Source of the DNA: Stenotrophomonas sp. | GTDB lineage: Bacteria; Pseudomonadota; Gammaproteobacteria; Xanthomonadales; Xanthomonadaceae | Assembly (NCBI RefSeq): GCF_050737575.1 | Contig: NZ_JBOHXW010000007.1 | Location: 20,722 to 84,721 of the forward strand | Length of the DNA stretch: 64,000 nucleotides | Direction of reading: 5' to 3' | Shown: positions 1 to 64,000 of the stretch, piece after piece | Layout: each line of letters starts with the position of its first letter | Numbering within the stretch: position 1 is the first letter of the stretch | Position numbers and translations under genes: made by a program | Notes under the pieces: model-generated | Seen by the model: only the letters and a program-made list of their open reading frames with translations | The model's database searches: none | What the model was told of the DNA's origin: nothing

Positions 1-1
1 C

Positions 2-2215
2 CCCGGCTATTACCTCTACCGCCACCGCACCAGCGTCAAGGCTGGCCCCGGCTTCAATGCGGGCGCCATCCAGTTCCCGCGCGGCGAGCAGAAAACCGAC
101 GAGTTCTTCGGCGATGTGGAGACGTACCACAGCCAACTGCGCGCCACCTTGCCCGGCAGTGCCGAGGCCGGCGTGGAAACGGTGAGCCTGGAAGTCCGCT
201 ATCAGGGCTGTGCCGATGCCGGCGTGTGTTACCCGCCGCAGAAGCGCACCATCGAAGTCCGCTTGCCCGGTGCCGGTACTGCCGCCGCATCGGCACCGTC
301 ACCGGCTCCGTCCGCCGCACCGATGTTCAACCCGCTGGCGGCGGCCAATGGCGGTGGTCTGAAGCTGCCGGGCGCCAATGCCGGCGCCGTGGCGGTGCAG
401 AACCTGCCGCTGCCGCCGGACAAGGCATTTGGCTTCGAGGCCATCGTTGACGACGGCAACCGCCTGTTGCTGCGTTTCTCGCCGGCGCCGGGCTATTACC
501 TGTACCGCGACCGCACCTCGCTGGCATTGGAAGGGGCCGCCGGCATCCGTACCGGTCGCCCGCAGTGGCCGGCAGGTCAGCCCTACCGCGATGAGCATTT
601 CGGCAACGTGGTGGTGTACTTCGACCAGGTTGAAGTGCCGGTGCCGTTGCGCCGTGACCGTGCCGAAGCCACGCCGGCCACCTTGGTCGCCACGTTCCAG
701 GGCTGCCAGACCGACGGCATCTGCTACCCGCCGATGACCCGCCGGGTGAAGCTGTCGCTGCCGGCCGGCAAGGTGTCGCCCAGCGAAGAAGCCATCGTCG
801 CGCCGCTGGTGATCCCGCCGCTGCCCAGCGGCAAGAAGGATGACGTGCGCGTGTTGCCGGCGATCAACCCGAGCAACCTGCCGGCACCGCAGCCGCTGGT
901 GGTTCGCCCCGATCCGGGCGCCCCCGATCTCACCCAGGCCGCGCCCGATGCGTCGGCCGAAAACAGCCAGCGCAGTCAGCCGCCCGCCACGCCCGTCGAG
1001 AAAAAGACCAACCGCTCGTTGTTCTGGGCGCTGCTGCTGGCGCTGGCCGGCGGTCTGATTCTGAATCTGATGCCGTGCGTGTTGCCGGTGTTGTCACTGA
1101 AGGTGCTGGGTCTGGCGCAAAGCGGTGAAAGCCGCCAGCACGCCCGTCGTCATGCGCTGTGGTACACGGCCGGTGTGCTGGTCGCGTTCTCGGTGATCGG
1201 CGGTCTGGTGTTGGCGTTGCGTGCCGCCGGGCAGGCCGCAGGCTGGGGCTTCCAGCTGCAGCATCCGTGGTTCATCGCGGCGCTTATCTATTTGATGTTC
1301 GTGGTCGGCCTGAGCCTGACCGGCGTACTGACACTGGGCAGCAATCTTGGCGGTGTCGGCCAGTCGCTGGCCCGTCGCAATGGCCCGATGGGCGACTTCT
1401 TCACCGGCGTGTTGGCTTGCGTGGTGGCCAGCCCGTGCATCGCACCGTTCATGGGCCCGGCCTTGGCCTACGCCTTTACCGCGCCGCCGGTGCTGGCCTT
1501 CCTGGTATTCCTGTTCCTTGGCGTGGGCTTGGCACTGCCGTTCCTGTTGATCGGCTTCGTGCCGGCACTGGCGCGCCGCCTGCCCAAACCGGGCGCGTGG
1601 ATGGAAACCTTCAAGCAGGTGATGGCGTTCCCGATGTACCTCACCGCTATCTGGCTGCTGTGGGTGCTGGGCAAGCAGCGCGGCATCGACGCGATGGCAT
1701 TGCTGCTGGCGGGCATGACGCTGCTGGCGCTGGGCCTGTGGTGGTTTGAACGCAGCCGCTGGCACAGCCGCAAGACCGGCATGGTGCTGGGCCTGGTGAT
1801 CGCGGTGCTGGCGCTTGTGCCGGTGTGGGGCGTGACCCAGCTGGAAGCGCCGTCTGCAAATCGCCATGAAGAAGGCACCGTTGCCTACTCACCGGAAATG
1901 CTCGACCGCCTGCGCGCCAGCAACCGCGTGGTGTTCGTCAACATGACCGCCGACTGGTGCGTGACCTGCAAGGCCAACGAGCGTGGCGTGCTCAGCCGCG
2001 ATGCCTTCCGCGACACGCTCAAGCGCGTGGATGCGGTGTACATGCGCGGCGACTGGACCAATGTTGATCCGCAGATCAGCGCATTCCTCGACCAGCACCA
2101 AGCGGTCGGCGTGCCGCTGTATGTGGTGTACGGCCCGGGCGCGCCGCCGCGCGTGCTGCCGACCGTGCTCACCCAGACCATCGTCGAAGACGCGCTGCTG
2201 CGCGCGGCGCGCTGA
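2..2215 (+). CDS. dsbD: Thiol:disulfide interchange protein DsbD (5'-truncated by the window edge) with two N-terminal DsbD-alpha domains
   Basis: Frame is open from base 2 (PGYYLYRH...). Two nDsbD Cys pairs (QGCADAGVCYPP, QGCQTDGICYPP), TM-domain cysteines (NLMPCVLP, ASPCIAP) and a C-terminal thioredoxin ADWCVTCK. Confidence 0.93.
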   Translation, partial: PGYYLYRHRTSVKAGPGFNAGAIQFPRGEQKTDEFFGDVETYHSQLRATLPGSAEAGVETVSLEVRYQGCADAGVCYPPQKRTIEVRLPGAGTAAASAPSPAPSAAPMFNPLAAANGGGLKLPGANAGAVAVQNLPLPPDKAFGFEAIVDDGNRLLLRFSPAPGYYLYRDRTSLALEGAAGIRTGRPQWPAGQPYRDEHFGNVVVYFDQVEVPVPLRRDRAEATPATLVATFQGCQTDGICYPPMTRRVKLSLPAGKVSPSEEAIVAPLVIPPLPSGKKDDVRVLPAINPSNLPAPQPLVVRPDPGAPDLTQAAPDASAENSQRSQPPATPVEKKTNRSLFWALLLALAGGLILNLMPCVLPVLSLKVLGLAQSGESRQHARRHALWYTAGVLVAFSVIGGLVLALRAAGQAAGWGFQLQHPWFIAALIYLMFVVGLSLTGVLTLGSNLGGVGQSLARRNGPMGDFFTGVLACVVASPCIAPFMGPALAYAFTAPPVLAFLVFLFLGVGLALPFLLIGFVPALARRLPKPGAWMETFKQVMAFPMYLTAIWLLWVLGKQRGIDAMALLLAGMTLLALGLWWFERSRWHSRKTGMVLGLVIAVLALVPVWGVTQLEAPSANRHEEGTVAYSPEMLDRLRASNRVVFVNMTADWCVTCKANERGVLSRDAFRDTLKRVDAVYMRGDWTNVDPQISAFLDQHQAVGVPLYVVYGPGAPPRVLPTVLTQTIVEDALLRAAR

Positions 2216-2216
2216 G

Positions 2217-2807
2217 ATGCGCAGCGCGTTGTGGTGGGTGGTGGGTATTGCCGCAGCGGCCGGGTTGTCGGCCGGTGCCTGGTTGAGCCGCCCCACCACA
2301 GCGCCGCTGCCGTCGATGAGCACACCCTCGGCACCATTGAAATCGGCGACGCCGGTGCAGGGTGTGCGTGTTGGTGAGCTGATGCCTTCGTTCACCCTGC
2401 CCGACCTGGATGGCATGCCGGTGAGGTTCCCGGATCAGTTCAAGGGCAAGCCGCTGTTGATCAATGTGTGGGCGAGCTGGTGTGCACCGTGCATCGAGGA
2501 GATGCCGGAGCTGGCGCGGTTCGCCGCGCGTCATGCTGACACCGGACCGCAGGTGGTTGGTTTGGCGCTGGATACACCCGAAGCGGTACTGAACTTCCTC
2601 GGCAACGTGCCGGTGTATTACCCGATCGTGATCGAGACGCCGGGGCCAAACGATGCCAGCGTCAAGCTTGGGAACGCGCAGGGGCTACTGCCTTACAGCG
2701 TGTTGATTGACGCGCAGGGGCGCGTGCTCAAGCAGAAGCTTGGGCCGTTCAAGGCGGGTGAGATTGATGCTTGGGTTGCGGGTGTTGAGCCTGCAGCTAC
2801 GCAGTGA
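2217..2807 (+). CDS. TlpA-family membrane-anchored disulfide reductase
   Basis: ATG at 2217, 1 nt after the dsbD stop; N-terminal TM anchor; LINVWASWCAPCIEEMP thioredoxin motif. Confidence 0.88.
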   Translation: MRSALWWVVGIAAAAGLSAGAWLSRPTTAPLPSMSTPSAPLKSATPVQGVRVGELMPSFTLPDLDGMPVRFPDQFKGKPLLINVWASWCAPCIEEMPELARFAARHADTGPQVVGLALDTPEAVLNFLGNVPVYYPIVIETPGPNDASVKLGNAQGLLPYSVLIDAQGRVLKQKLGPFKAGEIDAWVAGVEPAATQ

Positions 2808-2902
2808 CCCTGCAAGTATTGGATTGATGGTTGCAGTTTTGATTGATGGCACGGGTAAGTACTGCGCAGCCGGGGTGTGGTCGGCGCCAAGAGCCAAGAG
2901 CT

Positions 2903-2951
2903 CCCCTCATCCGCCCCTTTGGGGCACCTTCTCCCGCTTGCGGGAGAAGGG
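2903..2951. repeat. REP-like palindromic element, type A
   Basis: CCCCTCATCCGCCCCTTTGGGGCACCTTCTCCCGCTTGCGGGAGAAGGG; inverted copy at 3108-3156 and another copy at 54963-55011. Confidence 0.85.
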
Positions 2952-3000
2952 AATGCACTCCGCTCGTGGTCAACTGCAACTGACGCATTTCCAGCTCGGC

Positions 3001-3100
3001 CCTGCTTTGCTTTGCCCTGCTTTGCTTTGCTTTGCTTTGCCCTGCTTTGCCCTGCTTTGCCCTGCTCTGCTTTGCCCTGCTTTGCCCTGCTCTGCTTTGC
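3001..3100. repeat. Pentanucleotide tandem repeat (YYTGC)x20
   Basis: 20 consecutive TTTGC/CCTGC/TCTGC units, counted directly. Confidence 0.95.
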
Positions 3101-3107
3101 TTTTCAT

Positions 3108-3276
3108 CCCTTCTCCCGCCTGCGGGAGAAGGTGCCCCGAAGGGGCGGATGAGGGGAAGCTTTGCTTTGAGCTTTTGCCTTTGAGCTTTTGCCTCTGGTT
3201 TCTGCTTGCTTCTGGCTTCTACAAGGTGCTTCGCACCTCACCCTCTCCCAACCCCTCTCCCGGAGGGAGAGGGGCT
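3108..3276. repeat. Composite REP: type A (3108-3156), CTTTG-rich spacer, type B (3236-3276)
   Basis: CCCTTCTCCCGCCTGCGGGAGAAGGTGCCCCGAAGGGGCGGATGAGGGG ... CCTCACCCTCTCCCAACCCCTCTCCCGGAGGGAGAGGGGCT; the same arrangement recurs at 54963-55100. Confidence 0.8.
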
Positions 3277-3286
3277 CAAGCTCAGA

Positions 3287-4849
3287 TCACCAGAACACCG
3301 CATACAGCGCGATCAGGATGGCGATAACCGCCACCGCGCCGACGTTGAACACACCACCCGTGCGGTAATCCACATCGCGGGTAGTGATGATGTCCTTCTC
3401 CGGTGCCGCCGGTGTCAACAGTGAAACACCCACGGCCAAAGCCAGCGCCAGCAGGAACACCAATCCAACACGGTCGATGAAGGGCAACGCCGGCCAAGCC
3501 AGCTTCAACACGATCGACAACACGAACGAACCAATCGCCGCCGACAAGGCACCAGCCTCGTTGGCACGTTTCCAGAACAGGCCCAGCATGAAGATCACCA
3601 CGATGCCCGGGGTGAAAAAGCCGGTGTATTCCTGGATGTACTGGAACGCTTGGTCGAAGCTGCCCAGCAAGGGCTTGGCGGTGAGAATACCCAGCACCAC
3701 CGCCACTACCGCAGCGATGCGACCAACACGCACCAGCTTGGTCTGATCCGCTTCGGGGTTGCGCTTGGCGTAGAAATCCAAGGTGAAAATCGTCGCCACC
3801 GAATTGATCTTCGATGCCAGCGAGGCAACGATGGCCGCCACCAGCGCGGCAAACACCAGGCCAAGCGCACCGGTCGGCAGCATCCGCATCATCGTCGGAT
3901 ATGCCTGATCGGGTTTGTCCAGGTTCGGTGCCAGCATCACCGCGGCGATACCCGGCAATACCACGATCACCGGCATCAACAGTTTCAGGAACGCAGCAAA
4001 CAACACGCCCTTCTGTGCTTCACCGATGCTCTTGGCCGCCAGCGCACGCTGGATGATGTACTGGTTGAAGCCCCAGTAGCTGATGTTCATGATCCACAGG
4101 CCGCCGAGCAGCACGCTCAGGCCGGGCAGGTCCTTGTAGAAGGGATTGTCCTTGCTGAGGATCATTTCGAAATGACCCGGCTGCGCCTGCCAAAGTTTGT
4201 TGAAGCCGGCGATGATTCCGGCGCCATCGCCGAGCTGGTTCAAGGTCAGCCCGGCAACGAACAGGCCGCCCAGCACCAGCAGGGTGACCTGTACGATGTC
4301 GGTCAGTGCCACTGCCTTGAGCCCGCCGTACAGCTGGTACAGCAGCGCGAACACGCCGATCAGCACCACCGCGGTCATCTGGTCGATGCCGGTGACCTGG
4401 TTGACCGCTACTGCACCCAGCCACAGGATCGAGGTGACGTTGACGAACACGTACAGGCCCAGCCAGAACACCGCCATCACCGTGCGGATGCGCGCGCCGT
4501 AACGCTGCTCCAGGAACTGCGGCATGGTGTAGATGCCGTTGCGTAGGAACACCGGCAGGAACCACTTGCCGACGATCAACAAGGTCAGTGCGGCCATCCA
4601 CTCATACGAGGCCACCGCCAGACCGATCGCATAACCCGAACCGGACATGCCGATGATCTGCTCGGCGGAAATATTCGCCGCGATCAACGAGGCACCAATC
4701 GCCCACCACGGCAATGACTTGCTGGCCAGGAAGTAGTCCTTGGCGTCCTTGCTGTGCCCGGCTTTCTCCCGCGACACCCATTGCGCAAGGACGAAGATAC
4801 CGGCCAGGTAGACCAGTACGATCGCGATATCCAACGTACCCAAACCCAT
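3287..4849 (-). CDS. Sodium:sugar symporter (SSS/SGLT family)
   Basis: 520 aa, many TM segments; YFLASKSLPWWAIGASLIAANISAEQIIGMSGSGY and WGFNQYIIQRALAAK match vSGLT-type symporters. Confidence 0.92.
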   Translation of the reverse strand: MGLGTLDIAIVLVYLAGIFVLAQWVSREKAGHSKDAKDYFLASKSLPWWAIGASLIAANISAEQIIGMSGSGYAIGLAVASYEWMAALTLLIVGKWFLPVFLRNGIYTMPQFLEQRYGARIRTVMAVFWLGLYVFVNVTSILWLGAVAVNQVTGIDQMTAVVLIGVFALLYQLYGGLKAVALTDIVQVTLLVLGGLFVAGLTLNQLGDGAGIIAGFNKLWQAQPGHFEMILSKDNPFYKDLPGLSVLLGGLWIMNISYWGFNQYIIQRALAAKSIGEAQKGVLFAAFLKLLMPVIVVLPGIAAVMLAPNLDKPDQAYPTMMRMLPTGALGLVFAALVAAIVASLASKINSVATIFTLDFYAKRNPEADQTKLVRVGRIAAVVAVVLGILTAKPLLGSFDQAFQYIQEYTGFFTPGIVVIFMLGLFWKRANEAGALSAAIGSFVLSIVLKLAWPALPFIDRVGLVFLLALALAVGVSLLTPAAPEKDIITTRDVDYRTGGVFNVGAVAVIAILIALYAVFW

Positions 4850-4933
4850 CTCATCACTCCCTGTTGTGCACCGACCGGGCTGTCATCCCTGCGCCCTTTC
4901 GCTACCGACCCATCACAGGCCAAATCATCAGGT

Positions 4934-4959
4934 GCGCCGGTACCCTCCCGTACCGGCGC
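4934..4959. terminator. Stable hairpin between the GH3 and SSS genes
   Basis: GCGCCGGTAC-CCTCCC-GTACCGGCGC, perfect 10-bp stem; a T-rich tail is present only on the + strand. Confidence 0.45.
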
Positions 4960-4969
4960 TTTCGCTGTT

Positions 4970-7552
4970 TCAGCGTGTTGCGCAGTCTACGTTTACCTCA
5001 GCCTCACCAGCAGCGCCAAGAGCGATCCGTGATACCGAGATATCCGCAACGGCAGCGGTTTCCAGTTCGGTCGTACGTTGGATCCTGGATAGATCCGCAC
5101 CCGCGGCGGCGAAGCATTTGAGGGGCACGCCAACGCTGACCCACTTGCCGGCCGGAATGGCCGACAAGGTGGCTTGCAGGTCGACCTTGGCCGCACAACC
5201 CGCACCGCAACCCACGCCCACCGTCAACGGTGCCGATACCGCGCTGTCGCGACGTAACGTCAACTGCAACTGCACGTCGCCATTGCTCTCGCGGGTGACA
5301 TCGATCGGTGTGGCTGCAATCAGCGCGAACTTTGCCAGCGCCGTGCCCGACCACTGCAGGCGGCGTGCATCTTCCTGCGCCTTGTGATCAACCGCGGTCA
5401 TCTTCAAGGTGCCGTCGGCCAGCACGGTCGGCACGGTGGTGGCCGGCATGTCCGGCTGCGATGCACTGGACAGCTGCAGCGACAGGCCCAGCGACGGGCG
5501 GCCCTTCACGAAGTACACGCCGCTGCCGGCCTGCTCACCGGTCACGCCGGAGTCTTCCGGCAGCGCTGCCACATCTCCCTTGTCGGCGTAGCTCAGGCCG
5601 TGGCCGAACTTGTACAGCGGGTTGTGACCCGGCTTGTTGACCGCCGAGTCGATCGCGGTGCGCGGCCAGGAGAAGCTGAGCTTGCCCTTGAAGTCGTGGT
5701 TGACGCTGCCATCGGCCTTGCGCAGCAGCACATCGGCGATACCCGCGCCTTCCGAACCCGGCAACCAGGCCGCGACGAAGGCGTCGGAGGCATTGATCTC
5801 GCGGTTCATCCACAGCGGACGACCGCTGATGAACACCGCCACCACCGGAATGCCTTCGCTCTTCAGGCGTTTGAGCAGTTCCAGGTCGGCATCGTTGCCC
5901 GGCTTGTACAGCAGGTTGGGGATGTCACCCTGGAATTCGGCATAAGGCTCTTCGCCGAACACCACCACCGCGACATCCGGCTTGGCCTTGTACTTGCCAT
6001 CGACCGCCAGCTCGGCGCTGCCACCAGCAGCACTGACTTCACGCTGCAGGCCTTCCCAGATGGTGTCGGCGTTGGGGAAGTCGGCACGAGTGGTGCCGGT
6101 GCCCTGCCAGTTCAAGGTCCAGCCACCGGCCTGCTTGCCGATGTTGTTGGCACCGTCACCGGCCACCAGCACCTTCTGATCGGCGCGCAGCGGCAGGATG
6201 CCGTTGTTGTTCTTCAGCAGCACCAGCGATTCGCGCACGGCCTGACGGGCGACCTCACGGTGCTCGGGGGCGCCCAGCAATTCAAACTTGCCGCCCAACG
6301 CACGCGCCGAAGGCTTGGGTGCATCGAACAGGTTCATGCGGAACTTCACCCGCAGCACGCGACGCACGGCATCATCCAGGCGCTCGGTCGAGAGCTTGCC
6401 CGACTTAACCGCGGCAACGGTGGACTCGTACATGCCCTTCCAGCTGTCGGTGGCCATCGCCATGTCCAGGCCAGCGTCATAGGTGGCCGGGCAATCCGTG
6501 GTGCTGCAACCGGGAATCTGGCCGTGGCCATTCCAGTCGCCGACCACGAAACCGCCGTAGTTCATGCGGCCCTTCAGCACGTCGGTCAGCAGCGGCTTGT
6601 GGCCGTGCATCTTGACCCCGTGGAAGCTGTTGAACGAAGCCATCACCGATTGTGCGCCGGCCTTGATGGCGGTGACGTAACCGGCGCTGTGGACATCGCG
6701 CAGCTCGGCCTCGCTGACCGCGGTATCGCCCTGGTCCTTGCCATCGGTGGTGCCGCCGTCGCCGACGAAGTGCTTGACCGACACCATCACATGCTTGTCG
6801 TCGAGGAAGTCCGGCGCGCCGACCTTGCCCTGCAGGCCTTCGACCATCGCTGCGGCGAACTCGGCCACCAGCTGCGGGTTCTCCGAATAGCCTTCGTAGG
6901 CGCGGCCCCAGCGCACGTCCTGCGGTACCGCCACGGTCGGCGCGAACGCCCACTCCATGCCGGTGGCGCGGGTTTCGGCGGCGGTGATCTGACCGATCCG
7001 GCGCTGCAGTTCAACGTTGCGCGTCGCACCCAGGCCAACGTTGTGCGGGAACAGCGTCGCGCCCACCACATTGCTCTGGCCGTGCATCGCATCGATACCG
7101 AACAGCAGCGGAATCGCCTTGCCGCCGGTCGAGGTATCCATCGACGCGGCCCAGAAATCATCGGCCACCTGCAGCCAATCCTTTGCCGGTGCGTTGTACT
7201 TGCCTCCCGGGTCGGAGCTGCCACCGGCCAGGATCGAGCCCAGCCGGTACTTGCGCACGTCATCCGGGGTGATGCTGGCCAGGTCGCCCTGCACCAGCTG
7301 GCCAACCTTCTCCTCCAGCGTCATCGTCGCCAGCAGATCATTGACGCGCTTTTCCAGCGCCGGATCTTCCGCCAGCGGCCATTCCACCGCCGGCCACTGT
7401 TCCGGATGGATCGTGCCGTCATACGCGGCATCGGCCGTAGCCGCCTGCGGTGCAGCCTTGTCGCCGCTGTTGCAGCCGGCCAGCACCGCGATACCCACTG
7501 CCAGCGCGCCAACCAGGGCAGCGCGGCGTGTCGAAAACGTCATCATCCTCAA
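4970..7552 (-). CDS. GH3 beta-glucosidase / exo-beta-glucanase, lipoprotein (ExoP/CelD-like)
   Basis: Lipobox VLAGC; GIDAMHG, KHFVGDG, FVVGDWNGH (nucleophile Asp) and GEEPYAE motifs; C-terminal accessory domain. Start may be 7546 or 7543. Confidence 0.92.
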   Translation of the reverse strand: MRMMTFSTRRAALVGALAVGIAVLAGCNSGDKAAPQAATADAAYDGTIHPEQWPAVEWPLAEDPALEKRVNDLLATMTLEEKVGQLVQGDLASITPDDVRKYRLGSILAGGSSDPGGKYNAPAKDWLQVADDFWAASMDTSTGGKAIPLLFGIDAMHGQSNVVGATLFPHNVGLGATRNVELQRRIGQITAAETRATGMEWAFAPTVAVPQDVRWGRAYEGYSENPQLVAEFAAAMVEGLQGKVGAPDFLDDKHVMVSVKHFVGDGGTTDGKDQGDTAVSEAELRDVHSAGYVTAIKAGAQSVMASFNSFHGVKMHGHKPLLTDVLKGRMNYGGFVVGDWNGHGQIPGCSTTDCPATYDAGLDMAMATDSWKGMYESTVAAVKSGKLSTERLDDAVRRVLRVKFRMNLFDAPKPSARALGGKFELLGAPEHREVARQAVRESLVLLKNNNGILPLRADQKVLVAGDGANNIGKQAGGWTLNWQGTGTTRADFPNADTIWEGLQREVSAAGGSAELAVDGKYKAKPDVAVVVFGEEPYAEFQGDIPNLLYKPGNDADLELLKRLKSEGIPVVAVFISGRPLWMNREINASDAFVAAWLPGSEGAGIADVLLRKADGSVNHDFKGKLSFSWPRTAIDSAVNKPGHNPLYKFGHGLSYADKGDVAALPEDSGVTGEQAGSGVYFVKGRPSLGLSLQLSSASQPDMPATTVPTVLADGTLKMTAVDHKAQEDARRLQWSGTALAKFALIAATPIDVTRESNGDVQLQLTLRRDSAVSAPLTVGVGCGAGCAAKVDLQATLSAIPAGKWVSVGVPLKCFAAAGADLSRIQRTTELETAAVADISVSRIALGAAGEAEVNVDCATR

Positions 7553-8958
7553 CCCTCCATCTGCTCGAGCGAACGACCCTTGGTCTCACGCACGAACTTG
7601 ATAACAAAGAACACCGAGATCACCGCCGACACCAGATAGATGCTGTACGTCGATGCCAGACCAATGCCGGCCAGCAGCATCGGGAAGGTCACCGTGACGA
7701 TGAAGTTCGCCGTCCACTGCGCCGCACCGGCAACCGCCAGCGCCGAGCCACGGATCTGGTTGGGGAACATCTCGCCCAGCATCACCCACATCACCGGACC
7801 CCAGGACACATTGAAGAACACCACGTAGGCATTGGCTGCGACCAGCGCCAGCGTGCCCATGCCGCCGGACAGCTGCAGGTGACCGTCCACCATCGAACCA
7901 CTGGCGAAGGCGTAGACCACCAGTCCCAGCGATACCGCCATGCCGCTGGAGCCGATCCACAGCAGCGGCTTGCGGCCGATCTTGTCGATCAACAGCACGG
8001 TGACGATGCAGGCACCGATGCTGAGCGCGCCGGACAACACATTGATCAGCAGCGCATCGCTCTCGGAGAAGCCCACCGCCTGCCACAGCACCGCGCCGTA
8101 ATAGAAAACCACGTTGATGCCGACCAGCTGCTGGAACACCGCAAGGCCAATGCCCACCCAGACGATCGGGCGGATCTTGCGGGTGGCCTTGTCGACCAGA
8201 TCCGACAGCTGCGGGCGGTGGTGGTCCTGCGACAACGACGCGTCGATCTCGCCCAGCGTGGCCTGCGCCTGCTCGGCACCGAACAGGCGGGTCAGCACGG
8301 CCAGTGCTTCGTCCTTGCGACGCTTGACCACCAGGAAGCGCGGGCTCTCCGGGATGAACAGCAACAGCAGCAGGAACAGCAGCGACGGGATCGCCTGCAT
8401 CCAGAACATCCAGCGCCATGCGGCCTGACCAGCCCACAGCGGCTCGGTCGAGGCGCCAGCGGCCTTGGCCAGCAGGTAGTTGCTGAGGAAGGCGATGAAC
8501 AGGCCGGAGATGATCGCGATCTGCTGCACCGTGGCCAGACGACCGCGGTAACGCGGCGGTGCAACCTCTGCGATATAGGCCGGCGACATCACGCTGGCCG
8601 CACCCACCGCGAAACCACCGACCACGCGCGCGGCGATGAACACCAGCGAGCTGTGCGCACCACCGGCACCCAAGGCCGACAGCAGGAACAGCACCGCCGA
8701 GATGATCAACACCGAGCGCCGCCCCAGCCGATCGGCCAGGCGGCCGGCAAAGAACGCGCCGATCGCACAGCCCAGCAGCATCGAGGCTACTTCAAAACCC
8801 AGCTGCGCCTCGGTGGAACCAAAGGCCTGTTTCAGGCCATCGACGGTGCCGTTGATCACGCCACTGTCGAAGCCGAACAGGAACCCGCCTATCGTCGCCA
8901 CCACGCTGATCAATACGATCAGCGCGGTGTTTTCCTTGTTTGCTGCTGACTGCCCCAT
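7549..8958 (-). CDS. xylE: MFS sugar porter, D-xylose:H+ symporter-like
   Basis: GGFLFGFDSGVI, DRLGRR, PESPRFL, QQLVGINVVFYY, WGPVMWVMLGEMFPNQIRG motifs; lies directly downstream of xylA. Confidence 0.88.
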   Translation of the reverse strand: MGQSAANKENTALIVLISVVATIGGFLFGFDSGVINGTVDGLKQAFGSTEAQLGFEVASMLLGCAIGAFFAGRLADRLGRRSVLIISAVLFLLSALGAGGAHSSLVFIAARVVGGFAVGAASVMSPAYIAEVAPPRYRGRLATVQQIAIISGLFIAFLSNYLLAKAAGASTEPLWAGQAAWRWMFWMQAIPSLLFLLLLLFIPESPRFLVVKRRKDEALAVLTRLFGAEQAQATLGEIDASLSQDHHRPQLSDLVDKATRKIRPIVWVGIGLAVFQQLVGINVVFYYGAVLWQAVGFSESDALLINVLSGALSIGACIVTVLLIDKIGRKPLLWIGSSGMAVSLGLVVYAFASGSMVDGHLQLSGGMGTLALVAANAYVVFFNVSWGPVMWVMLGEMFPNQIRGSALAVAGAAQWTANFIVTVTFPMLLAGIGLASTYSIYLVSAVISVFFVIKFVRETKGRSLEQMEG

Positions 8959-8999
8959 CCCCTTACCCTCTCTGTCTGGTTATGTCGTCGGCCTGGTGC

Positions 9000-10334
<1,335 letters not shown>

Positions 10335-10372
10335 GGTGCGAATTCCTGTGTCGACAAACTACGGGGAAAGAA

Positions 10373-11866
10373 TCAACCGCGGTACAGCGGCATGACGGCG
10401 TGCAGGTGCTGCAGGTAGCGCTGGTAGGCCAGCGCATAGGCCGCGCTGCGCGCGCCGTCGGGCGTGGCAGTGGCTGCGGCATCGGGGGTTACATGGGTGG
10501 CCGCGAGTGTGGCCAAGGATGCGTCGTTGCCGGCGCTGCGCTGTAATGCCCACAGCGCCTGCAGGGCGGCACCGAATGCCGCGCCTTCGGACTGCTGCGG
10601 CACTTCCACCGGCAGGCCGAATACATCGGCAACCATCTGCCGCCAGGCAGCGCTATTGCTGCCGCCACCGGTCAGCACGATGCGGTCGAAGCGCATGCCG
10701 GCGCCGACGAAGGCGTCAAAGCCGTACTTCAGTGCATAGGTCGCCCCCTCCATCGCCGCGCGGTAGAAGTGCGAGGGGGCCATGGTGGTGGTATCCAGGC
10801 CAGCCAGCACACCCTTGCCCAGCGGCAGGTCGGGGGTGCGCTCGCCATTGAGGAAGGGCAGCATCACCAGCCCATCGGCGCCCGGCGTGGTCGCATTGAT
10901 ATGCGCATCGCCGTCGCGGCTGCTGAAGCCGAACATGCGCGCCACCTGCTCGGTGACCACGGTGCAGTTCATCGTGCAGATCAGCGGCAACCAACCGCCG
11001 CTGGACGAACAGAACGCCGCCCATGCGCCACCGGCATCCACCACCGGCACATCGGAACTGGCGAACAAGGTGCCCGAAGTACCCAGGCTCATCGCCAGCT
11101 TGCCCGGCGCAACGCAGCCGGTGCCGATCGCGGCCATCATGTTGTCACCGCCGCCCGCGCCAATCTTCACCGCGGTCGGCAAGCCCAGGCGTGCTGCAGC
11201 CCCGGGCGCGATATCGAACAGGGCATCAGCGTCCACCAGTGGTGGCAGGCAGGCAGCGAGATCGCGGTTGGCATCGGTCGCCTTCAGCAGACCCGGCGAC
11301 CACTGGCGCGTGCGTACATCCAGCCAGCCTGTGCCCGAGGCATCGCCGTGCTCGCAGTAGTACTGGCCGGTCAGCACGAAGTTCAGGTAGTCGTGCGGCA
11401 GCAGGATATGCGCCAGCTTTGCGTAGGCCTCCGGCCGGTGTTTGGCCGTCCAGGGCAGCTTGGAGGCGGTGTAGCCGGCAAGGATGGGATTGCCGGCCAG
11501 TTCGATGCAGCGTTGCGCGCCGCCGGCCGCGTCCATGATCTGTGCGCATTCGGCGCTGCTGCTGGTGTCGCACCACAGCTTGGCCGGCGCCAGCACCATG
11601 CCGTCCGCATCCAACGCGACGAAGCCATGCTGCTGGCCCGACACCGCCAGCGCCTGCACCTGCTGACGCAGCTGCGGGTCGATGCGGGCGAAGCAATCCT
11701 CCATCGCCGCGACCCACGCTGCCGGATCCTGCTCGCGGCTGCCGTCATCGGCACTGTGCAGCTGCAGCGGTGCGCTGGCCGTGGTCAGCAACTGCCGCTG
11801 CGCGGCGTCGTAGACCACGACTTTCAGGCTCTGCGTGCCCGCGTCGATACCGGCGACGATGCTCAT
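10373..11866 (-). CDS. xylB: Xylulokinase (FGGY family)
   Basis: ATG at 11866 (MSIVAGIDAGTQSLK); SGQQHG, GGGDNMMAAIG, SLGTSGT, PFLNGERTP, LTGGGS motifs; adjacent to xylA. Confidence 0.95.
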   Translation of the reverse strand: MSIVAGIDAGTQSLKVVVYDAAQRQLLTTASAPLQLHSADDGSREQDPAAWVAAMEDCFARIDPQLRQQVQALAVSGQQHGFVALDADGMVLAPAKLWCDTSSSAECAQIMDAAGGAQRCIELAGNPILAGYTASKLPWTAKHRPEAYAKLAHILLPHDYLNFVLTGQYYCEHGDASGTGWLDVRTRQWSPGLLKATDANRDLAACLPPLVDADALFDIAPGAAARLGLPTAVKIGAGGGDNMMAAIGTGCVAPGKLAMSLGTSGTLFASSDVPVVDAGGAWAAFCSSSGGWLPLICTMNCTVVTEQVARMFGFSSRDGDAHINATTPGADGLVMLPFLNGERTPDLPLGKGVLAGLDTTTMAPSHFYRAAMEGATYALKYGFDAFVGAGMRFDRIVLTGGGSNSAAWRQMVADVFGLPVEVPQQSEGAAFGAALQALWALQRSAGNDASLATLAATHVTPDAAATATPDGARSAAYALAYQRYLQHLHAVMPLYRG

Positions 11867-11894
11867 GCCGCGCACCAACGGGAAGCAAGTTGAC

Positions 11895-14312
11895 TCACGC
11901 AAGACTCCATTGACCGTCGTGCAGCTGCGCGGTGATGCGCTGGCCGGCACGCAGGTCCAGTTTCAGTTCGTGGGTTTGGTAAACGAGGTTGAAGGCGCCG
12001 CCGCGTTCGGCCAGCAGGCTGACCTGCTGCAGGCGGCCTGCGCTCCACTGCAGATCGAGCACGCCGGCATTGCGCACACGCACGCCCTGCAAGCTTCCCT
12101 GCGCCAGTTCGGCCGGCAGCGCAGGCAGCAGGAACACCGCCCCGCCCCAGCTCTGCACCAGCATCTCGACGATGCCGGCGGCGCCACCGAAATTGCCGTC
12201 GATCTGGAACGGCGGATGTGCGTCGAACAGGTTTGGATAGCTGCGCTGCGGTGCCAGCAGCAGGCGCAGGATCTGCAGGCAACGCTGGCCTTCGCCCAGC
12301 CGCGCCCACAGGTTCAGGCGCCAGGCGATGCCCCAGCCGGTCGCTTCGTCACCGCGCAGTTCCAGGGTGCGGCGTGCGGCGGCGCTGAGCTCGGGTGTGT
12401 CGCGGCGGTTGATCTGGCTGGACGGGTGCAGGCCGTACAGATGCGAGACGTGACGATGGTGCAGTTCCGGCGCCTGCATGTCCCAATCCTGCTGCCATTC
12501 CATCAGCTGGCCGGCGCGACCGACCCGGTTCGGCGGCAGCTGCGCACGCAGCGTGTCCAGTTGTGCGGCGAAGGCGTGATCGGTATCGAGCAGGCGAGCG
12601 GCTTCGATGCATTGGCCGAACAGGTCGCGTAGCAGCTGCGCATCCATGGTCGGCCCGGCGCAGATCGCCGCGCCGTGCGGATGCTGGTTCTCCGGCGAGA
12701 TCGACGGCACCGTGACCTGGTGGCCGGTGTTCGGATCGCGCTGCAGGCTGTTGACGAAGAACAGCGCCGCGCCCTTGAACAGCGGCCAGACCTGGCGCAG
12801 GTAAGCCGGGTCGCGGCCATAGTCCCAGCGGTCCCACAGCTGCTGCAGCAGCCACGCGCCGCCAGTCGGCCACAGTGCCCACTGCGCGCCATCGGGCGGC
12901 GTGCTGACGCGCCACAGGTCGGTGTTGTTGTGCACCACCCAGCCATCGACGCCGTACATTTGCTGCGCGGTGAGCGCGCCGCTGCGGGCCAGTTCGCCGA
13001 TCATCCGCTGCAAGGGCTCCACGCATTCGGGCAAGGCCGCCGCTTCGGCCGGCCAGTAGTTCATCTGCGTGTTGATGTTGAGCGTGTACTTGCTCTCCCA
13101 CGGCGGGTCCATCAGATCGTTCCAGATGCCCTGCAGGTTGGCCGGCTGGGTGCCGGGACGCGAGCTGCAGATCAACAGGTAACGGGCATAGGCGTGGTAC
13201 AGCGCGACCAGTGCCGGATCATCACCGCTGGCAAAGGCCGCGATGCGTTCGTCGGTAGGCTTGTCGGCGGCAACAGTGCGGCCCAGGTCCAGGCGCATGC
13301 GCCGGTACAGGCGCTGGTGTTCGGCCAGGTGATCGGCGCGCAGCTGCGCGGCGCTTCTGCCTGCGGCCTTGGACAACTGTGCGGCGGTGATCGCTTCCGG
13401 ATCGCCGCCGACGTCATCGAAGGCGCGGTAGCTGGTGGCGGCGACCAGTCGCAGTTCCAGCTCACGCACGCCGTCGAAGGCGATGTGATCGGTGTTGATA
13501 TGCAGCTTGCCGCCAACGTGGCGTACCTGCACACGGAACGCAAAACGCAGCTTGCCGGGCACACCGTCGCGCGACACGTTGTGGCCGCTGACCAGCCAAC
13601 CATCGTCGGTGGCCGTCGTACTGGTTGCGTGCTCGTTGGCGGTGCGGAAGAAACCGCCCATCGGCTCGCCGTCTTCCACGGTGTAGCGCAACACCAGGCA
13701 TTGATCGACCGGCGAGATGAATACCTCGCGGCGATGCAGGCCGGCACCGGCGCGGAAGCTGGTGCGGGCAATGGCCTCATCCAGATCCAGCTCACGGCGG
13801 TAATCGCTGATGCCTTCCAGGCGATGGAACTCCAGCCACAGGTTGCCCAGCGGCTGGTACGGCATCTGTTTGACCGGCCGCGAGATCAGCGTCTCGTTGG
13901 CCAGCGCCTCGGCGGCGGCATAGTCGCCGGCGAAGACCAGCTCACGCACGCGCTGCACGCTGTCGCGCGCACGCGGGTTGACCGCGCTGTATGGGCCACC
14001 GGCATAGAGCGTGTCTTCATTGAGTTGCAGGCGCTCGTTGGCGACGCCACCGAACACCATCGCGCCAAGCCGGCCATTGCCCAGCGGCAAGGCCTCCACC
14101 CAGCTGCGCGCCGGCTGCCGGTACCACAGCAGGTCAGCGGCCGACGCCGCGACTTTCGGCGTCGCGGCCTGCAGCATGCCGGCCAGCGGCAGGTTGCCGA
14201 CGGCCAGCGCGGCCGCCGCGCCCTTGAACAGCGCACGGCGGCCGGGCTGTGCCAGCCCGGCGCTTTCAGTGGTCATCCCGACGACCGGGGCAGGACCGTT
14301 TGCAGCGTTCAT
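11895..14312 (-). CDS. GH95 alpha-1,2-L-fucosidase (Tat-exported)
   Basis: ATG 14312 with GGAG RBS; twin-arginine GRRALFKG; ALPLGNGRLGAMVFG, LQLNEDTL, YTLNINTQMNYW, HRHVSHL, PFQIDGNFG motifs. Confidence 0.92.
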   Translation of the reverse strand: MNAANGPAPVVGMTTESAGLAQPGRRALFKGAAAALAVGNLPLAGMLQAATPKVAASAADLLWYRQPARSWVEALPLGNGRLGAMVFGGVANERLQLNEDTLYAGGPYSAVNPRARDSVQRVRELVFAGDYAAAEALANETLISRPVKQMPYQPLGNLWLEFHRLEGISDYRRELDLDEAIARTSFRAGAGLHRREVFISPVDQCLVLRYTVEDGEPMGGFFRTANEHATSTTATDDGWLVSGHNVSRDGVPGKLRFAFRVQVRHVGGKLHINTDHIAFDGVRELELRLVAATSYRAFDDVGGDPEAITAAQLSKAAGRSAAQLRADHLAEHQRLYRRMRLDLGRTVAADKPTDERIAAFASGDDPALVALYHAYARYLLICSSRPGTQPANLQGIWNDLMDPPWESKYTLNINTQMNYWPAEAAALPECVEPLQRMIGELARSGALTAQQMYGVDGWVVHNNTDLWRVSTPPDGAQWALWPTGGAWLLQQLWDRWDYGRDPAYLRQVWPLFKGAALFFVNSLQRDPNTGHQVTVPSISPENQHPHGAAICAGPTMDAQLLRDLFGQCIEAARLLDTDHAFAAQLDTLRAQLPPNRVGRAGQLMEWQQDWDMQAPELHHRHVSHLYGLHPSSQINRRDTPELSAAARRTLELRGDEATGWGIAWRLNLWARLGEGQRCLQILRLLLAPQRSYPNLFDAHPPFQIDGNFGGAAGIVEMLVQSWGGAVFLLPALPAELAQGSLQGVRVRNAGVLDLQWSAGRLQQVSLLAERGGAFNLVYQTHELKLDLRAGQRITAQLHDGQWSLA

Positions 14313-14373
14313 TCCGGCCCTCCCAGACTCAAATGTCCACCGGTTTCCATAATGCCGAACTCGGCTGCCGCTG

Positions 14374-17244
14374 TCAGGGGGCAGCCGGACGGGTGATGGC
14401 CTGTGCCTTGCCGTCGTAACGCACCACCACGTCGGCCTTGGGCTCCAGCGTGCCGATGCCGTCACGCGGGCCATCGACCCAGCGCACGCGCAGCTCGCGC
14501 TTGTCCTGCATGCCCGGGTAACTGCCCTCGCGCGCACCAATGCTCAGCACGCCCTTGGCCTGGTCCCACTGCAGCGCGATGCGGCTGGACTGGCCACGCT
14601 CGTAGCCATAGTTGCGGCCGTTGTCCTCGTACAGCGAGAAGCTGCCGTCGGCGCCGGTATAGACCTCGATGGTGACCGGTGCGTTGGGCTGCTCGTCGAC
14701 GTACTGCTGGACCACGGTGCGCGGGACGATGGAGCCGGCACGCACGAACAGCGGGCTGCGCTCCAGCGGTGCGGCAGCGGTGATGGTCTGGCCACCGGCA
14801 TGACGCTCGCCGGTGTTGAAGTCGATCCAGCTGGTGTCGGCCGGCAGGTAGACCTGGCGGCTGGTGGCCTTGAACTCGGTCACCGGCGCGACCAGGAAGG
14901 CCGGGCCGAACAGGTACTGGTCGGCGATGTCACGCACCTTGGGGTCGGCCGGGAAGTCCATCGCCATCGCGCGCAGGATGGTGCCGTCCTTCTGCCAGGT
15001 ATCACCGGCCAGGGTGTAGATGTAGGGCAGCAGCGTGTAACGCAGCTTCAGGTAGTGGACGAAGCTGTTGTAGTGCGCCGAGCCTTCCGGGGCGATTTCC
15101 CAGATCTCGCGGTACGGGAACTGGCCGTGCAGGCGGAACACCGGCACGAAGGCGCCGTACTGGAACCAGCGCAGGCTCATCTCGCGCCACTCCGGCAGGT
15201 GCGCCGGGTCCTTGTCGATGAAGCGCTGCTCCGGCGAGAAGCCACCGATGTCGAAACTGACGTTCGGCGCACCGGCCATCGAGGCATTGACCAGGCCGGA
15301 GATCTGCTCACGCATGTCGTCCCAGCGCGGCACGATGTCACCGCTCCAGAACGCCGCACCGGCGCGCTGCTGGCCGGCGAAGTAGGCCCGCGAGAGGATG
15401 AACACGCGCTTGTCCGGATCGACCTCGCGCGAGCCTTCGTACACGCCTTCGGAATGCACCAGCGGATAGGAGTTGAAGTACTCCACCGAGGAACCGATCG
15501 CAGTCGGCGTGGTGCGCGCCTTGCGCTCACCGATGTCGATGTTGCTGTGCAGGTCCGGCTCGGAGGCGTCCAGCCACCAGGCGTCGATGCCACGGCTGTT
15601 GAGCTTCTCGTTGACCTGCCGCCAGAAGATGTCGCGGCCCTTCTGCGAGTACGGATCGTAGAAGGAACTCAGGTAGCCTTTGCCGATCCAGTCCAGCTCG
15701 CCGACTTCGACGTTGCGGTGGTACATGGCACCAGCGGCGTCGAGTTCCTTGTAGTTGGCGGTGGTCGGGTAGAACTTCGGCCACACCGAAATCATGATCT
15801 GCGCGTTCTGGTCGTGCACGTGCTTGATCATGCCGGTCGGGTCCGGGAAGTTCCTGCTGTCGAAGTCGTGCGAGCCCCAGGCGTCTTCCGGCCAGTACGA
15901 CCAGTCGAGCACGATGGCGTCGATCGGCAGCTTGCGGCGGCGGTACTCGTCCAGCGCACCGGTCAGCTCGTCCTGGGTCTTGTAGCGCTCGCGGCTTTGC
16001 CAGAAGCCATACGACCACTTCGGCAGCAGCACGGCCTTGCCGGTCAGTTCGCGGTAGCCAGCGATCAGTTCGTCGGCATTGCTACCGGCGACCACGTAGT
16101 AGTCGATCATCTGCCCGGCTTCGGACCAGATCGAAAGATCATTGGCTTCGGCGGCCGGCAGCGGATCGCGATGCAGCAGCGCGATATAGGCCGGATCGAT
16201 CGCATCCCATTCCACCTTCACCTGGTGCTTCTGGCCCGGCTGCAGGTCCAGCGCGAACTCGTGGTGCCACGGGTTCCAGTTCTGGCGCCAACGGTCGATC
16301 ACCAGCTTGCCGTCGATGTAGACCTTGGCGTACTCGCTGTTGTACATCGAGAACGTGTGGCGGCCGCCCTGCTTGGCTTCGATTGCGCCTTCCCACACCA
16401 CCTGGGTACGGCCGCCCTGGGCCTTGTTCCAACCGTCGGCGGGCAGCGCCTTCAGGTCCTTGATGTACTGGTAGTTGATCTCGTTCTCGCGACGCACCAC
16501 ACGCTGCTGGCCATCGAACGAATAGGTCGCGGTGAATGCACCCGGCTTGCCCTGCGCGTCATAGACCACCAGGTCTTCCTGCAGCGGTCGCAGGCCCTTG
16601 GGATCGCCGTAACGGGTGATCGAGTTGTTGTCCCAGAGGATGCCGTAGTTGCGGCTGGAGATCAGGTAGGGAATGGCGTTGTCGATGTTGTGCTGGAGCA
16701 GTTCTACATCGCGGCCCTTGAGGTTCATCCAGCCTTGCTGGTGCAGGCCTGTGCCGTACAGGGCTTCGCCTTCGACCGAATCAAAGCGCTGGCGCACGCT
16801 GTACATCGGCTTGCCTTCCACCTGCCCGGCACTGAAGTCGCGGGTTGCGCTGGACTCGGCCAGCAGCGGCTTGCCGGCAGCGTCGAAGAAGCTGACGCGG
16901 CCATCGGCCAGTGCTACCTGCGCGGAGATACCCGCGGCCTTCAGGGTCACTGCGCTGGCGTCCTGGCTGACCTCGAATGCCGGCACCGGCGCGCTGTTGG
17001 CCACGCGCATCAGGCTGGGGCTGCGCTGGAAATCACCATCCACGTCCGCGCTGACGCGCACGATGCGGTCGTCCACCAACTGCAGGCGCACATCGGCGGC
17101 CTTGGCATCGGCCGGGCGCACGATCACACCATCGGCCTGGCGCTCCACGGTCTGTGCCGATGCGGCCAGCGGCGCCATCGCGGCGGCCACGGCCAGTGCC
17201 AGCAGGCTGGTGCGCAGCCGCGCGTGCTTGTTCTGCAACATCAT
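14374..17244 (-). CDS. GH31 alpha-xylosidase with PA14-like insert
   Basis: Signal peptide; GFWQSRERY, WWLDASEPD (nucleophile), WSGD, PYREIW, LLPYIY, YLFGPAFLVAPV; insert of about 150 aa (YIDGKLVIDRW). Confidence 0.92.
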   Translation of the reverse strand: MMLQNKHARLRTSLLALAVAAAMAPLAASAQTVERQADGVIVRPADAKAADVRLQLVDDRIVRVSADVDGDFQRSPSLMRVANSAPVPAFEVSQDASAVTLKAAGISAQVALADGRVSFFDAAGKPLLAESSATRDFSAGQVEGKPMYSVRQRFDSVEGEALYGTGLHQQGWMNLKGRDVELLQHNIDNAIPYLISSRNYGILWDNNSITRYGDPKGLRPLQEDLVVYDAQGKPGAFTATYSFDGQQRVVRRENEINYQYIKDLKALPADGWNKAQGGRTQVVWEGAIEAKQGGRHTFSMYNSEYAKVYIDGKLVIDRWRQNWNPWHHEFALDLQPGQKHQVKVEWDAIDPAYIALLHRDPLPAAEANDLSIWSEAGQMIDYYVVAGSNADELIAGYRELTGKAVLLPKWSYGFWQSRERYKTQDELTGALDEYRRRKLPIDAIVLDWSYWPEDAWGSHDFDSRNFPDPTGMIKHVHDQNAQIMISVWPKFYPTTANYKELDAAGAMYHRNVEVGELDWIGKGYLSSFYDPYSQKGRDIFWRQVNEKLNSRGIDAWWLDASEPDLHSNIDIGERKARTTPTAIGSSVEYFNSYPLVHSEGVYEGSREVDPDKRVFILSRAYFAGQQRAGAAFWSGDIVPRWDDMREQISGLVNASMAGAPNVSFDIGGFSPEQRFIDKDPAHLPEWREMSLRWFQYGAFVPVFRLHGQFPYREIWEIAPEGSAHYNSFVHYLKLRYTLLPYIYTLAGDTWQKDGTILRAMAMDFPADPKVRDIADQYLFGPAFLVAPVTEFKATSRQVYLPADTSWIDFNTGERHAGGQTITAAAPLERSPLFVRAGSIVPRTVVQQYVDEQPNAPVTIEVYTGADGSFSLYEDNGRNYGYERGQSSRIALQWDQAKGVLSIGAREGSYPGMQDKRELRVRWVDGPRDGIGTLEPKADVVVRYDGKAQAITRPAAP

Positions 17245-17296
17245 TGGATCTCCCTCCGTTGGGGCGCCTGGTTGGCGCCTTGCTGTATGCGACTGC

Positions 17297-18988
17297 TCAG
17301 TACGTGGCCAGCTTCACCCGCAGCAACTGCGGTGCGCTGGAGAAATTGAGGCCGTAATCGGTCTGGTCACCGTTCCAGCGGCGGCGGAACTTCCACTCGC
17401 CGTCGACATAGGTGCCTTCATCCACCGAGTGATAGATCTGCCGCTCGGCCACCGCCGGATCGGCCGCCACCAGGCTGATGCGCGCGTGCGCACCGGTGAC
17501 CAGGAATTCATCCGCTGCCAGCTGCACCACCAGCGCCCGGCCAATCGGCTCGGGGTTGCCCGGCGGCTCGCCCTGGAACCAAAACTGCGGCACGCCATAG
17601 GTGATCACCGCGTTCCACTTGTCGTCGATCTTCAGGGTCTGCACGGCCTGCCCTGGCTGCTCGGCGGTGGCGCGCACCTTGCCCTCGAAACTGGCCTTGG
17701 CGATCACCCGGGCAGCCGGCGCCACCAGGCGATAGTTGAGTGCGAACGGCTCCAGCGTCTCCGGGTTCATGGCCCGTGCGCCGAGTGGATAGTTGGAGTA
17801 CTTGGAGTAGTCGATGCCGAACGGCGACCAGCCGATGGCCTGGTGTCCCAACGCGGAGAAGAAATAACGCGCGTACTCCTCGCGGTTGCCGGTCTCGGCG
17901 ACGAACAGCGGATTGTCGGCGCGCGAATAGCGCTCCAGCACCGTGGTGTACATCGTGTACTCGGGCATGTAGATGTCCGGTGCCAGCAGGTCGATGTTCG
18001 GCGCTGCTGCCTTGTACACGTCCAGCACGTTGTCGGTGGGGCCACCGCTGGCGTACTGCCCGGGCTGGCCCGGGTTGAACGGGCCGCGCAATGCTGCATT
18101 GACCAGCATCGGCAGGTTGTACTCGGCCTTGCCGGCAGCAGCCACTTGATCAATGAAGTGGGCGATATGCCAGGCATGGAAGAACTCGTCGGCATCAGCC
18201 CCGAACACGTCACGCCACGTCCCCGGCTGCTTGCCCAGCTTCTTCAGCAAGGCCTCGGGCACGGCCGTATCGAAATCCTTCTGCGCAAGCGGCGAGAAGT
18301 CACGCACGCTGCCATAGGTACCCGGCTCGTTCTGCGGCTGCACCATGATCACGGTGTGCTGCGGGTCCTTGGCCTTCAGGTGACGCATCAGCTGCACGAA
18401 GGCCTTGCGGTCGGCCTCCAGGGTTGCCGGTGCATGCGGCGACAACGAGTTGAGGGTGCGGCCGTCGGCGGTGATCACGCGCGGGAAGCGCTGGTTGTCC
18501 AGCTTCACCCACTCCGGCGCGTAGTTCGGGCCGTTGTTCTTCCAGGTGGCGAACCACAGCAGGATCAACCGCACGTTCTTTTCGCGGGCCTGCTCCAGCA
18601 GGGTATCGACGAAGGCGAAATCGAACTCGCCCTCCTTGGCTTCCACCTGTTCCCAGCCTACCGGCACCATCACCGTATTCGGCTTGACGATGTCGATGGC
18701 TGGCCATACGTCGTCCAGCGCCTGCGGGTAGTTGCTGGAGTTGTTGACCTGCGCGCCAAGGATCAGGAACGGCTTGCCATCGACGAACAAGGCATGGCGA
18801 CCATTCTCGGTGACCACGCGCGGCAGGTCCGCTGCAGTGGCCGAGATCGCGGCTGCAGTCTTGGCTTCACCACCTTGCGCAGCGGGTGCGTCCGGGTTGG
18901 CGCTGCCACAGGCAGCCAACAGCAATGCCATCGCGGTTGCGAGCAGGCCACCGGTGACCGGCGCGGAACGTTGGGAAGTCAGCTTCAT
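17297..18988 (-). CDS. GH35 beta-galactosidase, lipoprotein (DUF5597-type C terminus)
   Basis: ATG 18988 with AGGA RBS; LLLAAC lipobox; WEQVEAKEGEFDF, WFATWKNN, VQPQNEPG, LAPDIY, PLFVAET, GWSPFGID motifs. Confidence 0.88.
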   Translation of the reverse strand: MKLTSQRSAPVTGGLLATAMALLLAACGSANPDAPAAQGGEAKTAAAISATAADLPRVVTENGRHALFVDGKPFLILGAQVNNSSNYPQALDDVWPAIDIVKPNTVMVPVGWEQVEAKEGEFDFAFVDTLLEQAREKNVRLILLWFATWKNNGPNYAPEWVKLDNQRFPRVITADGRTLNSLSPHAPATLEADRKAFVQLMRHLKAKDPQHTVIMVQPQNEPGTYGSVRDFSPLAQKDFDTAVPEALLKKLGKQPGTWRDVFGADADEFFHAWHIAHFIDQVAAAGKAEYNLPMLVNAALRGPFNPGQPGQYASGGPTDNVLDVYKAAAPNIDLLAPDIYMPEYTMYTTVLERYSRADNPLFVAETGNREEYARYFFSALGHQAIGWSPFGIDYSKYSNYPLGARAMNPETLEPFALNYRLVAPAARVIAKASFEGKVRATAEQPGQAVQTLKIDDKWNAVITYGVPQFWFQGEPPGNPEPIGRALVVQLAADEFLVTGAHARISLVAADPAVAERQIYHSVDEGTYVDGEWKFRRRWNGDQTDYGLNFSSAPQLLRVKLATY

Positions 18989-19026
18989 GGTCGTTTCCTT
19001 TTGCTTCATGCAGGTATTCCGCACGG

Positions 19027-20949
19027 TCATGGCCCGGTGCGGAAAGGCGACGCCGGCAAGCCGGTGGCACCTGTCAGGTTGGCGCCCTGCGCGGTATCGC
19101 TCCAGCCATAGCGCGCGGCCACCGGCGCCTGCACTGCCCTGCTCTGCAGGATCACCCGGTTGCTATCGATGCGGGCCTGCGCACGATGGAAATGCCCATC
19201 ACTGCCGGCAACCTCAAAGCCCTTCAGTTCACCACCACCGCCTACCTGCAACGGCGCAGCGCCCGCGTCGAAACGCAGCACCACGCTGCTGCCCTGCACG
19301 TCATGGCCGACATAGCTCGGGCCGGATGCAATGACCGTGCTGTCGCCATAAACCAGCTTCCCTGCGGCGAGCGCCAGACGATCACCAACGGTGCGCTTGT
19401 TGCGCGGGTGGATATCGTGCACATCGCCAACGTCGGTGATCACTACCTGGGCGGTGGCCGGCAATGCCAGCGTCGTGCCCTGCGATTCGCGCAGCAGCGC
19501 CCACGGACTTTCGACCGCTACATCATCCGCATCGCGCTTGTCCGCACCGGACGAGAACGGCGCCAGCTGGACCCACAGGAACGGCAGCGCAGGTGCCTTC
19601 CACTGTGCGCGCCATTGCGTGATCAATGCCGGGAACTGCTGCCGGTACTTCTGTGCCTGCGGCAAGGTGTTGGCGTTGGATTCGCCCTGGTACCAGAGCA
19701 CGCCACGCACGCCGTAATCCTGCAGTGGATGGATCATCGCGTTGTAGAGAAGGGTTGGGTGCTGGTTCTTGTCATCGACCAGCGCGACCTGTGCGCTCTC
19801 GACGCGGAAGCTCCAGCCATCCAGCGCACGCGCGGCCGCGCCCTGCGGCTGCACGAACACTTCGCTGGCTTCGCCGTGGATGCCACCGCCGCCGCCGAAG
19901 TCCTGCACACGCACGGCGACATGGTTGAGCCCTGCATGCAATGCGGACGCAGGCACGCTGTAGCGACGCGCCAGGTTGTACTGCAGCTTGGTTTCGCCGA
20001 CCTGCTGGCCGTTGACCCAAGTGGTATCGCTGTCGTCGATGCGGCCCACGCCCAGAATCACGCCCCTGGCGGCTTCATCGGCACTGAGGCGGAAGCTGGC
20101 GCGGTACCAGGCAACGCCGTCCATGCCATTCCAGCCCTGGCTTTCCCACAGGCCGGGCACGGTGATGGTGGTCCACTGCGCCGCATCGGCATCGGCCTCA
20201 TGCCAGTGGCTGGCATCGGCCAGCAGCTGCGGCCAGCGCGCAAGGTTGGCGTGGGTAACCTGCAATGCGTTGGCATCGGCGTCGCGCAGTGCAGCCGCCT
20301 GCGCGGCCAGCGCGGCGCCGTCCAGACCCTGCGTTGCTGCGTCGGTCCATGCTTCGATGGTGCTGCCGCCCCAGGTGCTGTCGATGATGCCGACCGCTAC
20401 ACCGGTGCGCGCGCGCAGCTGCTGTGCGAAGTAATACGCCACTGCCGAGAAATCACCAGCAGTGCGGGGATTTGCCTGCCGCCAGTCGCCGCCATTGAGC
20501 TGCCACTGCGATGCGCCGGCCCACGACTTGGGAATCTTGAAATGGCGGATCAGCGGATCATTGGCAGCGGCTATCGCTGCCTCGGCGCCATCGGTCTGGG
20601 CCAGTGGCCATTCCATGTTGGACTGGCCCGAGGCCAGCCACACTTCACCGACGTAGACGTCATGCAACTGCTTTGGCGCAGCCTTGTCGTCGATGCTCAG
20701 CACATACGGGCCGCCAGCTCGTAGCGCGGCCAACTGCGCACGCCAGTTGCCGTCGGCAGCGGCCTTCACCGTCACCTGCCTGCCCGCGAAATCGATGCGT
20801 ACCTGTGCACCCGGTGCAGCCTTGCCCCATACAGGCACGGGCTGGTCACGCTGCAGCACCATGCCGTCGGCGAATACGCGCGGCAGCTCAACTGCCTGTG
20901 CACTGCTGGCAAGCGCTGCCAGGCCAATCACTGCGAACAACGGTTTCAA
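19027..20949 (-). CDS. SGNH-type carbohydrate acetylesterase (sialate O-acetylesterase-like / CE20 xyloglucan acetylesterase)
   Basis: GEVWLASGQSNMEW, WYQGESN, DIHPRNK motifs with a central beta-sandwich insert; TTG start overlaps the GH74 stop. Confidence 0.88.
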   Translation of the reverse strand: MKPLFAVIGLAALASSAQAVELPRVFADGMVLQRDQPVPVWGKAAPGAQVRIDFAGRQVTVKAAADGNWRAQLAALRAGGPYVLSIDDKAAPKQLHDVYVGEVWLASGQSNMEWPLAQTDGAEAAIAAANDPLIRHFKIPKSWAGASQWQLNGGDWRQANPRTAGDFSAVAYYFAQQLRARTGVAVGIIDSTWGGSTIEAWTDAATQGLDGAALAAQAAALRDADANALQVTHANLARWPQLLADASHWHEADADAAQWTTITVPGLWESQGWNGMDGVAWYRASFRLSADEAARGVILGVGRIDDSDTTWVNGQQVGETKLQYNLARRYSVPASALHAGLNHVAVRVQDFGGGGGIHGEASEVFVQPQGAAARALDGWSFRVESAQVALVDDKNQHPTLLYNAMIHPLQDYGVRGVLWYQGESNANTLPQAQKYRQQFPALITQWRAQWKAPALPFLWVQLAPFSSGADKRDADDVAVESPWALLRESQGTTLALPATAQVVITDVGDVHDIHPRNKRTVGDRLALAAGKLVYGDSTVIASGPSYVGHDVQGSSVVLRFDAGAAPLQVGGGGELKGFEVAGSDGHFHRAQARIDSNRVILQSRAVQAPVAARYGWSDTAQGANLTGATGLPASPFRTGP

Positions 20950-23210
20950 TTCGATTCTCCGTACCAGATGCCACGGCCTTCGGTGCCGAAATAGACGCGG
21001 CCGGGAATACGCGTATCACCGGTGACGTGACGGATCACGCCGCCAATGCGCTGCGCGTCGTTATCGATGCGGATCCAGCGGCGGCCACCGTTGTCGGAAC
21101 GGTACAGGCCGCGCTTGCCGGCCATCTCGCCGAATACGAACAGCACCGGCGTGTCACCGTCCTTGAGCGGCTTGCCCAGCCCGACCGAGAACACGTTGTC
21201 CAGGCCTTCCACACGACGCAGCTTGCCCGGCGACCAGTGCAACAGGCCTCGCCAACCAGCGGCAACCCAGGCCTCACCGGCCTGCCACGGATTCGGTCGG
21301 ATCTCGGCACGGAACCAATCACCCACCGCGCCGACGCCGGCCTCGGCCTGACGGAATTCCACGCCGCCGTCGCCACTGACATACAGCGCGCCACTGACCG
21401 GATCGAAGCCGTAGTACACGCCGGCCTCCAGCTTGTCCGCTTCCACCACCGCATTCTTCGGCAGGCCTTTCACCGCCTGCCAGCGGCCGCCGAAGTCGGC
21501 ACTGAGCCAATGGCCGCCATTGCGGGTCTGCCAGATCACCCGCTTGCCATCGGCGGCCAGGGTGATGCGCCCTGCACCTTCGCCATCTGGCGGCTCGTGC
21601 GCGAATGCCATCCAGCTGCGGCCGCCATCCTTCGACCAGGCCGCGCGCACCGCGCCTTCAGGGCGGTCATGGAAATAGCCGGTACGCACCATCAGCTGTG
21701 GTGCCTGCCCGGCATAGGCAAGGCTTTCGGTATTGGAGAAGCGCACGCCGGAAAACCGCTGCTGTGGCGTGTCCAGATCGTCATGTACGAAACCGTCGAT
21801 GTCGCCCAGACCACTGACCAGGTGCGCGCCCTGCGGCGGGCTGACCAGCGCCAGCGGAACGGTCTCCTCGAAGCCGGCCAGGGGGAAACGCCAGGTCAGG
21901 CGCTTGCCTTCGTCGAAGCTGCGCAGGTCGCGCGTATCCCAGATGCCGTAGCCGGTGACGAACTGCAGGTGGCCGGGGTCGTGCGGATCGATCGCCAGCA
22001 CGCCGATCCAATGCGGCCGCGCTTCCTCGGTCCACGGTGCATAGGAGTGGTCGAAGTCGGCGCGCGTGGACAGCGCAGTCCAGCTACGGCCGCCATCGAT
22101 GCTGCGGAAGATGTCGTCATGCGGCGCGAAGCGGTTGAAGGTGCTGGCGACGATACGCTGCGGGTCGTGCGGATCCACCGCCACCGCGCCCCAGCCGAAG
22201 CCGTCGCCCTGCAGGTCGGTGGACTGCGGTACCGGGGTGATGTCGGTCCATGCACCGTCGCGCGGATCAAAGCGCCACAGCGCACCGTTGTTCATGGTGT
22301 CGGGGCCGGGCTGGTCGCCGTAGCTCAGCAACCAGCGGCCCAGGCTGTCGCGCACCATGTGGTTGGGGCGCAAGCCGGTCGGCTGGCCCGGCACTGCCTG
22401 CCAGCTGCTGCCGGCATCATCGGAACGGTACAGCGCGGTCTGCTGGGTCGAGACGCCGGCGTACACCGTGCGCGATGCACCGTCGCCACCCTTGCTGTCT
22501 GGTTCGAAATTGATGAAGGCCACGCCGATGGCCTGCGCACCGTCCCAGCTCTGCGCGGTGGCTGCGGTGGATTTGGCGATTGCCGGGAACGACGTCAACT
22601 CGCTCCAGCTGACACCACCGTCGGCACTGCGCCACACGCCGTTGGCGCGGGTACCGAACAACAGCACCTTGCCGTCGTTCGGATCCACCGCCAGGCGCTC
22701 ACCATTGGCGCGGCCCAGTTCGTTGCCGCCCATCTTGAACGGCAGTTCGGTGCGTTGAAAACTCTGCCCGCGGTCGCTCGAACGCAGGATCACGCCGTTG
22801 CTGCCACGCTCGTGCAGATAAGTGCCCACCGCCATGTACAGGCGCTCGGGGTCGGCCGGATCGACGGCCATGCTTTCCACGCCGAAACGGCCCTGGTCGC
22901 TGGCGTCCATCCAGTCCAGCAAGGGTTGCCAGCGCTGCTGCGCCGGCTCCCAGCGGTACGCGCCACCGATATCGGTGCGCGCGTACTGCAGCCCCTGTTG
23001 CTGCGGGTGGAAGAGCAGCCCGGTGACGAAACCACCGCCGCCGATGGCGACGTTGTGCCACTGGTAGTCCACTGGCGCCGCCGGTGCGGACAGCGCGACC
23101 GTCGCTGGCAGCAGCATCGCCGCCGCCAGCATCCACCGCCGCAGAAGCCCGGCGCCCGTAGCCGCGTGTTGCTGCGTACCACCCGGGTTGAAGCGCCCGA
23201 CAACTGCCAT
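20946..23210 (-). CDS. GH74 xyloglucanase
   Basis: ATG 23210 with GGAGG RBS; WHNVAIGGGGFVTG, YARTDIGGAYRW, GERLAVDPN, SGLGDIDGF, RVYFGTEGRG motifs and repeated S-x-D-G-G-x-[ST]-W BNR motifs. Confidence 0.92.
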   Translation of the reverse strand: MAVVGRFNPGGTQQHAATGAGLLRRWMLAAAMLLPATVALSAPAAPVDYQWHNVAIGGGGFVTGLLFHPQQQGLQYARTDIGGAYRWEPAQQRWQPLLDWMDASDQGRFGVESMAVDPADPERLYMAVGTYLHERGSNGVILRSSDRGQSFQRTELPFKMGGNELGRANGERLAVDPNDGKVLLFGTRANGVWRSADGGVSWSELTSFPAIAKSTAATAQSWDGAQAIGVAFINFEPDSKGGDGASRTVYAGVSTQQTALYRSDDAGSSWQAVPGQPTGLRPNHMVRDSLGRWLLSYGDQPGPDTMNNGALWRFDPRDGAWTDITPVPQSTDLQGDGFGWGAVAVDPHDPQRIVASTFNRFAPHDDIFRSIDGGRSWTALSTRADFDHSYAPWTEEARPHWIGVLAIDPHDPGHLQFVTGYGIWDTRDLRSFDEGKRLTWRFPLAGFEETVPLALVSPPQGAHLVSGLGDIDGFVHDDLDTPQQRFSGVRFSNTESLAYAGQAPQLMVRTGYFHDRPEGAVRAAWSKDGGRSWMAFAHEPPDGEGAGRITLAADGKRVIWQTRNGGHWLSADFGGRWQAVKGLPKNAVVEADKLEAGVYYGFDPVSGALYVSGDGGVEFRQAEAGVGAVGDWFRAEIRPNPWQAGEAWVAAGWRGLLHWSPGKLRRVEGLDNVFSVGLGKPLKDGDTPVLFVFGEMAGKRGLYRSDNGGRRWIRIDNDAQRIGGVIRHVTGDTRIPGRVYFGTEGRGIWYGESN

Positions 23211-23224
23211 CACCGCACCTCCGT

Positions 23225-26164
23225 TCAAAGATCCAGGTTGGCCCGGATGCTCAATCCATAACGACGATCATTGACGTACCAGCCGTTGGGGCGACTGCTG
23301 CTGCCGTAGTAATCCGAGCGCACCTCATCCAGCAGGTTGGTGCCGTCCAGCGTCAGCGACCAGATCTTGTTGAGGTTGATCCGCAGCGACGCATCCAGCT
23401 GCCCGGTGGCGTCGTGGTACTGCGGCACGTGGCCCGCATTCGGCGGCCGCGTGGTGACCAGCCAGGTATCACGCCAGTTGTAGGCGGCACGGAAGGACAC
23501 ACGTTCCTTTTCGTACATCAACACCAGGTTGTAGCTCTTCTTCGACAGGCCTTCCAACGGCAGGTAGGAAATCTCGATGCCGTCGGTGCTGGCGGCGTCC
23601 GGTGCCGGTGCCTTGCTGTCCACGTAGGTGTAGTTGGCCTCGAAGCCCAGGCCGTCCAGCGCGCCCGGCAGGAAGGTGAAGAACTGGCGGTAACCGAGTT
23701 CGAAGCCCTTGATCTTGCCGTCCTGGCCGTTGGTACGGGTCTGCAGCTGGAACTCGCGCACGCACTCCATGCTCACGCATGGACGGGTCTCACCGGTGGT
23801 GGAACCTTCCAGCGGCATGTCGAAGTTCGGGTCGAAGTAATTGGCGGCGATCGTGTCGTAGTAGTAGAAGCCGTCAACCTGCTTGTAGAACGCGGTGCCG
23901 TAGATCATCGAGCCCAGGCCGAAGTACCACTCCAGCGAGGTATCGAACTGGTTGGAATACATCGGCTCCAGGTTTGGATTGCCGCGGCTGGCGTAGGAAA
24001 CGCCACCGGTGTTGAAGTCGAAGAACGTGTCGTTGAGATAGACGTAGGGGTCCATCAGGTTGAAGTCCGGGCGCGACATCGCCCGCGAGGCAGCCACGCG
24101 CCACTGCAGGTTGTCGGTCAGGAACATGCGGAAATTCAGGCTCGGCAACACATCGGTGTACGAGTGCTTGGCGTTGACCTGGTTGGTGTCATTGGTGGCT
24201 GAATTCTGCGCCAGCTCATAACCGTTGACCGTGGTCTCGGTGCGCACCACGCGCGCGCCGACGTTGACGTCCCACGGAAAGCGCGCCGAGTCGTTGCCCA
24301 GGCGCAGCATCGCGTATGCGGCGTAGGTCTTCTCGGTGTACTCGCGGATGTCGGTGATCGGGTTGTAGGCGATCGGCTCGTGACCGAACATGCGCACGGT
24401 GTTCTCGTAGTCGGCGACCATCTCGTCGCAAGCAACGTAGCCGGTCGGCAGGCCGCTGTTGCCACGGAAGTGGTCACTGAACGGGAACAACCGGTAGCAG
24501 GCATTGGGGTAGTCGGCGAACGGCGCCGGAGTGAAGCTGCCCCAGGCATTGTCGGTACCGGCCGGTGCGATCTTCTGCCAGTTCCAGCCCGAGCTGCGGG
24601 TGATGGCGCTGCGGTCGGTGTAACGCACGCCCATGCGCAGGTCGTTGAGCAGGTCGCTGTCGAGGAAATCCCAGCGCAGGTCGGCGCGCCAGGAGAACTG
24701 GTCGGCGTCGTTGTTGTCGCGCTTGTCCAGGTGCGAGTACCAGCCACCGTAGTTGCTGATGTCGCTCATGTAGCCGTTGATCGGCTGACCGGTCTCGCGG
24801 TCGAGGACGGTCACCGACGGATAGCGGCCGCTCATGTCCACGCGTACCGGCGGCACGCCGTACAGGCCGGACCAGCCACGCCAGTCATCCGGATCCACCT
24901 GGCCGGCGAGCAGGTCAACCCAGTAGTTGACGCTCTCGGTGGTGGCATCGATGTACTGGAAGTCGGTCGACAGGTGCAGGTTGTCGTTGACCTGCCACTT
25001 GCCACCCAGGGCGTAGTCGGTGGTCACCGAGTTGCGCCAGTCCATGCGCGCGGTGGTGGTGATCAGCGCGTTGTTGAAAGTGCCGTACTGGAACTCGCCG
25101 TTGCCGTCGAAGCCGAACGGGTCATTGAACGCTTCGTAGCCCGGGATGCTCGGCGAAACGAAGCCCCAGCCGTTGTTGGACCAGTTCACCAGGTCCTGGG
25201 TGTTGTTGTTGAGGTTGCCCACGCGCACGCTGTATTCGCGGTTGCGGAACTTGTAGTCCGAGCGCAGCACGGTGCCGTAGATCTCGACGTCGTCGTTCGG
25301 CTTCCACTGCAGCGCCACGTACTGACCGTCACGCTCGCGATCACCGAAGTGGCTGTACATGCCGACTTCGCTGGGGATGACGACGCTCTGGCCTTCGTAG
25401 CCGGGCACATCGTCATAGGACAGGTAGCTGCCCATGTTGATGCGGTCTTCGCGGTACTGGCCTTCCTGGTGGGCGACGTTGAACAGCACGCCAAATTCAC
25501 CGGCGTCGGTGTTCCAGCGGTTGGAGAACAGGATGGATGCCGAGGGCTGCAGCGAGTCGCGCAGGTCCCACTTGTTGAGGGTGAAGCTGCCGGAGACCTT
25601 CATGCCGTCCTGGTCGAAGGGCATGCGCGTGCGCAGATTGACCAGGCCACCGAGGCCGCCCTCGATCATCTCCGCGCTGGGGTTCTTGTAGACGTCCACG
25701 CCACCGAGCAGTTCGGCCGGCACGTCTTCCCAGCTCAATGCACGGCCGGCGTTGGCGGTGAAGATATCGCGGCCATTGAGCTCGCTGCGCACCTGGGTGA
25801 GGCCGCGCACCATGATGCCGCTGCCTTCGCCCTTGTTGCGGGTGATCTGCACGCCGGTGATGCGCTGCAGCGCTTCGGCGACGTTGTTGTCGGGCAGCTT
25901 GCCGATGTCCTCGGCCACGATCGAATCAACGATCTGGTCGGACTGTTCCTTGATGATCTGGGCCTTGGTCAGGCTGCCGCGGGTACCGGTGACCTCGACC
26001 GTGTCCAGCTCGGTGGCATTCGGGGTGGTGGCGGCATCCTGTGCTTGAGCGGCGGCCGACAGCAGCAGCGCCACGCTCAGGGCAAGGACGGTCGGTTGCA
26101 GACCGCTACAAGCGCGGCGACGCGCGCTATTGGCCACCGTGAGGCGGCGCTGGAACGTTGACAT
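23225..26164 (-). CDS. TonB-dependent oligosaccharide transporter
   Basis: ATG 26164 with GGGAGG RBS; TonB box ELDTVEVTG; plug motif DIGKLPDNNVAEALQRITGVQI; C-terminal beta-barrel strands; first gene of the sugar cluster. Confidence 0.93.
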   Translation of the reverse strand: MSTFQRRLTVANSARRRACSGLQPTVLALSVALLLSAAAQAQDAATTPNATELDTVEVTGTRGSLTKAQIIKEQSDQIVDSIVAEDIGKLPDNNVAEALQRITGVQITRNKGEGSGIMVRGLTQVRSELNGRDIFTANAGRALSWEDVPAELLGGVDVYKNPSAEMIEGGLGGLVNLRTRMPFDQDGMKVSGSFTLNKWDLRDSLQPSASILFSNRWNTDAGEFGVLFNVAHQEGQYREDRINMGSYLSYDDVPGYEGQSVVIPSEVGMYSHFGDRERDGQYVALQWKPNDDVEIYGTVLRSDYKFRNREYSVRVGNLNNNTQDLVNWSNNGWGFVSPSIPGYEAFNDPFGFDGNGEFQYGTFNNALITTTARMDWRNSVTTDYALGGKWQVNDNLHLSTDFQYIDATTESVNYWVDLLAGQVDPDDWRGWSGLYGVPPVRVDMSGRYPSVTVLDRETGQPINGYMSDISNYGGWYSHLDKRDNNDADQFSWRADLRWDFLDSDLLNDLRMGVRYTDRSAITRSSGWNWQKIAPAGTDNAWGSFTPAPFADYPNACYRLFPFSDHFRGNSGLPTGYVACDEMVADYENTVRMFGHEPIAYNPITDIREYTEKTYAAYAMLRLGNDSARFPWDVNVGARVVRTETTVNGYELAQNSATNDTNQVNAKHSYTDVLPSLNFRMFLTDNLQWRVAASRAMSRPDFNLMDPYVYLNDTFFDFNTGGVSYASRGNPNLEPMYSNQFDTSLEWYFGLGSMIYGTAFYKQVDGFYYYDTIAANYFDPNFDMPLEGSTTGETRPCVSMECVREFQLQTRTNGQDGKIKGFELGYRQFFTFLPGALDGLGFEANYTYVDSKAPAPDAASTDGIEISYLPLEGLSKKSYNLVLMYEKERVSFRAAYNWRDTWLVTTRPPNAGHVPQYHDATGQLDASLRINLNKIWSLTLDGTNLLDEVRSDYYGSSSRPNGWYVNDRRYGLSIRANLDL

Positions 26165-26424
26165 GAGTGTTCCCTCCCAGGACACATGACGACGATTGAG
26201 TTGTCCCCAGCACCGACGTCATTGCGCCTTTGGCACCAGGTGAAGCTGATTGAAAACCGCGTACCTGCGCACCCCGCCATGGCCGGGCGCCCGACTTACC
26301 GCTCTCCACATCACGCTGCCGGTGGATCCGCATGCCCCCCTGGCGCACGCGGGCCATGGCCCTGATACCAATGACCTGAAACAGCCACGGCGGCGAGCAT
26401 AGGCGGGGGTACTCATTCCCGACC

Positions 26425-26462
26425 AATGAAAAAATGCGCAGGATCTATATCAGAAGCGAATA
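26425..26462 (-). promoter_or_regulatory. Putative LysR binding site upstream of the TonB receptor operon
   Basis: Minus strand reads TATTCGCTTCTGATATA...TTTCATT; same motif and spacing as 27452-27489. Confidence 0.6.
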
Positions 26463-26470
26463 CCCAAGGA

Positions 26471-27424
26471 TCAGCCCGCCGGCGGATACAAGCGCCGCGC
26501 GGTCGCCCGCAGTGCCTCCAGGACCCGCTCCGCGCCTGGCGAGAGCAGTTGATCGCGGCGGCGGATGATGCCGAAGAACTCCATGCGTACGTCCAGGGCG
26601 ATCGGCAGCACCAGCATCTGCCCGGTCTGCAGGTAGGGTGCGACCGACTCGGCCGGCAGCGCGGTCAGCAGGTCGCTGTGCCGCAGCAGGTGGATGGTGA
26701 CCGGCAGCGAGGTGGTCTCGACGATGTTCTGCGGCGGTACCAGGCCATGCTCGAGGAATACCGCGTCCAGCCGTGAGCGCAGCACGCTGCCCTCCGGCGG
26801 CATGATCCAGCCGTGGTCGACCAGGTCGCCGTAGCTGACCCGCTGGCGCCCGGCCAGCGGATGCCCGGCACGCACGATCACCGAGTGAGGCTCGTCGGCC
26901 AGCGGCTCGAATTCCAGCTCGCTGCTGCCCTCGGCGCCCATGATGCGGCCGACCACGATGTCCAGTTGGCCATCCAGCAGCTTGGCCACCAGCGGGCGGC
27001 TGTAGTCCATCTCGATCTTGATCAGGATGTCGGGGAAGTCGCGCTTGAGCGCGGCCACCGCCTGCGGCACCAGGTTGGTACCGGGGTTGACCACGGTACC
27101 GATCGCGGCCTGGCCGGTACGGCCGCTACGCAGCGCCGCGATCTCGTCCTGGGCGCGGCCGATCTCCGACAGCGCCGAGCGTGCGCGGCGGATCATCACC
27201 TGCCCGTACCACGTGGGCTCGACCCCACGCGCATGCCGCTCGAACAGCGGCACACCCAGCAGGTCCTCCATTTCGGCCAGCAGCTTGGATGCCGCCGGCT
27301 GGGTCATGTTGGCGGCCTCGGCCGCGCGCAGCACCGAGCGCTGCTCGTACAGATGCAGCAGCAGCAACAGGTGACGGGTCTTCAAACGGGTGGCGCTGAA
27401 CCATCCGGTAGTAGGCTGAACCAT
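26471..27424 (-). CDS. LysR-family regulator (GbpR-like)
   Basis: N-terminal HTH SVLRAAEAANMTQPAASKLLAEMEDLLGVPLFER; divergent from the galactose operon. Confidence 0.93.
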   Translation of the reverse strand: MVQPTTGWFSATRLKTRHLLLLLHLYEQRSVLRAAEAANMTQPAASKLLAEMEDLLGVPLFERHARGVEPTWYGQVMIRRARSALSEIGRAQDEIAALRSGRTGQAAIGTVVNPGTNLVPQAVAALKRDFPDILIKIEMDYSRPLVAKLLDGQLDIVVGRIMGAEGSSELEFEPLADEPHSVIVRAGHPLAGRQRVSYGDLVDHGWIMPPEGSVLRSRLDAVFLEHGLVPPQNIVETTSLPVTIHLLRHSDLLTALPAESVAPYLQTGQMLVLPIALDVRMEFFGIIRRRDQLLSPGAERVLEALRATARRLYPPAG

Positions 27425-27451
27425 GCGCGCCGATCCCCTCGACTGAGTAGC

Positions 27452-27494
27452 TATTCGCCCAGCGAATACATTACGACAAAAATTTCATTTGTCG
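27452..27494 (+). promoter_or_regulatory. Putative LysR recognition/activation sites in the lysR-SDR divergent promoter
   Basis: Palindrome TATTCGC-CCA-GCGAATA (T-N11-A core) followed by CGACAAA-N7-TTTGTCG. Confidence 0.65.
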
Positions 27495-27669
27495 CACATA
27501 GGTTCTCACGCAAGGCTATGCCACGCTTCCGTCAGCACCGCTGCCGCCCTGCCGGGCAGGCGCGGCCAGTACCGACAGCAGGCTTCAGGGAGAAAGGGAT
27601 GAGGATTTCACGATCAGCCGGCGCCAACAGCGCTGGCGGATGCTGCGTCTGCCGGGCCGGAGGCCGCCG

Positions 27670-28404
27670 ATGAGCGGGCGCCTGGCCGGCAAGGTGGCCG
27701 TGGTGACCGGCGCCGCCAGCGGCATAGGCGCGGCCATCGCCCGCCTGTTCCATGCCGAAGGCGCGCAGGTGATCGGCATCGACCTGACTCCCGGCGATGC
27801 CGATGGCTTCAGCCTGCTGCAGGGCGACATCACCGATACCGCCGCGATGCGCCGCCTGGTCGACGGCATCCTTGGCCAGCACGGCCGTATCGATGTACTG
27901 GTCAACAATGCCGGTGCCGACGTGTTCTCCGACCCGCTCGCGCTGGACGACGCGCAGTGGCAGCGTTGTTTCGCCCTGAACCTGGAGGGCGCCTGGCAGC
28001 TGTGCAAGGCCGTGCTGCCGGGCATGGTCGCGCAACAGGCTGGCGCCATCGTCAACATCGCCTCGGTGCATGGCCACAAGATCATCCCCGGCGCGTTCCC
28101 GTACCCGGTGGCCAAGCACGCCTTGATCGGCATGACCCGCTCGCTCGGCATCGAATACGCCGCGCATGGCATCCGCGTGAACTCGATTTCGCCGGGGCTG
28201 ATCCTGGTGCCGCGCATCGAGGCCTGGTTCGAGCGTGAACCCGGCGCCCGCGAACGCCAGACCGCCTTGCTGCCGCCGCGCCGCATCGGCACACCGGAGG
28301 AAGTCGCCTACACCGCGTTGTTCCTGGCCGGCGACGAAGCGCACTTCATCAATGCCACCGATATCCTGATCGATGGCGGCCGCTCACAGGTGTACCACGA
28401 CTGA
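27670..28404 (+). CDS. SDR oxidoreductase, probable D-galactose 1-dehydrogenase
   Basis: TGAASGIG, NNAG and YPVAK SDR motifs; first gene of the dgo cluster. The substrate is inferred from context. Confidence 0.75.
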   Translation: MSGRLAGKVAVVTGAASGIGAAIARLFHAEGAQVIGIDLTPGDADGFSLLQGDITDTAAMRRLVDGILGQHGRIDVLVNNAGADVFSDPLALDDAQWQRCFALNLEGAWQLCKAVLPGMVAQQAGAIVNIASVHGHKIIPGAFPYPVAKHALIGMTRSLGIEYAAHGIRVNSISPGLILVPRIEAWFEREPGARERQTALLPPRRIGTPEEVAYTALFLAGDEAHFINATDILIDGGRSQVYHD

Positions 28405-28405
28405 C

Positions 28406-29023
28406 ATGACCACCCTGCCCTTCCAGCTGCCTTTGATCGCCATCCTGCGCGGCATCACGCCAAGCGAGGTGGACGCGCATGTCGATGCGCTGGTCGAGGA
28501 AGGTTTCGACGCGATCGAGATCCCGACCAATTCACCAGGCTGGCTGGAAAGCGTGCAACGCAGCGTACAACGCTATGGCCAGCACGCCTGCATCGGTGCC
28601 GGCACGGTCGTGCAGCCCGCGCACATCGACGGGTTGTTGCAGGCCGGCGGCCGCTTGATGGTCACGCCCAATACCGACCCGCAGCTGATCCAGCGCGCGG
28701 TCGCCGAAGGACTGCTGGTGGCGGCGGGATTCGCCACTGCCAGCGAAGCATTCCAGGCACTGCGGGCAGGCGCGCAGATGCTCAAGCTGTTCCCGGCTTC
28801 CATCCACGGCCCGGCACTGGTGCGCGCGTTGCGCAGCGTGCTGCCGCCGGTTCCCCTTTTCGCCGTCGGTGGCGTCTCCCCCGACACCCTTGCCAGCTAT
28901 CTTTCCGCTGGTTGCGTGGGTGCGGGCATCGGCGGTGACCTTTATCAACCCGGCCAGGCGGTGCAGACCACGCGTGAACACGCGCGGCGCTTCCGCCAGG
29001 CCTACTTGGACCACTCCGCATGA
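28406..29023 (+). CDS. dgoA: 2-dehydro-3-deoxy-6-phosphogalactonate aldolase
   Basis: [34 protein letters not shown] motifs. Confidence 0.93.
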
Positions 29024-30171
29024 AGATCGTGCGTCTGACCACCTACCAGGCAGCACCACGCTGGCTGTTCCTCAAGATCGAGACCGACGAAGGCATCAGC
29101 GGTTGGGGCGAGCCGGTAATCGAAGGGCGTGCCGCCACGGTGGAAGCGGCCGTGCACGAACTCGGCGACTACCTGATCGGCAAGGACCCGGCACGCATCA
29201 ACGACCTCTGGCAGGTGTTGTACCGCGGCGGTTTCTACCGCGGTGGCGCGATCCTGATGAGTGCCGTCGCCGGCATCGACCAGGCCCTGTGGGACATCAA
29301 GGGCAAGGCATTGGGTGTACCGGTCTACCAGTTGCTTGGCGGCCTGGTGCGTGATCGCATGAAGACCTACCGCTGGGTCGGCGGTGACCGCCCCGCCGAG
29401 ATCGTCGCCCAGATGCGGCATTACCAGTCGCTCGGCTTCGACACCTTCAAGTTCAACGGCACCGAGGAACTGAAGCTGATCGACAGCCCGCGCGCGGTGG
29501 ATGGCGCGATTGAAAAGGTCGCCGCGATCCGCGAGGCACTCGGCAACAGCGTCGATTTCGGCATCGATTTCCATGGCCGCGTGAGCGCACCGATGGCGCG
29601 CGTGCTGCTGCGCGAACTGGCACCGTACCGGCCATTGTTCGTCGAAGAACCGGTGCTGCCGGAACAGTGGGAGTACTACCGGCCGTTGTCGGAGATCAGC
29701 AGCATTCCGTTGGCCGCTGGCGAGCGCATGTATTCGCGCAGCGAGTTCAAGCCGGTGCTGGCTGCCGGCGGCCTGTCCATCCTGCAACCGGACCTGTCGC
29801 ACGCCGGTGGCATCAGTGAATGCCACAAGATCGCCGCGATGGCCGAAGCGCATGACGTCGCGCTGGCCCCGCATTGCCCGCTCGGCCCGGTGGCACTGGC
29901 CGCCTGCCTGCAGCTGGATTTCGTCAGCCACAACGCGATGCTGCAGGAACAGAGCATCGGCATCCATTACAACGAAGGCGCGGACCTGCTGGACTACGTC
30001 ATCAACAAGGACGACTTCGCCTGCGACGCGCAGGGCTGCATCGCAGCGCTTCCCAAACCGGGCCTGGGCGTGGAGATCGACGAAGCACGCCTGATCGAAG
30101 CCAACCGCAATCCACCGCGCTGGCGTAACCCGTTGTGGCGTCACGCCGACGGCAGCGTCGCCGAATGGTGA
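29020..30171 (+). CDS. dgoD: D-galactonate dehydratase
   Basis: [51 protein letters not shown] motifs. Confidence 0.96.
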
Positions 30172-31073
30172 GTGCGCCGAGCGCGACAGCGGCGCAGCTG
30201 CTGGTCGACAGCCGCTGCGAACTGGGCGAAGGCATCCTCTGGTGCGACCGCAACAAGGTGCTGTACTGGACCGACATCCTCGCCGGCCGCCTGTGGCGCT
30301 TCGATCCCGCACACGGGCACAGCCAGTACTGGCAGCTGCATGAAGCACTTGGGTGCCTTGCGCTGGGTGCCGATGGCCGCCTGCTGCTGGGTCTGGCCAA
30401 CGGCCTGTACACGGCCGACCCGGAAGCCCACCTGCACAGCGCGCAGCTGCCACTGCAACTGCTGGTCGCCGTGGAGGCCGATGATGCCAATACCTGCATC
30501 AACGATGGCCGTGCCGACCGCGATGGCAACTTCGTGTTCGGCACCAAGAGCGACCACCCGGATGGCCGTCGCGGCGGGCGCCATTATCAGTGGAGTGCCG
30601 CACACGGACTGCGCCCGCTGCCGCTGCCCTTGGCCACCATTCCCAATGCCATCTGCTTCAGCCCGGACGGCAAGCGCATCTACTTCTGTGACTCGCTCGA
30701 TGGCCGCCTGCTCACCGCGCGCTACGACGCCGCCTCGGCGCACGCCGAGCAGATCGAGGTCTTCGTCGCGCTGGCTGAAACCGGCGTGGAGCCCGACGGT
30801 GCCGTTGTCGATGACGATAGCTGTCTGTGGAACGCACAGTGGGGCGCCGGCCGCGTGGTGCGCTATTCGCCGACCGGTGAAGCCACCCGACTGGTGACGC
30901 TGCCGGCACGGCACAGCTCCTGCTGCGTGATCGGTGAGGATGCGCTGTACATCACCAGCGCACGCATCGGCCTGGATGCGCACGCGCTTGAACATGAGCC
31001 GCTGTCCGGCGGCGTGTTCGTGCTGCCGCTGCACGGCACCCGTGCGCGCGTGGACCGGGTGCTGCTGCCATGA
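30165..31073 (+). CDS. SMP-30/gluconolactonase-family lactonase (probable galactonolactonase)
   Basis: [36 protein letters not shown] motifs. Start may be GTG 30168. Confidence 0.87.
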
Positions 31074-31975
31074 TCGCGGTTGACTGGGGCACCAGCAGCC
31101 TGCGCCTGTACCGCCTGGATGTCGAAGGCCATGTGGTCGAGCGTCGTCGCAGCGAACAGGGCCTGCAGGCCAGCGCCGGTCAGTTTGAAAGCGTGCTGGC
31201 CGCACAGATCGCCGGCTGGGACGATCCGCTGATCCTGCTGTCGGGCATGGTCGGCAGCCGTGGTGGTTGGCGCGAAGTGCCCTATCTGCCCTGTCCGGTT
31301 GGTGTGGAGGAACTCGCCACCGCCCTGGTGCGCCTGGAGTCTGCGGCTTTCAACGAGCGCCAGTTGTGGATCGTGCCCGGGGTCAGCAACACCGGCAGCG
31401 GCGTGAGCAGCGATGCCGTGCCCGACGTCATGCGTGGCGAGGAAACCCAACTGGCCGCCCTGCTGGCCGTCCTGCCGCGCGGCAACCACGTGGCCTGCCT
31501 GCCCGGCACGCACAGCAAGTGGGTGACGATCACCGACGGCCGCGTGCATCGCCTGGCCACGGCGATGACCGGCGAGCTGTACGCGGTGCTGCGCAACCAC
31601 AGCCTGCTCGGCAAGCTGATGCCGGCCGATGACAGCCGCGTCGATGCATGGGCCTTCGAGAGCGGACTCAAGCGCAGCCGCCAAACAGGCGGCCTGCTGC
31701 ATCACCTGTTTGGCGTACGCACGCTGGGCTTGTTCAACCAGATGGAAAGCAGCGCCTTGCCGTCCTACCTGTCGGGCCTGTTGATCGGCCACGAGATCCT
31801 CGCCTCCGGCGTACTCCAGCACAGCCCGCGCCTGTCACAGGTACACCTGATCGGCAACGACCGCCTGCTCGCGTTGTATGCCCAGGCCTTGATCGCCTGG
31901 GGCGTTGGCGTGCAGCGCCACCCCGAAGACCTCGCCGCGCGTGGCATGCATGCGCTGTGGCAGCACCGCACATAG
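31070..31975 (+). CDS. dgoK: 2-dehydro-3-deoxygalactonokinase
   Basis: [44 protein letters not shown] motifs. Confidence 0.95.
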   Translation: MIAVDWGTSSLRLYRLDVEGHVVERRRSEQGLQASAGQFESVLAAQIAGWDDPLILLSGMVGSRGGWREVPYLPCPVGVEELATALVRLESAAFNERQLWIVPGVSNTGSGVSSDAVPDVMRGEETQLAALLAVLPRGNHVACLPGTHSKWVTITDGRVHRLATAMTGELYAVLRNHSLLGKLMPADDSRVDAWAFESGLKRSRQTGGLLHHLFGVRTLGLFNQMESSALPSYLSGLLIGHEILASGVLQHSPRLSQVHLIGNDRLLALYAQALIAWGVGVQRHPEDLAARGMHALWQHRT

Positions 31976-31976
31976 T

Positions 31977-32011
31977 CCCTCTCTCTACGGGAAAGGGTTC
32001 GGGGTGAAGGC
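31977..32011. repeat. Degenerate REP-like type B element
   Basis: CCCTCTCTCTACGGGAAAGGGTTCGGGGTGAAGG, similar to 44151-44191. Confidence 0.55.
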
Positions 32012-32056
32012 CGGCAAAACATCTCCCCACCCATCCCAGGCAACAAGAAGCACTGC

Positions 32057-32996
32057 ATGCGTTCAACCCATTCCTGGCACCTGCTGCTCCTGCTCTCATT
32101 GGCCTGCGCGTTTTCCGCGCCCTACAGGGCAGAAGTGCTGATCCAATCGATCAGCTACCAGGGCAACGACAAGCAGCCACCGCTGCAGGCAGGCAACTAC
32201 CGCAACCCGATCGTACCGGGCTTCCATCCCGATCCATCGATCGTGCGGGAAGGCGATGACTTCTACCTGGTCAACTCCACCTTCGGCTATTTCCCGAGCC
32301 TGCCGGTGCATCACAGCCGCGACCTGGTGAACTGGACGCAGATCGGCAATGCCATCGACCGCCCCGGCCAGATCAACTACGGCAAGGACGAACTGACCCG
32401 CGGCCTGTTCGCTGCGTCGATCAGCCACAACGATGGCAGGTTCTAGATCGTCAACACCTGCTTCTACTGCGACGGTGGCAATTTCCTGATCCACGCCGAC
32501 AATCCGGCCGGCCCGTGGTCGGACCCGATCTGGCTGGACGTGCGTGGCATCGATCCTTCGTTGTTCTTCGACGCCGATGGCAGCACCTGGGTAGTGCACA
32601 ACGACGTACCCGATGGTGTGCTGCGTTACGACGGCCACGGCGCGATCTGGCTGCAGCAGATCGAACTGTCTACCCGCAAGGCCATCGGCGCTCGGCGCCT
32701 GCTGGTGGATGGCGGCGCCGACCCTGCCAGCAAGCCCGAGTACATCGAAGGCCCGCATATCTTCAAGCACGACGGCTGGTATTACCTGACCGCAGCCGAA
32801 GGCGGCACCGGTGAGCAGCACGCGCAGATGATCTGGCGCAGCCGCACCATTGCCGGCCCGTACCAGCCCGGCCCGGACAATCCGGTATTGACCCAGCGCG
32901 ATCTTGATCCGGCACGCCCGCAGCCGGTGACGTCAGCCGGACATGCACAGTTCGTGCAGCTTGCAGACGGCAGCTGGTGGACGGTATTCCTCGCCG
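32057..32996 (+). pseudogene. GH43 beta-xylosidase/arabinofuranosidase pseudogene
   Basis: YRNPIVPGFHPDPSI, GIDPSLFFD, EGPHIFK, AGHAQFV motifs in one frame; in-frame TAG at 32444-32446 (F*IVNTCF); similarity stops after WWTVFLA and the C-terminal domain is missing. Confidence 0.88.
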
Positions 32997-33070
32997 CCCT
33001 CCTCGGAAAGCGGCGTTCGAGCCAGGCGGAGCATCGACGGCCTGCAAAGAGGCCTTCGCTCCGCGTCATG

Positions 33071-33343
33071 TCATTGCTGACGCTTGTGCGACCGGGCCTT
33101 GTCGGCCTGGCTCACGGTTGCGGCGGACGTCTTGCCGCTGCTGGCAGCCGGTTTTTCGGGAGTCGGCTTGGTGCGGAACGGCGTGTTGCCGAGCACCTCG
33201 ATCTGACCGCCTGCGCTGTTGAACGCCGCCAGGTCTTCGGCCATGCGCTCGCGGCTCAAGTTACGCTGTTGAACGTGGGAGCCGGTGACAGCGCTGGTCG
33301 TTCCTGCAGAGGCCGGGCCCGTCTTGCGTGGTGGTATCGCCAT
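33071..33343 (-). CDS. Small protein with a SutA-like RNA-polymerase-binding motif
   Basis: ATG 33343 with GAGG RBS; core RERMAEDLAAFNSAGGQIEVLG between low-complexity tails. Confidence 0.6.
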   Translation of the reverse strand: MAIPPRKTGPASAGTTSAVTGSHVQQRNLSRERMAEDLAAFNSAGGQIEVLGNTPFRTKPTPEKPAASSGKTSAATVSQADKARSHKRQQ

Positions 33344-33353
33344 GTTTTTTTCC

Positions 33354-33668
33354 TCAGGTAAGGTGCAGCGCGATGTTGCGATCGCCCTGCCGTGCATGTT
33401 CGTCGCGTTCGGCGCGGCAATACGGGCCGCCCATGACGAAGGATCTGCAGACGATGGGTCTGCTCTCGTAAATGCGGCACTTCATCTGTTGCCCATCCAG
33501 GGCGACGCACCAGCCATCCTCGTCCTTGGCCATGACCTGCAGGCCACTGGGCAATCGAGCTGTCAGGTGCGCCGGCACCGCGTCTCTTGCTTCCAGCACC
33601 ACGGTGAGCTGGCAGCAAAGTGCGTCACAGCTGCTGCAGCTGATCTTGGCCTGCTTCTCGCGCTCCAT
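33354..33668 (-). CDS. YkgJ-family cysteine-cluster (Zn/Fe-chelating) protein
   Basis: CSSCDALCC ... WCVALD ... CRIYESRPIVCR ... C motif. Confidence 0.85.
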   Translation of the reverse strand: MEREKQAKISCSSCDALCCQLTVVLEARDAVPAHLTARLPSGLQVMAKDEDGWCVALDGQQMKCRIYESRPIVCRSFVMGGPYCRAERDEHARQGDRNIALHLT

Positions 33669-33673
33669 GCGGT

Positions 33674-34345
33674 TTATTCGGCCCCCCCCGGCGCGTCGCG
33701 CGAGTAGTGCAGCAACTGGCCGCGAAATGGCTCAACGTCTTCATCATTCATGCGGCACCGCGTGGATTTGAACTCAAATCCCTGCAGGCCCAGCATGCGA
33801 CTGAAACGTGCGCTGTTGCCGCGACCGGGATCGGTGATCACCACTTCGGTCTTCGGCTTCGCATGGCGGCGTATGACATCGGCCATCAACGCGGCATGAC
33901 CTTGTTCGTAAAGAACGTCGCTGGCGATGATCAAATCGAACATGCCGAGCGAAGGCAGTTCGCGATCCCAGCGCATATGCCGGTAATGCACGGCCGGCAA
34001 CGCATTCAGTGCGGCGTTGTAGGCGAGGAAGGGTTCGGCCAGCGGATGGATGTCGGAAGCGACGACATCGCCGCCCCGCTGCAACAACACAAGACTGGCC
34101 AGACCAATGCCGCAACCCAGTTCAAGGATGCGTTTGCCTTCGATATCAAAGCGGCACATCGCCTGGGCAAGCAGACGGCCTGATGGCCACAGCTGTCCGA
34201 ACAGGCTCCATTGCGCCGACGAAATCCCAAGACGCTCTCCGTGACCATCCGGATCGCTGAACTGTTGTTTGTCACTGAGGATGCGCAACAGGTAAAGCTG
34301 GCCACCTATGGTGACCTTCTCGTTGCGTGTCGAATAACCGGGCAT
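33674..34345 (-). CDS. Class I SAM-dependent methyltransferase (lysine-methyltransferase-like)
   Basis: FGQLWPSG, ILELGCGIGL, FDLIIASDVLY, ITDPGRG motifs. Confidence 0.87.
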   Translation of the reverse strand: MPGYSTRNEKVTIGGQLYLLRILSDKQQFSDPDGHGERLGISSAQWSLFGQLWPSGRLLAQAMCRFDIEGKRILELGCGIGLASLVLLQRGGDVVASDIHPLAEPFLAYNAALNALPAVHYRHMRWDRELPSLGMFDLIIASDVLYEQGHAALMADVIRRHAKPKTEVVITDPGRGNSARFSRMLGLQGFEFKSTRCRMNDEDVEPFRGQLLHYSRDAPGGAE

Positions 34346-34640
34346 AGCGCACTCCCGTCGAGCGACCACCCGTGTAGACGGGCGGCTGACGCATGAAAGG
34401 GAGCGGAGTGGGCAACTATCAAGGCAGCTGCGCAGCGCGCGCGAAACAGGCAAGGCCTGCGGCTCAGCCTAACACTAAGCGCGTGCCCGCCTTCACATCT
34501 GGCTGAAGCGGAGCCATCGGCGTGTGACCGGGTCAGGCTGCTGAACCGGGCGAATGGCGTTGCGGTTGGCGATGCCGGTGGCTTGCGAGCGGCTGTTTGG
34601 CGTTGTTTCGATTGAGGTCAGCTGCGTGGCCGGCGCCTTC

Positions 34641-35135
34641 CTACAGCGCGCGTATCAGCAACCGGTTGAACGTTGCATCGTCAGCTCCATCCACAGGAAT
34701 CTCAAACGTCATTCCCATCTTCGGCAGGTTTCGACGCCAGAAGTCGTGGGCGCGAAGATCGTCGCGGAAGGTAGCCAACAGCCATTGCCCCGTTTCCGGC
34801 GTCACCAACGCGGTGACCACAGCGGCCGCAATTCCCTTCCCTCTGAATTTGGGAAGAACGAAGAGATCCGCCAGTTCCTGGATGCGACGGCCCTGGAAAT
34901 CGACGTCATCCACCAACACGAACCCGCACAGTTTTCCATCAAGCCACAGCAGCCTGGCCCAGTGCGACTGCTCACGCAGCGTGCTCTCCACATCGGCGTA
35001 ATCGCTGTCGTAGAGTCCTTCTGGAAGAATGTCCTCGTCACTCCACGCGGACGCCTCGAAGTAGTACAGCTGCATCAACCGGAACAGCACGGTCGCGTCC
35101 TGCAACGTCGCGGGAATGATCCTCAAGGCTTCCAT
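34641..35135 (-). CDS. GNAT-family N-acetyltransferase
   Basis: ATG 35135; ADLFVLPKFRGKGIA acetyl-CoA binding motif. Confidence 0.82.
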   Translation of the reverse strand: MEALRIIPATLQDATVLFRLMQLYYFEASAWSDEDILPEGLYDSDYADVESTLREQSHWARLLWLDGKLCGFVLVDDVDFQGRRIQELADLFVLPKFRGKGIAAAVVTALVTPETGQWLLATFRDDLRAHDFWRRNLPKMGMTFEIPVDGADDATFNRLLIRAL

Positions 35136-35392
35136 ACAGCGCTCTCCATCGTGCATCCCAGTCTGCCGACCTGCAGTTTGCTGGTCGGCGGTTCCATGTG
35201 AATCCGTGCTGCTGTCACGGTGGATTCTCTCGCCGCACAACGCAGGGACGCGCAGATCATCCGCCATACGGTGCCAATGAGCTATTGAATTCGCTTGCGG
35301 TAGCGAAGATGAAATGCATTCCATGCATTCAGCGGCTTGGCGTATCGACGCGCACATGATCGAGCATCATGAACGCTGTATCGCTTCTACCC

Positions 35393-36754
35393 TCAGCGCT
35401 GAATCACCGGCCCCTCCGGCGAAATGATCAGCTGGTTGATACGGCGCAGTGCGCTTTCCAGTTGTCGGCGGCTGGTTGCCAGGCCCAGCGACAAGCGAAA
35501 GCCACTTTGCTGTGGTGCGTCGTCGGGGCGAAACGCGGACGACGGCGATATCGCCAAGCCCTGCAATTGCGCGGCACGTACGAAGGTGGCGTCGGTCCAC
35601 GGCTCGGGTACGCGGCACCATGCGTGCAGGCCAGTCGCCCTCGCCTTCAATGATGGCGCCAGCAGATGCTCGGCCAGCGCGGTGCGCTCGCTGGCTTCGG
35701 CCAGCACCTGCTTGAGCAATGCGCGGGCCGAGCCGTCCAACAACAACTGGCTGACCAACGCCATCACCAGCGGATGGCCCATCAAGCAGATGGAGCGCAG
35801 CGCGGCCGCGATTGCTTCGGCATGGGACGCAGACGGGCATTGCACGAAGGCCGTGCGCAGGCCGGGGCTGATCGCTTTGGACAGCGTGGAGACGTAGTAG
35901 ACACAGTCCGGCGCGAGTGCGGCGATGGGCGTTGGCTTGCTGGTGTCGTGATGCCAATACGGATCGTCTTCGATGGCGAGCAGTTGGCAGCGTTGCAGCA
36001 CGCGCGCGAGGTCGGCGCGGCGCTGCGGTGGCACGGTCAACGCGGTCGGGTTGTTGCAGGTTGGATTGAAGTACACCACGCGCGCGCCGCTTCCTTTGGC
36101 AGCACGGGCAAGTGCATCCGGGCACATGCCCTGCTTGTCACCGCTCACCGGCACCAAGCGACGGCCAAGTGATCTGGCGACCTGCAACAGACCGGGATAC
36201 ACGAGTTGATCGCACAGAATCGCATCGCCCTCATGCGTCTGGCTGATGAGGATGGAGGTCAGCGCGAACTGTGCGCCTTCGGCCACTACCAAGCGCGTTT
36301 CGTTGACGTTGCCGAGCATCGGCTGCAACCAACTGGTGGCGGCATGGCGATCGGTCGGACTGCCGCCGCTGAGATGGTAGGTCATCAGATTAAGTGCATT
36401 GCTGCGTGCGAGCACCGCCGCCGCGCCACGCCGCAAGACGTCATTCAATGCGGCGGCATCGGGCACGGGCGGCACGTTCATGCTCAAGTCCACCGGCTGG
36501 CCGAACGCGGCTTTTGGCGGCGCGATGAAACTGCCTTGCGGGCCGCGTGCTTCGATCAATCCGCGTCGGCGTGCTTCATCAAACGCGCGCGTCACCGTGG
36601 TCAAGTCGATGCCGAGTTGCTTGGCCAACGCACGCTGCGATGGCAGGCGATGGCCGGGCACCAACTCGCCGGTGTTCATGGTGCGCTCGATGCTGTTGAC
36701 GATGCGCAGGTAGATCGGGCCGTTGCTGGCCAGTGCGTTTTCTATCCAGCTCAC
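35393..36754 (-). CDS. MocR/GntR-family PLP-dependent transcriptional regulator 1
   Basis: wHTH GHRLPSQRALAKQLGIDLTTVTRAF; aminotransferase domain EDDPY and STLSKAISPGLR (PLP Lys retained). Confidence 0.92.
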   Translation of the reverse strand: MSWIENALASNGPIYLRIVNSIERTMNTGELVPGHRLPSQRALAKQLGIDLTTVTRAFDEARRRGLIEARGPQGSFIAPPKAAFGQPVDLSMNVPPVPDAAALNDVLRRGAAAVLARSNALNLMTYHLSGGSPTDRHAATSWLQPMLGNVNETRLVVAEGAQFALTSILISQTHEGDAILCDQLVYPGLLQVARSLGRRLVPVSGDKQGMCPDALARAAKGSGARVVYFNPTCNNPTALTVPPQRRADLARVLQRCQLLAIEDDPYWHHDTSKPTPIAALAPDCVYYVSTLSKAISPGLRTAFVQCPSASHAEAIAAALRSICLMGHPLVMALVSQLLLDGSARALLKQVLAEASERTALAEHLLAPSLKARATGLHAWCRVPEPWTDATFVRAAQLQGLAISPSSAFRPDDAPQQSGFRLSLGLATSRRQLESALRRINQLIISPEGPVIQR

Positions 36755-36803
36755 TGCGCACCTTGGCGTTGACCGTGGAAGGCTGCGACAAACGGTCGCG
36801 CCA

Positions 36804-36812
36804 TGTATGGAT
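36804..36812. promoter_or_regulatory. TGTATGGAT half-site upstream of MocR regulator 1
   Basis: Same core as the inverted repeats at 37831-37869 and 39346-39370. Confidence 0.5.
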
Positions 36813-36950
36813 GATGTCGCGCTTTATTGTTTGCATCAGCGGCGGGTACCTGCTCACAACCATCGGTCGGTTGGAGCGGGTGCCCGCTGTTTTTCATGCG
36901 CGTGCAGAACGCCAAGGCACGACGACGTGCGTGCGGATTCATCGGTGGCG

Positions 36951-37556
36951 TCAGCGATCGCTTTGCCAGGGGCAATAGCAGCCGACCGCGAGCAGGCCGC
37001 GTGGACGCACCGTCTGCCCGGCGACCAGTTTGTCGAGGATGGGTTCGACAAAACTATTGGCCGAGTTGCACACCATGCCGATGCTGTACGGGCCGGCATA
37101 CGCCAGATGCCCTTGTCGGTCCCAGATCGCGACCGCCGGGCTGGCGGGAATGTGCTCGGCACCCTGGATCGTCGGCAATGCTTTCAAGCGGCCTTGCAGA
37201 TAGTCCGGCAACGCGCCGTGCGTGCCGGGTTTCTGCACGGCGTAGAAGTCGATACCCGCGCGGCGATACATCGTGATCAGGTAGCTCAGGTGCGCACCGG
37301 TTTCGCGGTTGCAGACCTTGCACGTCGGGTCCCAGAAATGCACGACGCGGATGCGCCCGGTGGCACCGGCCAGTTCGGGCGGCAACTGGAGCTGGGTGTC
37401 GTCGAAGACGATGGCCTGTTCGGCAAAGCTGGCCTGGTCACTGAAGCCGAAGTACTGCCACAACACGATCGCGATGCCGGCCATCACCACACAACCCGCC
37501 GCAATCCACAGCCGCATGCCGCGACGGCGCGACGCTGCGCCGTTGGCGGGGCTCAC
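36951..37556 (-). CDS. Membrane-anchored thioredoxin-like protein (DUF6436-like)
   Basis: N-terminal TM segment; VVHFWDPTCKVCN (CxxC); SPAVAIWD; C-terminal GCYCPW; GTG start overlaps the upstream stop. Confidence 0.7.
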   Translation of the reverse strand: MSPANGAASRRRGMRLWIAAGCVVMAGIAIVLWQYFGFSDQASFAEQAIVFDDTQLQLPPELAGATGRIRVVHFWDPTCKVCNRETGAHLSYLITMYRRAGIDFYAVQKPGTHGALPDYLQGRLKALPTIQGAEHIPASPAVAIWDRQGHLAYAGPYSIGMVCNSANSFVEPILDKLVAGQTVRPRGLLAVGCYCPWQSDR

Positions 37557-37816
37557 GTGGCCGCGTCCGGGCCGAACTTATAGTCGTATTGCTTGCGCAT
37601 CTCGCGGCACGAATCGGCCTGGGCGCGGCGGTGGATCTCGGTACGCTCCGGCGCGCGACTGCGTTGCAGGCACTGCTCGATGGCCGCTTGCTCACTGGCC
37701 TGCACGCTGGCGGTCTGTGGCCGGGAGCAGACATACACCAGCGAGGCCAGCGCCAGGACGATGAAGCCCCCGCAGCCCAGCATGACCAGATGAAACCTCA
37801 GCTTGTCCCGGCGCAC
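37553..37816 (-). CDS. Small membrane-anchored hypothetical protein
   Basis: TM helix followed by a short domain with two Cys (EQC ... DSC); stop overlaps the next start. Start uncertain (37816 or 37783). Confidence 0.6.
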   Translation of the reverse strand: MRRDKLRFHLVMLGCGGFIVLALASLVYVCSRPQTASVQASEQAAIEQCLQRSRAPERTEIHRRAQADSCREMRKQYDYKFGPDAAT

Positions 37817-37830
37817 ACAACCACCCACAA

Positions 37831-37869
37831 ATCCATACAAGAATCGCAATGTAGCATTTTTGTATGGAT
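37831..37869. promoter_or_regulatory. Inverted-repeat operator ATCCATACAA-N19-TTGTATGGAT
   Basis: Perfect 10-bp inverted repeat upstream of the small-protein/DUF6436 genes. Confidence 0.65.
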
Positions 37870-37897
37870 ATGACCGGGCGCGCCGGCCGGCACTGAG

Positions 37898-39310
37898 CTA
37901 GACGATCGCCCGCGCCCGCGTCTCAGGTGCAGCGGAGATCACCTCGGTGAGCTTGGTCAGCGCGGCCGCCAGACTGTGCTGATCCACCGCTCCGCCCAGC
38001 GACAGGCGGATGGCGTTGCCGGCCTGCTCTTCAATGCTGAAGGCCTCCGAGCTGGCAATGCCCAGGCCCTGCGCCTGTGCCGCCTGGATCAGCCGGTATT
38101 GATCCAGCCGCGCCGGCAGCGGCAGCCACACATGCAGACCGGTCGGGTGCGCCTGATACGGCGCCGGCAGGATGCGGGCGGCGATCTGCTGCCGCTGGCG
38201 CAGCTCCTGCTGGAAGCGGCGGACCATGTCGTCGGCCTGGCCACTGCGGATCCAGTGCGAGGCCACCGCCACCATCGACTGGGTCGGCATCAGCGCGATG
38301 GAGCGCAGGGCGTCGAGCAGCGGCTCCATCGGCTCACCCGGCGGCACCACCAGATAGGCCGTGCGCAGGCCCGGGGCCAGGCACTTGGACAGGGTGGAAA
38401 CGTAGTACACCGGCGCTTCCGGGCTGCTCTCCACGGCCAGCGGCGCGGCGGCATCGGCGGCCAGCAGCCAGTACGGGTCGTCCTCGACCACCGCCACGCC
38501 GTAACGCCGCGCGATGGCCAGAATCGCCGTACGCCGGGCCTGCGACATGGTCGCCGTGGTCGGGTTCTGGATGGTTGGAATGAGGTAGATCAGGCTCGGC
38601 TTGCGCAGCTGGCAGGCTTCTTCCAGCGCCTCCGGCAGCATGCCTTCGTGGTCCATGGCGATGGGCGCAATGCCCCGCTGCAGCACGCGCGCGGCCGCCA
38701 GCAGGCCAGGATAGGTGAGCTGTTCGGCGGCGATCACGTCGCCCGGCTGGGTCTTTGCCAGCAGCAGGGCGCACAGCGCGGCCTGCGCGCCGGGGCAGAT
38801 CACAACCCGCTCCGGCAGCACGTTGCCCAGGATCGGCGCCAGCCACTGCACGGCGGCAGCGCGGTCGTCGCGGGAGCCGGCGCCGACGTGGTAACTCATC
38901 AATTCGCCCTGCCCCAGCTGCTGGCTGAGCTGCTGGAAACCCCGCTCCATGCTCTGCGCGAACGGGCTGCTGCCCAGCAGCGGCGGGATGTTCATGCTCA
39001 GGTCCACCGAGGTGGCGCTGTTGCCGGCCGACATGGCGATGAAGGTGCCGCCCGCGCCCTGCGCGTCCAACAGATCGGACTGGCGCAGCTCGGCATAGGC
39101 GCGGGTGACGGTGGTCAGGTCCACGCCCATCAACTGGGCCAGATCGCGCTGCGGCGGCAAGCGGTCGCCAGGCTGCAGCACGCCGTCGTCGACGGCCTCG
39201 CGCACCTGCTGGGCAATCTGCAGATACAGCGGGCCAGTGCCTTCGGTGAAGGGACGGACCCAGGTCCGGTTGGGTTTTTTCAGGCGTCGACCAGTGGCTT
39301 GCGACTGCAT
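37898..39310 (-). CDS. MocR/GntR-family PLP-dependent transcriptional regulator 2
   Basis: GDRLPPQRDLAQLMGVDLTTVTRAY; EDDPY; STLSKCLAPGLRTA; evident paralog of 35393-36754; divergent from cyoA. Confidence 0.92.
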   Translation of the reverse strand: MQSQATGRRLKKPNRTWVRPFTEGTGPLYLQIAQQVREAVDDGVLQPGDRLPPQRDLAQLMGVDLTTVTRAYAELRQSDLLDAQGAGGTFIAMSAGNSATSVDLSMNIPPLLGSSPFAQSMERGFQQLSQQLGQGELMSYHVGAGSRDDRAAAVQWLAPILGNVLPERVVICPGAQAALCALLLAKTQPGDVIAAEQLTYPGLLAAARVLQRGIAPIAMDHEGMLPEALEEACQLRKPSLIYLIPTIQNPTTATMSQARRTAILAIARRYGVAVVEDDPYWLLAADAAAPLAVESSPEAPVYYVSTLSKCLAPGLRTAYLVVPPGEPMEPLLDALRSIALMPTQSMVAVASHWIRSGQADDMVRRFQQELRQRQQIAARILPAPYQAHPTGLHVWLPLPARLDQYRLIQAAQAQGLGIASSEAFSIEEQAGNAIRLSLGGAVDQHSLAAALTKLTEVISAAPETRARAIV

Positions 39311-39345
39311 CAGAGGGGACCTTCCATGCTTGTGCGTGCGTCAAC

Positions 39346-39370
39346 CCATACAATCATGTATCTTGTATGG
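39346..39370. promoter_or_regulatory. Inverted-repeat operator CCATACAA-N9-TTGTATGG in the MocR2/cyoA divergent promoter
   Basis: Read directly; an extra TGTAT lies in the spacer. Confidence 0.65.
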
Positions 39371-39492
39371 ACTTGAATGGACAGGCAATCCTCTTGTAGG
39401 CGCCGCCGTACGGACAGTGTAGCCGCTCCCCGCGTATGTGCCGGGCGCCGGCAGTCCCCGCTCAAGAGCTCCTTCATCAGGGTCGACTTTCA

Positions 39493-40392
39493 ATGAATAT
39501 CTGCTGGAAACGCATCCGCCCAGCGCTGGCCGCTTTGGCATGCGTGGGTTTGGCTGGCTGCAACTGGGTACTGCTGGATTCCAAGGGCGACGTGGGCATT
39601 GCCCAGCGCGACCTGATCATCATCTGCGTGGCATTGATGATGATCGTGGTGATCCCGGCCATCGTGCTGACCTTCGTCTTTGCCTGGAAGTACCGCGCCG
39701 GCAACACCAAGGCCAGGTACATGCCGGATTGGGCGCACTCCACCAAGGTGGAAATCGTGGTGTGGGGCGTGCCGTTGATCATCGTCGCGGTGCTGGCGGT
39801 GATTGTGTGGAAATCCACGCACGAACTTGACCCTTACAAGCCGCTGGATATCCCCGGCGAGCCGCTGCATGTGGAAGTGATCGCCACTGATTGGAAGTGG
39901 GTATTCGTTTACCCGGACCTGGGCATTGCCACGGTCAACCAGCTCAACTTCCCGGCCGGCCAACAGCTGGCGTTCGACATCACCTCCAACTCGACGATGA
40001 ATACCTTCTTCATCCCGCAGCTGGGTGGGCAGATCTACGCGATGGCCGGCATGCGCACGCAGCTGCATCTGGTGGCCAACGAACCGGGCGCGTTCGACGG
40101 CATGTCGGGCAATTACAGCGGCCACGGCTTCTCCAACATGAAGTTCGTCGCCACCGCGATGAGCAAGCAGCAGTTCGATGACTGGGTTGCGCAGGTGCGC
40201 CAGTCGCCGGACCAGCTCAGCTTCGACGAATTCAAACGTTTGGCCGCGCCCACCCGCAAGGAACCGGTGCGCCACTTCGCCAGCGTCGAACCACTGCTGT
40301 TCAAGAAGGTCATCGACCAGTTCATCGGCGTGGGTGAGAACACCCGGGCCACGTCGGGCGATCACGCAGAAACCAAGGCCTCCCAGGAGTAA
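39493..40392 (+). CDS. cyoA: Cytochrome bo3 ubiquinol oxidase subunit II
   Basis: Lipobox [13 protein letters not shown]; DWKWVFVYP; [16 protein letters not shown]; [12 protein letters not shown] (no CuA cysteines). Confidence 0.95.
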
Positions 40393-42380
40393 TGAGCATG
40401 TTCGGTAAGTTGACGTGGGACGCCGTGCCGTTGCACGACCCAATCGTCGTGGTGACATTGTTGGGCATGGTGTTGGGTGGCGTTGCGCTGCTGGGCGCCG
40501 TTACCTATTTCAAACTGTGGGGCATGCTGTGGCGCGACTGGTTCACCACCGTGGACCACAAGAAGATCGGCATCATGTACATCGTGGTGGCGCTGGTGAT
40601 GTTGGTGCGCGGCTTTGCCGATGCGCTGATGATGCGCGCGCAGTTGGCCGCCGCCGGCCCGGGTAGCGATGGCTTCCTGCCGCCCGAGCACTACGACCAG
40701 ATCTTCACCGCGCACGGCGTGATCATGATCTTCTTCGTCGCCACACCGTTCGTGGTGGGCCTGATGAACATCGTGGTGCCGCTGCAGATCGGCGCGCGCG
40801 ATATGGCGTTCCCGTTCCTCAATGCCTTCAGCTTCTGGATCTTCGTGGTCGGCGCTGCGCTGATGATGATCTCGCTGGGCCTTGGCGAATTCGCGATGAC
40901 CGGCTGGGTGGCGTATCCGCCGTTGTCAGGCATCGAGTTCAGTCCGGGCGTGGGTGTTGATTACTACATCTGGGCGTTGCAGGCCTCCGGTGTCGGCACC
41001 TTGCTGACTGGCGTCAACCTGTTCATCACCATCCTGCGCATGCGTGCGCCAGGCATGACGCTGATGAAGATGCCGGTGTTCACCTGGACCGTGCTGGTCA
41101 CCAGCGTGATCATCATCGCCGCGTTCCCGATCCTGACCGTCGCCCTCGGCGCGCTCACCCTGGACCGCTACCTGGACTTCAACTTCTACACCAATGACCT
41201 GGGTGGCAACCCGATGATGTACGTCAACCTGGTGTGGGCCTGGGGCCACCCGGAGGTGTACATCCTGGTGTTGCCGGCGTTCGGCATTTTCTCCGAGATC
41301 ACCGCCACGTTCTCGCGCAAGAAGTTGTTCGGCTACAAGTCGATGGTGGGTGCAACGCTGGCAATCGGCATCCTGTCGTTCGTGGTGTGGCTGCACCACT
41401 TCTTCACCATGGGCTCCGGTGCCAGCGTCAATGCCTTCTTCGGCATCATGACGATGATCATCGCCATCCCCACCGGCGTGAAGATCTTCACCTGGTTGTT
41501 CACCATGTACGGCGGCCGCGTGGAGTTCAGCGTGCCGATGTTGTGGACCATCGCCTTCCTGGTGACCTTCACCATCGGCGGCATGACCGGTGTGCTGCTG
41601 GCCATTCCGGGTGCGGATTTCCTGCTGCACAACAGCCTGTTCCTGGTCGCCCATTTCCACAACACCATCATCGGTGGCGCGTTGTTTGGCTACCTGGCCG
41701 GCTTCGTTTACTGGTTCCCGAAAGTGTTCGGCTTCACCCTCAACGAGCGCTTGGGCAAGTGGTCGTTCGCCTGCTGGATCATCGGCTTCTACCTGGCCTT
41801 CATGCCGCTGTACATGCTCGGCTTCATGGGCATGACCCGTCGCATGAACCAGTACGACAACCCGGCGTGGACGCCGTACCTGATTGCCGCCTTCATCGGA
41901 GCACTGTTCGTGTTCGCAGGCATCGTGCTGATGCTGGTGCAGATTTACGTCAGCGTGCGTGACCGCAAGAAGAACCTGGACATCACCGGCGACCCGTGGA
42001 ATGCACGCACGCTGGAATGGCAGACGCCCTCGCCGCCGCCGTTCTACAACTTTGCCGTGGTGCCCAAGGCCGACCAGCTGGATGCCTTCCACGAAGCCAA
42101 GAAGCAAGGCCTGCCACCGCCGCCGAAGACGTACGCGCCCATCCACATGCCGCGCAACACCGGCGTGCCGTTGATCCTCAACATCTGGATCCTGGCGCTG
42201 TGCTTTGCCTTGATCTGGCACATCTGGTGGCTGGCCGGTGCGAGCTTCGTGGCGATGATCGTCACCTTGATCGTGCGCTCCTACGACGAGGACGTGGACT
42301 ACTACGTCAGCGCCGAAGAAGTGGCCGCCATCGAGAACCAACACCAGAACAAGCTCAAGCAGCACAGGGTGATTGCATGA
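40392..42380 (+). CDS. cyoB: Cytochrome bo3 ubiquinol oxidase subunit I
   Basis: [33 protein letters not shown] heme-copper motifs. Confidence 0.97.
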
Positions 42381-43006
42381 ACATCATGTCCAACGTCGCC
42401 GTAGAAAACGCAACAGCGGCCGACCACAGCCATGACGATCATGGCCACGAACAAGGCGGCATGAAGGTCTTTGGCATGTGGGTTTACCTCATGTCCGACC
42501 TGGTGCTGTTCGGCTCGCTGTTCGCCTCCTACGCGGTGCTCAGCACCGCGTATGCCGGCGGCCCGACCGGCGCGGAGTTGTTCTCGCTGCCGTTCGTGAT
42601 GGTGGAAACCTTCCTGCTGTTGTTCTCCAGCATCACCTACGGCCAGGCCGTGTTGGCGATGCACCGGCAGAACAAGCAGGCGGTGCTGGCCTGGCTGGGC
42701 GTCACCTTCGCGCTCGGCGCCGGCTTCATCGGCATGGAAGTGTATGAGTTCAACCACCTCATCCACATTGGCGCCGGCCCCACCACCAGCGCCTACCTGT
42801 CCGCGTTCTTCGCGCTGGTTGGCACGCACGGCCTGCACGTGGCCAGCGGCCTGATCTGGATGGCGGTGGTGATGCACCAGGTGAAGCGTCGCGGGCTCAC
42901 CCCGACCAACGTCACCCGCATCTCCTGCCTGAGCCTGTTCTGGCACTTCCTGGACCTGGTCTGGATCTGCGTCTTCACCTTTGTCTATCTGATTGGAGTG
43001 TTCTGA
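42377..43006 (+). CDS. cyoC: Cytochrome bo3 ubiquinol oxidase subunit III
   Basis: ATG 42377 overlaps the cyoB stop; [28 protein letters not shown] motifs. Confidence 0.95.
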
Positions 43007-43008
43007 AC

Positions 43009-43341
43009 ATGTCCGACAACGACACCTCCCGCGCCGGCAGCGGACATGGTTCCACCAAGTCCTACCTGATCGGCTTCGTGATCTGCGCCGTGCTCACCGT
43101 CATCCCCTTCATGCTGGTGATGAACCCGACGCTGTCGCGGCCACTGACGATGGCCCTGCTGGTCGGCTTTGCCGTCGTGCAGATCATCGTGCAGCTGGTG
43201 TACTTCCTGCACATGAACCGCTCTTCGGAGGGCGGCTGGAACCTGGCCAGTTTTGTTTTCACCCTGGTCATTCTTTTCATCGTGGTCGCGCTCTCCATCT
43301 GGATCATCTGGAGCATGCACTTCCACATGATGGTCAACTGA
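43009..43341 (+). CDS. cyoD: Cytochrome bo3 ubiquinol oxidase subunit IV
   Basis: SYLIGF, QLVYFLHMN, SIWIIWSM motifs. Confidence 0.94.
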   Translation: MSDNDTSRAGSGHGSTKSYLIGFVICAVLTVIPFMLVMNPTLSRPLTMALLVGFAVVQIIVQLVYFLHMNRSSEGGWNLASFVFTLVILFIVVALSIWIIWSMHFHMMVN

Positions 43342-43420
43342 CGCACACACGCACGGGCTGGCAAGCAATTGCCGGCCCGTGTCGTGCAGCGCGGCGGGCC
43401 GTCCTTCATCGACTGTAGCC

Positions 43421-44113
43421 ATGTCCCGTTATTCCTCCCCCGCCAGCGGCCTTGCCGCACTGGCCCGCAAGCTCCGTCTTTCCACTGTGTTGCTCACCGC
43501 CGCCAGCCTGTTGCTGGTGGCCTGCGCGGCCAAACCCAAAGTGGATTACTACGGCAAGGACATCGCCTGCGAAGCGCTCGGCCAACACTGGTCGATGCCC
43601 GACAGCAGCGGCGTCACCCGCACGCCCGCCGACTTCAACGGCAAAGTGACCTACCTGTTCTTCGGCTTCACCAGCTGCCCCGACGTCTGCCCCACCACGA
43701 TGGTGGAGTTGAACCGTGTGAAGCACCTGATGGGCTCGGACGCCGACAACCTGCAGGTGGTATTCGTCACCGTCGACCCGGCCCGCGACACCCCGGCCGT
43801 CGCCGAGACGTATGTAAAAGCTTTCGACCCCACTGCCACCGCACTGGTCGGCAACGATCAGCAGCTGGCTGCCATGGCGTCGTCATTCAAGGCCTTCTAC
43901 GACCGCGAAGACGGCACCCTACCCGGCACCTACACCATGAGCCACACCTCCGGCGGCTACGTCTTCGACCGCCAGGGCCGGCTGCGCCTGTTCGCCCCGT
44001 TCGGCATGCCGGTGGAACAACTGTTCTCCGACATCCAACGCCTGACCCTGGAACCGACATTGCCGGTAGGCCAGCGAAACCCACCGGGCTGCAGCGTGGA
44101 AGCTTCAAGCTGA
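43421..44113 (+). CDS. SCO (Sco1/SenC) family copper chaperone / thiol reductase, lipoprotein
   Basis: LLVAC lipobox; FFGFTSCPDVCPTT (CxxxC); VTVDPARDT; YTMSHTS (conserved His). Confidence 0.9.
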   Translation: MSRYSSPASGLAALARKLRLSTVLLTAASLLLVACAAKPKVDYYGKDIACEALGQHWSMPDSSGVTRTPADFNGKVTYLFFGFTSCPDVCPTTMVELNRVKHLMGSDADNLQVVFVTVDPARDTPAVAETYVKAFDPTATALVGNDQQLAAMASSFKAFYDREDGTLPGTYTMSHTSGGYVFDRQGRLRLFAPFGMPVEQLFSDIQRLTLEPTLPVGQRNPPGCSVEASS

Positions 44114-44150
44114 GGCCTGCCCCGGCCAACCCTCAAAGCCCAACAATCAA

Positions 44151-44191
44151 AGCCCCTCTCCCGTATACGGGAGAGGGGTTGGGGTGAGGGG
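44151..44191. repeat. REP-like type B element
   Basis: AGCCCCTCTCCCGTATACGGGAGAGGGGTTGGGGTGAGGGG. Confidence 0.8.
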
Positions 44192-44306
44192 AAGCTCCGA
44201 GCAAGCAGACCATCAGCTCCCAGCAAGCCCCCCAACACCACCCCAAAACCCATCAAAACCCCACCCCCACCTTGACACTCGCCCCCTCGGAACTGAGGCT
44301 AATGCC

Positions 44307-44726
44307 ATGAGCATTGACCTTACTCCTCTGAATCTCCGAGAGCTCAACACTCTCATCCGCACCGCCCAGGCAACGCACAAAGCACTCGTCAGCCGCCCAC
44401 CGGCCGAGAAAGTCCGGCGCCAGTTGATCGCCGCCGCCAAGCGCGCTGGCTACACGATTGACGAAGTCTTCGGCCTGGACGCAGACCAGGCGCAACCCAA
44501 GACCAAGGCCACCCGCCGCCGCAAAGGCCCCAAGGTCAAGCCGAAATACCGCGACCCGGAAAACCGCTGGAACACCTGGACCGGCCGCGGAAAGATGCCC
44601 CTCTGGCTCGCCTCAAAAGTCCGCTTCGGCCACAACCCGACCGACTTCCTGATACCCGGCGTCGCCAAGCTCACCCCGAAAGAGAAAGTCCTGACGGGAA
44701 AGCGGAAGTTGTTCAAGCAGGGTTGA
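44307..44726 (+). CDS. H-NS-family nucleoid-associated protein (XrvA-like)
   Basis: ATG 44307; KYRDPENRWNTWTGRGKMPLWL is the H-NS DNA-binding signature; N-terminal IDLTPLNLREL coiled coil. Confidence 0.9.
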   Translation: MSIDLTPLNLRELNTLIRTAQATHKALVSRPPAEKVRRQLIAAAKRAGYTIDEVFGLDADQAQPKTKATRRRKGPKVKPKYRDPENRWNTWTGRGKMPLWLASKVRFGHNPTDFLIPGVAKLTPKEKVLTGKRKLFKQG

Positions 44727-44739
44727 TCGGGAAACAAAA

Positions 44740-44768
44740 AAGCAACCAGACGGGGAGTCTGGTTGCTT
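44740..44768. terminator. Bidirectional rho-independent terminator
   Basis: AAGCAACCAGAC-GGGGA-GTCTGGTTGCTT with A/T tails, between convergent genes. Confidence 0.8.
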
Positions 44769-44908
44769 CCTTAATTTTTCGCGCGGAAAAGTTAGCCGCT
44801 ATCAAACTCGTCGCAAAAAAAACTCAACCCTGATCTGCACACCAGCATCCTTGCGCGGCTCACAAATAGATTCGAGAGCTTCTCTAGAGCGTGCATGGAA
44901 AATTTAAT

Positions 44909-47900
44909 CTAGACGCCTTTCCAGAATCGCTCAACCTCCACTCTCCCTGAATCTCTATCCACCATTTCCTCGACAGGAATATTGAATGTAAGCCTTACCT
45001 TTGCTTTTCCCGAGGTAGCGAGAGGCTCCAAACGTGCTGCGCCACTATCGACAAGGGCGCTCACAAATCGCGTCCACATGTCCCCGTCATAATGATTTAT
45101 CCAAGATAACCGATGATCGTCGGCGACTTTAGTTTCCCTATCGATAATCACCGGGACGTCAGGGCGCCTTATCAAACGAGTCAAATAGTGAAGCGAAGCT
45201 ACAATAATCTCGCCATCGGACGAATCAATACTCCCACTCAAAATACCAGCATCGTGAAGTATCCTCGCCACCTGCGCTGGTGTATCAGCAAAGGAGGAGC
45301 CAATCTTCAGAGATGATATTGATGCACAATCCCCCCCTTTCAACACTCTCTTTGCTACGACTGAAGAAGGCACTTCCAAGTATTCGATAGTAGCTCCCGA
45401 CACTATCACCTCGCCTTCAGAATTATCAGAAATACCGAGATGCGATATAACACTTCTGGAGAGGTCAATAGATGTCCAGCCACCGTCAGCTAAAACAACG
45501 CTGTTCATAGCCAAACCGCGCGCTGATGGAGTCGGCGGAATTCCGTTACCGAAGTTCAAAAGCGACTCCCAAAGTGCACCAAGATTTGAGGACGCCGCCT
45601 GATTTCCAGCCTCCCCCTTCAGTTCAAATGACATTTTACTTGAGAGGATCTTCGCAGATTCAGGGTATCTTTTTATTAGCCATTCAAATACTGCGGAATT
45701 TATATTGCTGGCTGCCAAAAGGCTAAATAAAGACTTCTCATTGAAAACCCCGGAAACTCGACGCTGAATTGCCAGCAGCAAAAAACAATCAAACAAAACT
45801 TCATGAGAAAAACCGAATTGATTCTGTCCATTTTTATCAGGCCTCACCCCAAGACCGCCTAGTGATGAAAGTCGCCTTGAGAGCCCAGGCCTCACTTCGT
45901 CAAGCGGCTCACCAACCACCATCTTCGCACAAGCCACAAGCTCTGATAGTTCGAGCTCCCTACTCTTTGAACTCTGCATCAAATCAGCCACATCCGAGAA
46001 TAGCTCTCTTAACTCCCCAGTACTTAGTAGCTCCTCAGAGGTCTGGGTTCGAAGCTTGTGCGATTCTCGATCTAAAAATTGCTCGACGACAATCTCATAC
46101 ATTGAGGGAGCGTGCCGCGGAGTGTCAGCATTCCGTTCGATCCAAGCAGCAAAAGCTTTCGCGAAGAATGGCACGCCAAGTACGCCCCAATCATTCGCAG
46201 TAAGCATCTTGATTCGATCAACCCCGACCCCCATTTGCTTTAGATATTTTTCCGACTCATTTCTTTTCCATGGCTGCAATTCGACAAGCGTATGATCCAC
46301 ATTAAGATCAACTGCAGACGCAAGTGATCTTCTGTACTGGGTTAAGTAGTATGAAGACCTCGCTGATGCGACTAATACTCCTCGCCCACCAAGCTCTCTA
46401 AACCAGGGTTCGAGGGAGCCCAGCGCGTTTTCGTATCCACTGCTTCCCAAAAGCTCATCGAATCCGTCCACCATCAGCACCAGAAGTCCATTTCGACACA
46501 AAGCCTTTGCGCTGTGACTTGAGAGGACTTTAGTGATATTCAACGCGCTATCAACTGCATCCTCCAAGCTGGAAAGCGTCCTACCTGTCGATGAGACAAA
46601 AAGATAAAGCGGACATTGGCGCGTCGGATCTTCAGCGATGAGCCTTGAGCGCTCTTTCGCCAACCCCAGCATTAATTCCGTTTTTCCTAGCCCGGCTTGC
46701 CCAACCAAGAAGAAAACCGACGTTGACGGTTTCATGGTCTGACAAGCATCGTCGATTCGCACTCCTAGTTCAAAAAATTTGGAACCGTCAATCAACTCAG
46801 GACCAAGTGTGGACTCTTGCATTTCTCTGAGTATCGAAGGACCCCGCACCGGGGAGGTACCTTGAATCCCTAGACGTGACGACTCTTCCGCCTCTCGCCG
46901 CTGATCTAGCGCAGATAGACCCATGCCTATACGGCGGGCAAGCAGCTCCCACTTTGAAACGCTCTTAAGAAATTCAGAATACGATCGCCACTCGCCCTGA
47001 CTCGCCTCCCATTCCCTACGATGATCAAGCCCAATACGGAAGGCATCGATTCTCGGTTCGTTACCTTCGCTTGTTGATCTTGTCCAAGGAATGTGAAGAT
47101 AGCCCGTCCGCTCATCATCACCGAAAAAGAAACTAGGCCTCGAATAATCTTCCGTATATGCGGCAACGTCAGCCAGAGTATCTGTTACAAGCTTCGCCAA
47201 ATCCTGATTTGGATTGCCTTTTTCGGAAAGAAACAGCCTTCTGAAGCGAGCAACGAGCTCGGAATTTCGCTCAAGCCAAAGCTCTCCATCAGATCCGAAA
47301 TAATGTATGGTATCGTCGGCAAAGTGAGAGAAGACACCTAAATTTATTCTGGAAGAATGTGCGACCCACAGAGGCGAGACCTCGAAGGTGGCCGCCCCTT
47401 CATCTCCAACCAGCCAAAGCCGACCATCTTGCTCGCTAACGCCAACGATCGAAAGTTGCGTTGAGAGCGATCTTTCAAGACAAGATATGAGTGCCGAGAC
47501 CGCTAGCGATATTTTCTGACGCATTCCGTCATCTGACGGCAGCGTCCCGCCATGTGAAAGCCGGTCCCGCAAAGATTTAAAGTTACTGTATTTATTAGCC
47601 ACCCTGAAGGCATCTACCCCCTTGATGGCATCCACAGATAGCGCGCGCAACATTGAACTAACCCAAGCTGTTGCAGGCTCATCAACTAGTTTTGATCCTT
47701 GACGAAGCACCGCTAACATTGACCCAAATCCGGGCACCGGAAGCAACTTAACCGATGCACCTTGCTGCCTTCTATTAAATGAAATAAGAAGCGTGTAAAT
47801 AACTCTAACGTGGAAGTCGATCAGCGCGATTGCCTCCCGCACGTCTACTTCATCGTTTGAGCGTTTCACTCTGAAATTTGAAAGGACGGGAGCTAACAAC

Positions 47901-47923
47901 TCAAAAGCATTTATTGATTTCAT
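44909..47923 (-). CDS. NACHT/STAND NTPase with an N-terminal HEPN-like domain; candidate anti-phage NLR-like protein
   Basis: 1004 aa, AT-rich relative to flanks; R119-DRLS-H124; Walker A GQAGLGKT (408-415); Walker B LMVDGFDE (483-490); sensor ASARSSY; GVPF; FSHEVLFD. Confidence 0.8.
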   Translation of the reverse strand: MKSINAFELLAPVLSNFRVKRSNDEVDVREAIALIDFHVRVIYTLLISFNRRQQGASVKLLPVPGFGSMLAVLRQGSKLVDEPATAWVSSMLRALSVDAIKGVDAFRVANKYSNFKSLRDRLSHGGTLPSDDGMRQKISLAVSALISCLERSLSTQLSIVGVSEQDGRLWLVGDEGAATFEVSPLWVAHSSRINLGVFSHFADDTIHYFGSDGELWLERNSELVARFRRLFLSEKGNPNQDLAKLVTDTLADVAAYTEDYSRPSFFFGDDERTGYLHIPWTRSTSEGNEPRIDAFRIGLDHRREWEASQGEWRSYSEFLKSVSKWELLARRIGMGLSALDQRREAEESSRLGIQGTSPVRGPSILREMQESTLGPELIDGSKFFELGVRIDDACQTMKPSTSVFFLVGQAGLGKTELMLGLAKERSRLIAEDPTRQCPLYLFVSSTGRTLSSLEDAVDSALNITKVLSSHSAKALCRNGLLVLMVDGFDELLGSSGYENALGSLEPWFRELGGRGVLVASARSSYYLTQYRRSLASAVDLNVDHTLVELQPWKRNESEKYLKQMGVGVDRIKMLTANDWGVLGVPFFAKAFAAWIERNADTPRHAPSMYEIVVEQFLDRESHKLRTQTSEELLSTGELRELFSDVADLMQSSKSRELELSELVACAKMVVGEPLDEVRPGLSRRLSSLGGLGVRPDKNGQNQFGFSHEVLFDCFLLLAIQRRVSGVFNEKSLFSLLAASNINSAVFEWLIKRYPESAKILSSKMSFELKGEAGNQAASSNLGALWESLLNFGNGIPPTPSARGLAMNSVVLADGGWTSIDLSRSVISHLGISDNSEGEVIVSGATIEYLEVPSSVVAKRVLKGGDCASISSLKIGSSFADTPAQVARILHDAGILSGSIDSSDGEIIVASLHYLTRLIRRPDVPVIIDRETKVADDHRLSWINHYDGDMWTRFVSALVDSGAARLEPLATSGKAKVRLTFNIPVEEMVDRDSGRVEVERFWKGV

Positions 47924-48401
47924 TTTTTAATAGTCCTTTACTAGCTCGCAGCCAGCGGGCCTGCTCACGCATTGACTGTAGCGACATAAGCAGCTCGTTT
48001 CACACGGCATGCCCCGCCCAATTTCCCAGAATGATAGGTGAATCGATCAGCAACTTGTAGACAATCGTCATCCATAGACACTGCAGGCCTGATTTGCTCT
48101 CGTCGCAACTTGATAGAAACGCGCTTTCCCTCCCCTAAGCTCCCACCGTCGCTTCTTTGCTGATTCAGCTTGACATCGCCGCCACATAAGCGGCGGCGGC
48201 AGAAGCAACATAGCGGACAAAGCGCAATTGCCAGACGTCTGACCACAAACAAACCATCTTGAAACAGCGTATAGAGTCGGCATTTCTGCCGACCCTTTCG
48301 CTTGAACATCCGCCCACAAGCCATAGCCAGAATCGAGCTTGTCAAACAGCCCACATGATCTATCAATCTTTGCGGCTATCGAATGTGCCCGCAGACGCCA
48401 C

Positions 48402-49403
48402 CTACCCCGCCGTAAAAAACACATCCGCATGCAGATCCTGCGCCTGCAATCCACGCGCACTTGTAACCTCCATCGCCGCTTCAACCATCAACGGCGGGCC
48501 GGCGACGTAGGCTTTCCAGCCATCAAGATTCTGCAGGTCTTCGGCGACGGCGTCGGTGACCATGCCTGTCCGCCAAGCTGCGTCTGCGGGGGCATCGGAA
48601 AGAACGGCCGTGAACGTCAGGTTTGAGTGCTGCTGCGCCAGCTGCTGAAAGTGATCCACGAGATAAATATCCCGCGTGCTCCGCGCACCGAAGTAGATAT
48701 GGATCGGCTGCTTCATGCCTGCGGCAATCGCGGCGTCCACGATGCATTTGATCGGTGCCAGTCCTGAGCCACCCGCGATGCATAGCAGCGGCCCCGTGTG
48801 GTGCTCGCGCAGAAACGAGGAGCCGAACGGGCCTTCGACCAGCACCGGCTCACCGAGCTGCAGCTGCGTGTGGATGCATTCGCTCGCGGCGCCACCGGGC
48901 ACACGACGGATGTGGAACTCAAGCAGGTCATCGCCGGAACGGCTCGCCATGGAGTAATCGCGGGCGGGAGCGCCAAGGAATTTCAGCCGCGCATATTGGC
49001 CGGCACTGAAGGCAAGCGCTTCGCCGTGATCGTTGACCAGCTGGATGCGCTTGATGTCATGCGTGACGTCTTCCATCGCAGCCACGCGGCAGGTGAGACG
49101 GCGCTGCGGATGCGATGCGGCCTCCGCTTCTTCAAGCCAGGTAACGACGCCGTCCGTTATCGGAATGGCGCAGCAAGCGAGGATCAGCCCTTGCGCCTTG
49201 TCCACGCCGGTGAGCGCAAAGCGGTTGTGATCGAGCAGCTCGACCTCGCCGCTGACCAGGCGCGACCTGCACGATCCACAGCGGCCCGAACGGCAGGCGT
49301 GCGGATAGGCGATGCCTTCGGCGAGCGCCGCGTCGAGAATGGTCATGCCCGCCGGCACCGCAATGCGGCGCCCGGTGCCGCGCAGTTCGATGTTCTTGCT
49401 CAT
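48402..49403 (-). CDS. 2Fe-2S ferredoxin:NAD(P)H reductase (oxygenase-reductase type)
   Basis: CRSGRCGSC...C plant-type ferredoxin; RDYSMAS (FAD); GPFG; IAGGSGLAP; YVAGPP; DVFF. Confidence 0.9.
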   Translation of the reverse strand: MSKNIELRGTGRRIAVPAGMTILDAALAEGIAYPHACRSGRCGSCRSRLVSGEVELLDHNRFALTGVDKAQGLILACCAIPITDGVVTWLEEAEAASHPQRRLTCRVAAMEDVTHDIKRIQLVNDHGEALAFSAGQYARLKFLGAPARDYSMASRSGDDLLEFHIRRVPGGAASECIHTQLQLGEPVLVEGPFGSSFLREHHTGPLLCIAGGSGLAPIKCIVDAAIAAGMKQPIHIYFGARSTRDIYLVDHFQQLAQQHSNLTFTAVLSDAPADAAWRTGMVTDAVAEDLQNLDGWKAYVAGPPLMVEAAMEVTSARGLQAQDLHADVFFTAG

Positions 49404-49412
49404 GGCGCGCAC

Positions 49413-49679
49413 TCAGATCGCATTGGATAAACCCAACGCCACCATCAGGCCAGGTTTCTGCGATGCAAACGTTCCGTAGAACACCTGATCACCGACCAAG
49501 GTAATCGGCGCGACACGCACACCGGTGCGGCGCTTGGCTTCGTCCCTGACCACAGCATCGGTGAGGTCGCGTTCCTCGAACGTGATGCCTTCCCTGGCAA
49601 ACCACTCCTTCAACATCTTGCAATCCGGGCAGGTCGGCGGCGTGTAAACAGTGACGTGGGGATGAGATGCGCGGGTCAT
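49413..49679 (-). CDS. Glutaredoxin-family protein (NrdH-like)
   Basis: VYTPPTCPDCKMLKEW and VAPITLVG motifs; ends 10 nt before the reductase start. Confidence 0.85.
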   Translation of the reverse strand: MTRASHPHVTVYTPPTCPDCKMLKEWFAREGITFEERDLTDAVVRDEAKRRTGVRVAPITLVGDQVFYGTFASQKPGLMVALGLSNAI

Positions 49680-50011
49680 GCAGGCTTCCTCAAGCGGGCG
49701 ATGGGTGTATGCAGATGGCGAAGAACGCAGCGGGCGTTCTGCACGAATTCAAAGCTTAAGGATTGCCGCCGTGGGAAGGTCAAGCGGATTTGTTGCGCCA
49801 CTTTGAGAAGCGTTGACTGGCACTGACCTGCGAAGCAGGTGTTCGCTACAAAACAGAAGGCCGACATTTCTGCCGGCCTTCTGCGTGAACAGCTATCAAC
49901 GTTGTTGGTCTGGTGCATTCAACTCAAGGGCAGCTGGCATCAGCGTAGCGTTTGGTGAGTTCTCAACACGGCTCTGATGCCGGCTTCTCATTTTCTTCCC
50001 ATATCCGTTAG

Positions 50012-50761
50012 CTATTTCCATATCTCAGTCGTGATGAAGCCGTAGTCTCTGCTGTTGCAAGCCTCAATGCTTGCAATGCCTTCATGCATACCAAGCGACA
50101 GCAATCCCGTTCCACAGACAACGGCACGAGATGCCCAGAGCCACCTCTGACGGTGAGAGGATTCGCCCACTGTACAGCCGGGAAGAAAGTTAGCTCTCCA
50201 GCTGACAATTGCCCCGCCCTCCTCCCACTCTGCGTCCGCATGTACGGCAAACCCGCCAGGATCGCCGCGATAAACCGAGCCTGGGCCATCCATCACGATA
50301 CTCATCGTCGCACCACAGAAAGCACGTGCGGCACTAGCGGCAGGGCTTACGGCCTCATTCCTCCTTGACTTCGCACCTTCCGATAGGGAGCTTCCTCCGC
50401 AGGCAAGCAATGCCTGTGCGTCTTTCGTAAGCGTAGCGATGCCGGTACGGACAACCTCGCCGCCGAACTTGGAACAATACTTATCGAGTTTTGTCAGCGT
50501 ACTCTCAGGCTGGCGCGATGCGTCCAGCTCCAGCATTCCATCAGGTCGTACCGCGTGTATCAGCTCAACGTAGTCACCATTTTCAAGCTGATACGTGCGC
50601 AGCAGCGTTGCTGACGTCCTAGCCAGCGAGACATCGCTGGATGTCGTCTCTGACACCAGCTTGAACGAACCCCACATAGGCGTCTTCCCGTTCTGTGCAG
50701 CAGAAGCCATCGCGATGGAGAGAAGAAAAATTGCTGCAGAACTGTTCTTGAGATTCAACAT
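50012..50761 (-). CDS. Hypothetical exported protein
   Basis: ATG 50761 with AGGA RBS; signal-peptide-like AAIFLLSIAMASA; several Cys; no recognised family. Confidence 0.5.
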   Translation of the reverse strand: MLNLKNSSAAIFLLSIAMASAAQNGKTPMWGSFKLVSETTSSDVSLARTSATLLRTYQLENGDYVELIHAVRPDGMLELDASRQPESTLTKLDKYCSKFGGEVVRTGIATLTKDAQALLACGGSSLSEGAKSRRNEAVSPAASAARAFCGATMSIVMDGPGSVYRGDPGGFAVHADAEWEEGGAIVSWRANFLPGCTVGESSHRQRWLWASRAVVCGTGLLSLGMHEGIASIEACNSRDYGFITTEIWK

Positions 50762-51119
50762 GTCTTGTCCTTGAATTGCTGAACTTTCTTGTATGAAGCG
50801 CGCGCGAATGCGTCCTTGCAAGTACAGTCGGACTGCCAAACAAAGGCTTGATTGACCGTAAATGCATCCTCACCCTAGCGATATAGTTCACTGAAGAACG
50901 GTGAGCGATGTCTCACTAGCTGCCCGCCGGGGAAAACTCTGAATAGCTCCACGCTGATGCCGAATCACCGCGCCTAACGGGAGCACCCTAGTCGCGGCAC
51001 AACGGACGTTTCTTCGCACCGAACAACAAGGCCGACGCGGGCAAGAACGGGCGTCGGCATGGAGTTCGCCGAGTGCTCAACATGACTCTGATCGGGGTTT
51101 CTAGCGGACCTTCCCGACA

Positions 51120-51647
51120 TCAACTGCCTTCCATGTCATCCGTGAGCAAGAGGATGTAAGGCTCACATCGCTCGTCGCGGCAGCCCAGATATCTGATCTC
51201 GTCTCCGCTGGTCAATGTGACCACGCCACCACCGTTGATCACGAAACGCCAGCGCCGCTCTTCCATCGTGGCTTCTCCAGAGATGGAACACGGAAGCTGA
51301 TAGAAGTTGCTGTGCGGCGCGGTCTCGTAGCGCTCGCTCAGTACAAACAGTTCCCGCACTTGGCTTGGGGACAGTGTCCACGCTGCACATTCGGGTTCGA
51401 GCATGTCGCCGGCTTTCCCGGTGTAGCTTGCGGCAGAAACGCGGATATTCAGAACGTCGTGATCTTGCCGGGAAGCAGAAACTGGGCTGCACGAAAGGAG
51501 GCAACCCATCAGCAGAAGATGGGGAGTACAGGTCACCGCCTTCACCAGGCGGTTTGCATGGAAGAATTTTCCGGCTGATGGCGTCGCGGTGATGATTGAG
51601 CCACCACCTGTCGTTCTATCGCCAAGCACACTCCATAACTTCGCCAT
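51120..51647 (-). CDS. Cys-containing putative lipoprotein whose frame starts with a PAAR-like fragment
   Basis: MAKLWSVLGDRTTGGGSIITATP resembles the PAAR N terminus; later LLLMGCLLSC lipobox-like segment and a Cys-containing domain (CAAW, LPCSISG, LGC..RC). Confidence 0.5.
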   Translation of the reverse strand: MAKLWSVLGDRTTGGGSIITATPSAGKFFHANRLVKAVTCTPHLLLMGCLLSCSPVSASRQDHDVLNIRVSAASYTGKAGDMLEPECAAWTLSPSQVRELFVLSERYETAPHSNFYQLPCSISGEATMEERRWRFVINGGGVVTLTSGDEIRYLGCRDERCEPYILLLTDDMEGS

Positions 51648-51947
51648 TCAACACCCGGAGTTTTGACTGTCGTGAAGCACTCGATGGTAGTCATGCGAAC
51701 GCGCCGATCGTTGCGCACCTGCCATGGGAGTTGTCGTCATCAATCAACCCGAGCGACCAATAGGAATTTTCTTAGTCGGCTTCGGTGCTGCACTTGCTTG
51801 ATCTGGATCGGAAGCGATGGGTGCGTGAATCCGACCGGCCGGCTTTTTTTCAGAAAGCAAAACGCCGGCATCTCTGCCGGCGCTTGCTTGAACACCTATC
51901 AATGTTTTTGGTGTGAAGCATTCACCTCAACATCACCGCATCAGAAC

Positions 51948-52925
51948 TCAGGGACGCAACAACACCTTCCCATTCTTGCCCGGCTGCAGACTCGCCTTCG
52001 CCGCTTCCGCTGCATCGGCCAGGTCGTAAATCCCCTGCACGGGCAGTGCCAGCTCACCGCTCATCACGCGCGTCAGCAGTTCGCCGACCAGTCGGCGCTT
52101 GTTCTCCACCGACATCTGTTGGCTGACCTTGCTGCCCCAGAAGCCCTTGACCGTGGCCTGCTTGAAGATGACGTCGCCGGACGGGATCAGCATCGGTTCG
52201 CCTGTCATGCTGCCGAACGACACCAGCGTGCCGTTTTCGCCGAGCAGCGACAGCAGGTCCGCGCTTGCCTGGCCGCCGATGGAATCGACGGCGGCGTGTG
52301 CAAGTGCGTCACCGAGCAATGCGTGGGCGCGCTGCTTCCAGTCGGCCTGCTCGGTGGACAGTACGTTGTCGATGCCCAGTGCCTTGAGTTCTTCAACGCC
52401 GGCATCGCGGCGCACCAGGCCTAGCACCTGCACGCCGCGTGCGGCGGCGAGCATCGCCAGAGTCTTGCCGACCGCGCCGTTGGCGGTGTTCTGCACAATC
52501 CATTGGCCGGGCTCGGCCTGCAGGAATTCCAGCAGCATCAGCGCGCTGAGCGGCATGGCGATCAACTGCGCCGCCGCTTCGTCGGCGATGGCGTCCGGCA
52601 CGGGGATGACCATGCGCGCCGGTGCGATGAAGTGCTCCGCCCAGGTGCCGTGTACCGAGGCGGCCATCACGCGCTGGCCGATGGCGATGCCTTCGACGCC
52701 CTCGCCCACGGCATCAACGGTGCCTACTGCTTCACTGCCGCCGATGGCCGGCAGTGTGGGCTTATAGCCGTACTTGCCACGGATGGTCCACAGGTCGTGG
52801 TTGTGGATGGGCGCGAGGATCGTCTTGATCCGCACTTCGCCCGGGCCGGGCTGCGGCACCGGGCTGTCGCCCAGGGCCAGCACGTCGGTCGGTTCACCAA
52901 AGGTGGTGTGGATGGCGCTTCGCAT
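51948..52925 (-). CDS. MDR-family NADPH:quinone / enoyl reductase
   Basis: PIHNHDLW, GSEAVG, GTWAE, AMPLSA, NTANGAVG, GKVLL motifs; no catalytic Zn ligands seen. Confidence 0.88.
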   Translation of the reverse strand: MRSAIHTTFGEPTDVLALGDSPVPQPGPGEVRIKTILAPIHNHDLWTIRGKYGYKPTLPAIGGSEAVGTVDAVGEGVEGIAIGQRVMAASVHGTWAEHFIAPARMVIPVPDAIADEAAAQLIAMPLSALMLLEFLQAEPGQWIVQNTANGAVGKTLAMLAAARGVQVLGLVRRDAGVEELKALGIDNVLSTEQADWKQRAHALLGDALAHAAVDSIGGQASADLLSLLGENGTLVSFGSMTGEPMLIPSGDVIFKQATVKGFWGSKVSQQMSVENKRRLVGELLTRVMSGELALPVQGIYDLADAAEAAKASLQPGKNGKVLLRP

Positions 52926-52943
52926 GGTGATCTCCGGTGGGAA

Positions 52944-53354
52944 TCAGGCGGCGGTGACGTGCAGGCGCACGTCGATGTTGCCGCGCGTGGCGTTGGAGTA
53001 CGGGCAGATTTTGTGCGCGGCTTCGACCAGACGCAGCGCGGCGGCTTCATCCAAACCCTTCACTGCAACGTGCAGATCAATGTCCAACGCGTAGCCGCCT
53101 TCAGCGGTCTGGCCGATGCCCACTTCCACCGAGGTTTCGGTGCCGCTGGGTTGCAACTGCAGCTGCTTGGCGGCCACCGGCAATGCGTTGTCGAAACAGG
53201 CGGCGTAGCCCAGTGCGAACAGCTGTTCGGGGTTGGCGCCAGCCTTGCCGGAACCCGACAATGCGAGGTCAAGCGCGAGGCTGCCGTCGTCCAGTGCGGT
53301 GCGGCCAGCACGGCCGCCGGTGGAAGTGGCGCGGGTCTTGTAGAAGATTTTCAT
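52944..53354 (-). CDS. ohr: Organic hydroperoxide resistance protein
   Basis: TGGRAG, NPEQLFALGYAACF, AHKICPYSNATRGNI motifs. Confidence 0.93.
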   Translation of the reverse strand: MKIFYKTRATSTGGRAGRTALDDGSLALDLALSGSGKAGANPEQLFALGYAACFDNALPVAAKQLQLQPSGTETSVEVGIGQTAEGGYALDIDLHVAVKGLDEAAALRLVEAAHKICPYSNATRGNIDVRLHVTAA

Positions 53355-53433
53355 TACCGATTCCTTGGGGGAGCGTGGGGGTGGATGCGGTGAACGTTGG
53401 AGGTGACGTGTTGCGGTTCTATTGCCGATGATT

Positions 53434-53463
53434 CCCCGGGTGCACTTCGCTTAACCGGCTACG
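53434..53463 (-). repeat. GTAG-type REP element (single copy)
   Basis: Minus strand CGTAGCCGGTTAAGCGAAGTGCACCCGGGG: GTAG tetranucleotide plus an imperfect palindrome. Confidence 0.5.
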
Positions 53464-53482
53464 CAGACGGGAGTGCAGGTGC

Positions 53483-54160
53483 TCAGGCCAACTGCGCGAG
53501 CAAGGCCTTGGCGACGGCTTCGGAACTGGCCGGGTTCTGGCCGGTGACCAGGTGGCCATCGGTCAGCACGAACGACTGCCAGTCCGGGCCCTTGCTGTAG
53601 TTGCCACCGAGGCGGGCGAACGCGTCTTCGATCAGGAACGGCACCACGGCGCTCAGCCCGACCGCGTCTTCTTCGCTGTTGGAGAAGCCGGTGACCTTGC
53701 GACCGGCGACCAGCGGCTTGCCGTCGGCGGTGCGTGCGGCGATCAATGCACCGGGTGCGTGGCAGACCAGATCCAGCGGCTTGTTGGCACGGTCGAAGGT
53801 TTCGATGAGGGCGATGGAATCGGCATCACGCGCCAGATCCCATAGCGGGCCGTGGCCGCCCGGGTAGAACACCGCGTCGAACTGCGCGGGGTCGATCTGC
53901 TTCAGCGGCAGCGTCGTCGCCAGATGCTGCTGCGCGGCACTGTCCTTGCGGAAGCGCTCGGTGGCCGGCGTCTGCGCATCGGGCGCGTCGCTGTGCGGGT
54001 CCAGCGGCGGTTGGCCGCCCGCTGGCGATGCCAGGGTGATGTCGGCGCCGGCATCCTTGAACACGTAATACGGCGCGGCGAATTCCTCCAGCCAGAAGCC
54101 GGTCTTGTGCCCGGTGTCACCGAGCTGGTCGTGCGAGGTCAGGACGAACAGAACCTTCAT
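53483..54160 (-). CDS. DJ-1/PfpI-family protein (Hsp31/glyoxalase III-like)
   Basis: KTGFWLEEFAAPYY, FYPGGHGPLWDL, VCHAP, VTGQNPAS motifs. Confidence 0.92.
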   Translation of the reverse strand: MKVLFVLTSHDQLGDTGHKTGFWLEEFAAPYYVFKDAGADITLASPAGGQPPLDPHSDAPDAQTPATERFRKDSAAQQHLATTLPLKQIDPAQFDAVFYPGGHGPLWDLARDADSIALIETFDRANKPLDLVCHAPGALIAARTADGKPLVAGRKVTGFSNSEEDAVGLSAVVPFLIEDAFARLGGNYSKGPDWQSFVLTDGHLVTGQNPASSEAVAKALLAQLA

Positions 54161-54170
54161 GGCGGTGCCT

Positions 54171-54803
54171 TCAGTGATTGGGGGAGGAAACAGGTGCGAC
54201 GGTGTTGCCGCACATCAACAGATGCTCGGTGGCCCCGCGCGCTTGTTGCAGTGGCAGGCGGTCCTGGCTGAGCTTGGACAACAGCGCCGCGCCCAGCCAC
54301 ATCTGATAGAGCACGCGCGCGACATCGAGCGCGGGTTTGCCGGGCGGCAGCGAGCCATCGGCGCGGCCTTCTTCGACCAGTGCGGCGATGCGCTGCAGCA
54401 GCCGTTGCACGCCGCCATCGAGCACGCGACGCATGTCTTCGGAAAGATCCGCGACCTCGGCAGCCAGCTTCACCACCAGACATTCCTCGGCCCAACCCTG
54501 GGCCGGATCGGCCGGGTCACGCGCCCAGGCATCCCAGTAGCGCATCAAGCGCTGCTGCCCATTGCCGCCGTCGGCCAGCAGCAGCTCCAGCTTGCGCCCG
54601 TAGTCGTCTACGTACTGTTGCAACAGCTCACAGCCGAAGCCTTCCTTGGACGCGAAGTAGTGATAGAACGAGCCCTTGGGCACCGCACAGGCCTTGAGGA
54701 TTTCCTGCAGGCCAAGCGCGGCAAACCCCTTCTGCAGAACCAGCCGGTAGCCGGTATCGAGGATGTGCTGGCGGGTAGCCTGAGCTTTGGGGGAGAGGTT
54801 CAT
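54171..54803 (-). CDS. TetR-family repressor, NemR-like
   Basis: ATG 54803; GFAALGLQEILKACAVPKGSFYHYFASKE; ECLVVKLAAEVADLSEDMR. Confidence 0.87.
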   Translation of the reverse strand: MNLSPKAQATRQHILDTGYRLVLQKGFAALGLQEILKACAVPKGSFYHYFASKEGFGCELLQQYVDDYGRKLELLLADGGNGQQRLMRYWDAWARDPADPAQGWAEECLVVKLAAEVADLSEDMRRVLDGGVQRLLQRIAALVEEGRADGSLPPGKPALDVARVLYQMWLGAALLSKLSQDRLPLQQARGATEHLLMCGNTVAPVSSPNH

Positions 54804-54821
54804 GGGGTGGACTTTACTCCG

Positions 54822-54840
54822 AATAGACCGGTCGTCTATT
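54822..54840. promoter_or_regulatory. Palindromic TetR operator AATAGAC-CGGTC-GTCTATT
   Basis: Inverted repeat about 20 nt upstream of the TetR start; resembles TAGAC...GTCTA NemR-type boxes. Confidence 0.7.
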
Positions 54841-54926
54841 AACAGATGGTTAGTGGGGGCGCTGGGGATTGCCGGGGATGGGACTCCGTTGATGTCGATG
54901 GAGCTGAGGCCTGGGCTTGGGCCGCC

Positions 54927-55100
54927 GACGACGACGACGACGACGCAAAGCATGCAATCCAACCCTTCTCCCGTTTACGGGAGAAGGTGCCCCGAAGGGG
55001 CGGATGAGGGGAGCTTTGGCTTTGGCTTGGCCCGCATCTTTATTGAAGCGACTTCGTTCCACCCTCTCCCCAACCCCTCTCCCGTAAAGGGAGAGGGGCT
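54927..55100. repeat. (GAC)x6 tract plus composite REP (type A 54963-55011, CTTTGG spacer, type B 55059-55100)
   Basis: Read directly; same arrangement as 3108-3276. Confidence 0.8.
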
Positions 55101-55378
55101 AAAGCTGGGCCGAAGCAGCTCCAGCCTTGCCGCCAACTTCGTCCATTTCCCAGCAATCGCCGCGCATTACACCCGAGCGCTTTGATGCGGCCGTCGTTCG
55201 ACGCGAGCGGCCAATCAGACAAATCTCATGCCAGCCCTGTCCCAGGCACTGCCGCGCAAGCAATCCCAGAAACCCGCCAAAATTCAAACAAACGATTAAA
55301 ACGAGGCTAATTTCGTCGAACTGGACAGCATCGCCAGCTTCCCTCACACTGCCGCCCTTTCCCGCCGACCGCTGGATC

Positions 55379-55825
55379 ATGGCAAAACTGTTGGTCCTCC
55401 ATGGCCCCAATCTGAACCTGTTGGGCACCCGCGAGCCGGATGTCTACGGCCACACCACGCTGCCGCAGATTGACGCGGCGCTGGCGGCGCAGGCGCAGCA
55501 GGCGGGGCATCAGGTCGAGCACCTGCAATCCAACGCCGAGCATGTGCTGGTGGATCGCGTGCAGGCTGCGCGTGGCGATGGAACCGCTTTCATTCTGATC
55601 AACCCGGCGGCCTTCACCCACACCTCGGTCGCCCTGCGCGATGCGTTGGCGGCGGTGGCCATTCCGTTTATCGAGATCCACCTGTCCAACCCGCACAGCC
55701 GCGAGCCGTTCCGCCAGCACAGCTATCTCAGTGACAAGGCGGTCGGCGTGATCTGCGGCTTTGGTGCGGACAGCTACCGCTACGCCATGGATGCGGCATT
55801 GACCCGCCTGGTGGCCACCGAATGA
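55379..55825 (+). CDS. aroQ: Type II 3-dehydroquinate dehydratase
   Basis: [41 protein letters not shown] motifs. Confidence 0.96.
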
Positions 55826-56250
55826 ACCCGCAGCCGCAGTTGCTGGCCGGTCTGGTGCTGGGTTGCCTGCCGCTCGCGGTGGCGCATGCCGGCAGCGTTG
55901 ACCGCGCCGCCGATGGCATCGACTGCGCAACCGCCACCAGCACGATGGAACGGGATCTGTGCGCGTCCGATCGCGCCGAAGACGCCGATGCCCTGCTCAA
56001 CACCGCTTACGCGCAGGCCCGCCAGCAGTTACGGCGGCAGGCCGCAGATGGCAGCTGCACGCATTGCGCCGACGCCGAGCAGCAACTGGTGATCGCGCAG
56101 CGCGCCTGGATCCAGCTGCGCGACAAGGATTGCGACGCGGTGTACGCCTTTCATGCCGATGGCACCTCGCGCAACGGCGCGCAGATGCATTGTCTTACCA
56201 CCCACGCGCAGGACCGTACGCGGCAGCTGCGCGATTTTTACGAACTTTGA
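55822..56250 (+). CDS. LprI/DUF1311-family exported protein (lysozyme-inhibitor-like)
   Basis: Signal peptide; DC...[23 protein letters not shown]...R motifs; ATGA overlap with aroQ. Confidence 0.78.
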
Positions 56251-56303
56251 CCCGGGCGCCCCGCGCCTTCTCCTTACCGCTTAATAGAACGAAAGAGGCC
56301 CTC

Positions 56304-56780
56304 ATGGATCTGCGCAAAATCAAGAAGCTCATCGACCTGCTGGAAGAGTCGAACCTGGCCGAGATCGAGATCAAGGAAGGTGAAGAATCCGTGCGCCTGT
56401 CGCGCAACCCGGTCGGCACCTATGTCGCCGCACCGGCTCCGGTCTACGCCGCACCGGCCGCTGCCGCTGCACCGGCCATGCCGATGAGCGGCCCGACCGA
56501 AGCCTCCACCGGCGGCACCGCCAAGCCGGGCAATGCCCTGCCGGAAGGCCACGTGCAGCGCGCGCCGATGGTCGGCACCTTCTATTCGTCCTCGTCGCCG
56601 GACAAGCCGGCCTTCGTGACCGTTGGTCAGACCGTCAAGGCCGGTGAAACGCTGGCCATCATCGAGGCGATGAAGATGTTCAACCCGATCGAGGCCGAAG
56701 TGTCCGGCACCGTGGTGGCCATCCTTGGCGAGAACGGCAGCCCGGTGGAATTCGACCAGCCGCTGTTCGTGATTGCCTGA
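56304..56780 (+). CDS. accB: Acetyl-CoA carboxylase biotin carboxyl carrier protein
   Basis: [16 protein letters not shown]; Ala/Pro linker; EAMKM biotinylation motif. Confidence 0.97.
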
Positions 56781-56790
56781 GGCGCCGGCC

Positions 56791-58158
56791 ATGCTCGACA
56801 AGGTCGTTATCGCCAACCGGGGTGAAATCGCGCTGCGCATCTTGCGTGCGTGCCACACCCTTGGCATTCGCACGGTCGCGGTGCATTCCACCGTTGACCG
56901 CAATCTCAAGCACGTTGCCATGGCCGATGAATCGGTCTGCATCGGCCCGGCACCGTCGTCGGAAAGCTACCTCAACATCCCGGCGCTGATCGCCGCGGCC
57001 GAGGTGACCGACGCCCAGGCCATCCACCCGGGTTACGGCTTCCTCTCCGAGAACGCCGACTTCGCCGAGCGCGTGGAGCAGTCCGGTTTCATCTTCATCG
57101 GCCCGCGTGCGGAAACCATCCGCCTGATGGGCGACAAGGTGGAAGCGATCCGCGCGATGAAGGCTGCCGGCGTGCCGTGCGTGCCCGGTTCGGGCGGCCC
57201 GCTGGGTGAAGACATCGTCGCCAACACCAAGATCGCCCGTGAGATCGGCTACCCGGTCATCATCAAGGCGTCGGGCGGCGGCGGCGGCCGTGGCATGCGC
57301 GTGGTGCATGCCGAAGCCTCGTTGAAGGCCTCCATCGAAACCACCAAGTCCGAAGCCAAGGCCGCGTTCGGCAATGGCGAGGTCTACATGGAGAAGTACC
57401 TGGAAAACCCGCGTCACGTGGAAATCCAGGTGCTGGCCGACGGCCAGGGCAACGCCATCCACCTGGGTGAGCGCGACTGCTCGATGCAGCGCCGTCACCA
57501 GAAGGTCGTCGAAGAAGCACCGGCACCGGGCATCACCGCTGAACTGCGCGAGCAGATCGGCAAGGTCTGCGTGGAAGCCTGCATCCGCATCGGCTACCGC
57601 GGAGCGGGCACGTTCGAGTTCCTGTTCGAGGACGGCAAGTTCTACTTCATCGAAATGAACACCCGCGTGCAGGTGGAACATCCGGTGACGGAGATGGTGA
57701 CCGGCATCGACCTGGTGGCCGAACAGCTGCGCATTGCCTCGGGCCAGAAGCTGAGCATCAAGCAGAGCGACGTGGTGCTGCATGGCCACGCCATCGAATG
57801 CCGCATCAACGCCGAGGACGCGGAAACCTTCATCCCCAGCCCCGGCCTGATCACCGGCTTCTACCCGCCGGGTGGCCCGGGTGTGCGCGTGGATACGCAT
57901 ATCTACGCCGGCTACAAGGTGCCGCCGAACTACGACTCGATGATCGGCAAGCTGATCGTGCACGGCCCCGACCGCGACACCGCCATCGCGCGCATGCGCG
58001 TGGCGTTGAGCGAGATGGTGGTGGACGGCATCAAGACCAACGTCGCCCTGCAGCAGCGCATCATGCGCGACAAGGGCTTCCAGGCCGGTGGGCAGAACAT
58101 CCACTACCTGGAAAAGCGTTTGGCCGAGCGCAAGAACCAGTCGATTGCCTTGACCTGA
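56791..58158 (+). CDS. accC: Biotin carboxylase
   Basis: [61 protein letters not shown] motifs. Confidence 0.97.
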
Positions 58159-58180
58159 TCAAGCGCCATCAACGGGCATG

Positions 58181-58212
58181 AAAAAGGCGGGGAAACCCGC
58201 CTTTTTCTTTGC
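58181..58212. terminator. Bidirectional terminator after accC
   Basis: AAAAAGGCGGGGAAACCCGCCTTTTT. Confidence 0.85.
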
Positions 58213-58351
58213 TCTGAAATTAGCCCTCCCTTTGCGGGCGAAGCACGCAGGGGGAAGCTGGGAGGGGGGTGGCCTTTCGCGCGCGTCCTCTACCAGCAAC
58301 CTGATCAGCGTCGAGCCTCAGCCGAACTGCCAGGGAGCCAGGAAGGCGTTG

Positions 58352-58391
58352 CCCTCACCCCAACCCCTCTCCCGCATGCGGGATAGGGGCT
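58352..58391. repeat. REP-like type B element
   Basis: CCCTCACCCCAACCCCTCTCCCGCATGCGGGATAGGGGCT; more degenerate palindromes at about 58223-58270 and 58430-58475. Confidence 0.7.
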
Positions 58392-58492
58392 CCCAGCTGA
58401 GACTCGACGCTAATCAGGTACCTGCAAAAGCCCCCCTCCCGAACCGTCCCCTGCACCTGCGGTGCAAGGAAGGGAGCAACGGCAACACAGGC

Positions 58493-60565
58493 TCACGCGG
58501 CCGCTTTATCCCCGTAGCTGCCAAATGCCTCTGCCTCTGCAGGGCGGCCGAGATAAAACCCCTGCAACGTGTCGCAGCCCAGCGACAACAAGAACTCGCG
58601 TTGCGCGGCGGTTTCAACCCCCTCGGCCACCACTTTGATGTTCAGCGCGCGGGCCAGGGCGATGATCGAGGTGACGATGGCCGCATCTTCTTCATTGCTT
58701 TCCAGATCGCGGACAAACGCGCGGTCGATCTTCAACTCCGCTGCCGGCATGCGCTTGAGATACAACAGGCTGGAATAGCCGGTGCCGAAGTCGTCGATGG
58801 CGATCTTCACGCCCATTGCGGTGAGCTTGTTCAGCACTTCCAGGCTGGCATCGACATCCTTCATCGCCGTGGTTTCAGTGACCTCAAGCGTCAAGTACTG
58901 CGCATCGATGCGGTGCCGTTCAATCAGGCTGCGCACCGTCTCCACCAAGGCCGGCGAATCGAACTGCAATGGCGACAGGTTCACCGCCATCGACCAGTGC
59001 TCGTGGCCTTCGTCGTGCCACTGCCGCAGCTGCCTGCACGCCTGGTCCAACACCCACTCGCCCATCGGCAGGATCAGGCCGCTGCGCTCGGCAATGGGAA
59101 TGAACACGTCCGGCGCCAGCAAGCCCAGCTCCGGGTGCTGCCAACGCAGCAGCGCCTCGGCGCCGGTGACATTCTGTTCCGAAGCATCAAACTTGGGTTG
59201 GTAATGCAGCACAAGCTCGTCACGCCCCACCGCCCTGCGCAGGTCCTGCAACAAGCGCAGCTGGCGATTGGCGTTGACCTGCATCGCCGGGGTGAAGAAC
59301 GTGTAGCCATTCCGGCCCAGCTGCTTGGTGTGATACATCGCGACGTCGGCGCGGGCCATCAGTTCGCGCTCGCTGCTGGCATCGTTGGGATACAGCGCGA
59401 TGCCGAGGCTGGCACTGACCTGCAACTCCGCCGCGTCGATCAAAAACGGTTGTGCGGCCGCTTCCACGATCCGCTCGGCAATCACCAACGCATCGTCCGG
59501 GCTGTCCACCGTCAACGCCAGGACAAATTCATCGCCACCCAATCGGGCGAACGTGTCCTGCGGCCCCAGCAACGCACCGATGCGCTGCGCCACTGCGGTC
59601 AGCAAGCGATCACCGAGCTGATGGCCATAGGCATCGTTGACGGTCTTGAAGCCATCCAGGTCACAGAAGATGGCCGCCACCGCGCGCCCTTCCCGTTGCG
59701 CGCGTTTGATTGCCTGCTCCATGCGGTCCTGCAGCAGCATGCGGTTGGGCAACTGCGTCAGTGGGTCGTGCAGCGCGGCCTGTACCAGCTTGTGATTGGC
59801 GTCGTCCAGCGAATCGGCCAGCACGCGGGTGCGGTCGCGCATGCGGCGATCAAACAACGACGCGATCAAGGCGATGCCGAGCGTTGCCACCGTGGTGACG
59901 ATGACCAGCACCGCCAGCCACTGGGTATCGATGCCGCCAGCAGGCACCGCGCCACACACGCTGCCTTCCGGAAAACGTGCCGCCGCCATGCCGGTGTAGT
60001 GCATGCCGACGATGGCCACGCCCATCAACAGTGACGCCAGCGCGCGCATGTGCAGGACTTTGTGGTGCTCGTTGCGCAGGCGGAAGGCAATCCACAACGC
60101 CGCACCCGACGCGGCAATCGCCAACGCGATGGAGGCGATGAACCAGACCGGGTGATAGTCGATGCCCGGCTGCATGCGCAGCGCCGACATGCCCAGGTAA
60201 TGCATCGCGGCAATCGCCAGGCCCATCAACACCGCACCGGCCAGCAACTGCCAGCCCGGCAAGCGCGGCCGCGACACCAGCCACAGCGCGTACGCCGATG
60301 CGCCCACCGATACCGCCAGCGACCACAGCGTGATGCCCAGGTCGTAGCCCAGCGGAATCGGCAGATCAAAGGCCAGCATGCCGATGAAATGCATGGACCA
60401 GATGCCCAAGCCCATCGCCGCGGCACCGCCAACCAACCACCAGCGCGCGACACTGCCTTGTGCCGTCGCCAAGCGGCCGGCCATGTCCAGCGCGGTATAG
60501 GAAGCCAGTACGGCCACCACAATCGAAAACACGACCAAGGTCTGGTCGTAGGTGGCAATCAACAT
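58493..60565 (-). CDS. MHYT-GGDEF-EAL diguanylate cyclase/phosphodiesterase (MucR-like)
   Basis: Three MHYT-type motifs (SMHFIGM, AMHYLGM, GMHYTGM); RLGGDEF; AEALLRW; DDFGTGYSS. Confidence 0.93.
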   Translation of the reverse strand: MLIATYDQTLVVFSIVVAVLASYTALDMAGRLATAQGSVARWWLVGGAAAMGLGIWSMHFIGMLAFDLPIPLGYDLGITLWSLAVSVGASAYALWLVSRPRLPGWQLLAGAVLMGLAIAAMHYLGMSALRMQPGIDYHPVWFIASIALAIAASGAALWIAFRLRNEHHKVLHMRALASLLMGVAIVGMHYTGMAAARFPEGSVCGAVPAGGIDTQWLAVLVIVTTVATLGIALIASLFDRRMRDRTRVLADSLDDANHKLVQAALHDPLTQLPNRMLLQDRMEQAIKRAQREGRAVAAIFCDLDGFKTVNDAYGHQLGDRLLTAVAQRIGALLGPQDTFARLGGDEFVLALTVDSPDDALVIAERIVEAAAQPFLIDAAELQVSASLGIALYPNDASSERELMARADVAMYHTKQLGRNGYTFFTPAMQVNANRQLRLLQDLRRAVGRDELVLHYQPKFDASEQNVTGAEALLRWQHPELGLLAPDVFIPIAERSGLILPMGEWVLDQACRQLRQWHDEGHEHWSMAVNLSPLQFDSPALVETVRSLIERHRIDAQYLTLEVTETTAMKDVDASLEVLNKLTAMGVKIAIDDFGTGYSSLLYLKRMPAAELKIDRAFVRDLESNEEDAAIVTSIIALARALNIKVVAEGVETAAQREFLLSLGCDTLQGFYLGRPAEAEAFGSYGDKAAA

Positions 60566-60650
60566 TGCAGGTTCATCAACACAATCCGGTAAGTCGCCCC
60601 AATATCGGCCGGGAACTGCAAATCTTTTGGCGGTCGGCCGTCGCGCAAAG

Positions 60651-60680
60651 AAAAAGCGGGGAATCCCCGCTTCTCTTTGC
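60651..60680. terminator. Terminator downstream of the minus-strand hypothetical pair
   Basis: AAAAAGCGGGGAATCCCCGCTTCTCTTT. Confidence 0.75.
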
Positions 60681-60748
60681 CGTGAAGCAGATGCGCTTCT
60701 GGCGGTGCGTATGTGCCGGCTTACGCCGCTCCGGTTACCAGGAGCGGA

Positions 60749-61108
60749 TCATTCAGCCGTTACCGCAGTGCCCACCACCGGCTCAGTACCCAGCGGCGAG
60801 GACGGATCCACCACGGTCACGGTTTCCACCGAGCCATCCGGCCAGACAATCTGGAAGCGGCTGCCCGGTGGCAGCGTGGAGAACGGTGTGCCGCTCTGTG
60901 CACGGTAGATCGCAGCGGCCTGGCTGGCACCGGCGCGACGTTGGTCAGCATCGGAGTTGACCGAGGTCAGTTTGACCTTGCTCATCTCTCGATAACGGTC
61001 TTCGTAGGTGTCGATCAGCACCACGCCCACGGCGCCTGCCGAGTAGGCGACAAACAGCACCACCCACACCCAGAATTTGGCTCCATGCAGGAGACGACGG
61101 TAGTTCAT
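60749..61108 (-). CDS. Hypothetical membrane-anchored protein
   Basis: N-terminal TM helix (FWVWVVLFVAYSAGAVGVVL); ATG overlaps the upstream TGA. Confidence 0.65.
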   Translation of the reverse strand: MNYRRLLHGAKFWVWVVLFVAYSAGAVGVVLIDTYEDRYREMSKVKLTSVNSDADQRRAGASQAAAIYRAQSGTPFSTLPPGSRFQIVWPDGSVETVTVVDPSSPLGTEPVVGTAVTAE

Positions 61109-62067
61109 GGCTTACCTCCCCGCGCCCGGCGCAGGTTGCTGACTAGTTCGTTCATCTTTTCCATACCCTGCCGCGATACCGCGGCGTCGTATACAAATGT
61201 CTCGAAATCCTGCTCGGGATCGCGCGAGCAGATCCCGCCGTTGGCGCAGTAACCGGTCATCAGGGCACTGTCCGGCCCGCAGGCCAGGCCCAACTGACAG
61301 GCGGCCAACTGCCAGGCCAACTGCGCGTATTGATCGCCGGCCACCAGCCCGCGATACGCGTCATCCCCGGAAGCCGCCACGCCCATCGCCGTGGACAAGG
61401 CCAAAAACGCTTCCGGGCTTTGCGAGTTCAACACCCGCTCCACCAGACCACGGCGGTATTCAGCATCCGTGCGCAATGGCTCGCCCATCGACAGCAGCGC
61501 GGCCTCGGCGGCGAGGCTGCCGGCTGCGGCAGACGCGCGCCGCTGCTGTAGCAGCAACGCATGCCCCAGGCCATCGGCGGCGGTGAAGCCCACGCATCCC
61601 TGGCTGACCTGTTCACGTGCCGCGGTCAATCCCGGCACGTCCTTCAAACCCATGCTGGCCAAGGTGGCGCTGTCCAGCGCGTAACCCTGCGGGTCCATTG
61701 CATACACGCCGCAATAGTCGTAAATGCGGCTGACCATCCAGCCCGCTTCCGCGTCACCGGCTGCTGCGGCGGTGCGCAGCTGGCGTGCGTATTCAAACAG
61801 ACCGCGCCCGCCTTCAAAGGCCGCACGCAGGTCCAATGGCAGGCCCGGGCCCAGCGCGGCGCTGCGTTCACGTCCGCTCACGGCGCCTTCGCTGGCCGAA
61901 CCGGTACTGCTGGCTACCTGCGCCACCGGTACGTTCATTGCTGCGGCCATTTCCTGGTTGTCAGCCGCATGCAGCCCGCCGCCGTTGCGGAAGCCCAGCA
62001 CGGCGAGCAGCACCGCCGCAGGCAGCACCAACAGGTACCAGGGTTTTCTCGCAAGCAGGGAGAGCAT
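61105..62067 (-). CDS. Hypothetical exported helical, Cys-containing protein
   Basis: ATG 62067 (MLSLLARKPWYLLVLP); TM/signal segment; AWQLAACQLGLACGPDSALMTGYCANGGIC. The longer listed ORF is only an antisense extension over prmA. Confidence 0.65.
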   Translation of the reverse strand: MLSLLARKPWYLLVLPAAVLLAVLGFRNGGGLHAADNQEMAAAMNVPVAQVASSTGSASEGAVSGRERSAALGPGLPLDLRAAFEGGRGLFEYARQLRTAAAAGDAEAGWMVSRIYDYCGVYAMDPQGYALDSATLASMGLKDVPGLTAAREQVSQGCVGFTAADGLGHALLLQQRRASAAAGSLAAEAALLSMGEPLRTDAEYRRGLVERVLNSQSPEAFLALSTAMGVAASGDDAYRGLVAGDQYAQLAWQLAACQLGLACGPDSALMTGYCANGGICSRDPEQDFETFVYDAAVSRQGMEKMNELVSNLRRARGGKP

Positions 62068-62214
62068 CGGTAACCGACACGAAAGGGCGGGTGATGATGG
62101 CGTGGATTCTAGCAAGCAAGTCGCCGGCGGCGATGAAGACCGGCCGTGCGGCGCGCAATCGGGGCCCGGCTCGTCTAGGATGCGTGCCCTGTCCCGCCGT
62201 TGCTGTCCCTTGCC

Positions 62215-63129
62215 ATGCCCTTCCTTGAATTGACCCTGCGCTGCACCGAAACCACCCAGCCCCGCTACGAGAATGCGCTCGAAGACGTGGGCGCGCTGGC
62301 GGTGACCATGCTCGATGCCGACGCTGACACCAGCAACGAGCGCGCGATTCTGGAGCCGGGCGTGGGCGAGACGCCGCTGTGGAACGACCTCGTACTGACC
62401 GCGCTGTTCCCGGCCGATACCAACGCGCTGGCGCTGTTGGCCGCGCTGGAAGCCTTCGACGCCGGTCTGGACTGGACCAAGGCCAGCTTCCGCGCGGTGG
62501 CCGATGAAGACTGGGAACGCGCCTGGCTGGACCAGTTCCAGCCGATGCGTTTCGGCGAGCGCACCTGGATCGTGCCGTGGAACCACGAACTGCCGGAAGA
62601 AGCGCAAACGGCCAACGCCGCCATCGTGCGGCTGGACCCGGGGCTGGCGTTCGGCTCGGGCACCCATCCGACCACCGCGCTGTGCCTGCGCTGGTTGGAC
62701 CAGCTCTCCGCCGAGGGCAAGCTGGCCGGCAACACCGTGCTCGATTTCGGTTGCGGCTCGGGCATTCTCGCCCTGGCCGCGCTCAAGCTCGGCGCCGCTG
62801 CTGCGGTGGGCGTGGACAACGACCCGCAGGCGCTGATCGCCACCGCCGACAACGGCGAGCGCAATGGCGTGCAGATCGCCGCCTACCTGCCACAGGACGA
62901 GCCGGTCGCCACTTATCCGGTGGTGGTCGCCAATATCCTGGCCTCGGCGCTGGACGCGCTGGCCGAACTGCTGGCCGCCCGCGTCGCGCCCGGCGGCTGC
63001 ATTGCGCTGTCGGGCATCCTGCATGGTCAGGAAGGCGAACTGCTGGAACGCTACGCCGCGTGGTTCGACCAGCTTGAAGCCGTGCAGGACGGCGACTGGA
63101 TGCGCATCACCGGCGTGCGCCGTGCTTGA
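62215..63129 (+). CDS. prmA: Ribosomal protein L11 methyltransferase
   Basis: [47 protein letters not shown] motifs. Confidence 0.96.
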
Positions 63130-63158
63130 ATGGGCGCAACGCCCCGGCACCGCCTGAC

Positions 63159-63971
63159 ATGAGCGACAACACCACGCCTTCTCGCCCCTCGCTGGCCACG
63201 TTTCTGCACGGCAAGCCGGCCCCCAAGCCGGCCGATGCGAGTGCCGTTGATGCCATCGACAACGCGGATGCCGCAATCCCGCAGACCGCGACCTTGCTGC
63301 CGGTCGCCGAGCCCGTTGCGCAGCCAGGCGACGTTCTGGACGCGACTGATGCGCTGGACGCCGCCGATGCCGAGGCGCAGGACAGCGCAGCCGCGCCGCG
63401 CATCGACAACGCCGTTCCTGCAGTCGATGACGATGGCGAAGCCTCCTCCGGCCCCGCCCCCAGCTTCAGCCGCAGTGCGCGTGCCACCAGCTCGACTGCG
63501 CGCATCACCCCGCGTTGGCAGTGGGCCGTGATCGCCGCGTTGGCATTGCTGCTGGGCATCCAGATTCTGGTCGCCGACCGCGCGCGCCTGGCCGCCGATG
63601 CCGGCACCCGGCCACTGGTCAGCGCCCTGTGCTCGGTGCTGCGCTGCGCCTTGCCGGCCTGGCATGAGCCCACCGCGTACAGCATGCTCAGCCGCGACAT
63701 CCGCCCGGCACCCGGTCAACCCGGCGTGCTGCAGGTGCACGCCAGTTTCCGCAACGAAGCGCGCTGGGCGCAGGCCTGGCCGGCGCTGCGCTTGTCGCTG
63801 TCCGATGCCGATGGCCGGGTGATCGGCCGCCGCACCTTCCAGCCCGCCGAGTACCTCGGGCCGAGTGCCGATCCATTGGCGCGACTGGAGCAGGGGCAGA
63901 GCGCGCAGGTGTCGTTCCAGCTGCATGAACCGGCCGCGGCAACGGTCGCTTTCAGCTTCGAGTTTCAGTAA
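63159..63971 (+). CDS. DUF3426-domain membrane protein
   Basis: Low-complexity acidic N terminus, TM helix, LCSVLRC, FRNEARWAQAWPALRLSLSDADG; directly after prmA. Start uncertain (63126 or 63159). Confidence 0.8.
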   Translation: MSDNTTPSRPSLATFLHGKPAPKPADASAVDAIDNADAAIPQTATLLPVAEPVAQPGDVLDATDALDAADAEAQDSAAAPRIDNAVPAVDDDGEASSGPAPSFSRSARATSSTARITPRWQWAVIAALALLLGIQILVADRARLAADAGTRPLVSALCSVLRCALPAWHEPTAYSMLSRDIRPAPGQPGVLQVHASFRNEARWAQAWPALRLSLSDADGRVIGRRTFQPAEYLGPSADPLARLEQGQSAQVSFQLHEPAAATVAFSFEFQ

Positions 63972-64000
63972 TTGCAATAACGCGGCGTGGCAGGCGACTG

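Follow-up and report, generated by a model that had tools for sequence, protein, structure and literature searches.

Two MocR-type regulators bracket a small envelope operon beside a terminal oxidase operon in a Stenotrophomonas genome, raising the question of whether these genes form one regulon and, if so, through which operators and in response to which signal. Within the 64,000-nucleotide stretch of DNA analysed here (the window), the minus strand carries MocR2 (37898–39310, 470 aa), an 87-aa single-transmembrane (TM) protein (37553–37816, GTG start at 37816), a CxxC-containing DUF6436 protein (36951–37556, 201 aa; PF20029, E 2.9e-37) and MocR1 (35393–36754, 453 aa). Divergent from MocR2, the plus strand carries cyoA (from 39436, probable start at 39493), cyoB (40392–42380), cyoC (42377/42386–43006), cyoD (43009–43341) and sco (43379–44113), encoding an SCO1/SenC copper chaperone. 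This anatomy, including the MocR pair on either side of the small membrane and CxxC proteins, bears out an earlier sequence-only reading of the DNA. By its profile matches, cyoABCD encodes a bo3-type quinol oxidase, an alternative respiratory oxidase: TIGR01433 scores 346 (cut-off 266) and TIGR02843 scores 1115 (cut-off 1020), Pfam matches in the operon comprise COX1, COX3, COX4_pro and SCO1-SenC, CuA ligands are absent from the CyoA sequence, and Sco contains CPDVC. The small ORF overlaps the start of the DUF6436 gene (37553 versus 37556), and its product has no family match in profile searches and an N-terminus, (V/M)R(R/A)(D/E)KL(R/K)FHLV, that is conserved in relatives. The DUF6436 protein combines an N-terminal TM anchor, a thioredoxin-like domain with CKVC and a C-terminal GCYCPW, and is weakly similar to ResA and MPT53. 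The order cyoDCBA<->MocR2-small-DUF6436-MocR1 is held in 13 named Stenotrophomonas loci and is identical in S. maltophilia-group copies, whose MocR2 and MocR1 are 80% and 73% identical to those here. This pair-type arrangement is present in 47 of 121 Stenotrophomonas species genomes, and a MocR gene divergent from cyoABCD is seen again in Paraburkholderia and in single-MocR Stenotrophomonas.

Both regulators have GntR wHTH and Aminotran_1_2 domains by Pfam (PF00392 and PF00155 in MocR1), are 39% identical over 446 aa and keep STLSK, as had been recognized from the translations. MocR1 also retains the NPT, EDDPY and RLSLG residues, both paralogues preserve the PLP-binding Lys, Asp, Asn and Arg, and the recognition helix DLTTxTR is invariant. 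PDB 4N0B (GabR) was matched at E 1.3e-14, and the nearest curated HMM for both paralogues is that of EhuR (NCBIfam NF052286; 329 and 383 bits, cut-off 480). In the classification of Suvorova & Rodionov, both proteins fall in the 'YrdX3' group. In the tree, MocR1 forms the sister clade of the single-type MocRs (support 100/99) and MocR2 a separate long-branch clade; phylogenetically, MocR1 is the orthologue of the lone cyo-linked MocR of other Stenotrophomonas species. These sequences provide evidence, which we report as new, that the pair is not a recent duplication. Across the 47 pair-type genomes MocR2 is 79–96% identical. Among the named loci, MocR1 diverges faster than MocR2 (66–91% against 80–96% identity).

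Two inverted repeats of CCATACAA, far beyond chance expectation, lie in the regions flanking mocR2, at the positions reported from the sequence alone. Operator A (39346–39400), between mocR2 and cyoA, consists of the inverted pair CCATACAA-N9-TTGTATGG (39346–39370) and the direct-repeat boxes TTGAATGG (39373–39380) and TTGTAGG (39394–39400) at 10- and 21-bp steps, and contains a -10-like TATCTT on the plus strand (39359–39364). Operator B (37831–37869), just past the MocR2 stop codon and ahead of the small-TM/DUF6436 operon, consists of the exact boxes ATCCATACAA-N19-TTGTATGGAT, and its spacer contains an extended -10 for that operon, TGcTACATT (37856–37848, minus strand). The exact 8-mer box occurs four times in the window (0.59 expected) and 22 times in the whole 3.89-Mb genome, and a genome-wide scan found two exact boxes within 45 bp at this locus and nowhere else. 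Among 34 copies from 30 Stenotrophomonas genomes, the operator A element CCATACAAGATACA-NN-ATTGTATGG is unchanged in 34 of 34, the two central bases being the sole variation. The operator B boxes are kept in all 34, although the S. maltophilia group arranges them differently (N9 plus a tandem box), and TGnTAnnnT sits inside operator B at a fixed offset in every copy while the hexamer varies. Conservation of the boxes against variable spacers and flanks, with no covariation, marks A and B as protein sites rather than RNA. CCATACA boxes are likewise found upstream of MocR genes that are 45% identical in Paraburkholderia, Massilia, Duganella and Undibacterium, irrespective of which gene lies next to them, and this recurrence across Paraburkholderia/Oxalobacteraceae therefore indicates an operator of this MocR subfamily. 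It is very improbable that the repeats arose by chance, form RNA hairpins or terminators, or are bound by an unrelated factor: although the place of operator B directly after a stop codon would suit a terminator, the window, genome and pair counts oppose chance, no U tract follows the repeats, spacing shifts between clades, and the same box goes with MocR homologues across orders. A promoter scan detected no consensus sigma-70 promoter and no good -35 at any of the three intergenic regions, so the operator–promoter geometry rests on weak hexamers. One further block, CGGCTACACTGT (39411–39422, minus-strand reading), is identical in 34 of 34 copies while its flanks diverge, and its -10-like TACACT could be the mocR2 promoter.

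The region upstream of MocR1 is of a different kind. Site C (36801–36810) is a single box, CCATGTATGG (CCATACATGG on the minus strand), whose motif CCATACAT is one mismatch from the 8-mer; with 23 such one-mismatch matches against 24 expected, site C alone is at chance level. Close relatives have CCCTACAT or CCGTACAT at this site, whose core TACATG is kept throughout the pair-type loci as well as in single-type Stenotrophomonas and Paraburkholderia (CCATACATGCGCGAC). The claim of one motif in all three promoter regions thus stands for two exact pairs, the third site being a one-mismatch box and 'promoter' an interpretation throughout. A single operator common to all three sites gives way to inverted pairs of CCATACAAGAT at A and B and a lone CCATACATG box at C, a conserved MocR1-lineage box that belongs to a separate, older control region. 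Beside it lies a RegA/PrrA/RoxR-type palindrome, GCGAC-N5-GTCGC (36785–36799, 31–45 bp upstream of the MocR1 start codon), kept in pair-type and single-type Stenotrophomonas and one base off the Rhodobacter capsulatus RegA ChIP site at ccoN (GCGACCGTTCGTCGC; PMC5359404). The genome encodes a RegA-like regulator and has 19 RegA-type sites, including one that precedes its second cyo operon by 230 bp. Further upstream, a 23-bp hairpin with an invariant AUCGGUC loop and a following U tract (36838–36895, plus strand) is terminator-like on the cyo-sense strand (dG -53.5 kcal/mol, z -6.6). It shows compensatory changes at seven pairs, the plus strand being favoured by 37 G-U cells versus 3 A-C cells; it occurs once in the genome, was flagged by the terminator scan and has no match in an Rfam search. 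In single-MocR species the cyoA leader is the homologue of this hairpin and the cyoA–MocR spacer that of region C, and the site C box overlaps the -35 position of a cyo-sense -10-like TAWYGT. The MocR1 control region, with its redox box and leader hairpin, may have been inherited from an older MocR–cyo module. That this region now faces the DUF6436 3′ end, that MocR1 diverges faster than MocR2 and that its S. maltophilia counterpart Smlt4405 has no targets in the 2016 study would fit MocR2 as the sole working regulator of the cluster, with MocR1 and its upstream region a stranded remnant that has no cyo role. However, all 47 pair-type genomes have an intact MocR1 that keeps every PLP and DNA-contact residue, its box, palindrome and hairpin remain conserved, a CCATACA core is common to its box and operators A and B, and its orthologue is induced along with the cluster, making such a remnant improbable.

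RNA-seq of S. maltophilia K279a co-cultured with P. aeruginosa PAO1 shows the orthologous cluster genes all going up together, with log2FC values of +4.08 for the small ORF SMLT_RS20940, among the most-induced genes, +2.37 for the DUF6436 orthologue, +2.12 for cyoA, +1.74 for cyoB and +1.68 and +1.40 for the two MocRs, and Staphylococcus aureus elicits no response (PMC10714729 and its supplement). Co-induction, synteny and shared boxes uphold the proposed linkage and support the view that the MocR genes, the small-protein/DUF6436 operon and cyoABCD-sco constitute a single conserved unit. A P(smlt4401) reporter in K279a is switched on in co-biofilm. Cell-free supernatant gave weak induction in one K279a study, and in another three genes of the orthologous operon, SMLT_RS20915, RS20920 and cyoA (RS20930), were among those up after 30 min of supernatant; a soluble factor (such as HQNO or siderophores) is therefore equally possible as the signal. 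Cyanide is mentioned in neither K279a biofilm study (PMC10714729, PMC13311295).

We consider it probable that the cluster is a compact local regulon in which two PLP-binding MocRs control a bo3 oxidase and an envelope operon. MocR2 would recognize CCATACAAGAT boxes, which form one inverted pair accompanied by in-phase direct repeats, and MocR1 the related CCATACATG box ahead of its own gene. Because the boxes flank or overlap -10 elements, repression by occlusion of the promoters by unliganded dimers is the most likely mode, at somewhat better than an even chance. A small molecule reacting with or sitting on the bound PLP would release the dimers, turning on the oxidase, its copper chaperone and a thioredoxin-like periplasmic module with a possible part in oxidase assembly or protection. 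Alternatively, the MocRs of the same regulon could be ligand-dependent activators of the MpaR or GabR type that recruit RNA polymerase to weak promoters upon forming a ligand–PLP adduct, with positive autoregulation. The missing -35 elements, the site C box over a -35 position, the rise of both mocR genes with their targets and the activation by MpaR of ccoN4 and its own operon would all suit this. Yet the operator B boxes sit on either side of an extended -10 and over the predicted start, a geometry typical of repression, the cio-linked MocR of Pseudomonas pseudoalcaligenes acts as a repressor, and release of autorepression explains regulator co-induction equally well; we regard activation as rather unlikely.

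The natural signal might be a respiratory poison or competitor cue, and by analogy with MpaR we put forward cyanide, tentatively and with some doubt, as the leading candidate. An effector of the kind sensed by GabR, PdxR, EhuR and TauR, namely an ordinary amino compound or a B6 vitamer, is quite possible, if short of even: the MocRs would then sense metabolism rather than a poison, and the Pseudomonas aeruginosa effect would be indirect, for example iron or redox stress via RegA. EhuR is the closest curated model, the aminotransferase carboxylate-binding Arg is retained (RLSLG), a RegA-type box stands at the MocR1 promoter, and P. aeruginosa supernatant, with its siderophores and HQNO, likewise raises cyo genes. 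By contrast, the Pfam-annotated neighbourhood contains no gene for amino-compound catabolism or B6 within or near the cluster, no further paired box exists in the genome, and related regulogs, which contain cyo, cyd, cysI and COG3749 (PMC5320631), share the latter two with the cyanide-responsive MpaR regulon.

Control of terminal oxidases by MocR proteins has been demonstrated experimentally for MpaR–ccoN4 (PMC10790758) and for the cio-linked MocR of P. pseudoalcaligenes (PMC8567248), and the present locus was itself predicted in 2016 in S. maltophilia K279a (PMC5320631), so the suggestion that such a regulon was undescribed falls away. P. aeruginosa MpaR (PA4132), the best-studied analogue, is likewise a MocR-type PLP regulator encoded beside a terminal-oxidase gene; it is autoregulated, works at short palindromes in several neighbouring promoters and responds to a respiratory poison, cyanide (PMC10790758). 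It differs in its orthologous group ('YdcR'; E. coli YdcR is only 27–30% identical, with a long linker), its motif (ATCTGAT), its action as an activator and its target, a cbb3 subunit rather than a bo3 oxidase. BN5_1899 of P. pseudoalcaligenes CECT5344, likened here by gene context, is encoded divergently from a cluster for an alternative oxidase (cioAB and others) and is a repressor, because its mutant expresses the cyanide-inducible cluster constitutively; unlike here, it is a single regulator, and its target is a cyanide-insensitive oxidase of the bd type together with nitrilase and amino-acid genes. GabR of Bacillus subtilis, the structural archetype of MocR proteins, shares the two-domain architecture, PLP lysine, repeated boxes, autoregulation and control of a divergent operon, but its ligand is GABA, the direct repeats it binds are spaced 34 bp apart, its linker is long and its targets are catabolic. 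The ectoine-utilization regulators EhuR/EnuR, of which EhuR senses an ectoine-derived amino compound, score best for both paralogues, although below the cut-off and with no ectoine genes nearby. Closest is the 'YrdX3 - Xanthomonadales' regulog of Suvorova & Rodionov (Table S1b; PMC5320631), a sister-species locus in which Smlt4402 is assigned CyoA, CyoB, CyoC, CyoD and COG1999 (SCO), is divergent from their genes and has a second MocR, Smlt4405, three genes off, listed as the second regulator. This regulog was predicted in silico, appears in a supplementary table and leaves out the small-ORF/DUF6436 operon. New here are this operon as a candidate target, with an extended -10 within its operator, and the RegA-type box and covarying terminator hairpin upstream of MocR1.

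Two MocR-type regulators face a bo3 quinol oxidase operon at this locus. The minus strand encodes MocR2 (39310 to 37898), an 87-aa protein with a single transmembrane (TM) segment (conserved GTG start at 37816, end at 37553), a TM-anchored DUF6436 protein with a CKVC motif (37556 to 36951) and MocR1 (36754 to 35393); cyoABCD-sco (39436/39493 to 44113) runs on the plus strand, opposite to these regulator-side genes. MocR2 is 96% identical to its counterparts in S. humi DSM 18929, Stenotrophomonas sp. Iso1 and sp. SY1 and 93–94% identical to those of S. terrae strains, placing the window in the humi/terrae clade (genome 3.89 Mb, G+C 63.5%). The two regulators, 39% identical to each other, combine an N-terminal GntR winged helix-turn-helix (PF00392; E = 2e-12 for MocR1 and 8.5e-16 for MocR2) with a C-terminal fold-type I aminotransferase-like domain (PF00155), and the PLP lysine and pocket are kept in both, with STLSK, NPT, EDDPYW, PGLR and RLSLG aligned and invariant. 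Both are predicted to bind PLP and repeated DNA boxes, in view of the conserved boxes adjoining their genes. Membership of the EhuR/EnuR family was rejected, with scores of 329.5 and 383.3 bits against NF052286 falling under its 480-bit cut-off. The oxidase subunits pass the bo3 equivalog cut-offs (TIGR02843, 1115 versus 1020 for CyoB; TIGR01433, 346 versus 266 for CyoA), CyoA lacks the Cys/His CuA motif, Sco carries CPDVC and cyoE is absent from the operon. The longest cyoA open reading frame starts at 39436, and likeness to distant relatives begins from residues 10–20 onward; this late-starting similarity, together with a lipoprotein-type signal (…LAGC) after M20, makes 39493 the probable start. 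An accessory island abuts the oxidase operon: an H-NS-like gene (PF00816) follows sco immediately, G+C falls to 49–55% (44184-52000) and a 1004-aa NACHT protein is encoded at 44909-47923.

The two inverted repeats described in the sequence-only reading lie exactly where it placed them, one in the mocR2/cyoA spacer (operator A, 39346-39370) and one before the small-ORF/DUF6436 operon (operator B, 37831-37869). The box TTGTATGG/CCATACAA is found four times in the window, where 0.59 copies would be expected, and 22 times genome-wide, and nowhere else in the genome do two exact boxes fall within 45 bp. Across all 26 contigs, paired boxes with at most one mismatch within 45 bp gave nothing convincing beyond the locus. 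The best extra palindrome, a perfect CCATTCAA-TA-TTGAATGG at C3:206709, resembles the third box of operator A, lies within a 1282-aa open reading frame and is probably due to chance. The gene order, sco-cyoDCBA divergent from MocR2, small ORF, DUF6436 and MocR1, is kept in 13 named Stenotrophomonas loci. Operator A has the form CCATACAAGATACA-NN-ATTGTATGG in 34 copies drawn from 30 genomes, the two central bases alone varying while the flanks diverge. Operator B keeps its boxes as its architecture shifts, from N19 in the humi/terrae clade to N9 with an added tandem box in the S. maltophilia group (CCATACAAGAT-N6-TTGTATG(C/T)-AATGTATGGAT). Conserved boxes with free spacers and no compensatory change argue for protein-binding sites and not RNA structure; we rejected RNA hairpins or terminators for the operators because box sequence is conserved and pairing is not, spacing is clade-specific and there is no U tract. 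Operator A also holds further box-like repeats at 10- and 21-bp steps (TTGAATGG at 39373 and TTGTAGG at 39394), and this layout of an inverted pair followed by direct repeats matches 'one inverted plus direct repeats', the commonest MocR motif type according to Suvorova & Rodionov (PMC5320631).

Related boxes accompany MocR genes outside Stenotrophomonas. CCATACA boxes lie just 5′ of or across the start codons of MocR genes that are 44–48% identical in Paraburkholderia, Massilia, Duganella, Undibacterium and Pseudoduganella, including CCATACATGATCATATGTATGG in a Paraburkholderia locus (L024) and TCCATACAT-N25-ACCATACAAGATG in a Duganella locus (L014), and are present both where cyoABCD is the divergent neighbour, in Paraburkholderia, and where an 80-aa two-TM protein takes that position, in Massilia. 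The box thus follows the regulator gene whatever the neighbour, as predicted for an autoregulated transcription factor. The recognition helix DLTTxTR is invariant in the Stenotrophomonas, Paraburkholderia and Oxalobacteraceae MocRs compared. Judged from sequence, the CCATACA box belongs to this MocR subfamily. Oxalobacteraceae MocR genes (Massilia locus L015, 5640-6000; L014, L019, L021 and L023) are divergent from the 80-aa two-TM protein instead of an oxidase, and two direct CCATACA boxes, 33 bp apart, straddle their start codon.

The position of the boxes relative to likely promoter elements bears on their mode of action. The operator B spacer carries TGnTAnnnT at a fixed offset in 34 of 34 copies, with the hexamer variants TACATT, TAGAGT, TAAAGT, TAATCT, TATCTT, TATTTT and TACTTT; a fixed TGnTAnnnT with a varying hexamer behaves like a real extended −10 element. 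Relative to this predicted element, the distal box of operator B spans −26 to −19 and the proximal box lies over the predicted start, with the ribosome-binding site and GTG of the small ORF within the 25 nt that follow. In the mocR2/cyoA spacer, CGGCTACACTGT (39411-39422, minus-strand reading) is invariant in all 34 copies amid diverging sequence and holds a −10-like TACACT (39416-39421) that could be the mocR2 −10 element; operator A itself holds an invariant plus-strand TATCTT downstream of this minus-strand block. A simple scan found no consensus promoter. Because the boxes straddle −10 elements, we favour repression by occlusion, in which MocR would occlude the promoters and ligand would free them, and judge this mode moderately probable; ligand-dependent activation in place of repression is a possible but doubtful reading of the same geometry.

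Upstream of MocR1, the third site of the sequence-only reading (site C, CCATGTATGG, 36801-36810) proved to be one mismatch from the motif, and one-mismatch matches to that motif number 23 in comparison with 24 expected, so that site C alone stands at chance level; conservation nevertheless supports it. Region C (36755-36950) can be aligned gap-free with the cyoA-MocR spacer of Stenotrophomonas species with a single, MocR1-like regulator, and the two have in common GCGAC-N5-GTCGC, the CCATGTATGG box, a −10-like TAWYGT and a hairpin with an AUCGGUC loop followed by a U tract. Here the place of cyoA opposite the region is taken by the 3′ end of the DUF6436 gene. The MocR1 lineage, including Paraburkholderia, has the box CCATACATG, and operators A and B have CCATACAAG. 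From these variants we infer that MocR2 would serve operators A and B and MocR1 would serve site C, with cross-talk possible through the shared box core.

Region C further contains a candidate RegA/PrrA/RoxR-type site, the palindrome GCGACAAACGGTCGC (36785-36799), assigned by sequence match. We defined RegA-type sites as palindromes GCGNC-N5-GNCGC near respiratory genes in a genome with a RegA-type regulator. The reverse complement of GCGACAAACGGTCGC is one base off an R. capsulatus RegA ChIP site at ccoNOQP (PMC5359404), the genome has a gene for a RegA-like response regulator bearing the hallmark helix GMHRRSLQRKL, and one of the 19 RegA-type palindromes found there (C4:131289) precedes a second cyoABCD operon (C4:131521-135564) by about 230 bp. 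The RegA-like gene is on the minus strand of contig C4 of this genome (G000), near 169572 of the reverse-complemented contig, a script offset and not a plus-strand coordinate. Further TGCGAC...GTCGCA sites occur near genes resembling ccm, gltA and hemL, as judged from N-termini only.

The region C hairpin (plus strand; stem 36838-36890, to 36895 with UUUUU) has 23 pairs and an invariant AUCGGUC loop. Compensatory double changes occur at 7 of the 23 pairs, and 37 G-U cells versus 3 A-C cells indicate a functional hairpin RNA on the plus (cyo-sense) strand. The 23-bp stem followed by UUUUU fits an intrinsic terminator; among S. maltophilia-group and single-MocR species that tract is less pronounced, and in the latter the hairpin occupies the cyoA leader. 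Searching with a covariance model built on the hairpin turned up nothing in the Paraburkholderia or Oxalobacteraceae loci and no further copy in this genome, and an Rfam search of 35000-40000 returned one sub-threshold chance match, the hairpin being absent from Rfam. Its role in this genome would be to stop a very short transcript on the plus strand or to act as an insulator for the convergent DUF6436 gene, and it could represent an orphaned leader, a terminator or a small RNA.

In a sample of 201 genomes covering 64 genera of the family, only Stenotrophomonas has the MocR pair; 121 species genomes of that genus divide into 47 with the pair, 19 with a single MocR and 55 with none. The single MocR shares 54% identity with MocR1 and 45% with MocR2, is divergent from a different cluster, cyoABCD-PCuAC-Sco-MFS (loci L044-L047), and has a control region that holds the RegA box, the CCATACATG box and the hairpin. 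MocR1 is sister to the single MocRs (support 100/99) and MocR2 forms a separate long branch, a tree that rules out recent tandem duplication. Together with the homology of region C, the sister grouping identifies MocR1 and its control region as the relic of an older MocR-cyo module. DUF6436 scores above its cut-off in 10 of 300 Gammaproteobacteria, and the roughly 1.5 kb examined to either side of these matches elsewhere holds no MocR or cyo neighbour, indicating that its linkage to MocR and cyo is specific to Stenotrophomonas.

Published expression of the orthologous cluster in S. maltophilia K279a agrees with a shared operator. In K279a biofilms with P. aeruginosa PAO1, log2 fold changes in the supplementary RNA-seq tables of PMC10714729 are +4.08 for SMLT_RS20940 (hypothetical, in the small-ORF position), +2.37 for SMLT_RS20945 (DUF6436), +2.12 for SMLT_RS20930 (cyoA) and +1.74 for SMLT_RS20925 (cyoB); all box-bearing transcription units are co-induced, as a shared operator predicts. 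S. aureus elicits no response from the cluster (PMC10714729), and a P(smlt4401) reporter confirms the induction, whose mechanism, its authors write, 'still needs to be elucidated'. The switch of S. maltophilia to the cyo oxidase with P. aeruginosa appears in two papers that leave the mechanism open (PMC10714729, PMC13311295), neither of which mentions the flanking PLP regulators, operators or cyanide. Cell-free supernatant gave weak induction in one K279a study, and another study has at least SMLT_RS20915, RS20920 and RS20930 of this operon among the genes raised by 30 min of supernatant, so the signal need not be volatile. Cyanide as the natural signal is a reasoned guess, conceivable rather than probable, and HQNO, iron competition through RegA or an amino compound are other candidates. 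More speculatively, and improbable in our estimation, the MocR pair would detect a competitor's respiratory poison, most plausibly hydrogen cyanide via a PLP-cyanohydrin adduct. MocR2 would then lift repression of the bo3 quinol oxidase and of a periplasmic thiol module (the small TM protein plus DUF6436), and MocR1, under RegA/RoxR redox control and with an orphaned leader RNA, would set the threshold. If true, this would account for the S. maltophilia oxidase switch in P. aeruginosa co-culture and PLP-based poison sensing would be a theme on which at least three MocR lineages, tied to cbb3, bd and bo3 oxidases, have converged. The co-culture switch becomes directly testable through the exact candidate operators, the likely promoter and the short signal list, and the analysis supplies a concrete, testable explanation for a published, unexplained interspecies response.

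The core regulator–oxidase link is not new. MocR regulators often control cytochrome oxidases (Suvorova & Rodionov 2016; PMC5320631), and under 'YrdX3 - Xanthomonadales' Table S1b of that study assigns CyoA-D and COG1999 to K279a Smlt4402 and lists Smlt4405 without targets. MocR2 and MocR1 are 80% and 73% identical to the proteins of S. maltophilia-group loci with the same gene order, supporting YrdX3 orthology; K279a locus tags (SMLT_RS20925-20950) were matched through synteny and the order of annotations. The three-gene distance between Smlt4402 and Smlt4405 is that of MocR2 and MocR1 here, and this spacing and the matching targets indicate that the link was already predicted for this very locus. 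The earlier view of a MocR-oxidase regulon is borne out by box conservation, the regulog prediction and co-induction of the orthologues; its claim that the regulon was undescribed fails, as the regulog had been predicted in silico for a sister species (PMC5320631) and studied analogues exist. Our analysis adds, as a target, the small-ORF/DUF6436 operon, which has the tightest operator link and the strongest induction, together with a predicted operator and promoter layout, a putative distinction between MocR2-type and MocR1-type sites, a likely evolutionary origin of the pair and a candidate RegA-type input. The 87-aa membrane protein and DUF6436, the most induced and without known function, seem to be undescribed, as does the covarying leader hairpin with its invariant loop.

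Pairing with an alternative terminal oxidase has recurred across MocR lineages, with cbb3, with bd and, at this locus, with bo3. YrdX3 regulogs in Ralstonia and Cupriavidus comprise cyoABCD with cysI and COG3749, or cydAB (PMC5320631). In P. pseudoalcaligenes, the MocR divergent from the cio cluster, a cyanide-inducible oxidase cluster, is repressor-like (PMC8567248), and P. aeruginosa MpaR drives ccoN4 on cyanide, probably through modified PLP (PMC10790758). The 2016 study assigns MpaR to its 'YdcR' group and gives ccoN, cysI and COG3749 as the regulon (PMC5320631); we characterized this group by close sequence, a linker of about 30 residues and an ATCTGAT-type motif, using the E. coli YdcR sequence and the 2016 grouping in place of the MpaR sequence. 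MocR1 and MocR2 fall outside it: they are 27–30% identical to E. coli YdcR, which has a long linker, with gaps at the linker, and their boxes are CCATACA, not ATCTGAT-type. This distance from YdcR indicates that the likeness of the Stenotrophomonas pair to MpaR is functional, not orthologous.

Follow-up and report, generated by a model that had tools for sequence, protein, structure and literature searches.

The window analysed here is a stretch of 64,000 nucleotides from a Stenotrophomonas contig. Its minus strand carries, at 44909..47923, an open reading frame that reads through without interruption and represents an intact gene. The 1004-amino-acid product has the head-switch-tail layout that the initial annotation had recognised, and an AF2 model of the full protein has a mean pLDDT of 86. 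The features of the locus are as follows.

44909..47923, minus strand: whole gene for the 1004-aa NACHT/STAND protein, with an ATG start and a stop codon at 44909-44911 (ORF list and translation)
44730..48400, no strand: low-GC single-gene cassette, comprising the NACHT gene and its 5′ and 3′ intergenic regions (GC in 200-nt bins)
44740..44768, no strand: perfect 12-bp hairpin in the gap where the H-NS and NACHT genes converge (flagged by a terminator-like scan and listed as inverted repeat I8)
47450..47923, minus strand: all-helical N-terminal head, HEPN-like, putative effector, aa 1-158 (AF2 and profile searches)
47549..47569, minus strand: Rx4H motif R-D-R-L-S-H-G, in which a polar residue follows the arginine, aa 119-125 (conservation and predicted helices)
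47210..47449, minus strand: beta-rich family-specific subdomain, aa 159-238 (AF2 strands between 160 and 218; missing from a sister family)
46868..47209, minus strand: pre-NACHT domain, a conserved part of the chassis, aa 239-352 (common to the sister family)
46229..46738, minus strand: NACHT nucleotide-binding domain, aa 396-565 (Pfam NACHT, invariant motifs and Foldseek)
46679-46702, minus strand: Walker A, G408-Q-A410-G411-L-G413-K414-T415 (GxxxxGK[ST] P-loop)
46454-46477, minus strand: Walker B, D486-G487-F488-D489-E490 (D[GAS]hDE signature)
45548..46228, minus strand: winged-helix domain of the STAND module and the helical domains on either side of it, aa 566-792 (P585 and H707 invariant; Foldseek)
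45239..45547, minus strand: short pentapeptide-repeat-like beta-helix, putative sensor surface, aa 793-895 (profile matches)
44912..45238, minus strand: C-terminal alpha/beta domain, a part of the chassis, aa 896-1004 (AF2 secondary structure and conserved residues)

The gene had been noted as a lone, AT-rich reading frame, and GC is indeed low across both the frame and the intergenic regions beside it. Bins of the cassette range from 0.40 to 0.555, compared to ~0.59-0.70 in the flanking bins, and the 3.7 kb as a whole have a GC of about 0.49 against about 0.63 for the flanks. No further gene is called in the intergenic regions, and no direct repeats were found flanking the cassette. The gene is foreign in composition and was acquired by horizontal transfer. 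The hairpin at 44740..44768 is a possible shared terminator of the H-NS and NACHT genes, although the region as a whole holds no more terminator-like sites than expected from shuffled sequence. The neighbours in the window are metabolic genes with redox or catabolic functions. Searches of the PADLOC-DB v2.0.0 models returned no match for the 1004-aa protein at E ≤ 1 and none for its neighbours in the window, and the protein has no match in NCBIfam or among PDB sequences.

The central region is a NACHT-clade STAND NTPase with a complete catalytic set. The core motifs lie where they had been placed from the sequence, and their key residues are invariant in the 85 homologs on which motif invariance was scored, reaching down to about 25% identity. 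These include A410, G411, G413, K414 and T415 of Walker A, the whole DGFDE of Walker B, R522 of sensor 1 (S520-A521-R522-S523), L582, P585 and F587 of the GxP-like motif, and F703, F705 and H707 of the winged-helix FSHE. The D[GAS]hDE form of Walker B sets NACHT proteins apart from other STANDs (Kibby et al., 10.1101/2022.07.19.500537). The Pfam NACHT model PF05729 aligns to aa 403-563 (model positions 2-162 of 167, E 6.4e-6) with 26.5 bits, just under its gathering cut-off of 26.7, and most homologs carry a precomputed match to the same model. Foldseek with the full model retrieves NLRC4 (4kxf, 8.5e-11), then NLRP3 and NAIP5, as well as Avs4 (2.9e-6), and the alignments with NLRC4 and NLRP3 cover 600-700 columns. 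Together with the invariant R522 and H707, these structural matches predict an NBD-HD1-WHD-HD2 fold.

The stretch between the head and the ATPase, which the initial annotation left unassigned, divides into two parts. The first, aa 159-238, is the beta-rich family-specific subdomain. The second, the pre-NACHT domain at aa 239-352, conserves D252, F256, W280, F295, Y315, F318, L319 and A329 in at least 80% of the 23 sequences aligned, and within the family W280, R291, D293, F295, W305 and W325 are invariant. A profile of aa 158-352, which spans both parts, retrieves nothing from Pfam or PDB.

The region after the NACHT module is only about 210 aa long. It had been judged neither TPR nor WD40, which is right, although the beta-rich stretch seen there (aa about 793-880) is in fact pentapeptide-repeat-like. 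A profile of aa 770-1004 matches 6xi1 (1.9e-5), Qnr (3pss, 3.1e-4), MfpA (0.028) and McbG-like proteins over positions about 24-98, and tandem five-residue repeats are thus recognised at the level of the family profile. Pfam Pentapeptide_4 matches 3/24 members (best E 1.4e-4). The repeat here is short, with about 4 coils, and is degenerate, as the query itself falls below Pfam detection. The alpha/beta domain that follows carries invariant W950 and W1001, conserves W941, G972, K975, R977 and F1000 at 90% or more, and can be aligned with the sister family up to the C terminus. It has no Pfam or PDB match, and no DNA-binding family was detected anywhere in the C terminus.

The first part of the protein carries the question of what the switch controls. 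AF2 models the head alone with a pLDDT of 91.5 and predicts helices at 6-14, 28-52, 66-76, 83-105, 115-123 and 132-157. In these models, the Rx4H motif caps helix 115-123, just before the loop to the last helix. The arginine and histidine had been assigned to nt 47569-47552, which is correct, and R119, H124 and G125 are each found in 85/85 homologs. Position 120 is restricted to aspartate (70) and asparagine (15), and the more divergent actinobacterial members retain the motif as RNQVFHG. Upstream, helix 28-52 contains two acidic residues, E30 and D36, each conserved at 90% or more. In the published description, a HEPN domain carries its Rx4-6H motif where helix 3 ends; the arginine is followed by a polar residue, an acidic residue lies upstream, and inserts occur between helices 2 and 3 (PMC3710099). 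The head contains this motif with its polar residue directly after R119, and its predicted helix order fits the description if helices 66-76 and 83-105 are taken as candidate inserts.

The HEPN head proposed earlier stands as an invariant Rx4H motif in an all-helical domain, but not as a significant match to an established HEPN family by profile or structure. The Pfam HEPN matches are all sub-threshold and come from one member each (RiboL-PSP 0.011, Swt1 0.051, MAE_28990 0.07), with those to HEPN_RiboL-PSP and HEPN_Swt1 located over the motif region. Foldseek with the head model gave no neighbour (best E 0.14 in PDB and 0.23 in BFVD), and the head profile found no HEPN among PDB sequences. An hhalign comparison with one Ymh HEPN sequence had a probability of 0.16% and aligned 11 columns, the motif alone. 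Among 1.84 billion representatives, the head profile has 80 matches, all from its own family and only in the same architecture. Because no profile or fold search reaches significance, membership of the HEPN superfamily is graded as probable.

A sister family provides a second view of the head. Its proteins, of about 750 aa, have a NACHT-pentapeptide-CTD arrangement that lacks aa 1-238; they begin at the equivalent of aa about 240 and align to aa 400-1004 at 6e-33 with 27% identity. They occur in phyla other than those of the head-bearing family, including Solirubrobacterales, Gemmatimonadota, Acidobacteriota and Latescibacterota. The nearest relative with a Pfam repeat annotation outside both families (P0118) is likewise a NACHT protein with Pentapeptide repeats. 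In 8/15 sister loci, a gene for an NYN-domain RNase lies directly upstream of the NACHT gene and ends a few nucleotides before it, which indicates that the position of the head is an effector slot able to hold different domains. The head is a module added to a conserved chassis, with the separate NYN gene of the sister family occupying the same position.

It is possible to read aa 1-238 differently, as an adaptor or regulatory module like the NNH "NACHT N-terminal helical" domains, within a defence protein that is otherwise NLR-like. Such a module would act by recruiting or gating another effector, or else toxicity would reside elsewhere in the chassis. The failure to link the head to HEPN by fold or profile is consistent with this, as are the uncharacterised helical NNH3/NNH4 domains found at this position in pentapeptide-type bNACHTs, so far as the accessible part of the catalogue shows (10.1101/2022.07.19.500537). 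In addition, the other 7/15 sister loci have no head, NYN partner or other conserved neighbour, which suggests that the chassis may act without a dedicated nuclease. We nonetheless consider a non-RNase head unlikely. Its domain averages 32% identity, yet three motif residues are absolute and a fourth is D or N only, which points to catalysis or specific ligand binding. Moreover, the position of the motif and its accompanying residues match the HEPN active site as described, and in the sister family the corresponding place is taken by a member of an RNase family.

The homolog search returned 121 homologs, of which about 116 are full length and collinear. Among the organisms with homologs are Burkholderia, Xanthomonas, Ralstonia, Pseudomonas and many Streptomyces. 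Mean pairwise identity is highest in the nucleotide-binding domain (0.63) and falls to 0.32 in the head and 0.27 in the pentapeptide-like region, a conservation pattern of the immune type. The distribution is patchy, with a full-length copy in only 3 proteobacterial species representatives, and an Achromobacter copy bears a nonsense mutation, which is compatible with a costly gene. A literature search found no experimental data for any member.

Residence in defence islands, which had been expected of the homologs, is seen only in part. It is clear for several proteobacterial copies: one lies within a DISARM-like cluster, one shares a variable island with genes for ABC-3C and Ymh, others are in integrase islands, and two different B. 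pseudomallei prophages carry a copy in the same moron slot, next to a ParE/HTH pair. A further copy is at an IS-flanked site. Defence genes or mobile elements adjoin the gene in 7/9 annotated places, the exceptions being the window and Hydrogenophaga, where the neighbours are also metabolic. In 30 species representatives, most of them actinobacterial, the association is weak: the 120 neighbours include only a few specific matches, namely PtuA, SoFic, PDC-S37 (twice), MkoA (twice) and integrase (twice), counts with no baseline for comparison. Many actinobacterial neighbours are housekeeping genes, and among all 120 neither a conserved partner nor a conserved antitoxin-like neighbour was found.

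The prophage slots, integrase islands and IS-flanked site, along with the patchy distribution and the single-gene low-GC cassette of the window, could instead indicate a gene that primarily serves mobile elements as a weapon or for addiction, travelling as single-gene cargo and serving prophage superinfection exclusion, inter-element competition or post-segregational killing rather than host immunity. We find this very unlikely. Neither the viral contigs of IMG/VR nor the INPHARED phages and PLSDB plasmids yielded a homolog, and an addiction module is at odds with the missing conserved antitoxin-like neighbour. The mechanism would in any case be the same as in the reading we favour, because prophage-borne defence genes protect the lysogen.

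The metabolic neighbours in the window and Hydrogenophaga, and the housekeeping genes around actinobacterial copies, could also be accommodated by a non-immune STAND ATPase, for example a ligand-controlled regulator like MalT or AfsR whose C-terminal alpha/beta domain would bind nucleic acid. Non-defence STAND clades are in fact interspersed with defence clades (10.64898/2026.01.04.697583). A regulator would be predicted to keep company with a target operon, whereas there is no conserved neighbour, and no DNA-binding family, as noted, was detected in the C terminus. The foreign composition, the sporadic distribution, the copies in prophages or defence clusters, the nuclease-like motif of the head and the NYN nuclease paired with the sister family also argue against such a role, which we regard as remote.

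The protein is most likely a member of an uncharacterised family within a known class of anti-phage proteins, the bNACHT kind, that is absent from PADLOC v2. We think it reasonably probable that it is a horizontally acquired, one-polypeptide, NLR-like conflict sensor with an RNase head; RNA cleavage by the head, activation through oligomerisation, the sensing of phage and protection against it are inferred. In the proposed mechanism, the resting protein would be an inactive monomer with ADP held in the NACHT module and contacted by H707 of the winged helix. The C-terminal module, consisting of the pentapeptide-like beta-helix and the alpha/beta domain, would recognise a cue derived from the phage or from infection. 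Nucleotide exchange at the P-loop around K414 would then permit oligomerisation, gathering the heads so that R119-D120...H124 could build composite, metal-independent RNase sites, as in dimer-activated HEPN RNases. The resulting RNA cleavage would arrest the cell or the phage by abortive infection. RNase L provides a precedent, as an RNase of the HEPN type (HEPN/KEN) that is turned on by induced dimerisation (PMC3710099).

An extension of this idea gives the sensor a specific role. One NACHT chassis, made up of the pre-NACHT domain, NACHT, the short pentapeptide beta-helix and the C-terminal domain, would take its RNase effectors either fused, as the Rx4H head, or separate, as NYN, and the beta-helix would be a nucleic-acid-mimic bait for phage DNA-binding proteins; the fused head, for which no structural relative was detected, could represent a novel branch of HEPN or a fold that arose by convergence. 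DNA mimicry by the pentapeptide beta-helix is known from Qnr and MfpA. To our knowledge, bait sensing of this sort has not been described for NLR-like proteins, and we rate the extension as quite unlikely.

If the reading is confirmed, bacterial NLRs would gain with this head an effector family of the RNase type that current annotation misses, since Pfam, NCBIfam and PADLOC name the NACHT core only. A profile of the head would retrieve roughly 80 representative clusters worldwide. The fused and separate effectors form a matched pair on one chassis, allowing a test of how oligomerisation of NACHT turns on a nuclease in cis and in trans, and the sensor is small enough for trigger mapping. Phage-defence inventories of Burkholderia, Xanthomonas, Ralstonia, Pseudomonas and Streptomyces, where homologs occur, also matter for phage work.

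The closest described relatives are the bNACHT proteins, which share the central NACHT with D[GAS]hDE, the single gene and the head-switch-sensor layout (Kibby et al., 10.1101/2022.07.19.500537). The sensor had been called unusual, which is overstated, since the accessible part of this catalogue already lists NACHT proteins with pentapeptide repeats as clades 9/10 (NNH3/NNH4, NACHT and pentapeptide repeats), also with an N-terminal region of about 220-250 aa ahead of NACHT. As far as these entries go, the present family differs in having the Rx4H motif and the beta-rich subdomain rather than an annotated NNH domain, and in its short pentapeptide stretch followed by a distinct alpha/beta domain. 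The part of Table S1 that was available contains none of the family accessions checked and none of the family genera.

The initial annotation also suggested an undescribed system, which is likewise overstated. No PADLOC model matches the protein, but fusions of an N-terminal HEPN to STAND or NACHT were described in 2013 (PMC3710099) and 2022 (10.1101/2022.07.19.500537). These include Swt1-type HEPN-STAND-TPR/S1 proteins (PMC3710099) and, in the accessible part of Kibby Table S1, a clade 6 HEPN+NACHT+NCH2 protein from Thioflexithrix (10.1101/2022.07.19.500537). They have in common with the family an N-terminal Rx4-6H helical domain on a STAND NTPase, whose predicted role is that of an RNase effector freed by the switch. 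Their HEPN domains are recognisable by existing profiles, whereas the head of the family is not; their sensors are NCH2, TPR or S1; and the family has the additional beta-rich and pre-NACHT region.

PADLOC v2 includes models for the earlier Avs families, bNACHT01/09-type NLRs and PDC candidates. Avs1-24 follow the same logic: a STAND NTPase carries its effector at the N terminus and its sensor at the C terminus, and binding of a phage protein by the sensor leads to oligomerisation and activation (Gao et al. 2022; Lee et al. 2026, PMC13581612). Their sensors are mostly large TPR-like arrays of at least 400 aa, and the sensor clustering excluded those below 400 aa (PMC13581612), whereas the post-NACHT region of the family has about 210 aa and its NTPase belongs to the NACHT clade. 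The sister two-gene system shares a homologous chassis from the pre-NACHT domain to the last residues, and differs in that its NYN protein, of a PIN-like RNase family, is encoded separately. Structurally, the central module is best matched by animal NLRs (NLRC4, NLRP3 and NAIP5), with conservation of the winged-helix histidine and the sensor-1 arginine, although sequence identity is only about 10-12%. Unlike these proteins, the family has neither LRRs nor CARD/PYD adaptors, and its effector is fused directly to the switch.

The NACHT gene is real: a single ORF runs unbroken from an ATG start for 1004 codons, and a homolog search returned 121 matches, ~116 of them collinear and ~1000 aa each. 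The GC content is 0.40-0.55 over ~44730-48400, a region that takes in the gene with its 5′ and 3′ intergenic regions, compared to 0.60-0.70 on both flanks, thus marking out a one-gene cassette of foreign composition. The lone AT-rich ORF described in the initial annotation is borne out, and in the window the gene stands alone. Searches for flanking direct repeats at the cassette, and for tRNA genes near it as an insertion mark, found none, and the adjoining H-NS protein was found on the same contigs only, so that no empty site was available for comparison.

Features in and near the low-GC cassette (window coordinates)
44307-44726, plus strand: gene of the H-NS family (Pfam Histone_HNS, 139 aa), facing the AT-rich NACHT gene in convergent orientation
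44740-44768: perfect 12-bp hairpin, within the 182 nt between the H-NS stop and the NACHT stop codon
44909-47923, minus strand: NACHT gene
49800-52000: second low-GC stretch (GC 0.50-0.60)
50012-50761, minus strand: ORF of 249 aa in the second low-GC stretch
51120-51404, minus strand: ORF of 94 aa in the second low-GC stretch

On one side of the cassette, the convergent H-NS-family gene is followed by cytochrome oxidase genes, and the opposite flank has a ferredoxin-reductase-type oxidoreductase and a glutaredoxin, together with two unknown ORFs and a zinc-dependent alcohol dehydrogenase; PADLOC gave no match among these neighbors. H-NS proteins silence AT-rich foreign DNA, and the adjacency may therefore bear on expression of the NACHT gene, or may be a coincidence. 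The second low-GC stretch may be further foreign cargo; Pfam and PADLOC gave no match to either of its ORFs, and a search of PDB sequences with the 249-aa ORF alone also found none.

The center of the protein is a NACHT module. Pfam reports NACHT alone on the query (aa 403-563), at 26.5 bits just below the 26.7 cut-off, while most homologs carry a precomputed NACHT match. The motifs first read from the sequence all lie at the residues assigned to them, and each is invariant in 85 full-length homologs, down to ~25% identity.

Motifs invariant in the 85-homolog alignment
Walker A: G408..K414-T415
Walker B: D486-G-F-D-E490
Sensor-1: S520-A-R522-S
GxP-like: P585 in GVPFF
Winged-helix: H707 in FSHE
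Head motif: R119, H124, G125

The Walker B sequence D-G-F-D-E fits the D[GAS]hDE signature by which NACHT is told apart from other STANDs (Kibby et al., 10.1101/2022.07.19.500537). An AlphaFold2 model of the full-length protein, built from the 85-sequence alignment (mean pLDDT 86), has as its best Foldseek matches in the PDB NLRC4 (8.5e-11), NLRP3, NAIP5, plant NRCs and Avs4. Searches of PADLOC, NCBIfam and PDB sequences with the whole protein gave generic P-loop noise at most, and the PADLOC v2 check returned no match to the NACHT protein. Mean pairwise identity is highest in the nucleotide-binding domain (0.63) and lowest in the pentapeptide-like region (0.27), followed by the head (0.32). 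A conserved nucleotide-binding domain with variable ends is the usual pattern of NLR-type immune proteins.

The C-terminal region was assigned in part. A profile of aa 770-1004 matches pentapeptide-repeat proteins over aa ~793-870 (6xi1, 1.9e-5; Qnr 3pss, 3.1e-4), with further matches to MfpA, McbG-like proteins and designed beta-helices, and 3 of 24 members match Pfam Pentapeptide_4. The model places a ladder of short strands at 805-880, as expected for pentapeptide repeats. An alpha/beta domain makes up the last 110 aa; the sister family of ~750-aa NACHT proteins that have no head conserves it as well, and the profile gave no match over it. The sensor had been called unusual, which is an overstatement: in the part of the catalogue covered here, bNACHT clades 9 and 10 are NNH3/NNH4 + NACHT + Pentapeptide proteins (Kibby et al., 10.1101/2022.07.19.500537), and P0118, the next outgroup match in our search, is likewise NACHT + Pentapeptide.

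The sister family delimits the remainder of the protein. P0117 (750 aa), the weakest match of full-length type, aligns with query aa 400-1004 to the last residues (27% identity, 6e-33), and a scan of one genome per species returned many such ~750-aa proteins, in Solirubrobacterales, Planctomycetia, Latescibacterota, Elusimicrobiota, Gemmatimonadota, Acidobacteriota and Proteobacteria. Their N termini align with the query from aa ~240 and have in common with it D252, F256, W280, F295, Y315, F318, L319 and A329, which identifies aa 239-352 as the pre-NACHT domain of a conserved chassis. The ~250 aa previously left unassigned can thus be split into this pre-NACHT domain and a family-specific beta-rich subdomain (159-238); a profile of the middle region found no match in the PDB or Pfam. 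By sequence comparison, aa 1-238, comprising the helical head and the beta-rich subdomain, is an N-terminal accretion specific to the query's family. The parts of the NACHT protein are conserved and modular. Two sister paralogs (L062 and L066) lie ~14 kb apart on one Solirubrobacterales chromosome (OY969562.1), neither with a NYN partner.

The head (aa 1-158), when modelled alone with AlphaFold2, is all-helical (pLDDT 91.5, pTM 0.87). Its motif has the consensus [FL]-K-x-h-R-[DN]-x-h-x-H-G, where R, H and G are each present in 85 of 85 homologs and the residue after R is only D (70) or N (15); divergent actinobacterial members whose head is unmatched by tblastn retain the motif as RNQVFHG. The modelled motif sits where helix 115-123 ends and the loop toward the last helix (132-157) begins, helix 28-52 bears E30 and D36 (each at least 90% conserved), and helices 66-76 and 83-105 sit between helix 28-52 and the motif helix. 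HEPN domains are described as having the motif where helix 3 ends, a polar residue that follows R and takes part in catalysis, an acidic residue upstream of the motif, and variable helical insertions separating helix 2 from helix 3 (Anantharaman et al., PMC3710099), and the modelled head's active-site signature and predicted helix order fit this description. A P-G-x-G loop in the head (window 47723-47734, aa 64-67; G65 invariant, P64 and G67 at least 90% conserved) could line its putative active site.

Similarity searches place the head less firmly. Three HEPN families are among the weak Pfam matches of 23 heads (RiboL-PSP, 0.011; Swt1, 0.051; MAE_28990, 0.07), and the two that were located align over the C-terminal part of those profiles, which bears the motif. 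Foldseek with the head-only model against the PDB and BFVD returned unspecific helical bundles (OspC/Vsp, designed proteins; E ≥ 0.14), an outcome that, for this model, neither confirms nor excludes HEPN. A head profile found no HEPN among PDB sequences, and its 80 matches among 1.84 billion representatives belong to its own family only, with no bridge to a named HEPN family; one apparent relative from that search, P0182, was a low-complexity false match. Aligned by hhalign with one bona fide HEPN, the Ymh protein of homolog locus L002, the head matched over the 11 motif columns alone, which is not significant. None of the weak Pfam, Foldseek, profile or hhalign results reaches significance. 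The HEPN proposal is therefore retained for its invariant Rx4H motif, all-helical fold and fitting helix order, but not as established homology, and we term the head HEPN-like. A non-catalytic head, which the lack of significant similarity to HEPN would permit, seems unlikely to us given the invariance of the motif.

The sister loci bear on the head's function. In 8 of 15, a same-strand gene of 190-250 aa ends a few nt before the NACHT gene, and in one further sister locus, where genes are called, 9 nt separate the two; the remaining 7 of the 15 have no conserved partner gene. The upstream gene is not a split-off head, as hmmsearch shows no similarity and the gene encodes a NYN-domain protein: many of its 622 homologs have a precomputed PF01936 match, and some of them NCBI names "NYN domain-containing protein". 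NYN domains are PIN-like RNases. With a NYN gene beside the sister chassis and a fused head on the query's, the chassis appears to be served by either a separate RNase-family gene or a fused Rx4H head, and this alternation provides the strongest indirect argument that the head is the effector, with RNA cleavage as the output. The two-gene operon of a NYN gene directly upstream of a ~750-aa NACHT-pentapeptide-CTD protein without its own effector (L075, L077, L081, L082, L085, L087, L088, L092 and L095) occurs widely across Gemmatimonadota, Holophagales, Latescibacterota, Elusimicrobiota and proteobacterial MAGs. Neither the part of the bNACHT catalogue examined nor literature searches yielded it, and it may be an undescribed NLR-type system.

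Full-length copies of the query are patchily distributed, with only 3 in proteobacteria among 185,579 species representatives. One of these three, the closest species-representative homolog (52% identity), in Achromobacter piechaudii NBRC 102461 (L014:10001-13009), has one in-frame stop at codon 301 (GPDNR*EWR) and is otherwise full length, and is thus either a recent pseudogene or a sequencing error.

Settings of homologs outside the window
Paraburkholderia terricola: variable island that carries phage remnants, Ymh, effector and immunity genes of type VI secretion, and an ABC-3C (DUF2326-MC7-CTD11) system
Polyangiaceae: embedded between an AAA_21 ATPase with HNH and a DISARM-like helicase/methylase set, with start and stop codons overlapping by 4 nt; IS21 copies adjoining
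Xanthomonas: integrase island
Pseudomonas moraviensis: integrase island
Burkholderia pseudomallei (L011 and L012, gene 10001-12958): same slot in two different HK97-type prophages
Streptomyces: IS elements on the flanks
Hydrogenophaga: lone gene within an aromatic-catabolism cluster

The Polyangiaceae homolog (L004-L006, genes 1-15701) is embedded in a long run of genes on one strand whose stop and start codons overlap. It is preceded by DEAD/MZB and SNF2 helicases and an N6-methylase/Eco57I protein of 1336 aa (DISARM-like), and followed by an AAA_23/AAA_21 ATPase, an HNH_2 gene with an unknown gene before it, and then IS21 copies. The B. pseudomallei slot lies between replication/regulatory genes and HNH-terminase, just upstream of a ParE/HTH pair, in prophages that differ in methylases and head proteases, a position typical of a moron or defence hotspot. 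A scan of 120 proteins, from the two ORFs on each side (picked longest-first) in 30 species-representative genomes, most of them actinobacterial, found no conserved partner. Specific defence matches (raw counts: PtuA, SoFic, PDC-S37 twice, MkoA twice, WYL, REase_MTES_1575 and integrase twice) were scattered among many housekeeping genes, and ABC-ATPase and helicase cross-matches were not informative. Settings outside the window are mixed but lean toward mobile or defence contexts: several homologs occupy island, prophage or DISARM-like settings, but the Hydrogenophaga copy, like that of the window, stands alone among metabolic genes. With such solitary copies weighed against those in islands, a non-immune STAND regulator is very improbable. 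A function centered on mobile-element competition, to which the prophage and integrase settings would be relevant, is improbable, though slightly less so; no relatives were found in the phage and plasmid collections IMG/VR, INPHARED and PLSDB.

It is likely that the query is a NACHT-type conflict or defence protein. The fuller proposal, a one-polypeptide NLR-like abortive-infection sensor with RNA-cleaving clustered heads, is the one best supported, and we consider it somewhat more probable than not. An infection cue would be recognized by the C-terminal beta-helix and alpha/beta module, the NACHT module would exchange nucleotide and oligomerize, the clustered heads would form composite RNase sites, and RNA cleavage would stop the infection. 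We infer activity, trigger and protective effect from bNACHT (Kibby et al.), Avs (Gao et al.; Lee et al.) and HEPN proteins (Anantharaman et al.).

The system had been proposed as undescribed, which applies to the family but not to its kind. Literature searches found the family neither named nor tested, PADLOC v2 has no match, and the part of Kibby Table S1 examined contains none of 5 family accessions looked up, with most family genera absent too. In the Nature 2026 survey (Lee et al., PMC13581612), sensor clustering was restricted to a length of 400 aa or more, so the query's sensor would fall outside it. N-terminal HEPN + STAND fusions, in turn, were noted in 2013 (PMC3710099), and the part of the catalogue covered here includes HEPN among bNACHT effectors and a HEPN+NACHT+NCH2 protein (Kibby et al., 10.1101/2022.07.19.500537), alongside its pentapeptide bNACHTs. 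Compared to these known systems, the query is modestly new in two respects, a head missed by current profiles and fold searches, and the fused-or-separate RNase relationship with its NYN-linked sister system.
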